Positions 1 to 64,000 of a stretch of DNA of 64,000 nucleotides are shown one piece after another. Position numbers and translations under genes: made by a program. The DNA comes from Chiloscyllium plagiosum (taxonomy: Eukaryota), in assembly GCF_004010195.1 (NCBI RefSeq), contig NC_057756.1, positions 6,614,788-6,678,787 of the forward strand, in the 5' to 3' direction. Positions within the stretch are counted from its first letter, which is position 1. Every line of letters begins with the position of its first letter. The notes under the pieces are model-generated. The model was not told the origin of the DNA, did not search any database, and saw nothing but the letters and a program-made list of their open reading frames with translations.

Positions 1-75
1 TGATATATTACCAGAGAGGAGACTCTTCCTGAGCCACGTTTCAACTTCAATCCGTCTGAGATATATTCCGCAGTG

Positions 76-121
76 ATGCAGACTGTAGCGTTCCTTTCTC
101 TCATCGTGTTACTTGACAAAG
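76..121 (+). CDS. Leader exon of the Siglec-like gene (MQTVAFLSLIVLLDK)
   Basis: ATG at 76, hydrophobic run, 46 nt ending in a phase-1 donor (AAG|gtgcag, moderate strength). Joins the V exon to give ...LLDKAVHS-SRW, a plausible signal cleavage site. Confidence 0.6.
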
Positions 122-3100
122 GTGCAGTATTATCTTTCAGAATTGCTGGATTTTGGAATAACTTACTAATGTCTGAAGCTGTTGTTGGAAATTATGGGTC
201 AGTGTGGAGGAACAGAGGGATCTGGGTGTTCAAGTACATAGATCCCTCAAAGTTGCAGCCCAAGTGGATAGGGTTGTTAAGAAAGCATATGATGTTTTGG
301 CTTTCATTAACAGGGGGATTGAGTTTAAGAGTCGCGAGGTTTTGCTGCAGCTCCACAAGTCCCAGGTGAGACCACACCCGGAATATTGTGTCCAATTCTG
401 GTCACCCTATTGTACGAAAGATAAGGAGGGTTTGGAGAGGGTGCAAAGAAGGTTTCCCAGGATGCTGCCTGGACTGGAGGGCTTGCCTTATGAAGAGAGG
501 TTGACTAAGCTCGGACTTTTCTCTCTGGAGAGAAGAAGGGAGGAGACCTGATCGAGGTATGCAAGGTAATGAGAGGCATGGATAGAGTCAATAGCCAAAG
601 ATTTTTCCCCAGGGCAGGATTGACTGGCAGGGGGGGTCATAGTTTTAAGATATTAGGAGAAAGGCATAGAGGAGACATCAGAGGTAGGTTCATTAAGCAG
701 AGCATTGTGAATGTATGGAATGCATTGCCAGCGGTGGTGTAGCCAGAGTCCTTGGGGAAATTTAAGCGACTGCAGGCATGCACATGGAGAGTAGTGAGTT
801 GAGGGGTGCTTAGATTAAGTTATTTTATTTTATGTTAGGATTAATCTGGGCAGAACATCGTGGGCCAAAGGGCCTATTCTGTGCTGTACTTTTCTATGTT
901 CTATGTCTATGTTCTATGAAATATGGTATTGGTTCAGTATATAAATATTTCTGGTTGGTATGTGAGTCTGTTAATGAACAGACACTTTCACTGGAAATTC
1001 CATATCTTGCACTTTCATTGGAGTTTATTAATTCTCAGTACATATTTCAATTTCTTCAAAAGGAACTGTTATTGTAATTTGGGGATTCCCAATGATAATA
1101 GCAGGCTATTCTGGACCTAGTGCTATGTAATGAACCAGACTTTATAAAAGATCTTAAAGTAAGGGAACACTTAGGAAGCAGCGATCATAATATGGTAGAG
1201 TTCAGTATGCAGTTTGAAAGAGAGAAGGCAAAATCAGATGTAATGGTGTTACAGTTAAATAAAGGTAATTATGAGGGCATGAGAGAGGAACTGACGAAAA
1301 TTGACTGGAAGCAGAGCCTAGCAGGGAAGACAGTAGAGCAAAAATGGCAGGAGTTTGTGGGTATAATTGAGGACACAGTAGAGGTTCATCCCCAAGAAAA
1401 GAAAGATTATCTGGGGATGGATTAGACAGCCATGGCTGACAAAGGAAGTCAGGAAATGCATCAAAGAAAAAGAGAGAGCCTATAAAGTGGCCAAGAGCAC
1501 TGGGAAATCAGAAGATTGGGAAGGCTACAAAAACAAACAGAGGATAACAAAGAGAGAAATAAGGAAGGAGAGGATCACATATGAAGGTAGGCTAGCCAGT
1601 AATATTAGAAATGATAGTAAAAGTTTCTTTCAATACATAAGAAACAAATGACAGGCAAAAGTAGACATTGGGCATTTCAAACTGATGCTGAAAGGCTAGT
1701 GATTGGAGATAAGGAAATAGCTGAAGAACTTAATAAGTTCTTTGCATCAGTTTTCACTGTGGAAGACATGAGTAATATCCCAACAATTAAAGGGAGTCAG
1801 GGGGCTGAGTTGAGTATGATTGCCATTACAAAAGAGAAAGTGCTAGAAAAGCTAAAAGGTCTTAAAATTGATAAATCTCCTGGCCCCGATGGGCTACATC
1901 CTATAGTTCTGAGGGAGGTGGCTGAGGAAATAGCAGAGGCGTTGGTTGAGATCTTTCAAAAGTCACTGGAGTCAGGGAAAGTCCCGGATGATTGGAAGAT
2001 CGCTGTTGTAACCCCCTTGTTCAAGAAAGGATCAAGACAAAAGATGGAAAATTATAGGCCAATTAGCCTAACCTTGGTTGTTGGTAAAATTCTAGAATCC
2101 ATTGTTAAGGATGAGGTTTCTAAATTCTTGGAAGAGCAGGGTCAGATTACAGCAAGTCAACATGGATTTAGTAAGGGGAGGTCGTGCCTGACAAACCTGT
2201 TAGAATTCTTTGAAGAGGTGACAAATGGGTTAGACCAGGGAAACCCAGTGGATGTGGTCTATCTAGACTTCCAAAAGGCCTTTGATAAGGTGCCACACAG
2301 GAGGCTGCTTAGTAAGGTGAGGGCCCATGGTGTTCGAGGTGAGCTACTGGCATGGATTGAGGATTGGCTGTCTGACAGAAGGCAGAGAGTTGGGATAAAA
2401 GGTTCTTTTTCGGAATGGCAGCCAGTGACAAGCGGTGTCCCACAGGGTTCAGTGTTGGGGCCGCAGCTGTTCACGTTATACATTAATGATCTGGATGAAG
2501 GGACTGGGGGCATTCTAGTGAAGTTTTCAGATGATACAAAGTTAGGTGGACAAGCAGGTAGTACTGAGGAAGTGGGGAGGCTGCAGAAGGATCTAGACAG
2601 TTTGGGAGAGTGGTCCAGGAAATGGCTGATGGAATTCAATGTAAGCAAATGCGTGGTCTTGCACTTTGGAAAAAAAAGTACAAGCATGGACTACTTTCTA
2701 AACGGTGAGAAAATTCATAAAGCCAAAGTACAAAGGGATCTGGAAGTGCTAGTCGAGGATTCTCTAAAGGTAAACATGCAGGTTGAGTCCGTGATTAAGA
2801 AACTGAATGCAATGTTGTCATTTATCTCAAGAGGGTGGGAATATAAAAGTAGCGATGTGCTACTGAGACTTTATAAAGCTCTGGTTAGGCCCCATTTGGA
2901 GTACTGTGTCCAGTTTTGGGCCCCACACCTCAGGAAGGACATACTGGCACTGGAGCATGTCTAGAGATTCACACGGATGATCCCTGGAATGGTAGGTCTA
3001 ACATACAAGGAACGGCTGAGGATCCTGGGATTGTATTCATTGGAGTTTAGAAGGTTAAGGGGAACTGAAAATGTGTTGCTGGAAAAGCACAGCAGGTCAG

Positions 3101-6100
3101 GCAGCATCCAGGGAACAGGAGAATCAACATTTCGGGCATAAGCCCTTCTTCAGGAAGGGCTTATGCCCGAAACGTCGATTCTCCTGTTCCCTGGATGCTG
3201 CCTGACCTGCTGCGCTTTTCCAGCAACACATTTTCAGCTCTGATCTCCAGCATCTGCAGACCTCACTTTCTCCTCAAGGTTAAGGGGAGATCTAATAGAA
3301 ACTTACAAGATAATACATGGCTTGGAAAGGGTGAACGCTAGCAAATTGTTTCCGTTAGGCGAGGAGACTAGGACCCGTGGGCACAGCCTTAGAATTAGAG
3401 GGGGTCAATTCAGAACAGAAATGCGGAGACATTTCTTCAGCCAGAGAGTGGTGGACCTGTGGAATTCATTGCCACAGAGTGCAGTGGAGGCCGGGACGCT
3501 AAATGTCTTCAAGGCAGAGATTGATAAATTCTTGATGTCACACGGGGAGAATACGGGTAAGTGGAGTTGAAATGCCCATCAGCCATGATTGAATGGCGGA
3601 GTGGACTCGATGGGCCGAATGGCCTTACTTCCACTCCTATGTCTTATGGTCCTATAATTTGATGAATATATTGTTGGTAATGATATCTATTGAGTGTTTG
3701 ACAATTGAGTTCACAATATTTGACTGTCATTAATTTGGTGTAGTTACAGAGTTCTTTGGAAGTCTAATCCATTTTCCTTATTTAGCTGTCCATAGTTCCC
3801 GATGGTCGCTGAAGGTTCCCTGGAATGTATCGGCAGTGAAGGGGTCAAGTGCGGAGATCCCGTGTACTTTTGATTACCCCGCCGGAGGCAGAAATCCACG
3901 GATTCTCTGGTTAAAGGGGGGTCATAAACCGGGAAGCCCAGGGGTTAGCGTTATCTACAGCAACAGAGATCCAGGTAGTGTGAGCCCTGAATATAAAGGG
4001 AGAACAGAATTGAGGGGGGACCTGACAAAGAAACAATGTTCATTGTTAATAAAACACGTAAGGAAGAGAGATGAAGGAGAGTATTACATCAGGGTGAAGA
4101 TTACTACGGCGAGGAATATACCAGACGCCAGCTCTCGCAATATTCCTGTCTCTCTCACCATTTTAGGTAGGTGTTCCATTCATTTCAGGGCTTGTACGAT
4201 GAATTGTTGCATTCCAGCATGTGATGTGGTCATTGCTGACTGGACCAACATTTATTAAATATGCATAATTTCCCTGCCAATAGAGGGAGCGATTTTTCTT
4301 CCTTAACCATGGAAACTGAGAACCCCCCACCCCACTCCACAACCCACAGTGAGGTTAGGGAGGGATTTCCAATACTTAGACCCAGTGCCTTTGCAGCTAC
4401 AGCAACCTCCCTCCAAGCCCAAGTGGTTTCGAGGGGAACTGCAGGAGTGTGCGAGGTGGCATCCCGAGTATTTGCACCCTCCCATCCTTCTCGATAGTAG
4501 AGAGCACGGGCTGGGAGTGCAGTCAGAGGGGCTTTGGTGAATTGCTGCAGTGTATCTTGTAGGCGGAGGTACACTGCTTTCAGACAAGGAATGTGGATCA
4601 AGCAGGCAGATTTGTCCAGGGTGGTGAGAAGCTTTCTGAGTGATGTTGGGATCCGCATCCATGCAGGGAGGTAGAGTGGGATCTTTGATGCTGCCTGACT
4701 TGTTGTGCTTTTCCAGTACCTGCCCTTGTAGCTACATGTTTGCATGACTAATCCAGCCAATTCCTGGCAATGGAGATCCGTTCAGTCAATGACATCCTCA
4801 GTCTCGACCTACAGACTGCTTCTGGCCTTAGCTCAATGCACAAAACGTCATTGCAACTTTCAAAACAGCAATTGGAAAGCTCAGTTCAATATTAATATGG
4901 TGTTTGCTGGGCTCAAAAAAGGATCTGCATTATGCCCGACGGAAGCATGCCCGAAAAGTCGATTCTCCTGCTCCTCGGATGCTGCCTGACTTGCTGTGCT
5001 TTTCCAGTACCACACCCTCGACTGCATGTACTTACACCCCCAGCATGTTTCCACTCGTCGAACTATCTCACAACATAATGCAGATCCTTTATTGAGCCTA
5101 GCAAACTCCATATTAATATTGAACTGAGCTTTCCAATTGCTGTTTTGAAAGTTGCAATGATGTTTCGTGCATTGAGCTAAGGCCAGAAGCAGTCTGTAGG
5201 TCGAGACTGAGGATGCCATTGACCGAACGGATCTCCATTGTCAGGAATTGGCTGGATTAGTCATGCAAACATATAGCTACATGTGCAGGTCAGAGAGAGG
5301 AATTGTGCAGCAAGTTACCGATCGCTTGACTCTCCAAATTCTGTCCACCATTGAAATTCTGGTGTTTCAAAGATCCCACTCTACCTCCCTGCATGGACGC
5401 AGATCCCAACATCACTCAGAAGGCTTCTCACCACCCTGGACAAATCTGCCTGCTTGATCCACATTCCTTGTCTGAAAGCAGTGTGCCTCCGCCTACAAGA
5501 TACACTGCAGCAATTCATCTCCTCGGGTGCTGCCTGACCTGCTGTGCTTTTCCAGCATCACGCTGTGGGCTCTGCAGCCACATCGGCAACCCTCACTTTC
5601 TCCCTGTAATTAATTGTTGTCAAAATGAGGCCATTGTCCTCACACGGTGTGTATTTCCCCCCACGAATTAACACACGGTGCCTGCGAGGAACTGTCTGCA
5701 TATGTTATATCCTGTAGCCTAAAGCGGGATGTTAAATAATCCTCCAGGATCAAAACACACTGGGGGAAGGGGTGGGGGGAGGCGGGGGATGTGAATAGTA
5801 ACAAAGCACAAGTATGTTCTTATTAATTCTGTAACTCTGAGGAAGCTTAGGCTGTAGCAGAGATCAAGAAGCAAGTGTTGCCATGCATTTATTTGTCATT
5901 GTTTGCACATCCCTCCCTAATATAGAATTTGGAATCTCTAATTCTTCTTATTTTTCCTTTCTGCTGACAGAGAAACCTCAAATCACAATCTCTGAGCTGT
6001 TCATTGCTGGAAAACCAGCTCATCTGAACTGTTCAGTCACCCATAGTTGTTCAACTTGTGATTTTGAGCTGAAATGGACACAAAGGCCGAGCCTAACTCC

Positions 6101-9100
6101 TATTCAATCACAGTCAATGAAAAGCAGGAATAATTTCGAGATTTCCTGGACTGTTTTATCAACATTCTCGTTCGTTCCATCCGCTGATGATCACGGACGG
6201 ACCCTGGTCTGTGAACTTACAGGGGCTGATGGAGTGGTGACCGGTCAAGAAACTCTTAGATTGGATGTGAGATGTAAGTCGTTGTTTTTCTTTCAGCTTT
6301 ACTTAACCATCCGATCAGTAATCAGTTTCAGATTTTGTCTCTTTTGTTCAACTCTCCTGGAAAAGTGACCTTTTTCAAACTGGAATTGGACAGTATATCA
6401 ACGACGTTATTAGACAAACGACTATAACACGTTGAACGGCCGTAATGATCAGAGTAGCAAAAGGTCAGTCTCTCCCTAAATCTATCAATCATTGGCCAGC
6501 GACCATATATGCTTCCACTGGTAAAGAAGTGGATCTATACTTTCTTTTCCCTAAATATTGTCCCTTTCATCATTAACATCTAATGTCAGAAAATAACTTT
6601 GCCCATTTTGACATGGCTAAATCAGCGTTAACCCTGAGACATTAGATTACTTACAATGTAGAAACAGGCCCTTCAGCCCAACAAGTCCACACCGCACCGC
6701 CGAAGCGCAACCCACCCATACATTTACCCCTTACCTAACACTATGGGCAATTTAGCATGGCCACTTTACCTGACCTGCACATCTTTGGATTGTGGGAGGA
6801 AACCGGAGCACCCGGAGGAAACCCACACAGACACGGGGAGAACGTGCAAACTCCACACAGTCAGTCGCCTGAGGCAGGAACTGAACCCGGGTCTCTGGTG
6901 CTGTGAGGCAGCAGTGCTAACCACTGTGCCACCGTGCCACCCACATGAGTTGGAAATGGAAAGGGAAGATTACCCTCCACCACACCGAGAAAGGCAAGGT
7001 GATCTAGTCAAGGATGGGAACCAAGCACGACCCTCAGAGTGGAGATAGACTGGTAAATGGGAAGATCAGGAGTGGTGAGACCAGAGGTAGCAGGCACTTT
7101 GTTTTTGGAATGTATAAAACCCAACGTGCTTGCCAATAACAACCCATTTTAGAGTGCAACTTCAGAATTTTTTCGAGATGACTCTCCCAAAGTTGGCTCA
7201 AAAAATAATCACTGACCTGCATCTTAAGACTCTTCTGATCATTTTGTAACATTATCCACTGCACCAATTCCATGTTCACCTAGGGAGAATAGTGAACTGG
7301 AGACTTCAATGAGTTATATGGTTCCTGTCCAACATGGGTCTGAATTGACTGAAACACAATTAAGACAACAGATGAATATTGTGACAATCCTATGGCTTTA
7401 AGAGGTACATTTACTTCCTTCTTTTATGAAGAAAGGTGCCGAGTGGTATGCTCAAAACCAATAAGGTAAACAGCCTCTGAGGCCTATTCTTTTACAAGTT
7501 GAAACAATAGAAGTGGCCTGAATGGGTGGGTTTGAGCTCGCACAGAACCAGGATTTTTAGATTTAGCTTCCAGCTATTTCTGGGTCTTGAAGATAGACAT
7601 GGAATCTGTTATTCATCTCTTTGTAACAGCCAAAAGCTGGATTTTCTTCCTGCTGCTAGAATTGCATTTGAGACATAGAGTCATAGGATCATAGAGATGT
7701 ACAGCATGAAACAGACCCTTCAATCTAGCACATCCTTGCTGACCAGATATCCTAACCCAATCTAGTCCTCCTTTCCAGCACCCGGTCCATATCCCTCCAA
7801 GCCCTTCCTATTCACATACCCATCCAAATGCCTCTTAAATGTTGCAATTGTACCAACCTCCACCACTTTCTCTGGCAATTCATTCCATACATGCAGCACC
7901 CTTTGTGTGAAAAAGTTGCCCCTTAGTCCCTTTTATATCTTTCCCCTCTCACCCTAAAGCTACGCCCTCTAGCTCTGGACTTCCCCACCCTAGGGAAAAG
8001 ACTTTGTCTATTTATCCAATTCATTTCCTTCATGATTTTATAGATCTCTATAAGGTCATCCTCAGCCTCCAGGGAAAACAACCCCAGCTCATTCAATCTC
8101 TTTCCTATAGCTCAAATTCTCCAACCCTGGCAACATCCTTTTAATCTTTTCTGAACCCTTCACGTTTCATAATATCCTTCCAATTAGAAGGAGACCAGAA
8201 TTGCAGGCAATATTCTAAAAGTGGCCTAACCAATGTCCTGCACAGCTGTAACATGACCTCCCAGCTCAGATACTCAGGCGTACAAAGTTAAAACTCACAC
8301 AACGCCAGGTTATAGTCCAATAGGTTTATTTGGAAGCACTAGCTTTTGGAGCGCTGCTTCTTCATTGGATGATTGTGGAGAATAAGATCATAGGATGCAG
8401 AATATATAGAAAAATGTTGCTGTAAATTCTGTGTCCTATGATCTTATACTCCACATCACCTGATGAAGGAGCAGCACTCCAAATGCTAGTGTTTCCGAAT
8501 AAACCTGTTGGACTATAACCTGGTGTTGTGTGACTTTTAACTCTGACCAGTAAAGGGAAGCATACAAAATGCCTTCTTCACTATCGTATATACCTGCATC
8601 TCTACTTTCAAGGAGCTATGAACCTGCACTTCAAGGTCTCTTTGTTAGCAATAGGAACTTATCATTAAGTGTATGAGTCCTGCTCAGGTTTACTTTCCCA
8701 AAATGCAACACCTCACATTGATCAATCTATTTTATTGAATTGCCCTTGCCGAGGGTGTGTTAATGGGATGTTACAGTACTGGAATGGTAATTAATAGTAT
8801 TTAGTATATATACTATTTTGTTAAGCATTCTGATAGATTTACACTTACACCAATCCCTTTCTTTTTGTTTATTTTGACTGTATTTTAACTGTAGTGTAAA
8901 GAGAAAGTATGTTGTATTTAAAGTCAAGTAGTTTGGCCAATCAAATTGCATCTGGAACACAACCTCTTGCACTTACTTTTCAAATACGAAAAGCGTTCTT
9001 ATTATACTTTAAGGGGATTTGATCTGGTCTAGAATGATATTGGTGGTGCCATTCATTTCCTCCAGAAATTAACTGACTAACTTCTGACTTTGCACCCGTA

Positions 9101-12100
9101 GGAATTAAATGCTGATAAATAGAATCCTGTATTTTGCTTTGTTTTAGATAAACCTAGAGTTTATCAAATCCGAGTTGCACCAGAGAGAAGAATGGGATGT
9201 CTTGTATCTGTAGAGTCAGAGCCAACCCCCCAGCAAATTTCACATGGAATCTCAGTGGCAGAAACATCATAGAGAACACTTCAGATGTTACAGTTCATTC
9301 TTGGACGATGTACAATAGGCTGCTTCAGAGTTCGCTGACATTGACTCACCCAGCAGGATTAGAAAAACTAATGTCATGCATAAGAGGGAACGAGTAGGGC
9401 ATTAGTATCAGCAGATACCAACTCAATTCAACAGTTACTCTCGCAATGCATTGCATTTTAATTACTGCAGACAGTTAATCCCATCACGAACACAAATGTA
9501 ATCCTAATGGCAAAGCCAGTGAGTATATTTACTTTCTCCCAAGAAATATTTCATTCATGCTGATTTGTTGGCCCAAATCTTCAGTTTTGCTTAAACAAAA
9601 CATTTGTTCAAACAGAAGTCCAAAGAACTGGGGATGCTGGAAATTGCTGTGAAAACTCAGCAGGTCTGTCAGCATCTGTGGAGAGAAAGTGGACTTCAGT
9701 TTCTTGTCCAGTGACCCTCCTTCAGAACATTTTCCCTGATATTTGATCATGCACAAATCAGGTCAAATTTCAAAAATGGCAAATTTTAGGAGATAACCCA
9801 ATTATTAAACTGTCTGATGGAAAGTGCTAATTGGTTGCCAAATGGAGTTTGATTGGCTGCGATGTTGCCTTATAGAATGTACCAGTTAGTGTTAACTGAC
9901 AGTTAATTAATAAACCCTGTTTAAATTTTGAAACAGGCAAATGTATTCTGATTGGTCATGACATTTAAGAGACAAATTAACTATTTTGCTATCTATTTGA
10001 TTGTCTAGTGTGTTCGGTTGCTGGCTAAAAATGATCTACATTTGATTTCTACAAATCTAATTACATTTCTCTTTTTACTTTCCATTTTAAAATGAAAACT
10101 ATAATGTAAGATGTATATTATGAATCCATAATAATAATTTTAACAAGTGAAAGGACAGCTTAATTAAGAGCCAAATAAAATTGGCTTTGTATTAAGATGT
10201 CTTTGAAGCATATAAAAACAGCTAGTTGAGTGCCACTTATCTCTTGAGTACAACATTAATAGATTTTTGGAGTTCAGTGAGTAAGCGAGTTATGAGGAGG
10301 AAGGGAAGGAGGCGTTCTGTTGGTTTTACTTTAACCTAAACTTTTCCAGCCTCAGGAATGCATTTTACTCTGCTAATAAGGAGATATAGCTATTTATTTT
10401 ATGTAGACAACTAATGACAGATAGAGTCCTAGAGTCATAGAGATGTGCAGCATGGAAACAGACCCTTTGGTCCAACCCGTCCATGCCAACCAGATATCCC
10501 AACCCAATCTAGTCCCACCTGCTAGCACCCGGCCCATATCCCTCCAAACCCTTCCTATTCATATACCCATGCAGATGCCTTTTAAATGTTGCAATTGTAC
10601 CAGCCTCTACCACTTCCTCTGGCAGCTCATTCCGTACACGTACCACCCTCTGCGTGAAAAAGTTGCCCTTTAGGTCTCTTTTATATCTTTTTCCTCTCAC
10701 CCTAAACCTATACCCTCTAGTTCTGGACTCCCCAGCCCCAGGGAAAAGACTTTGTCTATTTAACCTATCCATGCCCCTCCTAATTTTATAAACCTCTATA
10801 AGGTCACCTCTCAGCCTCCGACGCTCCAGGGAAAACAGCCCCAGCCTGTTCAGCCTCTCGCTTCAGTTCAAATCCTCCAACCCTGGCAACATCCTTGCCA
10901 ATCTTTTATGAACCCTTTCAAGTTTCACGCAATCACTGAAATGAGGTATTCATAAAATGTTTTTGAGATTATATCTGGGAACAGCGAGAGAATAGTTTAT
11001 AGTAAACGTGATATCGTACAATTCTTAATTTGGCTTGACAACAGCACCCTTTGGTGGTGAACACCACTGTTATTATCTCTTGGCATTTAAATTGTTGTCA
11101 GTGATAATTTCATTAACTTCTCCAGTTAGTTAAATAGAATACACTCCACAATCTAGACATTATGTGTGGATGATTGCAATTATGACCATATGAATCTGCT
11201 CCATTTCTTCAGATGAACCCACAATAGTATTTGATCTGAAGTGCACAAGTGCCAAGAATGAGACTTCATGTATCTGCATTGACAGAGCCAATCCCCCAGC
11301 AAACATCACATGGAACATCAGTGGGAAAAGCATCGCAAGGAACACTTCAGATATTATAGTCTATTCCTGGATGAAGAATAATGGTCTGTTTCAGAGCTCT
11401 CTGACATTGACTCACCTAAATGGATCTGAAGAGCTGATTTTATGCAGGGCAGAGAACGAAAATGGCGTTAGTGTCAGGAAATACCAGCTCAATTCAACAG
11501 GTACGTCCTAATTTCTTTATATTTCACTCATGGGATGTGGGCATCTCTGGCCGAGCCAGCATTTATTTGTCCATCCGTAGCTGCACTTCAGAAGGTGGTG
11601 ATGGGCTGCCTTCTTGAACAACCATGCTGTAAATACACCTTGAATTCCATTCAAGAGTGATTTCTAGATCTTTGACTCAGCAACACTGAACTAATGGTGT
11701 AGCCAAATCAAGATAGTGAGGAAGTTGTAGATAGATTTGCAGGCAGTGTGGTCCCATGAATTTGTGCAGTTGTCCTTCTAGATGGTAATAGTCATTGGGT
11801 TTGGAAGGTGCTGGCTAAGAAACCTTGTCAATGCTACACACTGCTGCTACTGAGCGTCAGTAGTAGAGGGAGTGGGTGTGATGCCAATCAAGTGGGATAC
11901 TTTGTTCTGGATGGGTTCAAGGCTATTGAGTTTTGTGGGAAGCTGCACTCATCCAGGCAAGTGGGGCGTATTGCATCACACTCATGACTTGCTTTGTAGG
12001 TAGTGGGCTGGCTTTGGCAAGGCAGGAGGTGATTACCCAATGCAGTATTCCCAACCTGTTGATTGTCCTTGCAGCCTCTGTATTTGTTTGGCAAATCCAG

Positions 12101-15100
12101 TTGAATGTCTGATCAATGGTAACCCCCGGAATGTTGACAGTGAGCGATTTAATTATGGTAATGCTGTCGATTGTTACGGTAATGGTTAGATTGTCTCTGT
12201 CAGCGATAGACATTGCATGGTATTTATGTGACATGATTGGTTCCTTGCCACTTGTAAGTCCAAGCCTGGCTGATCATGTTTTGCTGCATTTAAACAATGA
12301 CTGCTTCAGAAATGCCCTGAAATTTGTTTGAAAGTCACTTGGATAGGGACATGAATCGGAAGGATTTAGAGGGATATCAGCCAGATGTTGGTAGATGGGA
12401 CTCGATTAATTTAGGATATCTGGTTGACATGGATGTGTTGGACCAAAGGTTTTGCTTCCAAGCTGCACAATTTTACGCTGCAGACAGCTTACTCCATGAC
12501 TAAGACAATTGGGTCTATCATTTCTTCTGAGACCGATATTATTTTCCAAACATGCATTTTGCTCATAAAATTAGTGCATTACAAGACATTTCTCCTTGAA
12601 AATGAAAGAAAATGCCATAAAGTTCACCTTTCCAGATGTTTGATGAAGGTACAACATTATATTTACACTATACATACAGTGTTAAACTTGCATGCCAAAT
12701 GGATCTCAGCAGCTTATGGCCATTTAGTACACAATGTTTGGACACACTGTGTATGTATTGGCTTTCTGCTTGACCCAACCATCCTGGTTGAGAGTGTGGT
12801 ATTTACGGGCGACATGGTGGCTCAGTGGTTAGCACTGCTGCCTCACAACACCAGGGTCCCAGGTTTGATTCCAGCCTCAGGCGACTGTCTGTGCGGAGAT
12901 TGCACATTCTCCCTGTGTCTGTGTGGGTTTCCTCCGGGTGCTCTGGTTTCCTCCCACATTCCAAAGATGTGCAGGTCAGGTGAATTGGCCAGGCTAAATT
13001 GTCCATAGTTACTAGGTGCATTAGTCAGAGGTGGGTGGGTTACTCTTTGGAGGGTTGGTGTGGACTTGTTGAGCCGAAGGGCCTGTTTCCACATTGTAGG
13101 AAATCTAATCAAATCTAAAAGCACAGCAGGTCAGGTAGTATCTGAGGAGCAGAAGGATCGATGTTGTGGAAATAAACATCAGGAATATACCTGAAACGTC
13201 GATTCTCCTGCTCCTCAGATGCTGTCTGACCTGCTATGCTTTTCCAGCACCACACTCCCAACTCTGATCTCCAGCATTTGCAGTCCTCACTTTCTCCTCA
13301 ACCATCCTGGTAGCTACCAACTTTGGTCATTGATTTCAGTGAAGTTAGAGCTCAACTGGAAAAATGAACAACTCAAAACTGAGATTTGACAGAATTCAAT
13401 TCCTTTTTTAACATAAGGAGACCAACAATGTCATGGCAAAAACAACACTGAAGTGCTAAACAGGCATGACCTGTCTGAATATCAGCAGAGATTCTGAAGG
13501 ATGAATGGTTCTGTCTTCCATAGTCTGTAACTACTGCTGGCATCATAAATGATTTAAATATAATGTTCTGTGTTGAGTTAGCTGGGAACGTAATCCATTG
13601 TCCCATTAGCTTCTGAAGCCAGCCACAACTCATCAACATGGATCTGAAATGATTTGGGAGATTTCACTCTAGTAACCTGTGCTTTTTCCAACGCTATGCT
13701 TTATCAACTCTGACTCTCCAGCATCTGCAGTCCTCACTTACTCCTAACCTCAATCAATAGCTTGCTGTCAATTAATAGGGTGGCATGGTGGTTCAGTGGT
13801 TGGCACTGCTACCGCACAGTGCCAGGGCCCTGGGTTCCAGCCTTGAGTGACTCTCTGTGTGGTGTTTGCACAAATTCCTCGTGTCTGTGTGGGTTTCCAC
13901 CAGTTGCACCAATTTCCTCCTGGAGATGTGCAGAATAGGTGGACTGGCCATAGGGAATTGTCCTGAACTGTCCATGGATGTGCAGGCGAGGTGGATTAGC
14001 CCTGGGAAATGGGGTGGGGGGGGGGGGTAAGAAAGAATGGGGGTAGATGGAATGCTTTTCAGAGTGTTGGTGCAGACATGATGGATCGAATGGCCTCTTG
14101 CTGCACTGTAAGGATTAGATCACGTAATGTCATTATCTCCCTTAGTTAGTCAATAAAAAGAGGTCTTCAATGTAAACACCACAACTCCTTGATTAAAATG
14201 CGCATAATTTGGACACCATTGTTCTTTGTTGTAGGGAGATCCAGCATCATATCTGGTCCAACCTGCACCAATTCCAAGATTGGCCTCGCTTGTACCTGCA
14301 GAGTCAGAGCCAATCCCCCAGTAAACGTCACATGGACCCTCAATGGGAGAAAGATCACGGGAAACACTTCAGATGTTAGAGTTCATTCCTGGAGAATGAA
14401 TAATGGCCTGTTTCAGAGCACCCTCAAACTGAAGCATCTCACTGGATTTGAAAAACTAATCTCATGCACGGCTGAGAATGCGCAGGGTGTTAGTGTCAGC
14501 AGGTACCAGCTCCATTCAACAGGTACATCTCTGAATGTAATTATTAGAAACAGCTTACCCTGTCACAAAGTCAACTGTGGTAGTAAATTTGTAGTCTCTT
14601 TTCCGCAAAACGTAGCAAACCAAAATTATATATAATATTTTACTGAACCCGTTATTAAATGCAGGATTGATTTTTTTGTAACCAACGTATTGAGAGATAT
14701 TGTTCAACCTCTAGGGCAGGTGTGCCTGTGTCCAGCCCCAACTGACCACTATCACTGTGAATGTGAACCATAGAATATAGAAAATAGTTGAAGGAGTAGA
14801 CCATTTGCTGTTCCAGTCTGTGCCGACATGCAATATGGTCACGACTGATCATCCAAGTCCATCCCTTGTTCCTGCCTTCTCCCCATTCTCTCTGATCCTT
14901 TTAACAATAAGAACAAAATCGCTCTCCTTCACAAAAAACACTCAATGCATTTGCCTCATCTGCTTTCTCTCGGTATAATGTTAATGCGCATATAATGCCC
15001 AGCTCAATGTCTTCTCTGAAGGTGTGACTGTAATAATTGTAACTTTTATTCATTGTGATCAAAATGAATTTATATGAAGTGGGAGATGTCTCTTGTGTCC

Positions 15101-18100
15101 ATTAAACCGACAGGAATCATTCTGTTAATTTGGGTCTTTTTGATACCAGAAACTCTTCTCAATGTTATGGACTATGCTCCTGGCTGTCATTCAGTTGATT
15201 TCAAGAATTAGAGCAGGAGTAGGCCATTTGGCCCATCGACTCTCCTGTACCATTTAATCACACCATGGTCGCTCAGGTTCTGGACTGAACTCCCCTTTTC
15301 TGTCTGTCCACCCTGCAGACCATGTCTCTCTTGTTGAATGGAAATTTACCAAGCACTTTAATTTAGTCAATGGCCACACCCACTGCTGGCTGGGGAAGAG
15401 TGTTCCAAAGATTGCGAGAAAGAGAGTGAAGGAGTTACTAAGCCCCCTCGGACTTTTCAGCCATACCAGTTGATCCCCTTCGACCAAAGAATGATATCTA
15501 ACTCCTTCTTCAAAACATCCAATGTTTTGGCCACAGAACTTCCACAGGCTCCCCACTCTCCAGGTGAAAACATGTCTCCTCATTTTATTCCTAAGTCACC
15601 TAACCCGGACTCTTAGGCGATGACCCCTTCTGATTCTGGGCTCCCTTGTCATAGGGAACATCCTTCCTGCATTTGCACTGTCTAGCCCAGTTAAACTTTT
15701 ATAGGTTTCTGTGAGATCCCTCTCTCCCCCACTCTTCTAAGTGCAAGGGATTATATTCAAATGCAATCCAGTTATGCTTCATACATCAGCACTTGTTACC
15801 CCATTCCTACCTGAATCTAACCCCTTGAACTGAAGGGAGCGACCCATACTGGTCTATTTCAGAAGGGAGACAAGTGGGAAACATTTTATTGTGGATGTAA
15901 AGTCACATATGGCAACACAGCATTGGGACGGTAGATTTCATTCTCATGACTTTGATATTTCTTTTCTCCATCGATCTATATGGGTTGTCATGCACAGCGT
16001 TATTGAGACTACATTTCAATCCCAAATAAAATATATATATATATATATATTTGAATTCCACCACCAGCCTAATTTAACGAATATCTCCAAAGCATTATCT
16101 ACAATCTCAGGATTGCGAGGCCATCTCACCTTTGAGGAATAGAGCAACTTTATTATGTTAACATATATAGGGAAGTGTATTTTCATTCAGATAAATGCTA
16201 TGTCACTATCAACTCATAATCTTAGAGCACTGCCTTTTCTGAATATTCCTAGGAAGCCTTCCCTGGATAATTTCCATCTCTGTCGGAACAGCTTTGGCCG
16301 TTATCAGTCTGATTTGGATTGCAGTGAAGGTGCGGAGGTATGTGTTTATTTTGGCATGTCATGCTTAAACTCAGGTATCATAGGCTGCACTTTAGATATG
16401 GTATGTTTAAACTCAGGTATCATAGACTGCCCTTTCGGTCGGTATGTTTAAACTCAGGTATCATTATCATAGACTGCCCTTTCGGTCGGTATGTTTAAAC
16501 TCAGGTATCATAGACTGCCCTTTCGGTCGGTATGTTTAAACTCAGGTAACACAGACTGCCCTTTAGGTATGGTATGTTTAAACTCAGGTATCACAGACTG
16601 CCTTTTCAGGCTGATAGCATCAGATGACTGCATATATGGAGGGCTCAGTTAGAATGGTTTACTCTGAGATTCCTGATCCTGCAACTGAGTTGAGAATTAA
16701 AAAGGGGGCAATGGAGGAGAGATTATTTCTCAGTGTTTCAATTCAACCTGTTGTCACACTTCTCTGTAGTGAAAAGGGACTCCAGCCTCCAGCCTTCTGT
16801 ACCAAAGGTAGGGACACTACCACATCAGTCATAGGAGCCCCATAAAGAAAGGGTGTCCTCATTTGTGGGCTTATAGGTTACAAGTTAATCAACACTTTCA
16901 AGTGTATTGTCTATACTCTGGGTACAGATGGGACTTGAACCTAGAATTCTCTAGTCCAGTGGTAGGGAGACAGTGACTGGACCACAGGAGACTATGTTCC
17001 AAACTGCTGAAAATAGGGGGATGACAGAAGTTTTCGGGAGCCCCCGGTGGGCATACCACTGGCCGATCACCGATCCATCACTTCTCTCAGCCACAGTACC
17101 AAGAGACCAAGAGGGAACAATTGCCGTCCTGGCTTCACAAGGTTCTATTCCCTACAGAATTGATTCAAATTTCAGCAGAATGGTAAGAGAATGCACCCCA
17201 GCAGTGGGAAATTGTGAGAGAAATGTCCTCACAATAAGCACGTGAAGTGTAATACCGTCTGTCTGCTCAAGCCATTCTCAATGCATGCTGGCTTTCTGTC
17301 ATTGCAAGCATCTGCCCAAACAGCAGTTTCCAAATTCATTACATGACTGAAAATGTCTTTGGGAGGAATCCTCAAGTCAGGGTGAGATTTCAATGCAAAT
17401 TCAATCTTGTTGGTTTTGACCGCCATAGTCGTTGTCGTGCCCTTCTTTAAAAAAAGGTACATTCACAAGATTTCGCCATCATTGGCTGGGCCAGCGTTTT
17501 ATTGCCCCTTGAGAAGGCGATGGTGAGCTGCCTTCTTGAGACATGTGCTGCAGTCCATGTGCTGCAGGTAGACTCCCAATGGAGTTAGGGGAGTGAACTC
17601 CAGGATTTTAACCCAGTGACTCTGAAAGAAAGGCGATATATTTCCAAATCAGGATGGTAAGTGGCTTGCAGCAGAACCTGCAGGGGGTCATGTTCCAATG
17701 TCTCTGCTGCCCTTATCGTTCTAGATTGAAGGAGTTATGTGTTTGGAAGGTACTGTCTGAGGAGGCTTAGTGAATTCCTGCAGTGCACTATGTAGATGTT
17801 CACAGGGAGTCCGAGAGGAAAAGTAGGAAGAGTTCAGTGGATGGTGACTTTGTTCTTGTCTTCAAAAGGGAATTGCATTAATTTCTTACTGAGGAAAAAG
17901 TCCATCATATGGAAGTACTTTTAATATGAATACAGGTCCACGGTATCTTCTGTCTTAGATTCTTCCTCAAGGGGTCACTGAAATAACTCCACAAAGGTCA
18001 GTATCCTGTCACCAGGTCACCCTTTATTTCCATGTGTATAGTACATGACACTGACCCAACTAGCTCAGAGCAGGCTCTCAGGGTGAGCAGAAGCCCCGAC

Positions 18101-21100
18101 ACTTTTGTTTATTTATTTTTTCATTTTTTTTTTGTGTGTGTGCAGGTGTGAGACACAGTGAAAGACACAAGGTGTACAAATCTTTATTCAATTCCCACCA
18201 CCAGGAAGAAAGGAAACACCCGAGTGGCCAGTGACAAGCAGTGCCCTTCACATCAAAGGGCAATACTGTGTGATCAAACAGTGAAGGGGAGGGCAGGGAT
18301 TAAATCAAAATAGAGTTGGATGGGGAAATAATAGACTCCACTCCCCGTGGCACCCACCTCTCCCTGAACAGCTCATGGGTGTTGGTGGACACCATGTGCT
18401 CCTTCTTCAGAGACACTCGGGCTCTAATATAACCACGGAAGAGGGACAGGTAGTTGGGCCTAATGACCCCCTCCACGACCCCGCTGGCTGGATCTGTTTA
18501 TGGCCAGTTTGGCCAGGCCCAGGAGCAGACCCATGAGGTGGTCCTCAGACCTGCCCTGCCCCCTCCGTACCGGGTGACACTCCTGTTTCTATGTGTCAGG
18601 CAGAGCTCCCTGACTGGACCAGGTTAACAGCCCCAATCGGGGAACTCCTATTCTATGAGGTCCACCTGCTGAACTCACATCTTCCCATTGTCCACTCAGT
18701 CAAACCCCTTAGGATCTTATGTTGCTTCAATAAAATCACTGCTCATTCTCCTGAACTCCAATTGCTTCAGGCACAAATTGTCTAATCTTTCCTCATAAGG
18801 TAACCTCCTTCACTCAGAAATATTTGTTAGCAATTTGTTGCCTGGTTAGAATCTGCACTGTGCTCAGGCTGGGCAGCAACTGAGGAGCAGGAAAATTGAC
18901 ATTTTGGGCAGGAGCCCTTCATCAGAAAGGGTAAAGGGCTCCTGCCTGAGGTGTCGATTTTCCTGCTCCTCAGATGCTGCCTGATGTGCTATGCTTTTCC
19001 AGCACCGCTCTAATCTCCAGCATCTGCAGTCCTCACTTTTGCCTAATGTGTTCAGGCTCGCTGTTCATGCAGAATCCCAGCAACCTGTCAGACTCATTTC
19101 TACTGATTTTTGCGTGCACCACGTTACCTGCTTACTTGGAACTCTTTAACGATTTTTGTTTTTAGCAGGAAGAAAAGAGATATAGTTGCTACTCCTGCAG
19201 CCAGTTTGACACAGCACCCACTGAACACAGAGGTAAGTGAGAACATGGAAAGTACCTAAATCAGAAGTGGCTATCACATAATTTTGGATTCTGGTTCTGA
19301 CCAACTCAATGGAAAATCCCTGTTTGATGGAACTCATGCATTAGCAACTGCCCACCTCAGTCCATAGCTTGGAGGTGACTCATTGAACGATTGCTCTGGG
19401 AAATGAGTCACAGATATGTTCTGAGTCACAAATTTCAAAAAGGCCCAAAGATAGATGTATCCTCCACATGCAGAAAAAAAAATACTAAACTTCTTTTTAA
19501 ACTTTCAAAAGAAACTTACAGCATATGCTATCATGCATTTTACAATAGTTCCAGCTCGATCTCACAAAAAGTGCAAATGTTGCTCAATTGCTTTGACTCC
19601 AGTCTGGGATATCCTGCAGTACTTCAAAGCACTTATAAAACAAGTGAGACTTGTGATGTGGTTTTCTGGCTTATTGCCGCTCAGTTTGGGCTGATCTTTG
19701 AGCCCCACTATTCCACAAACTGTGACACGTGTTTCTACTGTGTATACCACAAAAACCAATTTACCTGACTGACTGCAACTCAGAACCTCAACAGAATATT
19801 CACTCTGTTTCGTCATAAAGAGGACAAATCACTCTAATTGTTATAAATATTTATCCTATAATAAAAATGACTAAAAAGATGGATCACTAATTACTGACCA
19901 ACTATTACTTAGGTCTATTTAAGCTATACATATATACTTAAGCTAAACCCTTTTAATCCCAAGATAGACTTGTTCACAAGTATCAGAATAACAAAGTAGT
20001 GTGATATTGGTGGGGGGAAATATAGTCATAGGAACCACAATTCTCAACCATAATTTCAGACCACAAAAGTAAAATGGTTCTCAGAATTCTCTTGATTCCT
20101 ACTGATTAAACATTGTCTGCAAAGCAATGAGCAGTCTTTAATTCACTGATTGATCAGTTGGACCCAGAGTCTTCCCTTTTGCATTATGTTCGAGAATTAT
20201 TTCTGTCAGCATCTCTGAAAGCCGTCATCTTTTTCCCATTTCTTTTGACAGAGAGCAGGAGAGAGAAATTTTACAGTGAAAAGTGACAGAGAGATGCTGT
20301 TTGTCACTGACCCTCTGAGGTTTCCCTTGGCATTTCACTCATGGGGGCTGAGTTAAGCTGCAGGTTGAACAATCAGAAGGCTGTCCCTTTGCTCAGCTCT
20401 CCTGAACCCACAGCAAGTGCTGCCAATGTCTCTGGATTCACCATGTGTCCCAGGCCCACGCACTAAACAGCCCCACCGCCCTGGGGCAGAACACTTTAAC
20501 TCCCCCGCCCACTCTGCCAAGAACATGGCTGCTCCACTGCCAAACTCTAGCTGCCCAACAATTAGAGGAAGAACACCTCATCATCCACCTTGGGCCCCTC
20601 CAAACACATGGTGTCAATGTGGATTTCATCGGTTTCCTGATTTCCCCTCCCCCTGCCTTATCATAGATCCAACTTTTCAACACGGCACTGCCCTCTTGAA
20701 CTATCTTACCCGTCCATCTTCCTTCCCACCTATCCAGTCCATCCTCTGCTCTGACCTATAACCTTCATCCCCACCTTCATCTACCTATCGCATTCCCAGC
20801 TACCTTTCCCCCAGCCCCACGTCCCCTCCCATTTATCGCTCAGCCCCTTGGGCCACCCCCTCATTCCTCATTGAAGAGCTTATGCTCAAAATGTCAACTC
20901 TCCTCGGATGCTGCCTGACTGGCTGTGCTTTTCCAGCACTACACTCTTCGACTCTGCTCTCCAGCATCTGCAGTCCTCACTTTCTCCAATGTGTTTGGAC
21001 TCACTCTCCCAAAACAAACTACTTTTTCCGAAGAGCAGCAATTTGATTCACTCGGACTTGAACAAGTTGCAAACAGGCTTCTTCCACACTTTTTTAAAAA

Positions 21101-22701
21101 TAAAGCGCTGTCCACCTGCCCATTCAGGTGCACAGTCAGATGGGATGGAAAACAAAATCTCGCAGAACAGAAAGGAATTTCTTGTTAAAATATTGGAGAA
21201 ACTTGCAAAGGTTTGCTGCACCATTTTTCTGGTCTCAAAAGGTTTCCATATTGCATGTTCCACTCTAAAATACACCCACAAAATATCAATACTCTTCGTG
21301 TTCATAGTGTGTAATCCTTCGAAGGAGATGTCGCTTGGAATTCCTGAATCTTGGAATGAACCAGCTTGCAACTGTCATGGGTAAGACCTCCTTGCACTGA
21401 AGGACCCATCAGGTCGAAGCAGTTTAAAGGGCAGGTCTCACCAACTAGATCATCCTCCAAATGCAGTTGACATTTATCGCCGAGTCTGTCCTTGGGAGCC
21501 AAACATAAAGTCCAGAATCAGGATGAACCTTGACAAAAAAAAACCATCATGAATCTCGTATTAAACCTGGTTTGCAAACTAATTGCAGAAGCATGTGCGT
21601 TGGAGGGGCCATGATTTGTTAGGAGAAAGTGAGGACTGCAGATGCTGGAGATCAGAGTGGAAAATGTGTTGCTAGAAAAGCGCAGCAGGTCAGGCAGCAT
21701 CCAAGGAGCAGGAGAATCGATGTTTCGGGCGTAAGAAGGGCTTATGCCCAAAACGTCGATTCTCCTGCTCCTTGGATGCTGCCGGGCCATGATTTGTTCC
21801 TAGCTACAGACATCTCGAGGGCACCGTGCTCAGTGGGTGTTACTCCAGACATACAAGAAGGAACGGTTAGTGAAGGCCCTTCTTCCCACTACCCATGCTG
21901 TTCCTTGGGGCTGATCCGAAACTTCGGACAATGAGGTGATTCTGGCAATCTGTTCATGGAACCATCCAATGGTATCCGCCATCTCTCCTGCCTTTCCCTC
22001 ACTCACACCTTCAGGTAGAAATTCCTATAACCCCTTCATTCACCTATTGAAGGACATTATCCTGTAACCCACCATTGTCCTTTTGGTTCTTCACTGAGCT
22101 GCGTAGGTGCATCATTCTGTACTGCCCTGTCACTTTTGTTTATGGGTTTTGGGCATCACTTAATTGGCTGACTGGCATTTATTGCTCATTCCTAGTTGCC
22201 CTGGATAATGTGGCCATGTGCTGTCTTCCTGAATCTTTGCAGTCTTTTGAGCGAGGGACAATGCTATGTTGAAGACAGATGATGACTTTAGATCCAAACA
22301 CTAGGAAGGAATGCTGATGTAAATGCAAGTCAGGATTGTGTGTGGCTTGGCAGGGAACTTGTAGGAGATGGTGTTCCCATGCATGTCATTCTGGGTGGTA
22401 GACACCATGGGTTTGGAAGGTGCTGCTAGAGGAGCTTTGCCAAGTGACCGCACTGGGGCTTCGAGATTTCTCGGTCCTTGCATTGGTTGGGACATTTGCA
22501 AGATACACTCCTGATTCAGGTAATACACTCCTATCTGTCCCACCAGATCCATAACTAACACATAGCTTTCTATCACAGACCAAGTCAGATGAAAGTGAGG
22601 AGGTTCTGTATTCAGCGGTCTGTGTTTTCAACGCTCACAAACCTGACCCTCCAGCCCAGGAAGAGGAGCCCAGTGAATATGCTGCAATTAAATGGAAATG
22701 A
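76..22701 (+). CDS. Siglec-like (CD22/MAG/CD33-related family) inhibitory receptor; predicted exons 76-121, 3786-4166, 5971-6273, 11213-11500, 14235-14522, 16253-16337, 19169(or 19166)-19232, 22579-22701; about 525 aa
   Basis: All introns are GT-AG with compatible phases (1,1,1,1,1,2,0), giving one open frame: leader / V-set / C2 / C2 / C2 / TM / tail with VLYSAV and SEYAAI. Orthology cannot be assigned by eye. Confidence 0.85.
194..918 (+). mobile_element. CR1-clade (HER1-like) LINE 3' fragment
   Basis: ORF 204-551 RDLGV...RPHPEYCVQFWSPY...LERVQRR; 3' tail of ttctatg repeats. A close paralog lies on the minus strand at 60330-60968. Confidence 0.9.
1077..3655 (+). mobile_element. CR1-clade (HER1-like) LINE, 5'-truncated, ORF2 broken by frameshifts and a stop
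   Basis: End of the endonuclease (LGSSDH), RT motifs NYRPISL, YLDFQKAFDKV, GVPQGSVLGP, FSDDTK; stop at 2962-2964; C-terminal RTRGH...FFSQRVV. Confidence 0.95.
3064..3275. mobile_element. Penelope-derived fold-back element nested in the LINE, with 13-bp TSD
   Basis: Internal inverted repeat; aaggttaagggga at 3051-3063 and 3276-3288. Confidence 0.75.
3786..4166 (+). CDS. Siglec V-set sialic-acid-binding domain exon
   Basis: Acceptor ttttccttatttag, donor g|gtaggt. Encodes WSLKVPWNVSAVKGSSAEIPCTFDYP...YKGRTELRGDLTKKQCSLLI...DEGEYYIRV. The B-E strand Cys pair, absent F-strand Cys and F-strand Arg (AGG 4091-4093) are Siglec hallmarks. Confidence 0.92.
4538..5517. repeat. Imperfect inverted repeat of about 1 kb in Siglec intron 2
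   Basis: About 4538-4688 pairs with about 5367-5517, and about 4727-4934 pairs with about 5075-5285. Near-identical ORF translations on opposite strands. Confidence 0.92.
5971..6273 (+). CDS. Siglec domain 2 (C2-set) exon
   Basis: Strong acceptor (...ctttctgctgacag), donor t|gtaagt. Encodes KPQITISELFIAGKPAHLNCSVTHSCSTC...W...STFSFVPSADDHGRTLVC...LRLDV, matching Siglec D2 (LTCS..C; P...DHG.L.C). Confidence 0.92.
6643..6940 (-). mobile_element. HE1-type tRNA-derived SINE; further copies near 12807+, 13778+, 25725-, 44150+, 45090+, 45895+, 47655-, 50970+, 58765+, 59200-, 62338+, 63120+
   Basis: A box (tggcacagtggttagc) and B box (ggttcagttcc), conserved body, tctaa-type tail. Confidence 0.9.
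7678..8720 (-). mobile_element. CR1/HER1 LINE 3' fragment containing a palindromic Penelope-type insert (about 8285-8543); similar LINE ends at 10425-10930-, 23500-24100-, 26250-26850-, 43910-44875-, 46590-47055+, 49290-49770+, 61215-61545-, 62110-62750+
   Basis: Shared 3' sequence encoding ESRTRGHR.RVRG..FKRDLRGNFFTQRVV..WNELPEEVVEAGTI. Confidence 0.85.
9148..9434 (+). pseudogene. Inactivated (pseudo)exon copy of the membrane-proximal Ig domain
   Basis: Paralogous to 11213-11500 and 14235-14522 (SCICRVRANPPANFTW) but 287 nt instead of 288, with a 1-nt deletion near 9160. Also an in-frame TAG at 9395-9397 and a destroyed donor (acag|ttac vs acag|gtac). Confidence 0.88.
11213..11500 (+). CDS. 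Ig C2-like exon, MAG D5 / Siglec membrane-proximal type (absent from the ORF track)
   Basis: Acceptor ccatttcttcag, 288 nt open, donor g|gtacgt. Encodes EPTIVFDLKCTSAKNETSCICIDRANPPANITWNISG...LILCRAENENGVSVRKYQLNST. Confidence 0.9.
14235..14522 (+). CDS. Ig C2-like exon, MAG D5 / Siglec membrane-proximal type
   Basis: Acceptor ttctttgttgtag, 288 nt, donor g|gtacat. Encodes RSSIISGPTCTNSKIGLACTCRVRANPPVNVTW...LISCTAENAQGVSVSRYQLHST. Confidence 0.9.
16253..16337 (+). CDS. Transmembrane exon of the Siglec-like gene
   Basis: Acceptor ttcctag, donor ag|gtatgt (phase 2). Encodes GSLPWIISISVGTALAVISLIWIAVKVR; no charged residue inside the TM. Confidence 0.88.
16359..16608 (+). repeat. 41-bp minisatellite, about 6 copies (ggtatgtttaaactcaggtatcatagactgccctttcggtc)
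   Basis: Directly visible tandem units immediately after the TM exon donor. Confidence 0.93.
19169..19232 (+). CDS. First cytoplasmic exon (RKKRDIVATPAASLTQHPLNTE)
   Basis: Acceptor tttttgtttttagcag (NAGNAG; 19166 is also in frame), phase 2 in, consensus donor gag|gtaagt, basic stop-transfer residues. Confidence 0.8.
20380..20990 (+). mobile_element. Penelope-like element 3' fragment (end of GIY-YIG region plus 3' repeat)
   Basis: Degenerate AEHFNS..H...and QQLEEEHLIIHLGPLQTHGVNVDF, followed by the pyrimidine-rich tract and decayed hammerhead seen in the short fold-back elements. Confidence 0.75.
22579..22701 (+). CDS. Terminal cytoplasmic exon with an ITIM and an ITIM-like motif
   Basis: Acceptor ctttctatcacag. 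Encodes TKSDESEEVLYSAVCVFNAHKPDPPAQEEEPSEYAAIKWK*. VLYSAV fits (I/V/L/S)xYxx(L/V); SEYAAI resembles the distal Siglec TEYSEI motif. Confidence 0.88.
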   Translation, partial: TKSDESEEVLYSAVCVFNAHKPDPPAQEEEPSEYAAIKWK

Positions 22702-22734
22702 TATCAAGATGGATTCACCCAATTCACCGAAATG

Positions 22735-23234
22735 NNNNNNNNNNNNNNNNNNNNNNNNNNNNNNNNNNNNNNNNNNNNNNNNNNNNNNNNNNNNNNNNNN
22801 NNNNNNNNNNNNNNNNNNNNNNNNNNNNNNNNNNNNNNNNNNNNNNNNNNNNNNNNNNNNNNNNNNNNNNNNNNNNNNNNNNNNNNNNNNNNNNNNNNNN
22901 NNNNNNNNNNNNNNNNNNNNNNNNNNNNNNNNNNNNNNNNNNNNNNNNNNNNNNNNNNNNNNNNNNNNNNNNNNNNNNNNNNNNNNNNNNNNNNNNNNNN
23001 NNNNNNNNNNNNNNNNNNNNNNNNNNNNNNNNNNNNNNNNNNNNNNNNNNNNNNNNNNNNNNNNNNNNNNNNNNNNNNNNNNNNNNNNNNNNNNNNNNNN
23101 NNNNNNNNNNNNNNNNNNNNNNNNNNNNNNNNNNNNNNNNNNNNNNNNNNNNNNNNNNNNNNNNNNNNNNNNNNNNNNNNNNNNNNNNNNNNNNNNNNNN
23201 NNNNNNNNNNNNNNNNNNNNNNNNNNNNNNNNNN
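22735..23234. other. Assembly gap of 500 N (a second 4-N gap at 27227-27230)
   Basis: Run of N; the ORFs spanning it are artefacts. Confidence 1.
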
Positions 23235-26200
23235 GGAATTAAGGGATATGGGGAGAGTGCGGGTAAGTGGCGTTGAAATGCCCTTCAGCCATGATTAAAT
23301 GGCAGAGTGGACTCGATGGGCTGAATGGCCTTACTTCCACTTCTATGTCTTATCGTCTTATTGTCTTAATGGTTGGAATTCAGTGCATTTTTGTAAAGAT
23401 TGGTTCCACAATCATTAATACAGCCACGCTGGTATCGACCTCCATTAGAACTGGGTGACCATTTAACCAGACATTGATTTTGACTGGTTCCGATTTAGAG
23501 TTATAGAGAATTACAGCATGGAAACAGATCTTCTCTCTAACTCTTCCATGTCAATCTTAAATTAATCTAGTCCCATGTGCCAGCTTTTAGCCCATACCCC
23601 TCTAAACCCTTCCTATTCATATACCCACCCAGATGCTGTTTAAATGCTATAATTGTACCAGCCTCCACCACTTCCTCTGGCAACTCTGTCTATACACGTG
23701 CCACCCTCTGTGTGAAATAGTTACCCCTTAGGTCCCTTTAAATCTTTCCCCTCTCAGCTTAAACCTATGACCTCTAGTTCTGGACTCTCTTGGGAAAAGA
23801 CCTTGACTATTTACTCTATCCATGCACTTCATGATTTTATAAACCTCTATAAGGTCACCCCTCAGCCTCCCATGCTCCAGGGAAAACAGCCCCAGCCTAT
23901 TGAGCCACCCCCTGCAACTCAAATCCTCCAACCCTGGCAACATCCTTCTAAATCCTTTTTGAACCATTTCAAGTTTCACAATATCCTTCCTATAGCAGAG
24001 AGATCAGAATTACATGCAGTATTCCAAATGTGGCCTAACCAATGTCCTGTACAGCTGCAGCAGGACCTCCCAATTGCTATACACAATGCACTGACCAATA
24101 AGGATATTGCTAAGCAATTTAACTGTTCCAAACCATATGTAGGTGGACTTTCCAGGGTGTGCACTGTCCTGGATACCGGCCTATGAGTTCTCTTACTCAA
24201 GTCAGGCCTAGGGGTGTCTCTTTTGTTGTCTCAAGTTCATATACTGGCAGCAACTACAATGGCCTTGGCGAAAGTGAGGACTGCAGATGCTGGAGATCAG
24301 AGTCTAGATTAGAGTGGTGCTGGAAAAGCACAGCAGGTCAGGTGGCATCCGAGGAGCAGGAAAATCGCGTTTCGGACAAAAGCCCTTCCTCAAACTACAA
24401 TGGTCTGCCATCCTTAATGACAGTTTGACGACAGCTTGGTTTTGTTTTTGGGTTTTTGCTGTGGGCTGACCTCTGTTCAGGATATATTCTGAGTGAGGCT
24501 ATGCAATTGCCTTCACTCAAGAGGCGTTCCCCAAACTCGGTCAGCCTGGCAAGGGTGCCCACTTCCGTCGGAATACCCTGCAACTCATTTGGTGCACTTG
24601 CTGCATTTCTAACGGCAAAGCCACTTGTAGGGCCTGTTTGAAGTCCATTTGGGCTTTAGCTGGTAAGCGCTTTTGCATGTTTATGCCATTAATCCCACAC
24701 ACCAAACGGTCTCTGTGCATCTCACTTCAGGTTAAACTAAAATCACAGGCCTCTGCAAGTTGTCTTCACCTCGTCAAAGATCCCAATATGGATTCCCCTA
24801 GTTTGCGAAGTGCCAAGTGAAACCAATACTGGGGTTGTAATATTTCTTAGCTAAATTCTTAGCCATGGATTGAGATTGCCTGCTTATTGTGCTTCCCCTA
24901 TGCTTTTTGGTACAAAATATAATAAACTCCAAATTCCTTCACTATCTGCAAACAGGAAATATTGTACCTTTTAGTAATTTGAATGTGAACCTTGACCATA
25001 GACTGTACTCATTTGTTAGTTTTTGTTAGGAAATGTCTTAACACAATGTTGCCTTGTTCAATGTTTGGCAGGCAGAGGTCTATTACTCCCACATACAGTT
25101 GTCTCTGAAGTCAGTCGATTTAAATCCAGCACATACATCAATGTTTCCGTAAACTGACTACCTTGACCTCTTCCTTTGAGTCGAAAGAGGAACTACTGCA
25201 ACGAAAGAGGTCTAATGCAGCGGTTCAGCCTTGGTGTGGGTTGATACTTGTTTTAAACATGTTTAAGTCAAGTCAATGATTAACCTTTTAGCAAAGCAGA
25301 AGAGATAATAGAGTGAAATCCCCCGATGATACAGCATCAAATACCACAATCCTTCACTAACTGTTCCTCTTAGGTTTCTAAATAAGCTTTTATATATTGT
25401 TTTTAAATTGTTTAGAATAAATGTTAGGCCTGATGCACAATCATCTCCAATTATTCACTCCACCCCATGTCCCTTCATGCAAACACTATTTCCACCCCCC
25501 CTTGCCTTTAAGAGTTCAAAAATGTACTTTTCATTTCACTCAGCGGGAGATCGCAGAGAATAAGCAGGCATCATTCTTCCTCCCCTCTGTTAAACCCCCT
25601 CCATTCCCACCAGCTACAGCGACCAGCTCTACATCTCTAAATTGTTTCCATCTGATGTGGCACTTATTTGTGTAGGGATACAGACATGCCAAGGAAGGTC
25701 GAACATGGACTGGACCGAGCTAATCATAGAACCCCTACACTGTGGAAACAGATCAGCTGGCCCAACTAGTCCAAACCGACCCATTCCCTTACCCTATTGC
25801 GCTGCATTTCCCCTGACTAATACATCTAACCTACACATCCCTGAACACTATGGACAATTGAGCATGGTCAATCCACCCTGACCTGCACGTCTTTGGACTG
25901 TGGGAGGAAACCGAAGCATCCAGAGGAAACCCACGCAGACACAGGGAGAGTGTGCAAACTCCACATAAACAGTCACCCGAGGCTGGAATCGAGGCAGCAG
26001 TGCTAACCACTGAGCCACATACTTTTAATGATTTGCTTTACTTACAACATTGAAACAGTTTGCAAAAGCACAAAACCATACACACTATCTGTAGGCCAAA
26101 GGATATTTGCATTTACTAAAGTGCTGTTTGAAATGGTCCAGCAAACCACTCAGTTGAGGGGAAATTAGGGATGGGTAGCAAATGCTGACCTTTACCAGTG

Positions 26201-27129
26201 GTGCTCATACCTCAGAGAAGAATAAACGGAAGTAAAGTTAGAATAATCACAGTGTTCTCCAGCACAGAAACAGATCCTTTGGTCGAATTCATCCATGCTG
26301 ACCAGATATTCTAATAAATCTAGTCCCATTTGCCAGCATTTGGCCCATATCGCTCTAAACCCTTCCTATTCATATACCCATCCAGCTGCCTTTTAAATGC
26401 TGTAATTGTACCAGCCTCCACCATTTCTTCTGACAGCACATTCCATACACGCACCACCCTCTGCTTGAAAAAGTTGACCCCCTTCAGTGCCTTTTATAAC
26501 TTTCCCCTCTCACTTTTAACCTATGTCCTCTAGTTTTCGACTCCCCTATCATAGCTATTGATACATCTGTGCTCCTTAAGGTTTTCTTTTTGAAAACCTC
26601 TATAAGGTAATCCCTCAGCCTCTGATGCTCGAGGGGAAATAGCCCCAGCCTATGTAGCCTCTCTCTATAGCTCAAACCCAGCAACATCCTTGCAAATCTT
26701 TGTGAATTCTTTCAAGTTTAACAACGTGCTTGCTATAGCAGTGAGACCAGAATTGAACACAATATTCCAAAAGTGGCCGAACCACTGACCTGTACAGCCA
26801 CAGCATTATGCGCCAACTCCAATATGCATTGCAGTGATCACACGCCAAGGTCTTGAAGAGGCTTCCTTTTCTTGGACCTTCTTCTTTTGGGCAGAGCTCC
26901 TCAAGGCTTCTGCAAATGCGATGTTAGACCTGCCACAATGTTTTCCTGGTGGCAATTACTGGGATGTGGTTGCCGGGAGACCTGATTGGGGGATTGAATA
27001 GCCAAGGGTACACTGTGTTTCAGAAGGGTAGGGAAGAAGCAAAGGAGGTGGTGTAACTCTGTGAGTAAATGGACAGTTCAGTGTTGTCGTGAGAAATGAT
27101 ATCTGCATTATGATAGGGGGTAAACACTC

Positions 27130-27840
27130 CTGCTTAATCTAAACCAGCAACACAGAAAAGATTTCACAGCAATCTGTGAAACTTTGAGAGGCCAAGAACT
27201 ATTTAAAGTAAAAATTAACAACTTTANNNNGAAGAAGGGCTGATGCCCGAAACGTCGATTCTCCTGTTCCCTAGATGCTGCCTGACCTGCTGCGTTTTTC
27301 CAGCAACTCATTCCTCTAACCTATCTTTTGCCTTCCCCTTCTACAATACTAGTCTGATAAAATCTGTAAAATAAGATTGACAAAACAAAACTTCCTATCT
27401 CCAAATGAGGCAGCTTTTAATTCTTCTCTGTATTCTAGTCTTCTTTTCTTCTTATTGGGGTTTCTGCTTCACAGGTTACTGATCAATAAAAGTACCTTGA
27501 AGTGAGTTATTTTTCAGGTAGTCTGTATGTATTGGCTTGGCAGTTGTCCTCTCAACTGTCCAATTTTCCCTGGTCTTATATTTCCCAAAGCATCGGATTG
27601 AGTCATTGGCTTTTAAGATTGTCAATATACTCAATTCAAACTGGATTGGAATTTTTTGGGGGGTATAATTTAAACTAATTAGCCTAATTTGGATCTGTTT
27701 TTCTCTCCAGGCAACCAGCTACACTAACTGCTGGACCAATAGGTTACATTATATCTTTTTTGCAGAACACTTGGTGCTGTCAAGTAGTTGTGTTGCTTTT
27801 CACTCTCTTACAGATACAGTACGCCCACATCTTCATAACA
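27130..27840 (+). repeat. Unclassified interspersed repeat of about 700 bp; second copy at about 56520-57205
   Basis: Collinear similarity (aaccagcaacacagaaaagattt...cccaaagcatcggattg...ttcataaca). No coding capacity; possibly a solo LTR. Confidence 0.75.
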
Positions 27841-27849
27841 ACTGGACAT

Positions 27850-30400
27850 GACGATGCAGAATCAATCTGGGTAGATACAAGAAATAGCAAGGGGACAAAA
27901 AACCTGACGGGCAGTAATCTGGGTGCCCAAACAGTAGGCCTGCATTTGGGGAAGGTATAAACTAGGAAATGCGGGGGTTTATAAGAAAGGTATGGCAATC
28001 ATTATGGTAAATTCTAACCTGCATATGGATCGGAATAATCGAATGGCCAGGGAGAGCCTTGAGGGGAAGTTCATTGACTGTATTTTCTTGAAGTAATCGG
28101 TTGTGGAACCAACCAACCCAGGAGCAGGCTAATCCAGATTTGTCAATGTGAAATGAGATGGGATTAATTAATGTGGTCAGAATGAAGCATCGATAATAAC
28201 ATGCCAGAATTTCAAATTCAGTTTATGGATGAGAAACTGGAATCCCACACAAGTATTTTGGAGATGAACAAAGGTAATCACATAGGCATGAGGATAGGTC
28301 TGTCTTGAGTGGTCTGTGTGAGAAGATTAAATGGTAGGACAGTTGATGAGCAGTGAAGGATGTTTAAAGAGACACTCAAGTATTCTGAACTAAAATGTAT
28401 TCCAGAAAGGAAGGATAATTGTAAGGCAGTAAAAATAATCCATGGCTTAGCAGGGAAGTTAAAGAGAATTTATAAAAAAACAAAAACTAAGGCTATTATA
28501 TTGAAAAGGTGAGTGGTAGATTGGAACTTTGAGAAATTATAAAGATCAATAAAGGATTACTATAAAGTTCATAAAAAGAGCAAAGGTAAATTATGGAAGA
28601 AAACCAGTGCAAAATGCAAAAAGGAAGAAACTTATGTAAGTATATAAAATGGAGAAGAGTAGCTAAAGTGAATCCCTTGGAAAATGAGAATTGGAAGATG
28701 ATATTGGGGAACGTAGAACTGGCAGAGTCAGTAAATTAATATTTTCCTTCATTTTCACAAGGAGAGGACACTAGTACCACCCCAAAATCAGCAGGTAATG
28801 CAGAGGTTATAGAAAGGGAGATACACAGAGCAATCATCATCACGAGGGAAAAAGTACTGAGCAAACTACTCAGAGCAGACAAGTCCCCAGGTCCTCAAAG
28901 ACCCACATTCTCAGGTCTTAAAGGAAGAGACAGCAGAAATAGTAGATCCGTTGGTTATTATATTCCAAAATTCCCTGGATGCTGGAAAGGCTTCAATAGA
29001 TGCTTAAAAATGCTAACACAGCACCCTCCTTCAAAAAGAGAAAGAGGCAGAAAGAACAGAAACAGATCATTTTGTTTAACATGTGTTATTGAGAAATTGT
29101 TAGAATCCATTATTAAGGAAGTAATAACAGGGCATTATGAAAGTCAAAACACAATCCATCAGAGTCAGTGTGGCTCTATGAGGGGTAAATCATGTTTGAC
29201 TAATTGCCTAGAGTTCTTTGAAGATGTAAGAAGCAACGTGAATAATGGGGATCCTGTTGATGCAGTATATCTGGACTTCCAGATGGCAATGGATAAGGTA
29301 CTGCACAAAAGGTAAGATCGCATGGGTACGGAGTAATTTATTAGCTTGGATAAAGGATTGGCTAACCAATAGAAAACAGAAAGTTGAGAGAAATGGGTCC
29401 TTCTCTGGTTGGCAGGATGTAACTAATGAGGTTCGAAGAGTTTGGTTCTCAGGCCCTAAGTATTGACATTCTGTATTAATAACCTGGAAGCTGAGGCAGA
29501 AGGTACTGGAGCCAGATTTGGTGATGACACTAAAATAGGTCGGAAAGTAATTTGCAATGAAGAAGTAAGAAATTTACAAATGGACACAGATGGGACAAAA
29601 TGTGGTAGATGAAGGGTGGCATGGATAAGTGTGAGATTTTGCATCTTGGTCAGAGGAGTAGAAAGGGAACTTTATTCTCTAAATGGGGAGAAACTTCAGA
29701 GTACCTATGGCAAGATAGATCTGAGTGCCCTTGTGTATAAATCACAGAGAATTAGTATGCAGGAACAGTAGGTAACAGGAAGACAAATAGAGTTTTGCCA
29801 TTAATCACTAAAAGATTTGATTATAAAAGTAAGGAACTTTTGCTGCAACCGTACAAGGCATTAGTGAGACCACACATGGAGTACAGTGTAAAATTTTAGT
29901 CCACTTACTTGAGAAGGGGTGTAGTTGTATTGGACGCAGTTCACAGGAGGTTCACTAGATTGATTCCAGAGATGTGGGGTTTGTAAAGAGAGATTAAGTG
30001 ATTTAAGCCTGTACTCTCTGGAGTTCAGAAAAATTAGAGGAGATCTAATTCAGATATAAGATACCAAAGGGATTGACAAAGTTGGGAAGGATGTTTCCAA
30101 TTTACAATGAGATGTCATAGTTTTAGGATCAGGGTCAGCAGATGTAAAACTGAGATGTGACAAAATCACCTCTCTTAACCTGTGGAATTCACTACCCCAG
30201 CATGCAGTGAATGCTGTGATGCTGAGTAAATGTAAGGAGGAGGTAGACTGATTGGTAATTCGTAATGCATTAAAGGGTTATGTGGAGCAGGCAGAAGAAT
30301 GGAATGGGGACCGAGATGAGGCCAGCCATGATTGTATTGAATAGCAGAGCATGTTTGACAGGCTGAATGGCCTACTCCTCCTCTGAGTTTTTATGCTCTT
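27850..30400 (+). mobile_element. Old, degenerate CR1-clade LINE ORF2
   Basis: Fragments GKSCLTNCLEFFEDV, VYLDFQ.A.DKV, WIKDWLTNRKQKV, with many stops and indels. Confidence 0.88.
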
Positions 30401-31898
30401 AACTTAAGAGTTTGAGATGCACAGGGCATGTAAGGAAGAACACTTTAACACAGCAAATAACACTGACCTGGAACTCACTCCCAATAAGGGCAATGGAAGC
30501 AAAGACAATGAGTAACTTCCAAAGGAACTTGGATGGGCTTTGGAAGGAGATACACATACAGGACGACAGGGATACCTTAGTGGCAACTATTGCGATGATG
30601 AATGACCTCCTTCTGTGCCATAATCCAAGTGTCAGACATGTTTCCTTCATAGAGGTACTCAACACTGTTCACCAGACAAACCTCTCATCTCTGGAATCAA
30701 TCAACTGAGCCTCCTCTGGACTGCCTCCGATACTCAATTGGAGTCACTCAAGTAAATGTCCTCAGCCCAACCACTTCAATCTGCTTCATCAGTGGGTTCA
30801 CTTCCACCTTCCCTTTATAATGCATGGAGATGTTTATTTTTTAATGTGGTATTGGGTTCCATTCTCAGCTGGGAGCAATGAGAGCAAGAAAACAGTCAGT
30901 TTTTGAGCTGGTTTGTGACAAGTAACATACACCTCCCAGAGGAGAGAGTCAAGCCATCTTGACATTCAGTAGCATTGCGGAATCCTCCATCATTAACGTC
31001 CCGGGGAAATTACCGTTGACCATGAGCTGAATGCTGTCAGCAATATCAATATCAAGACGAATCCAAGATTGGGAATTCTGTGACGAGCAACTCATCAAAA
31101 CAATCTCCACCGTCCACGAGGCGCAATACTCCCCACTTGCCCACAGTGCCAAAAACACGCAAGAGGCTGAACACCATCCAGGACAAAGCAACCTGCTTGA
31201 TTGGCACCATACCCACCATTGTTGCTGCATTGTATAGCACCTGCACGATTTGTTGCAATGCCTAACCAAGGCTCCTTCAACAGAACCTTACGAATTGCAA
31301 CTTTTACTGCCCAGTTGGGCAAAGTCATCAGGATGAGGCTGACACACCCAGCTGCAAGACCCCCTCCAAGCCCCATGCTTTCCTGATTTGGAAACATATT
31401 GCCATTCCGACAAATGTAACTGCTTCGAATACACTATCCTCAGCTCAAAGTGGGAACGCCAGGACACTCAGTGAAGAACATGATGGGATGTGGTTTGATG
31501 TCCCTTTATCAGTATTGGCCATTGTGTACATGGATGTACAATGACCATGGAGACTTGTTGCTATCCCCTCTCAATCAGATTTCGGTGGAGAATGGGAAAA
31601 CTGGTCAGACTGTGGGAGACCTGGCCTTCCTCAGTCACAGAAACAGTCACCACCTCATCCTCAACTGAAGGACTGAAGAGTTTAACCTGGGGAAAAGGGA
31701 GGAGAATTATAGCGTGAATGTGCTTCCTGCAGCATTCCATCAGTCAGTGAACTGGATAACTGCCACCGTCTCCCGATAGTTCCACTCAGTGAAGTTAGCT
31801 CTTGACTGATTGAATTAGTTAAAAATTAACCTGGTTCATTGACCAGGGACTGCTGGCTGGACACTGTTTAGTACAGGGACCGACGCTGCTCTCACAGG

Positions 31899-31950
31899 AT
31901 GGAGAGAGCCCGACTCACTGCCATTACTGTCTGGTCACTTCTATCTCTTG
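31899..31950 (+). CDS. Leader exon of the CEACAM-like gene (MERARLTAITVWSLLSL)
   Basis: ATG in a good context (aggATGg), hydrophobic stretch, phase-1 donor g|gtgaga, 169-nt intron to the N-domain exon. Confidence 0.85.
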
Positions 31951-32119
31951 GTGAGAGTGAATTTCTCATGTTGGTATTGAGGGTTATGTAGGAAGGCTGT
32001 GGGGTGGGCGGGGGTGCTGGTGAGGATATGTTAAATACAAAGGGTTTCACAGTCTTTCCCTGTCTCCATTTGGAGTAAACTGGCTGAACATTAACCTGGG
32101 ATTTTTCTTCCCCTTGTAG

Positions 32120-32437
32120 TTGACTCTGAGGCTTTGACCATCTCAGTGAGTGAGAGGCGGATTAATGCAGCAATCAGAGACCCTGTGCTCCTGTCAGTGA
32201 GACCGTCGGAGAGGGTGAGGAGTGGATCTTGGAAGCACAATGGGTCAGATGTACTTCTGTGGATTAACACAACAGCAGACATTAATAATGTTTACACGGG
32301 ACGGGTGGAATTCTTACAGAGTAACAGCTCCCTCCTGCTCAAATCAGTCACTGCTTCAGACAACGGAGAGTACTGCGTTACCATGAACGCATTCGTTGAT
32401 GCTGTAGCAAATACAACAATCATCCTTTCTGTGTTTG
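32120..32437 (+). CDS. CEACAM/CD2-type IgV (N) domain exon lacking the canonical disulfide
   Basis: Acceptor tttttcttccccttgtag, donor g|gtgagt. Encodes ...PVLLSV...W...YTGRVEFLQSNSSLLLKSVTASDNGEYCVTM...ILSVF; no B-strand Cys. Confidence 0.88.
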
Positions 32438-33479
32438 GTGAGTAACAGGAATGTTTTCTTTATCCAAGTCGTTAATGCATCGCTTGTTCACAGGCTGCGT
32501 GTGAAACATGTTGGTTTGGGATCATGTATTTTGTCGATCCTGGAAGTCGAATTCTGGCAAGGGAACCACTGAGAAATGTCCTTGTTCAGCAATGAGTAGG
32601 GCCTCTGTACCTTTGGTGAACACACAGATTACAACCATCTACAAGACGCACGACAGCAACTCCCCAAGGCTCCACCAACATGACTTTCCAAACCAGTGAC
32701 CACTTCCTCCTCAGTTTAACTCCCAAGCTTCCTCCGCCTACTGTTAGTCAGCTCTGCCCCAGCCAGTGTGAGGGAGACAGACTCTCATAGTTGTGAAGGG
32801 TTTTTTTTTAAATCATTTTGTGCATGGGATATGGGCATCACTGGCTGGGCTAACATTTGTTGCTCACCACTAATTGCTTTGGATAAAATGGTGGTGAGTA
32901 GCCTTTATGAACTTTTGTATTCCCCAGGCAGTGGTGGCTTCCACAGTGCAGTTGGAGTTTCGGGATTTTGAAACCTGGTGACAGTGAGGGAACAGAACAT
33001 CTAATTCCAAGTCAAGATGAAAAACCTATCTATTTCTACCTTATAGAGCCATCAATACATATAGCATGGAAACAGACCTTTCGGTCCAACATGTCCATGC
33101 TGATTTATTTTCCCAAATTAAACAAGTCCCTCTTGCCTGTTTTTGGCCCATATTCCTCCAATCTTCTCCAACCTTTCCTATCTGAGTACCTGTCCAAATG
33201 CCTTTTAAATTCACCTGCCACTTTCTATAGCAGTTCATTCCACATACAAACCACCCTCTGAGTGAAAAGGTTGGCCCCCCAGTTCCCTTTCCCCTCTAGT
33301 TTTGAACTTCCCCCACCCCTAGAGTAAAGACCTTAGCTATTCACCTCCTCTCCTCATGATTTCGTAACCCTCCATAAGGTCACCCCTCAACCTCCTTCAG
33401 TCGAGTCTTGAATCCACTTAATGACACAGCCTCTGCGGTAAATGACCTTGTGGGAGCAAATAAATCAAGAAATCCCAAC

Positions 33480-34530
33480 TTTTTTTTAATGTCAAAAATA
33501 TACTTTATTCATAAAATATTTTGATTATCTGTACAATTGGTCATGCCATACATCCGTAAACATTCCATTTCTTGGTATGCAGAGACAGAGTAATCATTCA
33601 TATATACAGGTCTGTATGATTACATTTTCAGCAGAGCCCAAATGACTGCATGGGCCCCCTGTTCTTCTTAGGCAGGCAGATGTTACACAGTGGTTTTTTT
33701 TTTATTTCAAAAATATACTTTATTCATATATATTTAATCTATACAATTGGACATGTCATCATTCTGTGAACATTCCATTTCTTTACGTATCGAAACAGGG
33801 TAATCATTCATATTCACAGGTTAGTGCGATTAAATTGAGCTCAGACGCCAGCGGAGCCCAAATGACTGTGTGGGCCCCCTGTTCTTCTTAGGCAGGCAGA
33901 TGTTAGACGGGTGGTCTTTCCCCACCGCGCCTTGGCGGCAGCTGCCCCAAACTTCAGCGCGTCCCTCAACACGTAGTCCTGAACCTTGGAATGTGCCAGT
34001 CTGCAGCACTCAGTCGGGGTCAACTCCTTCAGCTGGAAGATAAACAGGTTTCGGACCACCCAGAGAGCGTCCTTCACCGAGTTGATGATCCTCCAGGCAC
34101 AGTTGATGTTCGTCTCGGTGTGCGTCCCGGGGAACAGGCCGTAGAGCACGGAGTCCCACGTCACGGCGCTGCTCGGGACGAACCTCGACAAACACCACTG
34201 CATTCCTCTCCAGACTCCCTCTGCGTAGGCACATTCCAGAAGGAAGTGTGTGACAGTCTCGTCCCCCCCGCAGCCGCTTCGAGGGCAGCATGTGGTGCGG
34301 CTGAGAGTCCGGGCGTGCATAAAGGATCTCACAGGCAGAGCCCTTCTCACCACCAGCCAAGCCATGTCTTGGTGCTTGTTGGAAAGTTCTGGCGATGAGG
34401 CATTCTGCCAAATGGCTTTGACAGTCTGCTCAGAGAACCGCTCGATAGGATCCGCCCTCTCCTTTTCCCGAAGGGTCTCAAGGACACTACGTACTGACCA
34501 CTTCCTGATGGACTTGTGGTCAAAGGAACC
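33480..34530 (-). mobile_element. Tx1/L1-clade LINE 3' end with a duplicated 3' tail
   Basis: ORF 33841-34365 has the zf-RVT-like CPRSGCGGDETVTHFLLEC. Two tandem tails, each with aataaa and poly(A) (T-runs on + near 33480 and 33693). Confidence 0.88.
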
Positions 34531-35901
34531 CTCTGTGTGAAACTGTTGCTCCAGGGCTCACTCAGCTTCTCTGCCATTTTCTATTTCCTATCACACATTT
34601 CCCTGTTCCTACCTGTCATAGACACATTTTTGCCCTGTGCTAATCTTTACCTTATTCCATACGTAGATGAGGTTTTACATTCTGTTTCCATGTTTCTTAC
34701 TATTTTACAATCACATTTTATTCTCTCTCTCTCGCTCTTTGTAAGCCTCTTCATTTTATTTAATATTATCTTTAACTGCCCTGTTAGCAATGGTTCTCTT
34801 GCTTTTCCTGTTGGGTGTTTTTTCTTGAAGGAATGTATATTTTGAAAATCCCAATCATTAATTATTTAAATGATGTCCATTGCCTTTCTACTGTTGAACC
34901 TTTTAATGTGGTTTTGTAATGCACTACAGCCAATCTCTTCCTTCTATGTTTATAATTGCCCTTTTAGTCCTAATTGCCATGGTCTGTGTGTGTAAGTGGC
35001 CTGATATCTCAGTGTGTAGATTAGACTGTTGTAAAGGACACAGTTTAGACAACATCCATTAAACACTCCAACACTGCAGGATTATAAATGCTATTGGCCA
35101 GCCATTGCACAAAGGAACCAGAAAAGAAGAATTTCAATCAATCTACAAAGCCACGAATCTCAAAATTAACTGTACAATGATCAACATTAATGCTACCAGC
35201 AAAATCTGCAGGAATGGTGTCAACATTCTAATATCCACTCTTTACAAGCGACTCAGAGACTGATCTACATCATTTAAAAACTTTGTATCATTTTTGAAGT
35301 CTTCCTTTTCCTGATATGTGTGTGCATTATTGTGTCTTCTCATATTTAGAATCTCACAAGCTCACACTTTCATTGACTCAGGAAAACCTGATTAATTTGA
35401 TTCCTTTTAAAACATAAATTAATTTGGTTCTGGGAGAAATGTATCCACAAAGGAGGTGATCCTTTATAAATTAATCTTGTTGTGGCCAACCAAGGGGCAG
35501 GTGAATAAAGAAGGGGAACCAAGGGTCATCCTTCCTCACCCATGAGCATGTCAATGTGCGCTATCCTATCTGGAATCATGACAACTTGGGGAAGCTTGCC
35601 GAGAACCTTGTCATGACAATGCTTAGGTGTGGGAATTTCTGCATTCTGTGAATAATGGATATTTTCCAGCGAAGAGACAGAAAGCATAGACAGTAGCACT
35701 GTCCTTCTGGAGACTGCCTAACTGTGATAGGAGGGACAGTTATTGTTTTTGCACTTAACCATCACTTCTTTCTACGGTGTATAAATTTCTCCCTGAACCC
35801 CTCTGCCTTTCTATTCTCTATTAAATAAACTAAACCAGGCCAATTCCATTGTACTGGGTAACGAAGTAAAGAACTGGGCAAGTTTGGTGTGGTTACCTCT
35901 A

Positions 35902-38430
35902 CCAAAGACTGCAATGTGGACATGGTGAACTGCAATAGACTTGAAAGGAGATTGGAGATATACAGGAGAGAGATGTAGGTGGGGTATAGATGTGGGTGAG
36001 TTTTGACGTTATTGAAAAGAAAAAAGAAGAACAAGCAGCAAAACCAGCTGAATGGTGCTAAAAGGCACTAAACTGTTATCACTGATCAGTTACTTGTTCT
36101 GTGATAGTTTTATTTATTCATTTGTGGAATATAGGCATCATTGAATGGGCCAGCATTTATTGTTCTTCTCTTATTGGCCTTGAGAAGGTGATTGCAAACT
36201 GCTTCTCTGAATGATTTGAAGTCCATATGGCTAAGGTAAACATAAAAAATGCCATTGGGGAAGGAGTTCCAGGATTTTGTCCCTGTAACATTGAAGGAAA
36301 AGAAGTATGTTTCCATGTTTGGATGGTGAGTGGCTTGGGAACTTGCAATGATGGCGTTCCCATGTATCTCTGCCCTTGTCCTTCCAGGTAGTAAACATTA
36401 TGGGTTTGGAAGCTGCTGTCCTACCAGCTTTAATGAGGTAAGGATTCTGATGGTCATCCTAGGCCGTCTCATTATGCTTAGAATCAGCTGCCTTTTCAGA
36501 GGAGACTTCCCATTCCTCTATCTCATCATGTCTCAATATATGCCCCTCCCCTGTGTTGAGTCAGGTTATGGAAGATACAGCATTCAATTATGATGGGGAC
36601 AGTCTGCATTGCACCACATTGTATGGCCTATCTGGTCCATACATCAGAATCTTATCTTTGTGGTCTCTTCTCCATGGCTCTTAGGCTGATTGCTGTAAAC
36701 CTCACAGACTGACAGGAGCACACTCTCTCTACCAGGCAGATAGCAGGAAATCCCTATCAAAGAAGCACATCCTCACCAGACATATCCTTCCTCCTCTTCA
36801 CTGCCTTTGTGGTTGTGTGTAACTCAGACAATGATAGTCACTGTCTACCACTTTCATGGCCTTCTGCTGTTCAACTATATACAGTCCTCTGCAATTTCTG
36901 TTAAAGCCTGTTGTTTACTCAATTTGAGAACTATAGAGCCATAGAAAAGAACAGCACAGAATGAGGCTATTCAGCCAATTGTGTCAGTTCCAGTTGAATA
37001 AATGAACAATCTGTTTTAATTATTTTAAGTCCAACATCACCAGTGTTATTGGGATGGTAACCAAGTCTTTTGTATTGAAATGTTTAAGTGAAGCATTAGT
37101 TGAGCTAGTCGCTTCAAAATTTACAATGATTCTGGGTCTATATAAACTGAAAAGCTTGACCAAGCTTGAATTTTAAGCAGTTTTAGAGTCAATAATTGAA
37201 CCTTTTGTTGCAAGATTAGTTAAACATGCTTTCTTGACAATTTTTTCAAGGCTGAAATCAGTTGAGCATATAATTCCAAATTAAAGTCCCTGAGGGTTCA
37301 ATAGTTTATCCAGTGAATGTAGAAAATATAAATCCAACAATAAGTTCAGTGCTGAGTCTTTACATTTCAATACACAACAATATTCCAATTATCAAACTTG
37401 AAAAATATTCTAAAATAATGTACAATTTAGGATAATTTTTCGTAGGATATGCTTTTCCCCCTTCTCGCCTTCATTTCAAATTTTAATCCATATATCAAGA
37501 TATTGATGCACTTTCTAGCTCTTGGCATTAATTGGCATTATAGAGGATATGTCTAGTGAGGATGTGCTTCTTTGATAGGGATTTCCTGCTATCTGCCTGG
37601 TAGAGAGAGTGTGCTCCTGTCAGTCTGTGAGGTTTGCTGCAATCAGTCTAAGGGCCATGTAGAAGAGACCACAAAGATAAGATTCTGATGTATGGACCAG
37701 ATAGGCCATACAATGTGGTGCAATGCAGACTGTCCCCATCATAATTGAATGCTGTATCTTCCATAACCTGACTCAACACAGGGGAGGGGCATATATTGAG
37801 ACATGATGAGATAGAGGAATGGGAAGTCTCCTCTGAAAAGGCAGCTGATTCTAAGCATAATGAGACGGCCTAGGATGACCATCAGAATCCTTACCTCATT
37901 AAAGCTGGTAGGACAGCAGCTTCCAAACCCATAATGTTTACTACCTGGAAGGACAAGGGCAGAGATACATGGGAACGCCATCATTGCAAGTTCCCAAGCC
38001 ACTCACCATCCAAACATGGAAACATACTTCTTTTCCTTCAATGTTACAGGGACAAAATCCTGGAACTCCTTCCCCAATGGCATTTTTTATGTTTACCTTA
38101 GCCATATGGACTTCAAATCATTCAGAGAAGCAGTTTGCAATCACCTTCTCAAGGCCAATAAGAGAAGAACAATAAATGCTGGCCCATTCAATGATGCCTA
38201 TATTCCACAAATGAATAAATAAAACTATCACAGAACAAGTAACTGATCAGTGATAACAGTTTAGTGCCTTTTAGCACCATTCAGCTGGTTTTGCTGCTTG
38301 TTCTTCTTTTTTCTTTTCAATAACGTCAAAACTCACCCACATCTATACCCCACCTACATCTCTCTCCTGTATATCTCCAATCTCCTTTCAAGTCTATTGC
38401 AGTTCACCATGTCCACATTGCAGTCTTTGG
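35902..38430. repeat. Long inverted repeat with 887-bp arms (35902-36788 and 37544-38430) and a 755-bp spacer
   Basis: Three ORF pairs with identical translations on opposite strands; arm boundaries checked by reverse complement. Confidence 0.97.
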
Positions 38431-38752
38431 AATAGAGCTCGACTGGTAAGCCGTCGCTTCCGGGAGTTTTATTCTTTTCGAAGGACTCGAGGGCCTTGGT
38501 CAGCTCGTCCTGAGATAGCGGCTGGTCCAGCCTCTCTCGTGTTCCGTCGTCTAGGACCTCCGTGATAGAGGACAGGAACGACTGGGAGGTCGTGCTGTCG
38601 GTCAGCTTCGAGTCATACAGACTGGCATAGAAGGATTTACTGATCCTCATGATGTCAGCCTGAGATGACGTTAGCGAGCCATCTTCTTCCTTCAGGCTGC
38701 TGAGCACGGAGCTCTCTTTGTGCACCTTCTGGAAGAAGAAACGTGAGCACGC
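38431..38752 (-). mobile_element. Tx1/L1-clade ORF2 fragment (linker upstream of the RT)
   Basis: CSRFFFQKVH...FYASLY...PLSQDELTKAL...NKTPGSDGLPVELY. Confidence 0.88.
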
Positions 38753-39629
38753 CGAGGTCTTTCCCAACATAAAAGTGTCTTAAACAGTGAGAGTCAAAGT
38801 AGCTTCCAAAAGCGCAGATCCTGCCTGAACAATGTCGTTAACCCTTTCTTTGTGACATTGACATACAAAGTAGATTTTGAAAGTTGAATGGTGAATCCCA
38901 TGAAAAGCTGTTCAAAAGGTTCCACACAGAAGGTAATCACATGAACTAGAAGCTGTTGGTATCTTTGGACCCAGCAAGGCTTGTGACTCAATGGGGAAGT
39001 GATCAGTAAGTGATTTACATGAGCAATGTAAAGAAATGTTCTAAGGAATTTGATTGGAGCTCCTACTTTTTCTCATTTCTGCAACTCATTCGGGAGTCAG
39101 TAATGTTTTTGTCCTCGTCATCAGAATTTAGTGCCACCCAGTTGCTCTGGGATGGTGACGCTGAGCTGCCTTCTTCAATCGATGCAGTCCATGTCTCTAG
39201 TTTTGGCCACTGTGCTCTTTGGGAGGGGGTTGACAGATTTTGACCCAGTAATATTGATGGTGTGGTAATATAATTCCACATCGGTATGGCGTGTGAATTG
39301 GAGGGGAACTTGGAATTGGTTTATGTTTCCGTCCATCTGCTTTCCTTCTTCTAAATGGTAGAGGTCACAGGAGAAAGTGAGGACTGCAGATGCTGGAGAT
39401 CAGAGTCGAGGGTGTGGTGCTGGAAAAGCACAGCAATATTCTCCTACTCCTCAGATGCTGCCTGACCTGCTGTGCTTTTCCAGCACCACACTCTCGACTC
39501 AGTAGAGGTCACAAGTTTGGAAAGTGCAGTTGAAGGAGCCTTGGTGAGTGGCTTTAGTGCATTTGGTAGATATTTATTATTTGATGCTCCTGAGTACTGC
39601 GGGTAAAAGTACATACTTCTCCCTTCTAC

Positions 39630-39970
39630 CGCCTCCAACACACCCCTTCCACCTGGAATGTCCACAAAGACTCCCGTCCACCTTCCGAGGACCCCTACTC
39701 CCACCTCTAACACACCCCTTCCACCTGGAATTTCCACAAAGACTCCCGTCCACCTTCCGAAGACCCATTCTCCCACTTCCAACACACCCTTCAACCCAGA
39801 CCATCCATGTAACTCTCCACCCCCTCAGCTCCCTGCCTCATTCCTAATGAAGGGCTTTTGCCCAAAACATCGACTCTCTTGCTCCTCGGATGCTGCCTGA
39901 CCTTCTGCGCTTTTCCAGCACCCCCCCCATTAACTCTGAACCCAGCATCTGCAGCCCTAACTTTCTCCGA
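39630..39970 (+). mobile_element. Penelope-like fragment with an internal 72-bp tandem duplication
   Basis: aacacacc recurs at 39637, 39709 and 39781; followed by a decayed hammerhead and the 3' repeat. Confidence 0.65.
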
Positions 39971-40211
39971 AGAGAATGCACTGACAATAGTCAGATGTAG
40001 TGAAGCAGACAATGACTTAGAACTCCCTTGCCCGTATGTGAAATAGGGCTGGGGGTGCTGTTTGTTAAGATGGGGTTAGGAACAGGCGTGGGCCATTCAC
40101 CCCCCTCGAATCTATTTCACCATTCCAATGGGATCATAGCTAATCTGTGCTGTGGTTCCATAAGCCTTCCCTTGGCCCATATCCCTTAATATCATTGCTC
40201 AACAAAAATTC

Positions 40212-40357
40212 ACCGACCTCAAATTCACCTGGACAGTCTCGGACTCCTCCCTCCCCTTCCTAGACCTTTCTGTTTCTATCTCAGGCGACCGAATCAACAC
40301 GGACATCTACTACAAACCTACCGACTCCCACAGCTACCTGGACTACACCTCCTCCCA
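40212..40357 (+). mobile_element. Penelope-like RT C-terminal fragment
   Basis: Translates LKFTWTVSDSSLPFLDLSVSISGDRINTDIYYKPTDSHSYLDYTSS, the characteristic LPFLD...YxKPT..YL motif. Confidence 0.85.
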
Positions 40358-40881
40358 GATAGCAGAAAATCCCTTTAATACTTCAAAGTACTCTTTTGGT
40401 ATGATCCTAGATATTGAATATTGTTAGATATTATTACTGGAGCGAATCATAGATTTACATTTAAATAGTTCCCATTTCTGTCTTTGTTCACTCCTTTCCT
40501 CAGCAATATTTTGTGTTTGATTTTGTCTACTTTCTGTGGTTTTATTTACCCTAATGAAGAAGAGCATATCTTCTCAACATCACAACTATTGATCTCACCC
40601 TGCTTGGCTGTTGTATGGAACCCCCTACGTGTTAACCCCTTAAAGCCAAATACATAACAATATTGTCAAATTTGATGGAATTTTAATGCATTTACTTTAG
40701 GGGAAATTTGGCATGTTAATATGCTGCAGTTTTTCTTATCTGCGATGTTTTGTGTTATGTTGCTGAAAATATTACTGATGAAATACTTAGCAGTTGTAGT
40801 AAAATCATGCGTATACTTAGGATGAAGAAGATTATGAGTACCACATATGCTTGGTCCAGTTCTTGTTGGATTCATTTGGAT

Positions 40882-41317
40882 ATCAAAGTTGAAACTTTAT
40901 TGCTGGAACAGCACAGCAGGTCAGGCAGCATCCAGGGAACAGGAGATTCGACGTTTCGGGCACAGGCCCTTCTTCAGGAATGAGCAGAGAGTGTTCAGCA
41001 GGAGAAGATAAAAGGTAGGGAGGAGGGACTTGGAGGAGGGGCGTTGGAAATGTGATAGGTGGAAAGAGGTCAAGGTGAGGGTGATAGGTCGGAGTAGGAT
41101 CCTACTCCGACCTATCACCCTCACCTTGACCTCTTTCCACCTATCACATTTCCAACGCCCCTCCTCCAAGTCCCTCCTCCCTACCTTTTATCTTCTCCTG
41201 CTGAACACTCTCTGCTCATTCCTGAAGAAGGGCCTGTGCCCGAAACGTCGAATCTCCTGTTCCCTGGATGCTGCCTGACCTGCTGTGCTGTTCCAGCAAT
41301 AAAGTTTCAACTTTGAT
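40882..41317. repeat. Perfect 436-bp palindrome (no spacer) of a Penelope 3' repeat
   Basis: Centre ggatcc at 41097-41102; identical 82-aa ORFs on both strands. Confidence 0.96.
41218..41253 (+). ncRNA. Minimal type I hammerhead ribozyme motif of Penelope type; mirror copy on the minus strand at 40946-40981
   Basis: attc-CTGAAGA-a-gggc(ctgt)gccc-GAAA-c-GTC-gaat: intact core boxes, 4-bp stem I and stem II, palindromic ACGT stem III, GUC cleavage triplet. Confidence 0.8.
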
Positions 41318-43181
41318 CTCCAGCATCTGCAGACCTCACTTTCTCCTCAACAAAAATGCATCCATCTCAGATTTAAACTTAACAACTGATCCAGCATTCA
41401 CTGCCATTTTTGGAAGAGTGTTCCAAACGTGTCCCACCCTTTATGTGTCAAAGTGCTCCCCAAAATCTCTCCTGAATGCTCTGTCCCTAATTCTCAGGTG
41501 ATGTCCCCAAGATCTAGAATGCCTAACCAAATAGTTTATCTACCCTGTCTTGTCCTGTTGTGGTTGATATAAGACAAAAACACCCCCCTACACATGCAGA
41601 CATCTCCATCTCGGGGAAGCATTGAAATTACTTTCAAAGAATGGATTTATGAGATTTACACCACTTGGCAGACACATTTTGTGGGTGTCATTGGTTAGGC
41701 CAGCATTTATTGCCCAGAGGGCAGTTAAGAGTCAACCACATCGTTGTGGATCTGGAGTCACATGTAGGCCTAGACCAGGTAAGGAGAACAGATTTCCTTC
41801 GTTAAATGGCATTTGTTAATTTCTTTTTCTGCCAGTTACCAATTACATGGTCACTCTTTGATTCTTCATTCCAGATTTGTATTTATTCGAACCTGGACAT
41901 TTTCCAGAACTCTGGAATTATATCCTGGCAATGATATCACTAGGGCTACCACCTACCCCATATGAAACTGGATGGAATTTATTGATTGCAAGGTCGATGC
42001 ATCAAGTTCTGAGGAATATTTATTTTTGTCACTAGGATCTTGAAACCACTGATTGACATCACATTGCTGTTAAATCTAATGCACTCTTTAGCAGAAGTGA
42101 ATGAGTCCACTAATGTTAATGAAATAGTGAAGGAGCTGGCCAATAGGATGAAGAGGAAATGATGGCCAAGTGTTATTATTGCCAGACTTTTAGTCCAGAC
42201 ATTCAGCTAATTTTTCTGGGGACCAGGGCTCAAATTCTGCATAGTAGATGATGAAATTTTAATTAATTTATTTTTTAACTCTGGCATTAAGAATCAATTA
42301 ATGACCATGAAACCATTGATTATGGTCAGAAAAGCCTAAATGGTTTATTAATGTTCTTTAGGGAAGGAAATCTGCCATCCTCATCTGGTCTGGCCTACAT
42401 GTGACTCTCGATGTGGTTGACTCTCAACTAATCTCTGAAATGACACGGCAAGTCACTTAGTTCAAGGGCAGATCTGGATGGTAAGACATGCTGACCAGGC
42501 AGTGATGCACATGTCACGTGAGTGAATAAAATAATCAGCAGGAAGTATTCGTTTCATTCTGAACATACACTTCCATTTTCCAGAAAAGGGACATATGGCT
42601 TGATACTTTCAAACCAGCAGAATTATATTCAATGAAATTCGATTTAAAAAAGCCTTAACAATAGAAAGCAAAATGGGGAGAGTGACTTCTCAGTGCTTTT
42701 CAAGCAATGTCCTGTCTGAACTGGAAAAGGAATCAGGCAAAACTGGAAGACAATGTGTTCCAATTCACTACGTGGAGCTTGTTCAGCCAAGAATTCTCCA
42801 GCACAGAACCAACCTACAGCCTAATGTCATGAGGTTTAAGACCTTTGTCATGAATTTGGTAAAATACTCCAAATGAGAAGAAGACATGAATACAGTTCAT
42901 TGGGCCTTGAACGTCAATATACTTCCTTGTTATAAAGTTGTCCATTTCTGGAACATGTTTCTCATTTCCATTGCTTTCAGTGGAGAATAAAAATCTGTTT
43001 TTTAGCTTTACATCTGCACTAGCTGATCTACCCTGATTACAGGGAAATTAAAAAATAAGACATGTTCACATGCGGAATGCTGATGGCATGAAGCTATGTA
43101 TGGCTGGAGCTGTTCAATTAAAATAAAACCATGTATTTCATTATTCTATCTTCGATTAATTCTTCTGTATTACATTCACAG

Positions 43182-43460
43182 AGCCAATCTCCTCTGTGTC
43201 TATTATATCCAATGTTTCGAACACAGTGAAAGAGAATGACACAGTGTCCCTGAGGTGCCATGTACTGGGAGATTGGACCGAAATAGTTTGGCTCTTCAAT
43301 GGGAGTCTTGTCAACAGCAAAGGGAAGACAATATTTTCCTCAGGAAATGCCATGTTGACAATAATTCATGTTGACACAAGCAATACTGGCAACTATCGAT
43401 GTATTGCACGTAGTCCTGTGAGTGAAAAAGCAAGCGAGCCCTATTCCTTGAGCTTGGACA
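43182..43460 (+). CDS. CEACAM A-type Ig domain exon (279 nt)
   Basis: Acceptor attacattcacag, donor a|gtaagt. Encodes EPISSVSIISNVSNTVKENDTVSLRC...W..NGS....GNAMLTI..V...NTGNYRCIARSPVSEKASEPYSL, resembling CEACAM A domains (SNNSNPVE.D.V...C; YxC...NPVS...S). Confidence 0.9.
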
Positions 43461-46400
43461 GTAAGTACAATGGATTCACATTGATTTGTATTGAACAATT
43501 GGGTGCTGCATTTTATATGTTAACAGTCTGAGCACCTGGAGGTATTATATTCTGTTCACAGCCCTATACAACTGCAACTTGCCTCCATCAGTAGCAATTG
43601 TGTCTCACAGCATTTAATATCAGATTCTGTTCCTGTCCTGTTCAGGTTAAATTCCTGTTCTGTAACAGGCTGGATGACACTGAGGTGAAGCCAATGGAGC
43701 ATCTACATAGGACCAGGATTGGCCATTCAGTTCATTGAGCCTGTTCCACCATTCAATGGTTGATCTCCTGTCTAGCTCCATATACATGGCTTTGACCCTT
43801 TGCTCAACAAGGCCTTATCTATCAGATTTAAAACTAATAGCTGATCCAGCATCCACTGCCATTTGTGGAAGACAGTTCCAAACATCTGCCACCTTTTGGG
43901 TGTCAAAGAATCATGGAGTTATACAGCACAGAAACAGACCCATTGGTCCAACCAGTCCATGCCAAACATAATCCCAAATGAAACTGGTCCCACCTACCAG
44001 CTCCTGGCCCATACCCTTCCAAAGCTTTTCTACTCATGTATATTACCAAATGTCTTTTAAACGTTATAAATGGACCTGCACTACTTCCTTAGGAAGTTCA
44101 TTCCACCTTGACTGGGTCATCCACTTGACTAGATCACCATGCAGGCTGGGGGAAGCGCAGCAGCTCAGTGGTTAGCACTGCTGCCTCGTAGCACCAGGGT
44201 CCCGTGTTCGATTCCTGCCTTCAGCAAGTGTTTGTTGTTTGCATGTTCTCCCCGTGGGTTTGCTCCGGTTTCCTCCCGCAGGCCAATGATGTGCAGGTTA
44301 GGTGAATTGGCCATGCTAAATTGCGCAAGCATCCAGTGATGTGCAGGCTAGGTGGATTAGCCATTGGAAACGCAGGGTTACAGAGATAGCTTAGGGGGTA
44401 TAGCGGAATGAACTTCAGAGGATCCATGTGCACTCTATGGGCTGAATGGCCTGCTCCACACTGTTGGGATTTTATGATGGCTCTGTGTAAAACATTTACC
44501 CCTCATGTCTTTTGTAAATCTCCTCTCACCTTAAAATGTGTTCCCTAATCTTTAAATCCCCCATTCTGGGGAAAAGACAATTACCATTAACTCTATCTAT
44601 ACCTCTCATTATTTTATAAACTTCTATCAGGTCACCTCTCAACCTCCTACCCTTTAGTGAAAAAGTCCCAGACTATCCAGCCTTTCTTTATAACTCAAAC
44701 CTTTCATACCTGGCAACATCCTGGGAAATCTCTTCTGACCACTCTCCAGCTTGAGAACATCCTTCCTATAACTGGGCGACCAGAACGGGACACAGTGCTC
44801 CAGAAGAGGCCTCACCAATGTCCTGTACAACCTCAACATGACATTCCAACTCCTATACTCAAAGGACTGACCTCTTGAAGCTATAAATTTACAGATGAAC
44901 TATATTCCAAGTAACAGGACAAGGGCCAAAGTGCTTCCTAGCATCTCATCGGAATGTTCTGGCCCTAAATGTCAGACAGCGTCTCAAGTTCCAGAATCTC
45001 CAACCAGTGGAAATAGTCTATCTGTGTCTACCCTGTCCTATCCTGTTAATATCTAGGGTTGGAACTAATATATCGTCTCCTTACCAGCTGGGTGGCACAG
45101 TGGCTCAATGGTTAGCGCTGTCCCATCAGCACCAGGGATCAGAGTTTGGTTCCAGCCTTGAGTGACTGTGTGTGAAGTTTGCACATTCTCCCTGTGTCTG
45201 TGTGGGTTCCCTCCAGGTGCTCCAGTTTCCTTCCATAGTCCAAAGATGTGGAGGTTAGGAAGATTGCCCATCGGAAATTGTCCTGTTGTGTCCAGAGATG
45301 TGTAGGCTGGGTGAGTTATTCGTGTGGGGATAAGGTGGGGTTTCCTTTGAAATGTCAGTGCAGAACTCGATGGGCCAAGTGGTCTTTTCGTGCTGGTTGG
45401 AATTTTAGATGCTACGATTCAGAAAGAAGTGAAATGATGGCCAAGAGTTGGAGTAAATTGGAGTTAAATTAGCTCAAAACCATCTTCCTGCCCATCTTTG
45501 AGTGGATTCTTTTGTGTCCACCTGAGACAACAGACAAGACTTGAGATTCACAAATGCTTCAGGAAGATCACATTTCAGACAGTACAGCACTCCCTCCCTC
45601 CTTTGTGGACATGTCCGTTTAGACTGTGGATAGGGCAGATGTGCAAAGTGACTGAGGGTTCCTGTTGTTCAGCCACCGAAGGCTAAGCCAGCTATAGGAA
45701 GGCTAATGGAATGTTAGCTTTTTCTGCAAGCGGATTTGAGAATCAGGTTTTTGTGAACAATTGGCTGAAGTGTTGCTTGAGCCCATGACATTCTGAGGCG
45801 GGGAGAAGCGTATTATCGATGATCCAAAAAAGAAATCAAGATACCTTCTCAAAAAAGTGCATGTCCACTTGACTAGGTCGCCATGCAGGCTGGGGGAAGC
45901 ATGGTGGCTCAATGGTTAGCACTGCTGCCTCACAGCACCAGAGACCCAGGTTCGATTCCTACCTTGGGCAACAGTGTGGAGTTTGCACATTCTCCCAGTT
46001 GGTTTCCTCCAGGTGCTCCAGTTTCCTCCCACAGTCTAAACATGTGCAGGTTAGGTAAATTGGCCATGCTAAATTCCACAAAGTATCCAGAGATGTGCAG
46101 GCTAGGTGGATTAGCCATTAGAAAGGCAGGGTTATTGGGATAGGTTAGCCATTGGAAACGTAGGATTACTGGGTTAGGTTAGCCATTGAAAACGCATGGG
46201 ATAGGTTGGGGGGGGGGGGGTGAGTGTGGATGGGATGCACTTCAGAGGATCCGTATGTACTCAATGGGCCGAATGGCCTGCCCCCACACTATAGGGATTC
46301 TATGATGGTGAAGACAAAAATGTGATACATTGAGAATTGAATTCTTCTGAGTGTGAGAAAAAGCATTTGAGATGTTTACCATTCTACCAGAGGGTTAAAC

Positions 46401-47139
46401 ACATTTGAGGTATTGCAATAATATCCTTGTGAGTCCACTAAGAGTTTTTCTATCTCGCCCATGAGGTGTGGGTGTTGCTGACATTACCCATCCCTAATTG
46501 CCCAGCAGGCAGTTACTGTCAACCACATTACCATGGGTCTGGAGTCACACATAGGCAGATGTTCTTCCTCAAAGAACAGGAGTGAATGGTTCAGAAAAGG
46601 ATTACAAAGTTGTTACCAGGGTTGGAGGGTTTGAGCTATAGGGAGAGGCTGAATAGGCTGGAGCTGTTTTCCCTGGAATGTTGAAGGCTGAGGGGATGAC
46701 CTCATAGAGATTTACATGAGGGGTATGGATAGGGTAAACAAAGTCTTTTCCCTCGGGTGGGGGAGTCCAGAACTAGAGTGTATAGGTTGAGGGGAAAGAT
46801 ATAAGAGAGACCTACAGGGCACCTTTTTCATGCAGAGAGTGGGGCATGTATGGAATGAGCTGCCAGAGGAAGTGGTGGAGGCTGGTACAATTGCAACATT
46901 TAAAAGGTATCTGGATGGGTATGCGAATAAGGAGGGTTTATAGGGATATGGTCCACGTGCTGGCAAACGGGTCTAGATTAGGTTGGGATATCTGGTTGGC
47001 ATGGACTAGTTGGACCAAAGGGCCTGTTTCCGTGCTGCACAGCTCAATGACTCTATAGCTAGATGGGATTTATTTTATAGTTGCATGTTGACATTAGGCT
47101 AGTTTTTAGTTTTTTTATGAAAAAACGTAACCTATTTTT

Positions 47140-47545
47140 CAAATTAACCTGTTCTGAGTTGTTATTACCCGCCTCTGGAGTGCGTGGGTCTTGAACCCAG
47201 ATCTCCCAATCCAAGGGTAGAGATATGACCACTACATCACAAGAGGGCCCTATCTTAGCTTTTGAATTGTTTTTTTACTTACCTATTTTACTAATCAACT
47301 TTATCAGAGATTTTATCACACTTCTCTGGAGCAGGTGGAACTTGAACATCAGCCTCCAATCCAGGAGTAGGGTTATTGCCACTGTACCACAGAAGGGCCT
47401 ATGCTAGTATTTCTTTATTTAGCTTACTTTTCTAATCAACATGTTCAGAGATGTTGTTACACTCCTCTAGAGCAGGTAGGTCTTAAAGCCTCCCAGTCCG
47501 GTGTAGGGATACCACCACTGTACCACAAGTGGACTATTTGCTAGC
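47140..47545 (-). repeat. Three tandem, diverged tRNA-like/SINE units with about 150-bp spacing; related units at about 16750-16990
   Basis: Repeated ttattac.c..ctctggag..gtggg.cttgaacc.....ccca.tcc.gg.gtaggga.act.ccac....cacaagagggccc; the minus strand shows a B-box-like ggttcaag. Confidence 0.6.
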
Positions 47546-48043
47546 TTTGTATTCCAGATTTTTTTTAAAAATCGAATTCATCTGCCACTATGGGATTTGA
47601 ACCTAGGGCAGAAAAGAATCGTTCCTGACCCAGAACAATAAACTGGAGCTCAGGATTAGATTAGAATCCCTACAGTACGGAACCAGGCCCTTTGGCCCAA
47701 CGAGTCCACACCGACCCTCCGAGGAGCAACCCACCAAGCCCCATTCCCCTACATTTACCCGTGACTAATGCACCTATGGGCAATTGAGCACGGCCAATTC
47801 ACCTAACCAGCACATCTTTGGATCGTGGGAGGAAACCAGAGCACCCAGACATGGGGAGAATGTGCAAACTCCACACAGACAGTTGCCCAAAGCGGGAATT
47901 GAACTCGGGTCCCTGGCGCTGTGAGGCAGCAGCGCTAACCACTGAACCACCATCCCACCCAATTATTAACCACTACTGCAGCACCACCTCATTCACCTAA
48001 ATGGTGTCACCTTGATCTGTAATGCAATGAACTTCTTTTGCAG

Positions 48044-48125
48044 ATCATACCAGTTCAAAGGATAGCAAAGGATACTCAGGATGGAGTATATGGCTTTTGG
48101 CGATACTCGCACCATGTCTAATGAT
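48044..48125 (+). CDS. Stalk plus hydrophobic (TM or GPI-signal) exon of the CEACAM-like gene
   Basis: Acceptor acttcttttgcag, phase 1 in, donor at|gtaagt (phase 2). Encodes NHTSSKDSKGYSGWSIWLLAILAPCLM. Read-through of the donor gives ...CLMM-stop. Confidence 0.78.
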
Positions 48126-48285
48126 GTAAGTAACTCCAACTGGATTCAATCTACACAGTAAAATTTAATGGTGCTCCCTACTCAAAACAGCACTTTCAGG
48201 TCAACACAAAAAGCTCACCCGTAATTGTGTTGAAATGTTTTAACGTGGGAAAGGTATTTAAGCTGCGTCGTTCTGATTGTTGCAG

Positions 48286-48357
48286 ATGCTGTGTGGTCTT
48301 CACCAGGAACAGAATAAGCTGTTGTGATCAGCAATGCTCCTGCTCGTTCCTCAGCAG
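48286..48357 (+). CDS. Putative Cys-rich phase-2 exon A (ICCVVFTRNRISCCDQQCSCSFLS)
   Basis: Acceptor ttctgattgttgcag (alternative in-frame acceptor at 48307), donor ag|gtgaga, 72 nt and frame-preserving. Confidence 0.55.
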
Positions 48358-51300
48358 GTGAGAGTCACGTTTCTTCAGAAGCTTGCTGTAGAATTTCAGC
48401 TCATGAGTTCAATCAGAGTGGGCAGACACCATGTTAGAGAAACACGCCAAAATTTCAAAAAAGCGAGAATGTGCAATAAGATCTGGGTGTCCTTGTATAC
48501 CAGCCGCTGAGAGTAGGCATTGCAGCTACAGCAGGCAATGAGCAAGGCAAATGGTATGATAGCCTTCATAGCGAGAGGACTAGAGTGCAGGAGCATGGAT
48601 CTGGATTAGACTGGTGCTGGGAAAGCGCAGCAGGTCAGGCAGCATCCGAGGAGCAGGAAAATCAACCTTTCGGGCAAAAGCCCTTCATCAGAAATGAGGC
48701 AGGGAGCCTCCAGGGTGGAGAGATAAATGGGAGGGGGGGGTGGGGCTGGGAGAATGTAGCCAAGAGTACAATGGGTGGATGGAGGTGGGGGTGAAGGTGA
48801 TAGGCTGGAGAGGAGGGTGGAGCAGATAGTTGGGAAGGAAGATTGGCAGGTAGGACAGATCATGAGGATGGTGCTGAGTTGGCAGTTTGGAACTGGGGTA
48901 AACTGGGAGGGGGAGGGGAAATGAGGTGAGTCTGTTTCAGGACATGGTTGAAGAGCTGTAGGGCAGAGGAGATGACTTGGGGGTTGCAGTAATCCTTGTA
49001 GAGAGCAGAGCATAGCTTCTTCAAGGTAGGCATCCTTGCAAAAGCCTTGCTGCTATTGTACAGTACCTTTGTGAGATCACAGCTGGAATACTCTGTGCAG
49101 TTTTGTCTTGTTTATCTGAGGAAGACTGTTCTTGCTGGAGAGAGAGTGCAGCAAAGTAATAACAGGCTAATTCTTGGGATGGCAGGACTGATGTTTGAGG
49201 AGAGGTTGAATTGGTTAGGATTTTCATCGCTGGAGTTCAGAAGAATGAGGAAGGAGATATAAACAAATAAAATTGTAACAAGACCAGATATTGTAAAACT
49301 TGAAAGGGTTCAGAAAAGACTTACACGGATTTGCCAGGGTCGGAGGGTTTGAGCTACAGGGAGAGGCTGAATAGGTTGGGCTGCTCTCCCCGGAGCATCG
49401 GAGGCTGAGGGGTGACCTTATAGAGGTTTACAAAATCATAGGATAAATAGACAAGGTATTTTTCCTGGGGTGGGTGAGTCCAGAACGAGAGGGCATAGGT
49501 TTAGGGTGAGAGGGGAAAGATTTAAAAGGGACCTAAGGGGCAACTTTTTCACGCAGAGAGTGGTACGTGTATGGAATGAGCTGCCAGAAGAAGTGGTGGA
49601 GGCTGGTACAATTACAGCATTTGAAAGGCAGCTGGATGGATAGGAAGGGTTTGGAAGGATATGGGCCAAGTGCTGGCAAATGGGACGAGGTTAGGTTGGA
49701 TATCTGGTCGGCATGGACGGGTTGGGCTGAAGGGTCTGTTTTTGTGCTGTCCATCTCCATGACTCTAAGACGAGACAGGAAGGATGGTCCCAGTGACAGG
49801 GGAGTTCAGAACCAGGGGGCTGCTGTCCCATAACACGGGGTAAATAATTTTGGAGAAATCGCTTTACCCAGAGAGTGGTGAGCCTGTGGAATTCTCTATC
49901 ACAGAAAGCAGCCAACTATTACACAATTTTCAGGAGGAGTAGGATATAAGAGGTTAAGTGGATCAAAGGGTATAGGGAGAAAGTGGGAGCAGACCTTGGA
50001 GTTGGATGATTAGCAATGATCTTAATGAATAGCTCAAAGGGCCGAATGGCCTACTCCTGCTCCTCTTTTCTATGTTTCTATGAGTGTTTTACCAAATATT
50101 ATGTCAGTGCAAAGATATTGGAAAGAGTAATTTGCAGAGAAACCAGTCTATTCAATCTGACTGGGTCATGCTAACATTCATATTTCATCAGAATCTCTGC
50201 ACCATCTCATATACTTAGCCAAAATCTCTTCAACACATCTGGAGGCTGATACAGTTACAACATTTAAAAGGCCTCTGGTGGGTATATGAATAGGAAGGGT
50301 TTAGAGGGACTAGCGCTAGCAAATGGGACTAGATTAATTTAAGATATCTGGTTGGCATAGACAAGTTGGATCAAAGGGTCTGTTTCTGTGCTGTACATCT
50401 CTATGACTCTATGACTCTAAATCAGTGCTATTCTCGCCCCCAACCTCTCTGTTCTGCCACTGGTTTCGATCATGGAATTGTTGTGAAAGTAAATATTTAA
50501 GTAAGCATTTCACAAATTGTACTTTCCAACCCCCATTCCACCAGATCTCATCTGAAGTGTCAGCATAAATAAATCTTTATTTACATATTTAGGTAAAAAC
50601 AATGACTGCAGATGCTGGAAACCAGATTCTGGATTAGTGGTGCTGGAAGTTTGGAACTGGGGTGAGGTAGAAACTTCCAGCTCAGCACTCTCCCCATGAC
50701 TTGTCCTACTTGCTTATCTTCTTTTCCCCCTATCCACTCCACCCTCCTCCCTGACCTATCACCTCCATCCCCTCCCCCACTCACCTATTGTACTCTATGC
50801 TACTTTCTCCCCACCCCCGCCCTCCTCTCATTTATCTCTCCACCCTTCAGCCACTCTGCCTTTATTCCTGATGAAGGGCTTTTGCCCTAAACGTCGATTT
50901 TACTGCTTGCATATTTAGGGTCCACTCGCTTTCTTAATGCAAGCAAGGATATTGAGGCAGCAGTGCAAGCGGGCAGCATAGTAACTCAGTGGTTAGCGCT
51001 GCTGCCTCACAGCAGCAGAGACCCTGGTTCCCTTCCACCCTTGGGTGACAATCTGTGTGAAGATTGCATGTTCTGCCTCTAGTGTACGTGTGTGTGTGTG
51101 TTTCTGTCAGGTGCTGTGGTTTCTTCCCACAATCCAAACATGTGCACATTAAGTGGATTTGCCATGCTAAGTTACCCATTGTGTTCAGGGATGTGTGAAA
51201 TGTGCATGGGAAATGCAAGGTTACAGAGCTGGGGATGGGTCTGGGTGGGATGTTTTTTGAAGGGTCACTGTGGACCCATTGGGCCGAATGGCCTGTCTCC

Positions 51301-51974
51301 ACCCTGTAGAGATTCTATTTTTAAAAAGTGTGAAATAAATTCACAAGAATCATGCGAGGACTAGGGGCAATAGCCATTGGGGAGAATTAAACATTTCAGG
51401 CTTTTACCTCAGCAAAGAGAATCGCCTTCTTATAGAAATCTTTGAAATGATTAGAAAATTTGAGTCTAACACTAGAGAGTATAAATTAACCAAGAATTAA
51501 TTCAGGAGAGAATTCAAGAGAAATGTCTGTCGGGAGAGTGGTGTAACAAGGAACATAGTACCAATGAAGAGTAATTAAGATGATTAGGATATAAATGGAT
51601 GCATTTAAGGCGAGTTTACATAAGTACATGATGAGGACTGTGATGGAAAGTAATGATGATGCGGTTTGATGCTATAGGCTTGGCAGAGACAACTGTGCAT
51701 CATAAACAGGGCCCTAGGCAATTTCGTATGCAGTTAGTTCTATGCAATATGTAATTAGAGAGTACTTAGTTTTAACTATCAACTATAAATTGTTGACACT
51801 GAGCAATTTAATAATACAGTGAATATATGAATCAATTTTAAATTAAGTTAGTGGTTTTCTGGTTGTTTGAGAACTAATTTCAGGGGAAGGTGCTGCTCAG
51901 AATGTAACACAGATACCAGCAGCTTCCAACCAAAGGCAACAACTCTTTCCTTTACATCCATCTGCCGATTGCTC

Positions 51975-52750
51975 CACAAACTCACGTTCACACTCACACG
52001 GACATACACACACACATTCTCACACTTGCACATTCACACACAGACACAGACACACATACATGCGCACACACATACGCGCACACGGAGTCTCTCTCTCTCT
52101 CATTCTCACATACACATACACATACACACACACAGAGCACCACTCTCTCCCTCACATACTCATTGCCACACAGACAAACACACACTGTCAACACGCAAAT
52201 GCATTGACACCTCTTGCACACACACACGCAAGCACACTCTCATTTACACACACTCATGCTTGCGCATGCACACACACGCTAATACATGCAAACACACACA
52301 CCTACTCACATGAGTACTCACACGCATTCTCTTTGCCACCCATGCTCATACTGACAAACGTACAGCCATGCACACACATACAAACTCACACTGACACACA
52401 CACACAGTCATGTGTGCGCACACACACATACACACACATAGATCCACAAATTCACACTGACATACACACAACCATTTGCACACACACAGACCCACAAACC
52501 CACACTGACACACTCACACTGATGCACACATACACAGACATTTACACTAACACACAAATAGGCACACACACTCACATATACGCACTATACCAATGCTCAC
52601 AAACACAGACACACGTACAGATACCTACAAATGCATGCAGACACATGCACATAAGCGTACAATCACACACATACACAAAACACACACACACAGACACAAA
52701 CTGGTGCACACACACACACACATATGCGAATGCATAAACACACACATGCA
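51975..52750. repeat. Degenerate (CA)n low-complexity tract
   Basis: About 780 bp of CA-rich sequence, which explains the His/Thr-rich ORFs. Confidence 0.95.
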
Positions 52751-52966
52751 TTCATTCATTAAATAATGAGTAATCAATTGTGTCTATTTCAGTTGTTAAA
52801 TCTTTAAAGCTACAGTAGATGTAAGTATGGATAATATTTTGTCAGCAATAGTTCCTTTGTTAAACTCTGTCATAAAATTAAATTTGTGGACAATTGCCTT
52901 TCATGTGAGCAACACGTATTATCAGACAATAAATGCTGCAAAAGATGCATTTTCTTTCTCCAATAG

Positions 52967-53041
52967 GTATTTATTCTATTTTTGGGTGTCGTGCTGTAAC
53001 CGAAAAGCTTCGGACAACATCACTGACAGTGGGGAAAGCGG
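52967..53041 (+). CDS. Putative CC-repeat exon B (xYLFYFWVSCCNRKASDNITDSGES)
   Basis: Strong acceptor ttttctttctccaatag, donor gg|gtaaga, 75 nt, phase 2-2. Confidence 0.68.
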
Positions 53042-54409
53042 GTAAGAGGTCCTTTCTCTTTGGGAGAAGGCTATTCTGCTTGTGAAATTAGAATTAGTTC
53101 ACAGGATGAGCCGAATATCTAGACAAAAATGTTACTCCCTCCCAGGTCACCATGATACTGACAAGCCATCTGAAGCCCAGAGTGGACCCAGTGAGATTTT
53201 CTGCCAGGCAAATGTTTTACTGCATGGGTTTGAGCGTCTTGGTTAAAAAAACGCCAGGTGCTCTGAGGGGATGAAAACATTGTAGACACTTGTCCCACTA
53301 TAGGCAGTGGCTGTCTCTTTCCCTGTTCTGATACCATTAAAGGGGCAATTTAAATTTTATTCTGTTGTTCCAGCTGTAAGATACAATGGTGTCCGATCAC
53401 TGCAAATTTAGTTTGGGCATAAAACATATGGGCCTTTGTTTGATCAGAGCCTCATCATTCCAATTGTAGATTTTGATAGTTCAGAAGGAGGCCATTCATC
53501 CGATTGTGTCTGTTCCACTCTGGAAAGAGCTACCTAATGAGTGCCATTCTCCATAGCCCGCTAAATTCACCACTGTCAAATATGTGCCCACTCTCTTCCT
53601 ATGGAATCCACCTTCGCCACTCTCCCAGACAGCGCATTCCAAATCCTAACAACTCTCTGAGCAAAAACATTTAGACAGGTAGATGGATAGGAAAGGTTTA
53701 GAGGGATATGGGCCAACTGCAAGCAAATGGGACCAGTTCAGTTTGGGATTGCTGCTCGGCATGGATGGGTTGGACCGAAGGGTCTGTTTCTGTGCTGTAT
53801 GACTCTATCACTCTGAGTTTCTCCTCACCTCACTCCGAGCTCTCTCGCTGACAATCTTGAAATTGCAACCCCTACATACCGACTAATGGGAACAGAATAT
53901 CCTACTTTACCCTGTTGAAATAATTTTGAACACCTCAGTAAGAGTACCCCACCCATTACTAGAGGTCAAAGTTTCATTTGGGGAGAAATTGCACATGTTT
54001 ATCTAATTTTTGGTTGCTGAAGTCATTACTGTGCTGTTCAAACACTCCAAGTCTTTTTGTTTCAATACATCTATTTCAACCCTCCCTCTGCCTCTACAAA
54101 ACCACACTTCCTTTGTACTCTTACTTCCTGCCAACTTGTTCCCACTGTCATGTCACTTTTCTCACGATTTCTCTAATTGTAGTTTGTTTTCAGATGCAAT
54201 CTTCTGCCTCTGTCACTATCCATCCCAGTTGCTCAGTTTGAAATTTGTTTTCTAATCCTTATCTGGCTTCCTTTATACGAATTACATGACTGCTGTACAG
54301 AATATATTTACCTGCACCCCAACATTTCAATTAATTGATTGCGAGAGAATCTAGGACCAGAGGGCACAGTCTCTGAAGAAGGGGTCGCACATTTCAGATG
54401 AGTTGAGTT

Positions 54410-55210
54410 GATTTGATTTATTATTGTCACGTGTGCAGTGAAAAGTGTTGTTTTGCATGCTGTCTAGGCAGATTGTACAACGCAAAGCGCATCAGGGTAA
54501 CAGAACAGAGTGCAGAATACAGTGTTAAAGCTACAGAGAAGATGCAGAGAGAGAGAGAGGGGTCAGAATTAACATTTGAGATGTCCATTCAAACGTTTGA
54601 TTACAACGGGGATCAAGCTGTTCTTGAATCTGTTTGTACGCGTACACAAGCTTTTCTATCTTCTGCCCGACAGAAGAGGATGGAACAGAGTAAAACCTGG
54701 GGGAAGGGTCTTTGATTGTGTTGGTTGCTTCCTGAGACAGCAGGATGTATAGATGGAGTCAGTGGATAGGAGGCTGGTTTGCATGATCACAAACTCTCTG
54801 TAGTTTCTTGCAGTCTTGGGAAGAATGGATGCCACACCACACCGTGATGCATCAGAGAGGATGCTTTCTGTGGTGCATCCATAAAGGTTCGTCCAGAATC
54901 TTTATGGACCTGCTGAATTTCTTTAGCTCCTGAGGGAGTAGAGGCATTAATGTGCTTCCTTGACCATCGTGTCAGTATGGGTGAACCAGGACAATCGTTG
55001 GTGATCATCAGTCTCAGGAACCTGACACTCTCGACTATCTCCACCTTGGCACCATTGATCCAGAAAGGGTACGCTTTCCTACTCTGGTTCCTGAAGTCAA
55101 TGACCAGCTCCTTCATTTTGCTGACATTGATGGATGGATTGTTGTCTTTACACCATGCTGTTAAGCCTCCATCTCTTTCTTGTACTCTGTCTCCTCATTG
55201 TCTGACATCT
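54410..55210 (-). mobile_element. Rex1/L2-group non-LTR 3' fragment
   Basis: KELVIDFR.......INGAKVEIVESVRFL is typical of the post-RT region of these LINEs; degenerate. Confidence 0.7.
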
Positions 55211-55789
55211 GGCGTTACAGTGGTGTTTCTCCTCTCAGAAAGAAGTGCAATTCTTTACCATATCGGGCTAACAAGGCTGAGTCATTAAGTATATTCAAGG
55301 CTGAAATAGACAGATTATTAATCATTAAGTGGAATCAAGGGTTATGGGGAAATTGCAGGAAAGTGGAGTTGAGGGTTATCAGATCGATCATGATATCATT
55401 GAATGGCAGAGCGGACGCAATGGGCTGAATGGCCTTATTCTGTTCCTATGTTTTATGCATCATGTTTCCTTGTTTATCTTGTGTCTGCATAAAGTAAGAA
55501 ATTGTCTGGGGCAAAAGTGGCGGTATCAGGCAGCATGCAATGAATGATTGTCACATTCCACAATACTCAGATGTGATTATTAGCAGATGTGGAGGTGCCG
55601 ATGTTGGACTGAGGTGGTCAAAGTTAAAAATCACACAACACCAGGTTATAGCCCAATAGGTTTCGGGAATGCAATTTGAAAGAAATTATTTGCAGAAGCA
55701 CAGAGCATTTTAAGGTACGAATGAAGACCTTTTGTGCTCAGTCTGTCAAAGATGAGGAATAACAAGATGTATGTTCCTCTATTTAACAG

Positions 55790-55870
55790 CAATCTTGCAG
55801 GCACTTGGATGGCATGTTGTTCCGCAAGACTGAAAAAGGAGTGTGACTCACCTTGCATTGAGGAACCCAG
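55790..55870 (+). CDS. Putative CC-repeat exon C (xNLAGTWMACCSARLKKECDSPCIEEP)
   Basis: Acceptor ttcctctatttaacag, donor ag|gtaaaa, 81 nt, phase 2-2, CC at codons 9-10. Confidence 0.65.
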
Positions 55871-57869
55871 GTAAAACCTACTTAAACAGCAATAAACTTT
55901 GAACCTGTCGGTGTGTATGCAGAGATTACGAAATGACATATTCAGAATTCTGAATGTTGCAGCCCGCCATTCCATTTGGAACATCTGCAATGTTTTCACC
56001 CATTCACATAAATGCATTTGGAGAATACAAGCTAAATGGGAGTCTCAAAGAAAAATGTAAAGCATTCAGCAGCTCATGCAGCTCCTTGTTAAGGTAATTG
56101 ACAAATCTGAGTGCTACTGCACAGTCATCAACTGAAGCGTTAAACATTGTTTTAGTTTCCACGGTTGCTGTGTTGAGTTTGGAGTATCTTCTACTTTTGA
56201 TTCCATCTTTATAAAGCATTTCAACAATTCCCATGCTTTTGCATCACTCACCATTTGTGAACTGCACATTGTACTGAGTGGAGCTTTCAATCATTTTGAG
56301 AGATTTATCAAACTATAGTTTGGCGAACTTAATTGGAGCCTTTCTTGATGACATTCTTTCCTGTTGAGCCAAATCCACACTTGCCTATGCATTTCCAAGA
56401 GTGTTTATATATTATTTTTATTTTTTTGTGTCAAGCGTACTCCAGTACAAAAGTACAGTGAAAGGTTTTCCGTGTCACCACAGACAGCACTATGTTAGTG
56501 TTACAACACAGGAGAAACTCTCCTGCTTAGTGTAACCAGCAACACAGAAAAGATTTATCCCATGCAGTAATCTGTGGAAATTCGAGAGTTCAAGAACTAT
56601 TTAAAGTAAAAATTAACAACTTTATTTCTTGAAGTATAACAGAGAGTAATTAAATAACGACAATATACAATTTCATCCTCTAACCTATCTTTTACTTTCT
56701 CCTCGATAATACTAATCTGATAAAACCCCCAATTAAGTTTTGCAAAACAAAACTTCTTTTCTCAAAATCAGGCAGCTTTCAGTTTTCTCTGAATTCCTGT
56801 CTTCATTTCTTCTTCTTGGGGATTCAGTTTCACAGGTTACTGATCAATAAAGGTACCTTTTAAGAGAGCTATTTTTCAGGCAGTCATTTTACATGCTAGT
56901 GACTTGGCAGTTCTCATCTCAACTGTTCAATTTTCCCCAGTCTTAGACTCCCAAAGCATCGGATTGTGTCATTGGCTTTTAAGATTGTCAATATACTAAA
57001 TTCCAACTGGATTGGAGTTTGATATTTTTTGGGGTATAATTTAAACTGATTGGCCTAATTCGAGTCTGTTTTGTCGTTTCCAGGCAACCAGCTACCCCAG
57101 TAGCTGGAGCCCATGTTCTTTTTTCAGAACCCTTAGTGCTGTCAGGTAGCTTTTGCGAGCTTTTAACTCTCTTAAAGGTACAGTACACTCACGCCTTCAT
57201 AACATTTGGTACAAGTACCTCGGTACAAAAACTCAAGGTAGAAAGAAACAGGAACAAGCTTAAAAGTTTAACATTACAGTCATTCTTAGTTTTAAGTTGA
57301 AAAATAAAGAAATAAAGTCCAAAGTTCCAACATTGCAGGCTTTCTTAAGTGCTTAGCTTGATTGGGATGGCAGATTTCAAGTGGGAAATTAATACTGGGG
57401 ACTTGGACCTGAGCATTTCATTCATTTTGTAAAAAGCTTTGAGGACACTCTACCAGTGAATAATCAGCAGTCACCTCCACGTCTGTTCCCAATCGGGTTG
57501 CTGGACCTGGACAAATGCATTTGCCATTTTCTGTTTGTATACAAATAGCCTTGACAAGTTACAATTTCCAGACTGCCCCTGCCATGATAATTGGCTTCAT
57601 TCGTCTGAATACTGAACATGTTTATTTCCTTCACCTCGAATCACAGAAAGAGGCCAAATGGCCCATCGTGTCTGTACTGGCTCCTGAGAGAGTTACCCAG
57701 ACAGTCCCATTCCCCATCCCTACCTCCGTGTCCTTCCAAATCCATCACTTTCCATCAGTTCTCTGAACACATGCCAGAGCGAATGTTGTAACACTGTAAG
57801 TTTATCCACCTTCAAGTAGTGTATAAGTCGAGAACAAGGACTGTGCACTGACCATCTATTCCCACGCAG

Positions 57870-57950
57870 GACCCTGAGTGGCCTTTCCCTGTCTTGCTGC
57901 AGCAGTGTGATAGGAGAGAAGAATGAATTCCAGGATGAAACGAAAACTGA
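57870..57950 (+). CDS. Putative CC-repeat exon D (xTLSGLSLSCCSSVIGEKNEFQDETKT)
   Basis: Acceptor tctattcccacgcag, donor ga|gtaagt, 81 nt, phase 2-2, CC at codons 9-10. Confidence 0.7.
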
Positions 57951-60900
57951 GTAAGTTTTAACATTGGCGCAAAAATGTGTCATTTGATTCAGTGTGAACT
58001 GTCAAAAATACACTTAATACTAAATCGTTTGCTGTCACCTCACTGTAGAAAGATTTTTTTTCCTGTTTGATGTCATTTTTATTCATTCGAAGGCTAGCTG
58101 TGACTGATTTTATTGCACATTCCTAATTGCCCTGAAAGACCTGGTGCTAAATGGTCTTGCTCTGGTGCAATCTAATAGATGTTCAAAGCAGGGACAAGAG
58201 TGGGGTCCCAGTTTTCACACCCAGAGCCAGTAAAGGAACAACTATATAGTCCTGATTCAGCTAGTATGTGGTTTGGAGGGGATCAGATGGTGGTGTTCCA
58301 ATGTATCTGCTGCCTTTAGCTTTCTAGACAGTAGTGGCTGCTGATTTGGAAAGTCTTTGAAGGTCTGTGCCTCACAAATCTTCCCTAATGTCAATTACTT
58401 CGACCTGACCTGCCCCTATGTTTCTTTAAAATCTTAGAATCCCTATAGCGCAGAAGCCATTCAGCCCATTCATTTTGCACTGACCTTCTGAAGAGCATCA
58501 TGCCCAGACTCATCACCCCATCTCTGTAACCCTGTATTAATCATGGTTAACCCATCCCTGTGCACTATGGGAGAGTTTAGCATGGCCAATCCACCCTAAC
58601 CTGCACATCCCTGGACACTATGGGACAATTTAGCATGGCCAATCCATCCTAACCTGCACATCCCTGGACACTATGGGACAATTTAGCATGGCCAATCCAC
58701 CCTAACCTGCACATCCCTGGGCACTATGGGACAATTTAGCTTGGCCAATCCACCCTAACCTCCTGTGGGCAGCACGGTGGCACAGTGGTAAGCACTGCTG
58801 CCTCACAGCGCCAGAGATCCGGGTTCAATTCCCGCCTCAGGCGACTCTCTGTGTGGAGTTTGCACATTCTCCCTGTGTCTGCGTGGGTTTCCTCCGGGTG
58901 CTCCGGTTTCCTCCCACAGTTCAAAAATGTGCAGGTTAGGTGAATTGGCCAGACTAAACTTGCCCTTGGTGTTCGGTGAAGGGGTAAATGTAGGGGAATG
59001 GGTCTGGATGGGTTGCGCTTCGGCGGGTTGGTGTTGACTTGTTGGGCCGAAGGGCCTGTTTCCACACTGTAAATAATCTAATCTAATCTTTGGACTGTGG
59101 GAGGAAACTGGAGCACCCAGAGGAGACCCACGCAGACACAGGGACAACGTCCAAACTCCACACAGACAATGGAAACAGGTTCACTATTCATAGAATTATC
59201 ATCAAATCCTTACTGTGTGGAAGCAGGCCATTCAGCCGATCAGGTCTGCCCCAACCCTCCAAAGAGCATCTCACCCACTCCCAGACCCACCCCACTGCCC
59301 TTTCCTTGTAACCCTGCATTTCCCACTGCTAACCCACCAAGCCTGCATATCCCTGGGCACTATGGGACAATTTAGCATGGTCAATCCACCCTAACCTGCA
59401 CATCCCTGGACACTATGGGACAATTTAGCATGGCCAATCCGTCCTAACCTGCACATCCCTGGGGGCACTATGGGCCAACTTAGCATGGCTAATCTACCCA
59501 ACCCTAGACACAGGGAGAATGTACAAACTCCCACACACAGTCACCTGAGGGTGGAACCAAACCTGAGTCCCTGGTGCTGTGAGGCAGCAGTGCTAACCAG
59601 TCAGCCAATATGGCACCCTTTCATGTCGGCACAAAAGGTACTATTGTGTCAGCTTTTAACCATTCCATGTCTCAGTGATTTCCATATTCATATCAGCATA
59701 TGTAAAACAATTTCCTCTAAATTCTGTCTTGATCTGTTACAGACCACTTTACTTTCATGGGCCCTCATTCTCCACTTTCCCAGAATCAAGAACACTTTCT
59801 CTACACCTACCCTATCCATGCCCTTCATAATTTGAAGATTTAGATGAGCCACCACTTCAAGAAAGCATATTAACCCAGGCAGCTTCATCTTTCATCACAG
59901 ATGTCAGTTCCCAGTTCTGGCATCTTCATTACCACCTCATTTTTGCAGCTTTTCCAGGGAACAATATTTGATTTGCAAAGTGGAGAGCAGACCTAGGTGC
60001 AGTACTCCAAGTCTGGCCTAACCCAGGTGCCAAGTCATAGAGCGATACTGCACAAAACATGCCCTTCTGCCCAACTCGCTCGTGCAGACCAGGTTTCCTG
60101 AACTGAACTAGTCCCATTTGGCTGTGTTGTAGGGGGTGTTGTCGAACCGAGAGGAGGCACATAGTTCCTTGAAGGTGGAGTCGCAGGTAGACAGGCTGGT
60201 GATGAAGGCTTTCGGCACACTTGCCTTCATCAGTCAGAGCACTGAGTACAGGAGTTGGAACATCATGTTGCACCTGCACGAGACAGTGCTGAGGCTACAT
60301 TTGGAATAATTGGCTCTGATATAACGTGATAGAACATAGAAAAGTACAGCGCAGAAAAGGCCCTTAGGCCCATGACGTTGTGCCGAGAGTTAATCCTAAT
60401 GCAAAACATAGCAACTTGACCTACACACCCCTCAACTCACTGCTATCCATGTGGATGTCCAGCAGTTGCTTAAATGTTCCCAAGGACTCTGCTTCCACCA
60501 CCACGGCTGGCAATGCATTCCATGCATTCACAACTCTCTGCGTAAAGAACCTTCCTCTGACTTCTCCTTTGTACCTTCCTCCTAATATCTTCAAACTATG
60601 ACTCCTCGTACCAGTCAATCCTGCCCTGGGGAAAAGTCTCTGGCTATTGACTGTATCTATTCCTCTCATAATTTTGTACACCTCGATCAGTTCTCCTCTC
60701 TTCCTCCTTCTCTCCAGAGAGAAAAGTCCAAGCTTATTCAACCTTTCTTCATACGGCAAGCCCTCCAGTCCAGGCAGCATCCTGGTAAACCTTCTTTGCA
60801 CCCTCTCCAAAGCCTCTGTACCTTTCCGATAGTAGGACGACCAGAACTGGACACAATATTCCAAGTGTGGTCTCACCAGGGACTTGTAGAGCTGCAGCAA

Positions 60901-63269
60901 AACCTTGAGGCTGTTAAACTCGATCCCCCTGTTAATGAAAGTCAAAACACCATATGCTTTCTTAACAACACTCTTGTGCGATCTCGTGTTGTAAGAAAAT
61001 TAATGGGACTGGAATCGCGTTATAGCCAACACAGTTCGTGTTCTACAAATAATGGTCTAAATTCTTCAATTGCCATAAATCTAATTGTGCTGAAGAAACA
61101 TGGGTTATAGCAGAACTTGTACTGTGCATCATTCTAATCGCCCTGTTGTAGGAAGGATATTATTAAACTGGAAAGGGTGCGATAAAGGTTTTGGCCCACA
61201 AATCTTTATACTTTTCCTAACCAGGCATACCTATCCAAATGTCTTTTAAATTTTGTAATTGTACCATCATCTACCACTCCTTTCAGCAGCTCGTTCCATG
61301 TAGGCATCACCCTGTGAGTGAAAAGTTTGCCCCTCAGGTCCCTTTTAAATATTTCCCCTCTCACCTTAAACTGCTATCCTCTAGTTTTAGACTCCCTGAC
61401 CCTTGGAAAAGCACTTTGGCTATTCAACTTAGCGGTACCCCTCGCGATTTTATAAATGTCTATTAGGTCACCCCTCAGCCTCTTACATTCCAGGGAAAAA
61501 AAGGTCTCAGCTTTTCCAGCCTCTCCTTTTAACTCAAACCCTCTGCCATTCGAGTGTAATGTAAATTCTCAGCAGCTCTACTCCATTAGAAATGAACCCC
61601 CATTGCATTGTATTTTGTTAATAATCAAACACCCAGTGTGATTTAATTTGAAAATTTCAACCACATCCCTTCCATGCACAGTCCAAGTCATTTAAATATA
61701 AGCTAAACCAATGTGGGATCCTAGCTTGATATTGAGCTGCCAGAGAAAGTGGTAGAGATGGGTACAATTACAGCATTTAAAGGATATTTGGACAGGCACA
61801 TGGATAGTTAAGGTTTAGAGGGATATGGGCTAAATGTCAGCAAATGGGACGAGTTCAGGTTAGGAAACCTGGTCTGCATGGACCATTTGGGCCAAATGGC
61901 CTATTTTTTACGCTGTATGACTCTGTGACTGACCTGACTGAATCTGTGCGTCTATCTCACCTTAAACTGATCTCCCCAGTTCCTCATTGAAGTGCAAGCT
62001 TAGATCATGAGCGAGAGTGCTAAAATGGAGTTGAACTTGAAATCTCATTCGACCAAGGGGACACTATATTACACTGGATTCACTGTCCACCATAGATAGT
62101 CCATGAATTTACAAGGATGTTGATGGGGTTGAATGGATTTGAGGGATGGGAGAGACTGAATAGGCGAAGATCACTTTCCCTGGAGTGTCGGAGGCTGGGA
62201 TTTATAACATCATGAGGGGTGAATGGACATGGTCTTTTTTTCCCCAGGGTATAGGAGTCCAAACTATGAGAGGTGAGAGAGGAAAGAATTAAAAGGGACC
62301 TGAGGGGGCACTTTTTCATGCAGAGGGTGGTACATGTGGGCGGCACGGTGGCACAGTGGTTAGCACTGCTGCGTGCTCCGGTTTCCTCCCACAGTCCAAA
62401 GATGTGCAGGTTAGGTGAATTGGCCATACTAAATTGCCCGTAGTGTTAGGTAAGGGGTAAATGTAGGGGTATGGGTGGGTTTCGCTTCGGCGGGTCGGTG
62501 TGGATTTGTTGGGCCGAAGGGCCTGTTTCCACACTGTAATCTAATCTATGTATGGAATGAGCTGCCAGAGAAAGTGGTGGAGACTGTTACAATTACAGCA
62601 TTTAAAAGATCTGGATGGGGAGATGAACAGGAAGGGTTTAGAGGGATATGGCCGGTGCTGGCAAATGTGACTAGGTCAGATTGGGACGTCTGGTCGGTGT
62701 GGACAAATTGGACCGAAGGGTCTGCATCTGTGCTGTACATCTCTCTGAGCGCATGACTGTCCTGTTTTGAATAGGAATGTAAAATTTATCGTCTTCCAGT
62801 CCTCTGTTGCCGTCACGTTATACAGAAAGGTTGAAGAATTCTGATCATCATTAGTTTGTTTGTTAACTTCTGGTGCACGTCAGCCAGTTAGGAATGACAT
62901 CTGACCCACCAGCACTGCTAACCTTTATTTTTATCCTATCCACTGTCTCTACCACCTCATCCTTTACAGTAACGGTAACCACATTCTCCTCTTTCATGAA
63001 GGCAACAAAAGCACTCACTTAGAACCTCAGCCATTCCTTCTTTGTCTCCAAGAAGATTCACATTGCTTGCTAATTTGTAAATCCTTTCCTGAGCATTTTT
63101 GTACCTTCACTTTACACTACGGTGGCTCAGTGGTTAGCACTGCTACTTCACAGCACCAGGAACTCAGGTTCGATCCCGCCCTTGAGCGACTATCTGCGTG
63201 AAGTTTGCACATTCTCCCCGTGTATACGTGGGTTTCCTACGGGTGCTCCGGTTTCCTTCCACTGTTCAA

Positions 63270-63700
63270 AGATGTGCAGGTTAGGGTGGACTAACCATGC
63301 TAAATTGCCCATAGTGTCCAGGGATGTGCAGGTTAGGGTGGGTTGGCCATTGTGTCCAGGGATGTGCAGGTTAGGGTGGATTGGCCATGCTAAATTGTCT
63401 CATTGTGTCAAGGGATGTGCAGGTTAGGGTGGATTGGCCATGCTAAATTGTTTCATTGTGTCAAGGGATGTGCAGGTTAAGGTGGATTGGCCATGCCAAA
63501 TTACCCATAGTGCCCAGGGATGTGTAGGTTAAGGTGGATTGGCCATGCCAAATTACCCATAGTGTCAAGGGATGTGCAGGTTAAGGTGGATTGACCATGC
63601 TAAATTGCCCATAGTGTCCAGGGATGTGCAGGATAGGGTGGATTGGCCATGCTAAATTGCCCTGTGGTCCAGTGATATGCGGGTTAGGGTGGATTAGCCA
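63270..63700 (+). repeat. HE1 SINE internal 53-bp unit expanded to about 8 copies; inverse arrays at 58560-58760 and 59340-59500
   Basis: Tandem gatgtgcaggttagggtggattggccatgctaaattgcccatagtgtccagg-type units. Confidence 0.9.
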
Positions 63701-63947
63701 TGATTAATGTGGGGTAATGGGGATGGGGTAGGGTGGTGAGTTTGGGTGTGATGCTGTCCGGACAGGCAGTGTGGACAGGATGGGCCGAATGGCTTGCTTC
63801 CACACTGTAGACCTGTGAAATTTTATTTGTGAAAATACTGATTGTATTTTTCATTTCTTCCTTTGCTTGGCTGACTATTGCTGTGGAAAGTGACATTGAT
63901 CATGAGCTCCCTTTTCTGAAATGAATAGATCTGGTTTTATTTTCCAG

Positions 63948-64000
63948 AATTTATCGTGGCATCTTGCTATCTTGCTGTAGCGGCAGGTCACCCAATGGAA
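63948..64000 (+). CDS. Putative CC-repeat exon E, truncated by the window end (xIYRGILLSCCSGRSPNG...)
   Basis: Acceptor ggttttattttccag, phase 2 in, CC at codons 9-10. Nucleotide similarity to exon D (gtggcatcttgctatcttgctgtagc vs gtggcctttccctgtcttgctgcagc). Confidence 0.65.

Follow-up and report, generated by a model that had tools for sequence, protein, structure and literature searches.

A shark CEACAM-family receptor gene with eight serial dicysteine exons and a likely membrane-pinned tail

What do several short exons, each with a Cys-Cys (CC) pair at a fixed place, contribute downstream of a CEACAM-like ectodomain? The question was raised by an earlier note on a 64,000-nucleotide stretch of the Chiloscyllium plagiosum genome (the window, for the whole stretch analysed), which described five such exons as a hidden array and considered a serial tail, mutually exclusive cassettes completing the transmembrane (TM) helix, or a separate gene. 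By mapping the RefSeq protein to the genome, we found that they belong to a single gene for a shark CEACAM-family single-pass receptor, composed of leader, IgV, IgC, TM segment over two exons, CC array and four tyrosine motifs. The array is hidden for an open reading frame track only; the gene model is already in RefSeq as 'uncharacterized LOC122544179', with six isoforms. Extended numbering continues past the window (contig coordinate = number + 6614787):

31899..31950, + strand: leader exon, ATG at 31899, phase-1 end (RefSeq protein mapped to genome)
32120..32437, + strand: IgV-like (N) exon without the B-F disulfide pair, CEACAM salt-bridge Arg and Asp present
43182..43460, + strand: IgC-like exon with two invariant cysteines
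48044..48125, + strand: 82 nt, phase 1 to 2; stalk plus the initial part of the TM helix
48286..48357, + strand: e1, 72 nt, phase 2-2; TM end, CC, basic RNR, SCC, CxC
52967..53041, + strand: e2, CC unit, 75 nt, RNA joint to e3
55790..55870, + strand: e3, CC unit, 81 nt, RNA joints
57870..57950, + strand: e4, CC unit, 81 nt, RNA joint
63948..64000 in the window, to extended 64013, + strand: e5, CC unit, 66 nt
extended 70120/70123-70185, + strand: e6, CC unit
extended 73103-73183, + strand: e7, CC unit
extended 75576-75656, + strand: e8, CC unit with YxN motif
extended 77756-77808, + strand: 53-nt exon, 3' of e8
from extended 80578, + strand: 60-nt exon, GC donor
extended 81562-81618, + strand: YAAV exon
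extended 83711-83748, + strand: 38-nt exon
near extended 84752, + strand: optional exon
from extended 85013, + strand: last exon, two tyrosines and stop

The array comprises eight frame-preserving phase-2 exons, the first five inside the window and three beyond. For those five, we verified the positions previously given, the AG acceptors, entry in phase 2, the GT donors and the exon sizes (72, 75, 81 and 81 nt), together with the [S/A]CC motif at codons 8-10 in the four exons claimed to carry it. Extending past the window added the three further units and then the stop in the last exon.

The ectodomain is CEACAM-like, as had been proposed: its best PDB matches were CEA (3e-29) and CEACAM1 (4e-24). 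The CEACAM N domain is IgV-like, with an Arg-Asp salt bridge instead of a disulfide (PMC4079198). The shark V domain has no cysteine pair and presents the Asp (SDxGxY) in 7/8 orthologues and the Arg (TGRV-like) in 6/8, and the IgC domain has the two invariant cysteines expected of a CEACAM. Part of PMC5112662 places CEACAM synteny between lipe and bcl3; here, a LIPE domain lies about 1.4 Mb upstream on the same contig, and more CEACAM-like V exons are found within 340 kb.

All C. plagiosum RefSeq isoforms (6/6) splice the CC exons in series, linked to the Ig exons, and orthologues of seven other sharks join them likewise. In RNA-like contigs, GT-AG joints 53041>55790 (e2>e3) and 55870>57870 (e3>e4) were present in 3/4 runs, the three positive ones coming from two studies and being RNA by guess. 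A single contig spans e2-e3-e4 in run X2, and likewise in run X3; the read-tested joints are two of the eight between the TM exon and e8, and contigs cannot prove all exons in one molecule. In the raw single-cell run X18, 0 reads aligned. A possible read-through stop lies 3' of the TM exon. Given these serial joints, the exclusive cassettes are refuted, e1 itself completing the TM helix, and the separate gene is not supported, the isoforms and orthologues joining the exons to the Ig exons. The remaining proposal, a serial CC tail on a CEACAM-like receptor, is backed for both splicing and family.

Regarding the relationship among units, leave-one-out scoring with a DNA profile of nt 1-34 ranked each of the seven units e2-e8 above all 9061 acceptor-like background sites, demonstrating at the level of DNA that they are mutually paralogous. 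The pre-CC sequence of e1 scored as background, and its paralogy to the seven others is not demonstrable; the earlier claim of paralogous exons is supported for e2-e8 only. DNA identity among units was 46% before the CC (27% shuffled) and 36% after it (29% shuffled). We rejected bare motif counting as proof of the array, as weak and not decisive: acceptor, phase 2 and CC at codons 9-10 coincided at 5/740 sites of the + strand and 0/646 of the - strand of the window, counts of 5 and 7 also occurred elsewhere in the 66-cell phase/position table, in two further cells, and none of the RefSeq isoforms includes the match at 57759.

The CC is also kept in related sharks, a check that the earlier note had proposed: orthologues in eight species retain 63/64 CC pairs. 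Across these sharks, mean identity is 70% for the array vs. 63% for IgV and 63% for IgC; within the array, it is 82% for the cores and 65% for the remainder. The e2-e8 instances show aliphatic-[S/A]-C-C/Y in 56/56 and a preceding W in 40/56.

Searches with the tail gave few leads. In Pfam, the tails of three CC proteins had no match at E<=10 (HMMER filters drop weak matches) and matched no profile of known Cys-rich families (PLAC8/cornifelin, claudin, LSR); a likeness of GLWxSC to the claudin signature was rejected, with no significant match. The ESM Atlas retrieved one feature match at 0.78, with structure TM <= 0.45, and no lead. With a tail-only record, phmmer against 1.84 billion representatives gave one match, a shark orthologue, and two large searches found no tail homologue outside sharks. 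In word-indexed searches, no orthologue from rays or chimaeras came up, a result that does not imply absence given their sensitivity and length limits. For the tail, the AlphaFold model carried no information (pLDDT about 20, eight sequences). We found no literature on this tail or on shark paired CEACAMs within a coverage that excluded subscription journals. The tail is a transcribed, shark-wide module without a Pfam family or a detected non-shark homologue.

Each of three CC proteins tested had one 19-residue window above 2.0 on the Kyte-Doolittle scale, and with this single TM window the tail is therefore cytosolic. On the interfacial scale, 9-residue cores gave -1.8 to -5.9 kcal/mol and linkers +3.1 to +8.2. 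Because of motif context and conservation, we suggest that the CC units are likely S-palmitoylated, which would pin about 200 tail residues to the inner leaflet. Among palmitoylation sites of TM proteins, 25% are dicysteine motifs and FxCC is the most enriched, according to part of PMC5498535, whereas the -2 residue of the CC units is aliphatic and never F; a section of PMC7655920 states that a strict palmitoylation consensus does not exist. Known sites of TM proteins mostly adjoin the TM, and seven CC units sit 25-180 residues away.

Alternatively, the cysteines could bind metal rather than lipid, in Zn sites within the tail or in zinc clasps with a partner, for which CD4/CD8 with Lck is a precedent. 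A content of 26-29 Cys in about 200 residues, the CxC of e1 kept in 8/8 species and extra Cys in e6 and e8 would suit this idea, but the conserved element is an adjacent CC in a Trp/aliphatic core of negative interfacial energy, with no CxxC/His spacing and no Pfam or structural match, and one entire unit can be skipped (C. punctatum isoform P0022). We consider metal binding unlikely.

Turning to the genomic neighborhood, an ITAM paralogue lies on the opposite strand of the same contig, an orientation established for this genome only:

extended about 431300-443190, - strand: ITAM paralogue, about 350 kb from the CC gene
31807..32474, + strand: tract of leader, intron 1 and IgV, 95.5% identity with the ITAM paralogue
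43154..43497, + strand: tract 91.9% identical to the ITAM paralogue (IgC exon)

Identity between the two genes is confined to these tracts (exons and intron 1). The IgV domains of CC and ITAM genes are 89, 95, 96 and 96% identical within species, vs. 74% between the C. plagiosum and Stegostoma orthologues. In all species having both (5/5), the CC ectodomain groups with the ITAM ectodomain of the same species as its sister, and a tree grouping the ITAM-type genes was rejected (p-AU 2.8e-6). The ectodomains are homogenised, apparently by gene conversion. A phase-0 intron interrupts the first YxxL of the ITAM gene (YT|DL-x7-YEQL), as described for CEACAM ITAMs in part of PMC5112662; the pattern appears in at least one isoform of 6/7 species and is lacking in the one Stegostoma record. 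Judged by sequence, the CC gene and its inverted ITAM gene have the CEACAM paired-receptor layout. Ectodomain conversion with an oppositely oriented ITAM gene is presented as a signature of immune paired CEACAMs in that Xenopus study, according to which fishes had not yet been examined for paired receptors (PMC5112662).

The tyrosine motifs distal to the array are YxN (in e8), YA[AVI][VT] and two C-terminal tyrosines. A strict ITIM ([ILVS]xYxx[LV]) is found in 3/8 orthologue records, two of the eight stopping before the last exon; C. plagiosum is not among the three (its motifs are PQYTSL and CHYVDL), and there is no ITSM. In S. torazame, Phe replaces the last Tyr. The motifs would be those of a likely inhibitory, CEACAM1-like receptor.

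As in angulins (LSR/ILDR), acylation could also serve to assemble junctions or adhesions, with the tyrosines mainly adaptor or endocytic and immune inhibition secondary. Junctional Ig proteins are, according to part of PMC8104966, the human TM proteins richest in Cys with aromatic borders, a strict ITIM is often missing, and tail conservation exceeds that of the ectodomain; the repeated homogenisation with an opposite-strand ITAM gene is, however, the immune-pair signature, and we find a primarily junctional receptor improbable. Junctional and immune-inhibitory roles are compatible with each other. Less credible still is that the cysteines gate the tyrosine motifs reversibly, as a redox or thiol switch working by disulfides or nitrosylation: a tail that is cytosolic, apparently unstructured and equipped with vicinal thiols would allow it, but it leaves the fixed-register hydrophobic residues ahead of each CC unexplained. 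There is almost no chance that the exons act as exclusive cassettes, form a separate gene or are noise derived from transposons: although the TM exon spliced to e2 also gives a plausible helix and the unit HMM weakly matches an HLxGIWM frame recurring in repeats (E about 1.6 or worse), the serial RNA joints, the isoforms and the eight species contradict it, e3 is single copy in a genome-wide DNA search, and with the unit DNA profile only the seven units fall below E 0.38 in 463.5 kb scanned. As relatives of the CC unit, the HLxGIWM frames were rejected, with no significant match.

The reading that we favor, at a probability of about 0.62, is a CEACAM-family receptor with eight serial CC exons, a likely palmitoylated, membrane-pinned tail and a likely role as the inhibitory half of a pair with the inverted ITAM paralogue. 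Symmetric phase 2-2 exons would have multiplied by duplication in the interval from the TM exon to the 53-nt exon. Each unit would consist of W-aliphatic-S/A-C-C and a polar loop, its Trp and aliphatic residues entering the membrane interface and its cysteines being acylated by DHHC enzymes. Repeated anchors may slow receptor diffusion, favor ordered domains or junctions, and keep YxN, YA[AVI][VT] and the two C-terminal tyrosines beside acylated Src-family kinases. Once phosphorylated, the tyrosines would attract SH2 proteins of inhibitory or adaptor type, and the ITAM partner, copying the ectodomain, would serve as an activating decoy. The YAAV(N)K of the shark tail may resemble the Csk site of PAG.

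CEACAM1/CEACAM3-type pairs (human, Xenopus) share with the shark pair a disulfide-less IgV plus IgC and an oppositely oriented ITAM paralogue, with conversion limited to exons, and a LIPE domain lies about 1.4 Mb away on the shark contig; CEACAM1 also shares the 53-nt tail exon, the size of its exon 7 (PMC11646291), and a last exon with two tyrosines. In contrast, the shark TM spans two exons, eight phase 2-2 CC exons precede the 53-nt exon, YxN and YA[AVI][VT] are added, a strict ITIM is not always present, and conversion includes IgC and leader too. In the BK channel, the exon-encoded cytoplasmic dicysteine of STREX is palmitoylated and tethers the channel's C-terminal end to the plasma membrane (part of PMC2911306), but it is one alternative exon of an ion channel, whereas the shark has seven paralogous, mostly constitutive serial exons; no homology is claimed. 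LAT, NTAL and PAG also present juxtamembrane cysteines and then tyrosine motifs, including Grb2-type YxN (PMC3342071), but have one CxxC and almost no ectodomain. Angulins (LSR, ILDR1, ILDR2) are Ig proteins that cross the membrane once and have a cytoplasmic region rich in Cys, and angulin-1 is palmitoylated, as reported in parts of PMC8104966 and PMC10706136; they differ in having one compact juxtamembrane Cys cluster instead of spaced repeats, and gave no sequence match in our searches.

For sharks, we propose, at slightly less than even odds, a new exon-encoded multi-anchor acylation array in the inhibitory half of the most ancient CEACAM pair known, which would make it a receptor with its own raft adaptor. 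The array would offer a natural test, exon by exon, of acyl-anchor number and spacing in a receptor tail, and with this locus, cartilaginous fishes would have a CEACAM inhibitory/ITAM pair subject to gene conversion.

As for the origin of the unit, the YAAV exon read in the units' phase encodes CC at codons 9-10, with G at codon 4; 22/34 bases match e4, which none of the other 9061 acceptor-like sites reaches. Copied to a place upstream of the 53-nt exon, which shifts the frame, a tyrosine-motif exon would read C-C where it had Y-A-A. We regard this birth by frameshift as doubtful, given that the match before the CC ranks no higher than the top 0.7% and came to attention post hoc; if true, it would be one of the rare cases in which a new domain can be traced back to its birth from a signaling exon.

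At the gene level, the array of exons encoding cysteine pairs (CC) is real and belongs to a gene that is annotated as uncharacterised. A search with the IgV exon retrieved, with 100% identity, a Chiloscyllium plagiosum protein of 577 residues that RefSeq lists as 'uncharacterized LOC122544179' (the CC gene). Its domain order is leader, IgV, IgC, one transmembrane (TM) segment, array and tyrosine motifs (YVNP, YAAV, YVDL and YTSL in this species), and the TM segment, IWLLAILAPCLMICCVVFT, is the only 19-residue window above 2.0. The ectodomain, proposed to be CEACAM-like, indeed has CEA and CEACAM1 as top solved-structure matches. On the same contig, a LIPE domain lies ~1.4 Mb away, and additional CEACAM-like V exons occur within 340 kb. 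Immediately upstream on the same strand (window 3734-14632) is a Siglec/CD22-like gene, whose exons at 9209, 11194 and 14150 are of V-set, C2-set and similar type.

The earlier note had placed five short exons at 48286-48357, 52967-53041, 55790-55870, 57870-57950 and from 63948 (e1 to e5), and these were borne out: all have AG acceptors and GT donors, are entered in phase 2 and keep the frame by their length. The window spans positions 6614788-6678787 of its contig, and we added 400 kb downstream of it; in extended numbering (window positions continued beyond 64000), e5 ends at 64013 and further units (e6 to e8) were found at 70120/70123, 73103 and 75576. All six isoforms contain the eight exons in series, and five of the six were mapped to the genome exon by exon. 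At e6, a tandem acceptor (CAG AAG) gains or loses one Arg; in e8 (L002:2076-2156, L002 being a downstream piece), an internal donor used in RefSeq isoform X3 cuts out YVNP and preserves the frame.

A simple motif rule is by itself weak and unconvincing support for the array: it is satisfied at 5/740 plus-strand and 0/646 minus-strand sites, but counts of 5 and 7 also arise in other phase/position cells. The leave-one-out DNA profile of the first 34 bases is convincing, with every one of e2-e8 ranking above all 9061 background acceptor-like sites. DNA identity among units is 46% before the CC and 36% after it (27 and 29% in the shuffled control), and this likeness reaching past the motif indicates an origin by tandem exon duplication. 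The suggested paralogy is supported for e2-e8; e1 outside its SCC scores as background and is best treated as the TM-completing exon. The TM exon itself, if its donor is read through (window 48044-48131), meets an immediate stop (PCLMM-stop); the product would have a hydrophobic C-terminus, as in a GPI signal or a receptor form lacking the tail, and this variant is present in 0/6 RefSeq isoforms.

Splice joints were examined over 52800-58100; the runs X1, X2 and X3, presumed to be RNA, come from two studies and two organisms. GT-AG joints e2>e3 and e3>e4 were found in contigs of X1, X2 and X3, and single intron-free contigs carried e2, e3 and e4 in X2 and in X3. These joints show e2 to e4 in series and refute the mutually exclusive use that had been considered. 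No e2>e4 skip appeared among the best 15 of 100 joints in this region, where X18 had no aligned reads.

The tail search returned eight proteins, from sharks only (two Chiloscyllium, Stegostoma, Cetorhinus, two Scyliorhinus, Mustelus and Heptranchias), and the CC motif is conserved among them, with 63/64 pairs kept. Mean identity was 70% for the array (82% in the seven-residue cores, 65% in its remainder) vs. 63% for each Ig domain. Against 1.84 billion representatives, a tail-only record matched one protein, the shark orthologue, and the full-length profile gave 17 matches, all in sharks. Neither Pfam nor ESM Atlas gave a family for the tail, and these protein searches, which cannot establish absence, found no ray or chimaera orthologues.

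The first exon past the array has 53 nt (phase 2 to 1). Since CEACAM1 exon 7 is reported as 53 bp (PMC11646291), the array resembles a set of symmetric exons inserted into a tail of the CEACAM1 type, a homology drawn from size and position only. Farther along, a 60-nt exon with a GC donor (L002 near 7137) is missing from one S. torazame isoform and from the Heptranchias record. Isoforms X4 and X6 use an alternative last exon (near 3483 of the downstream piece L003, extended 86983) and lose the two last tyrosines; its peptide resembles a common interspersed repeat found across the window. The YAAV exon (L002:8062-8118, extended 81562-81618), read in the phase of the units, gives TIKGISHICCS-stop. 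It equals e4 at 22/34 bases, reached by no other of the 9061 sites, and is within the top 18 on the full DNA profile; 924 sites score as high on the pre-CC part, as do 61 on best pairwise pre-CC identity. A frameshift link between this exon and the array is possible; noticed post hoc, it is a lead rather than a result.

At the functional level, each unit has a short hydrophobic core closing on CC, followed by a charged loop, and computed preferences place the cores, not the loops, at the membrane interface. Dicysteines are described as the most frequent setting for palmitoylation in TM proteins (PMC5498535), and STREX is an example of an exon whose single CC is able to anchor a cytoplasmic region at the membrane (PMC2911306). 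Acylation follows no strict consensus (PMC7655920). Palmitoylated proteins are said to offer usually few cysteines (PMC8104966), so the 26-29 of this spaced array would be unusual. We infer a putatively multiply acylated tail stretched along the inner leaflet, which would present Grb2-type YxN and further tyrosines close to acylated kinases; YxN, as defined in PMC3342071, occurs in 8/8 orthologues. AlphaFold yielded no tail structure. Among the alternatives, the cysteines might bind zinc, in line with a CxC conserved in e1; by analogy with angulins (PMC10706136), the tail might instead serve junction assembly, or the cysteines might act as a redox switch.

CEACAMs are already known in cartilaginous fishes, and our literature searches turned up no description of this tail and no account of paired CEACAMs in sharks, the supplements of PMC13278318 lying outside the search. 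What we describe is a CEACAM paired-receptor design carrying an undescribed repeat module. Its partner is as follows:

about 431300-443190 (extended numbering), minus strand: ITAM paralogue

The two genes are 95.5% identical over leader, intron 1 and IgV and 91.9% over IgC; outside these tracts, the remaining matches (80-88%) look like repeats. The partner's tail reads YTDL-x7-YEQL, its first YxxL interrupted by a phase-0 intron. The ectodomains of the two genes are sisters in all five species having both (support 82-100), and a tree grouping the seven ITAM-type genes together was rejected (p-AU 2.8e-6). Opposite orientation, exon-limited conversion and a split YxxL are likewise described for the paired CEACAMs of Xenopus (PMC5112662); by this analogy, the CC gene is most likely the inhibitory member. 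A strict ITIM is present in 3/8 orthologue records and missing in C. plagiosum. The TM exon of the ITAM paralogue (extended 438745-438884) places a Glu in the helix in four carpet-shark records, absent in Heterodontus and Scyliorhinus. Between the partners (extended 266845-275528 and 369446-426399) lie three more V exons of CEACAM-like type, along with a CEACAM5-like gene that has seven Ig domains.
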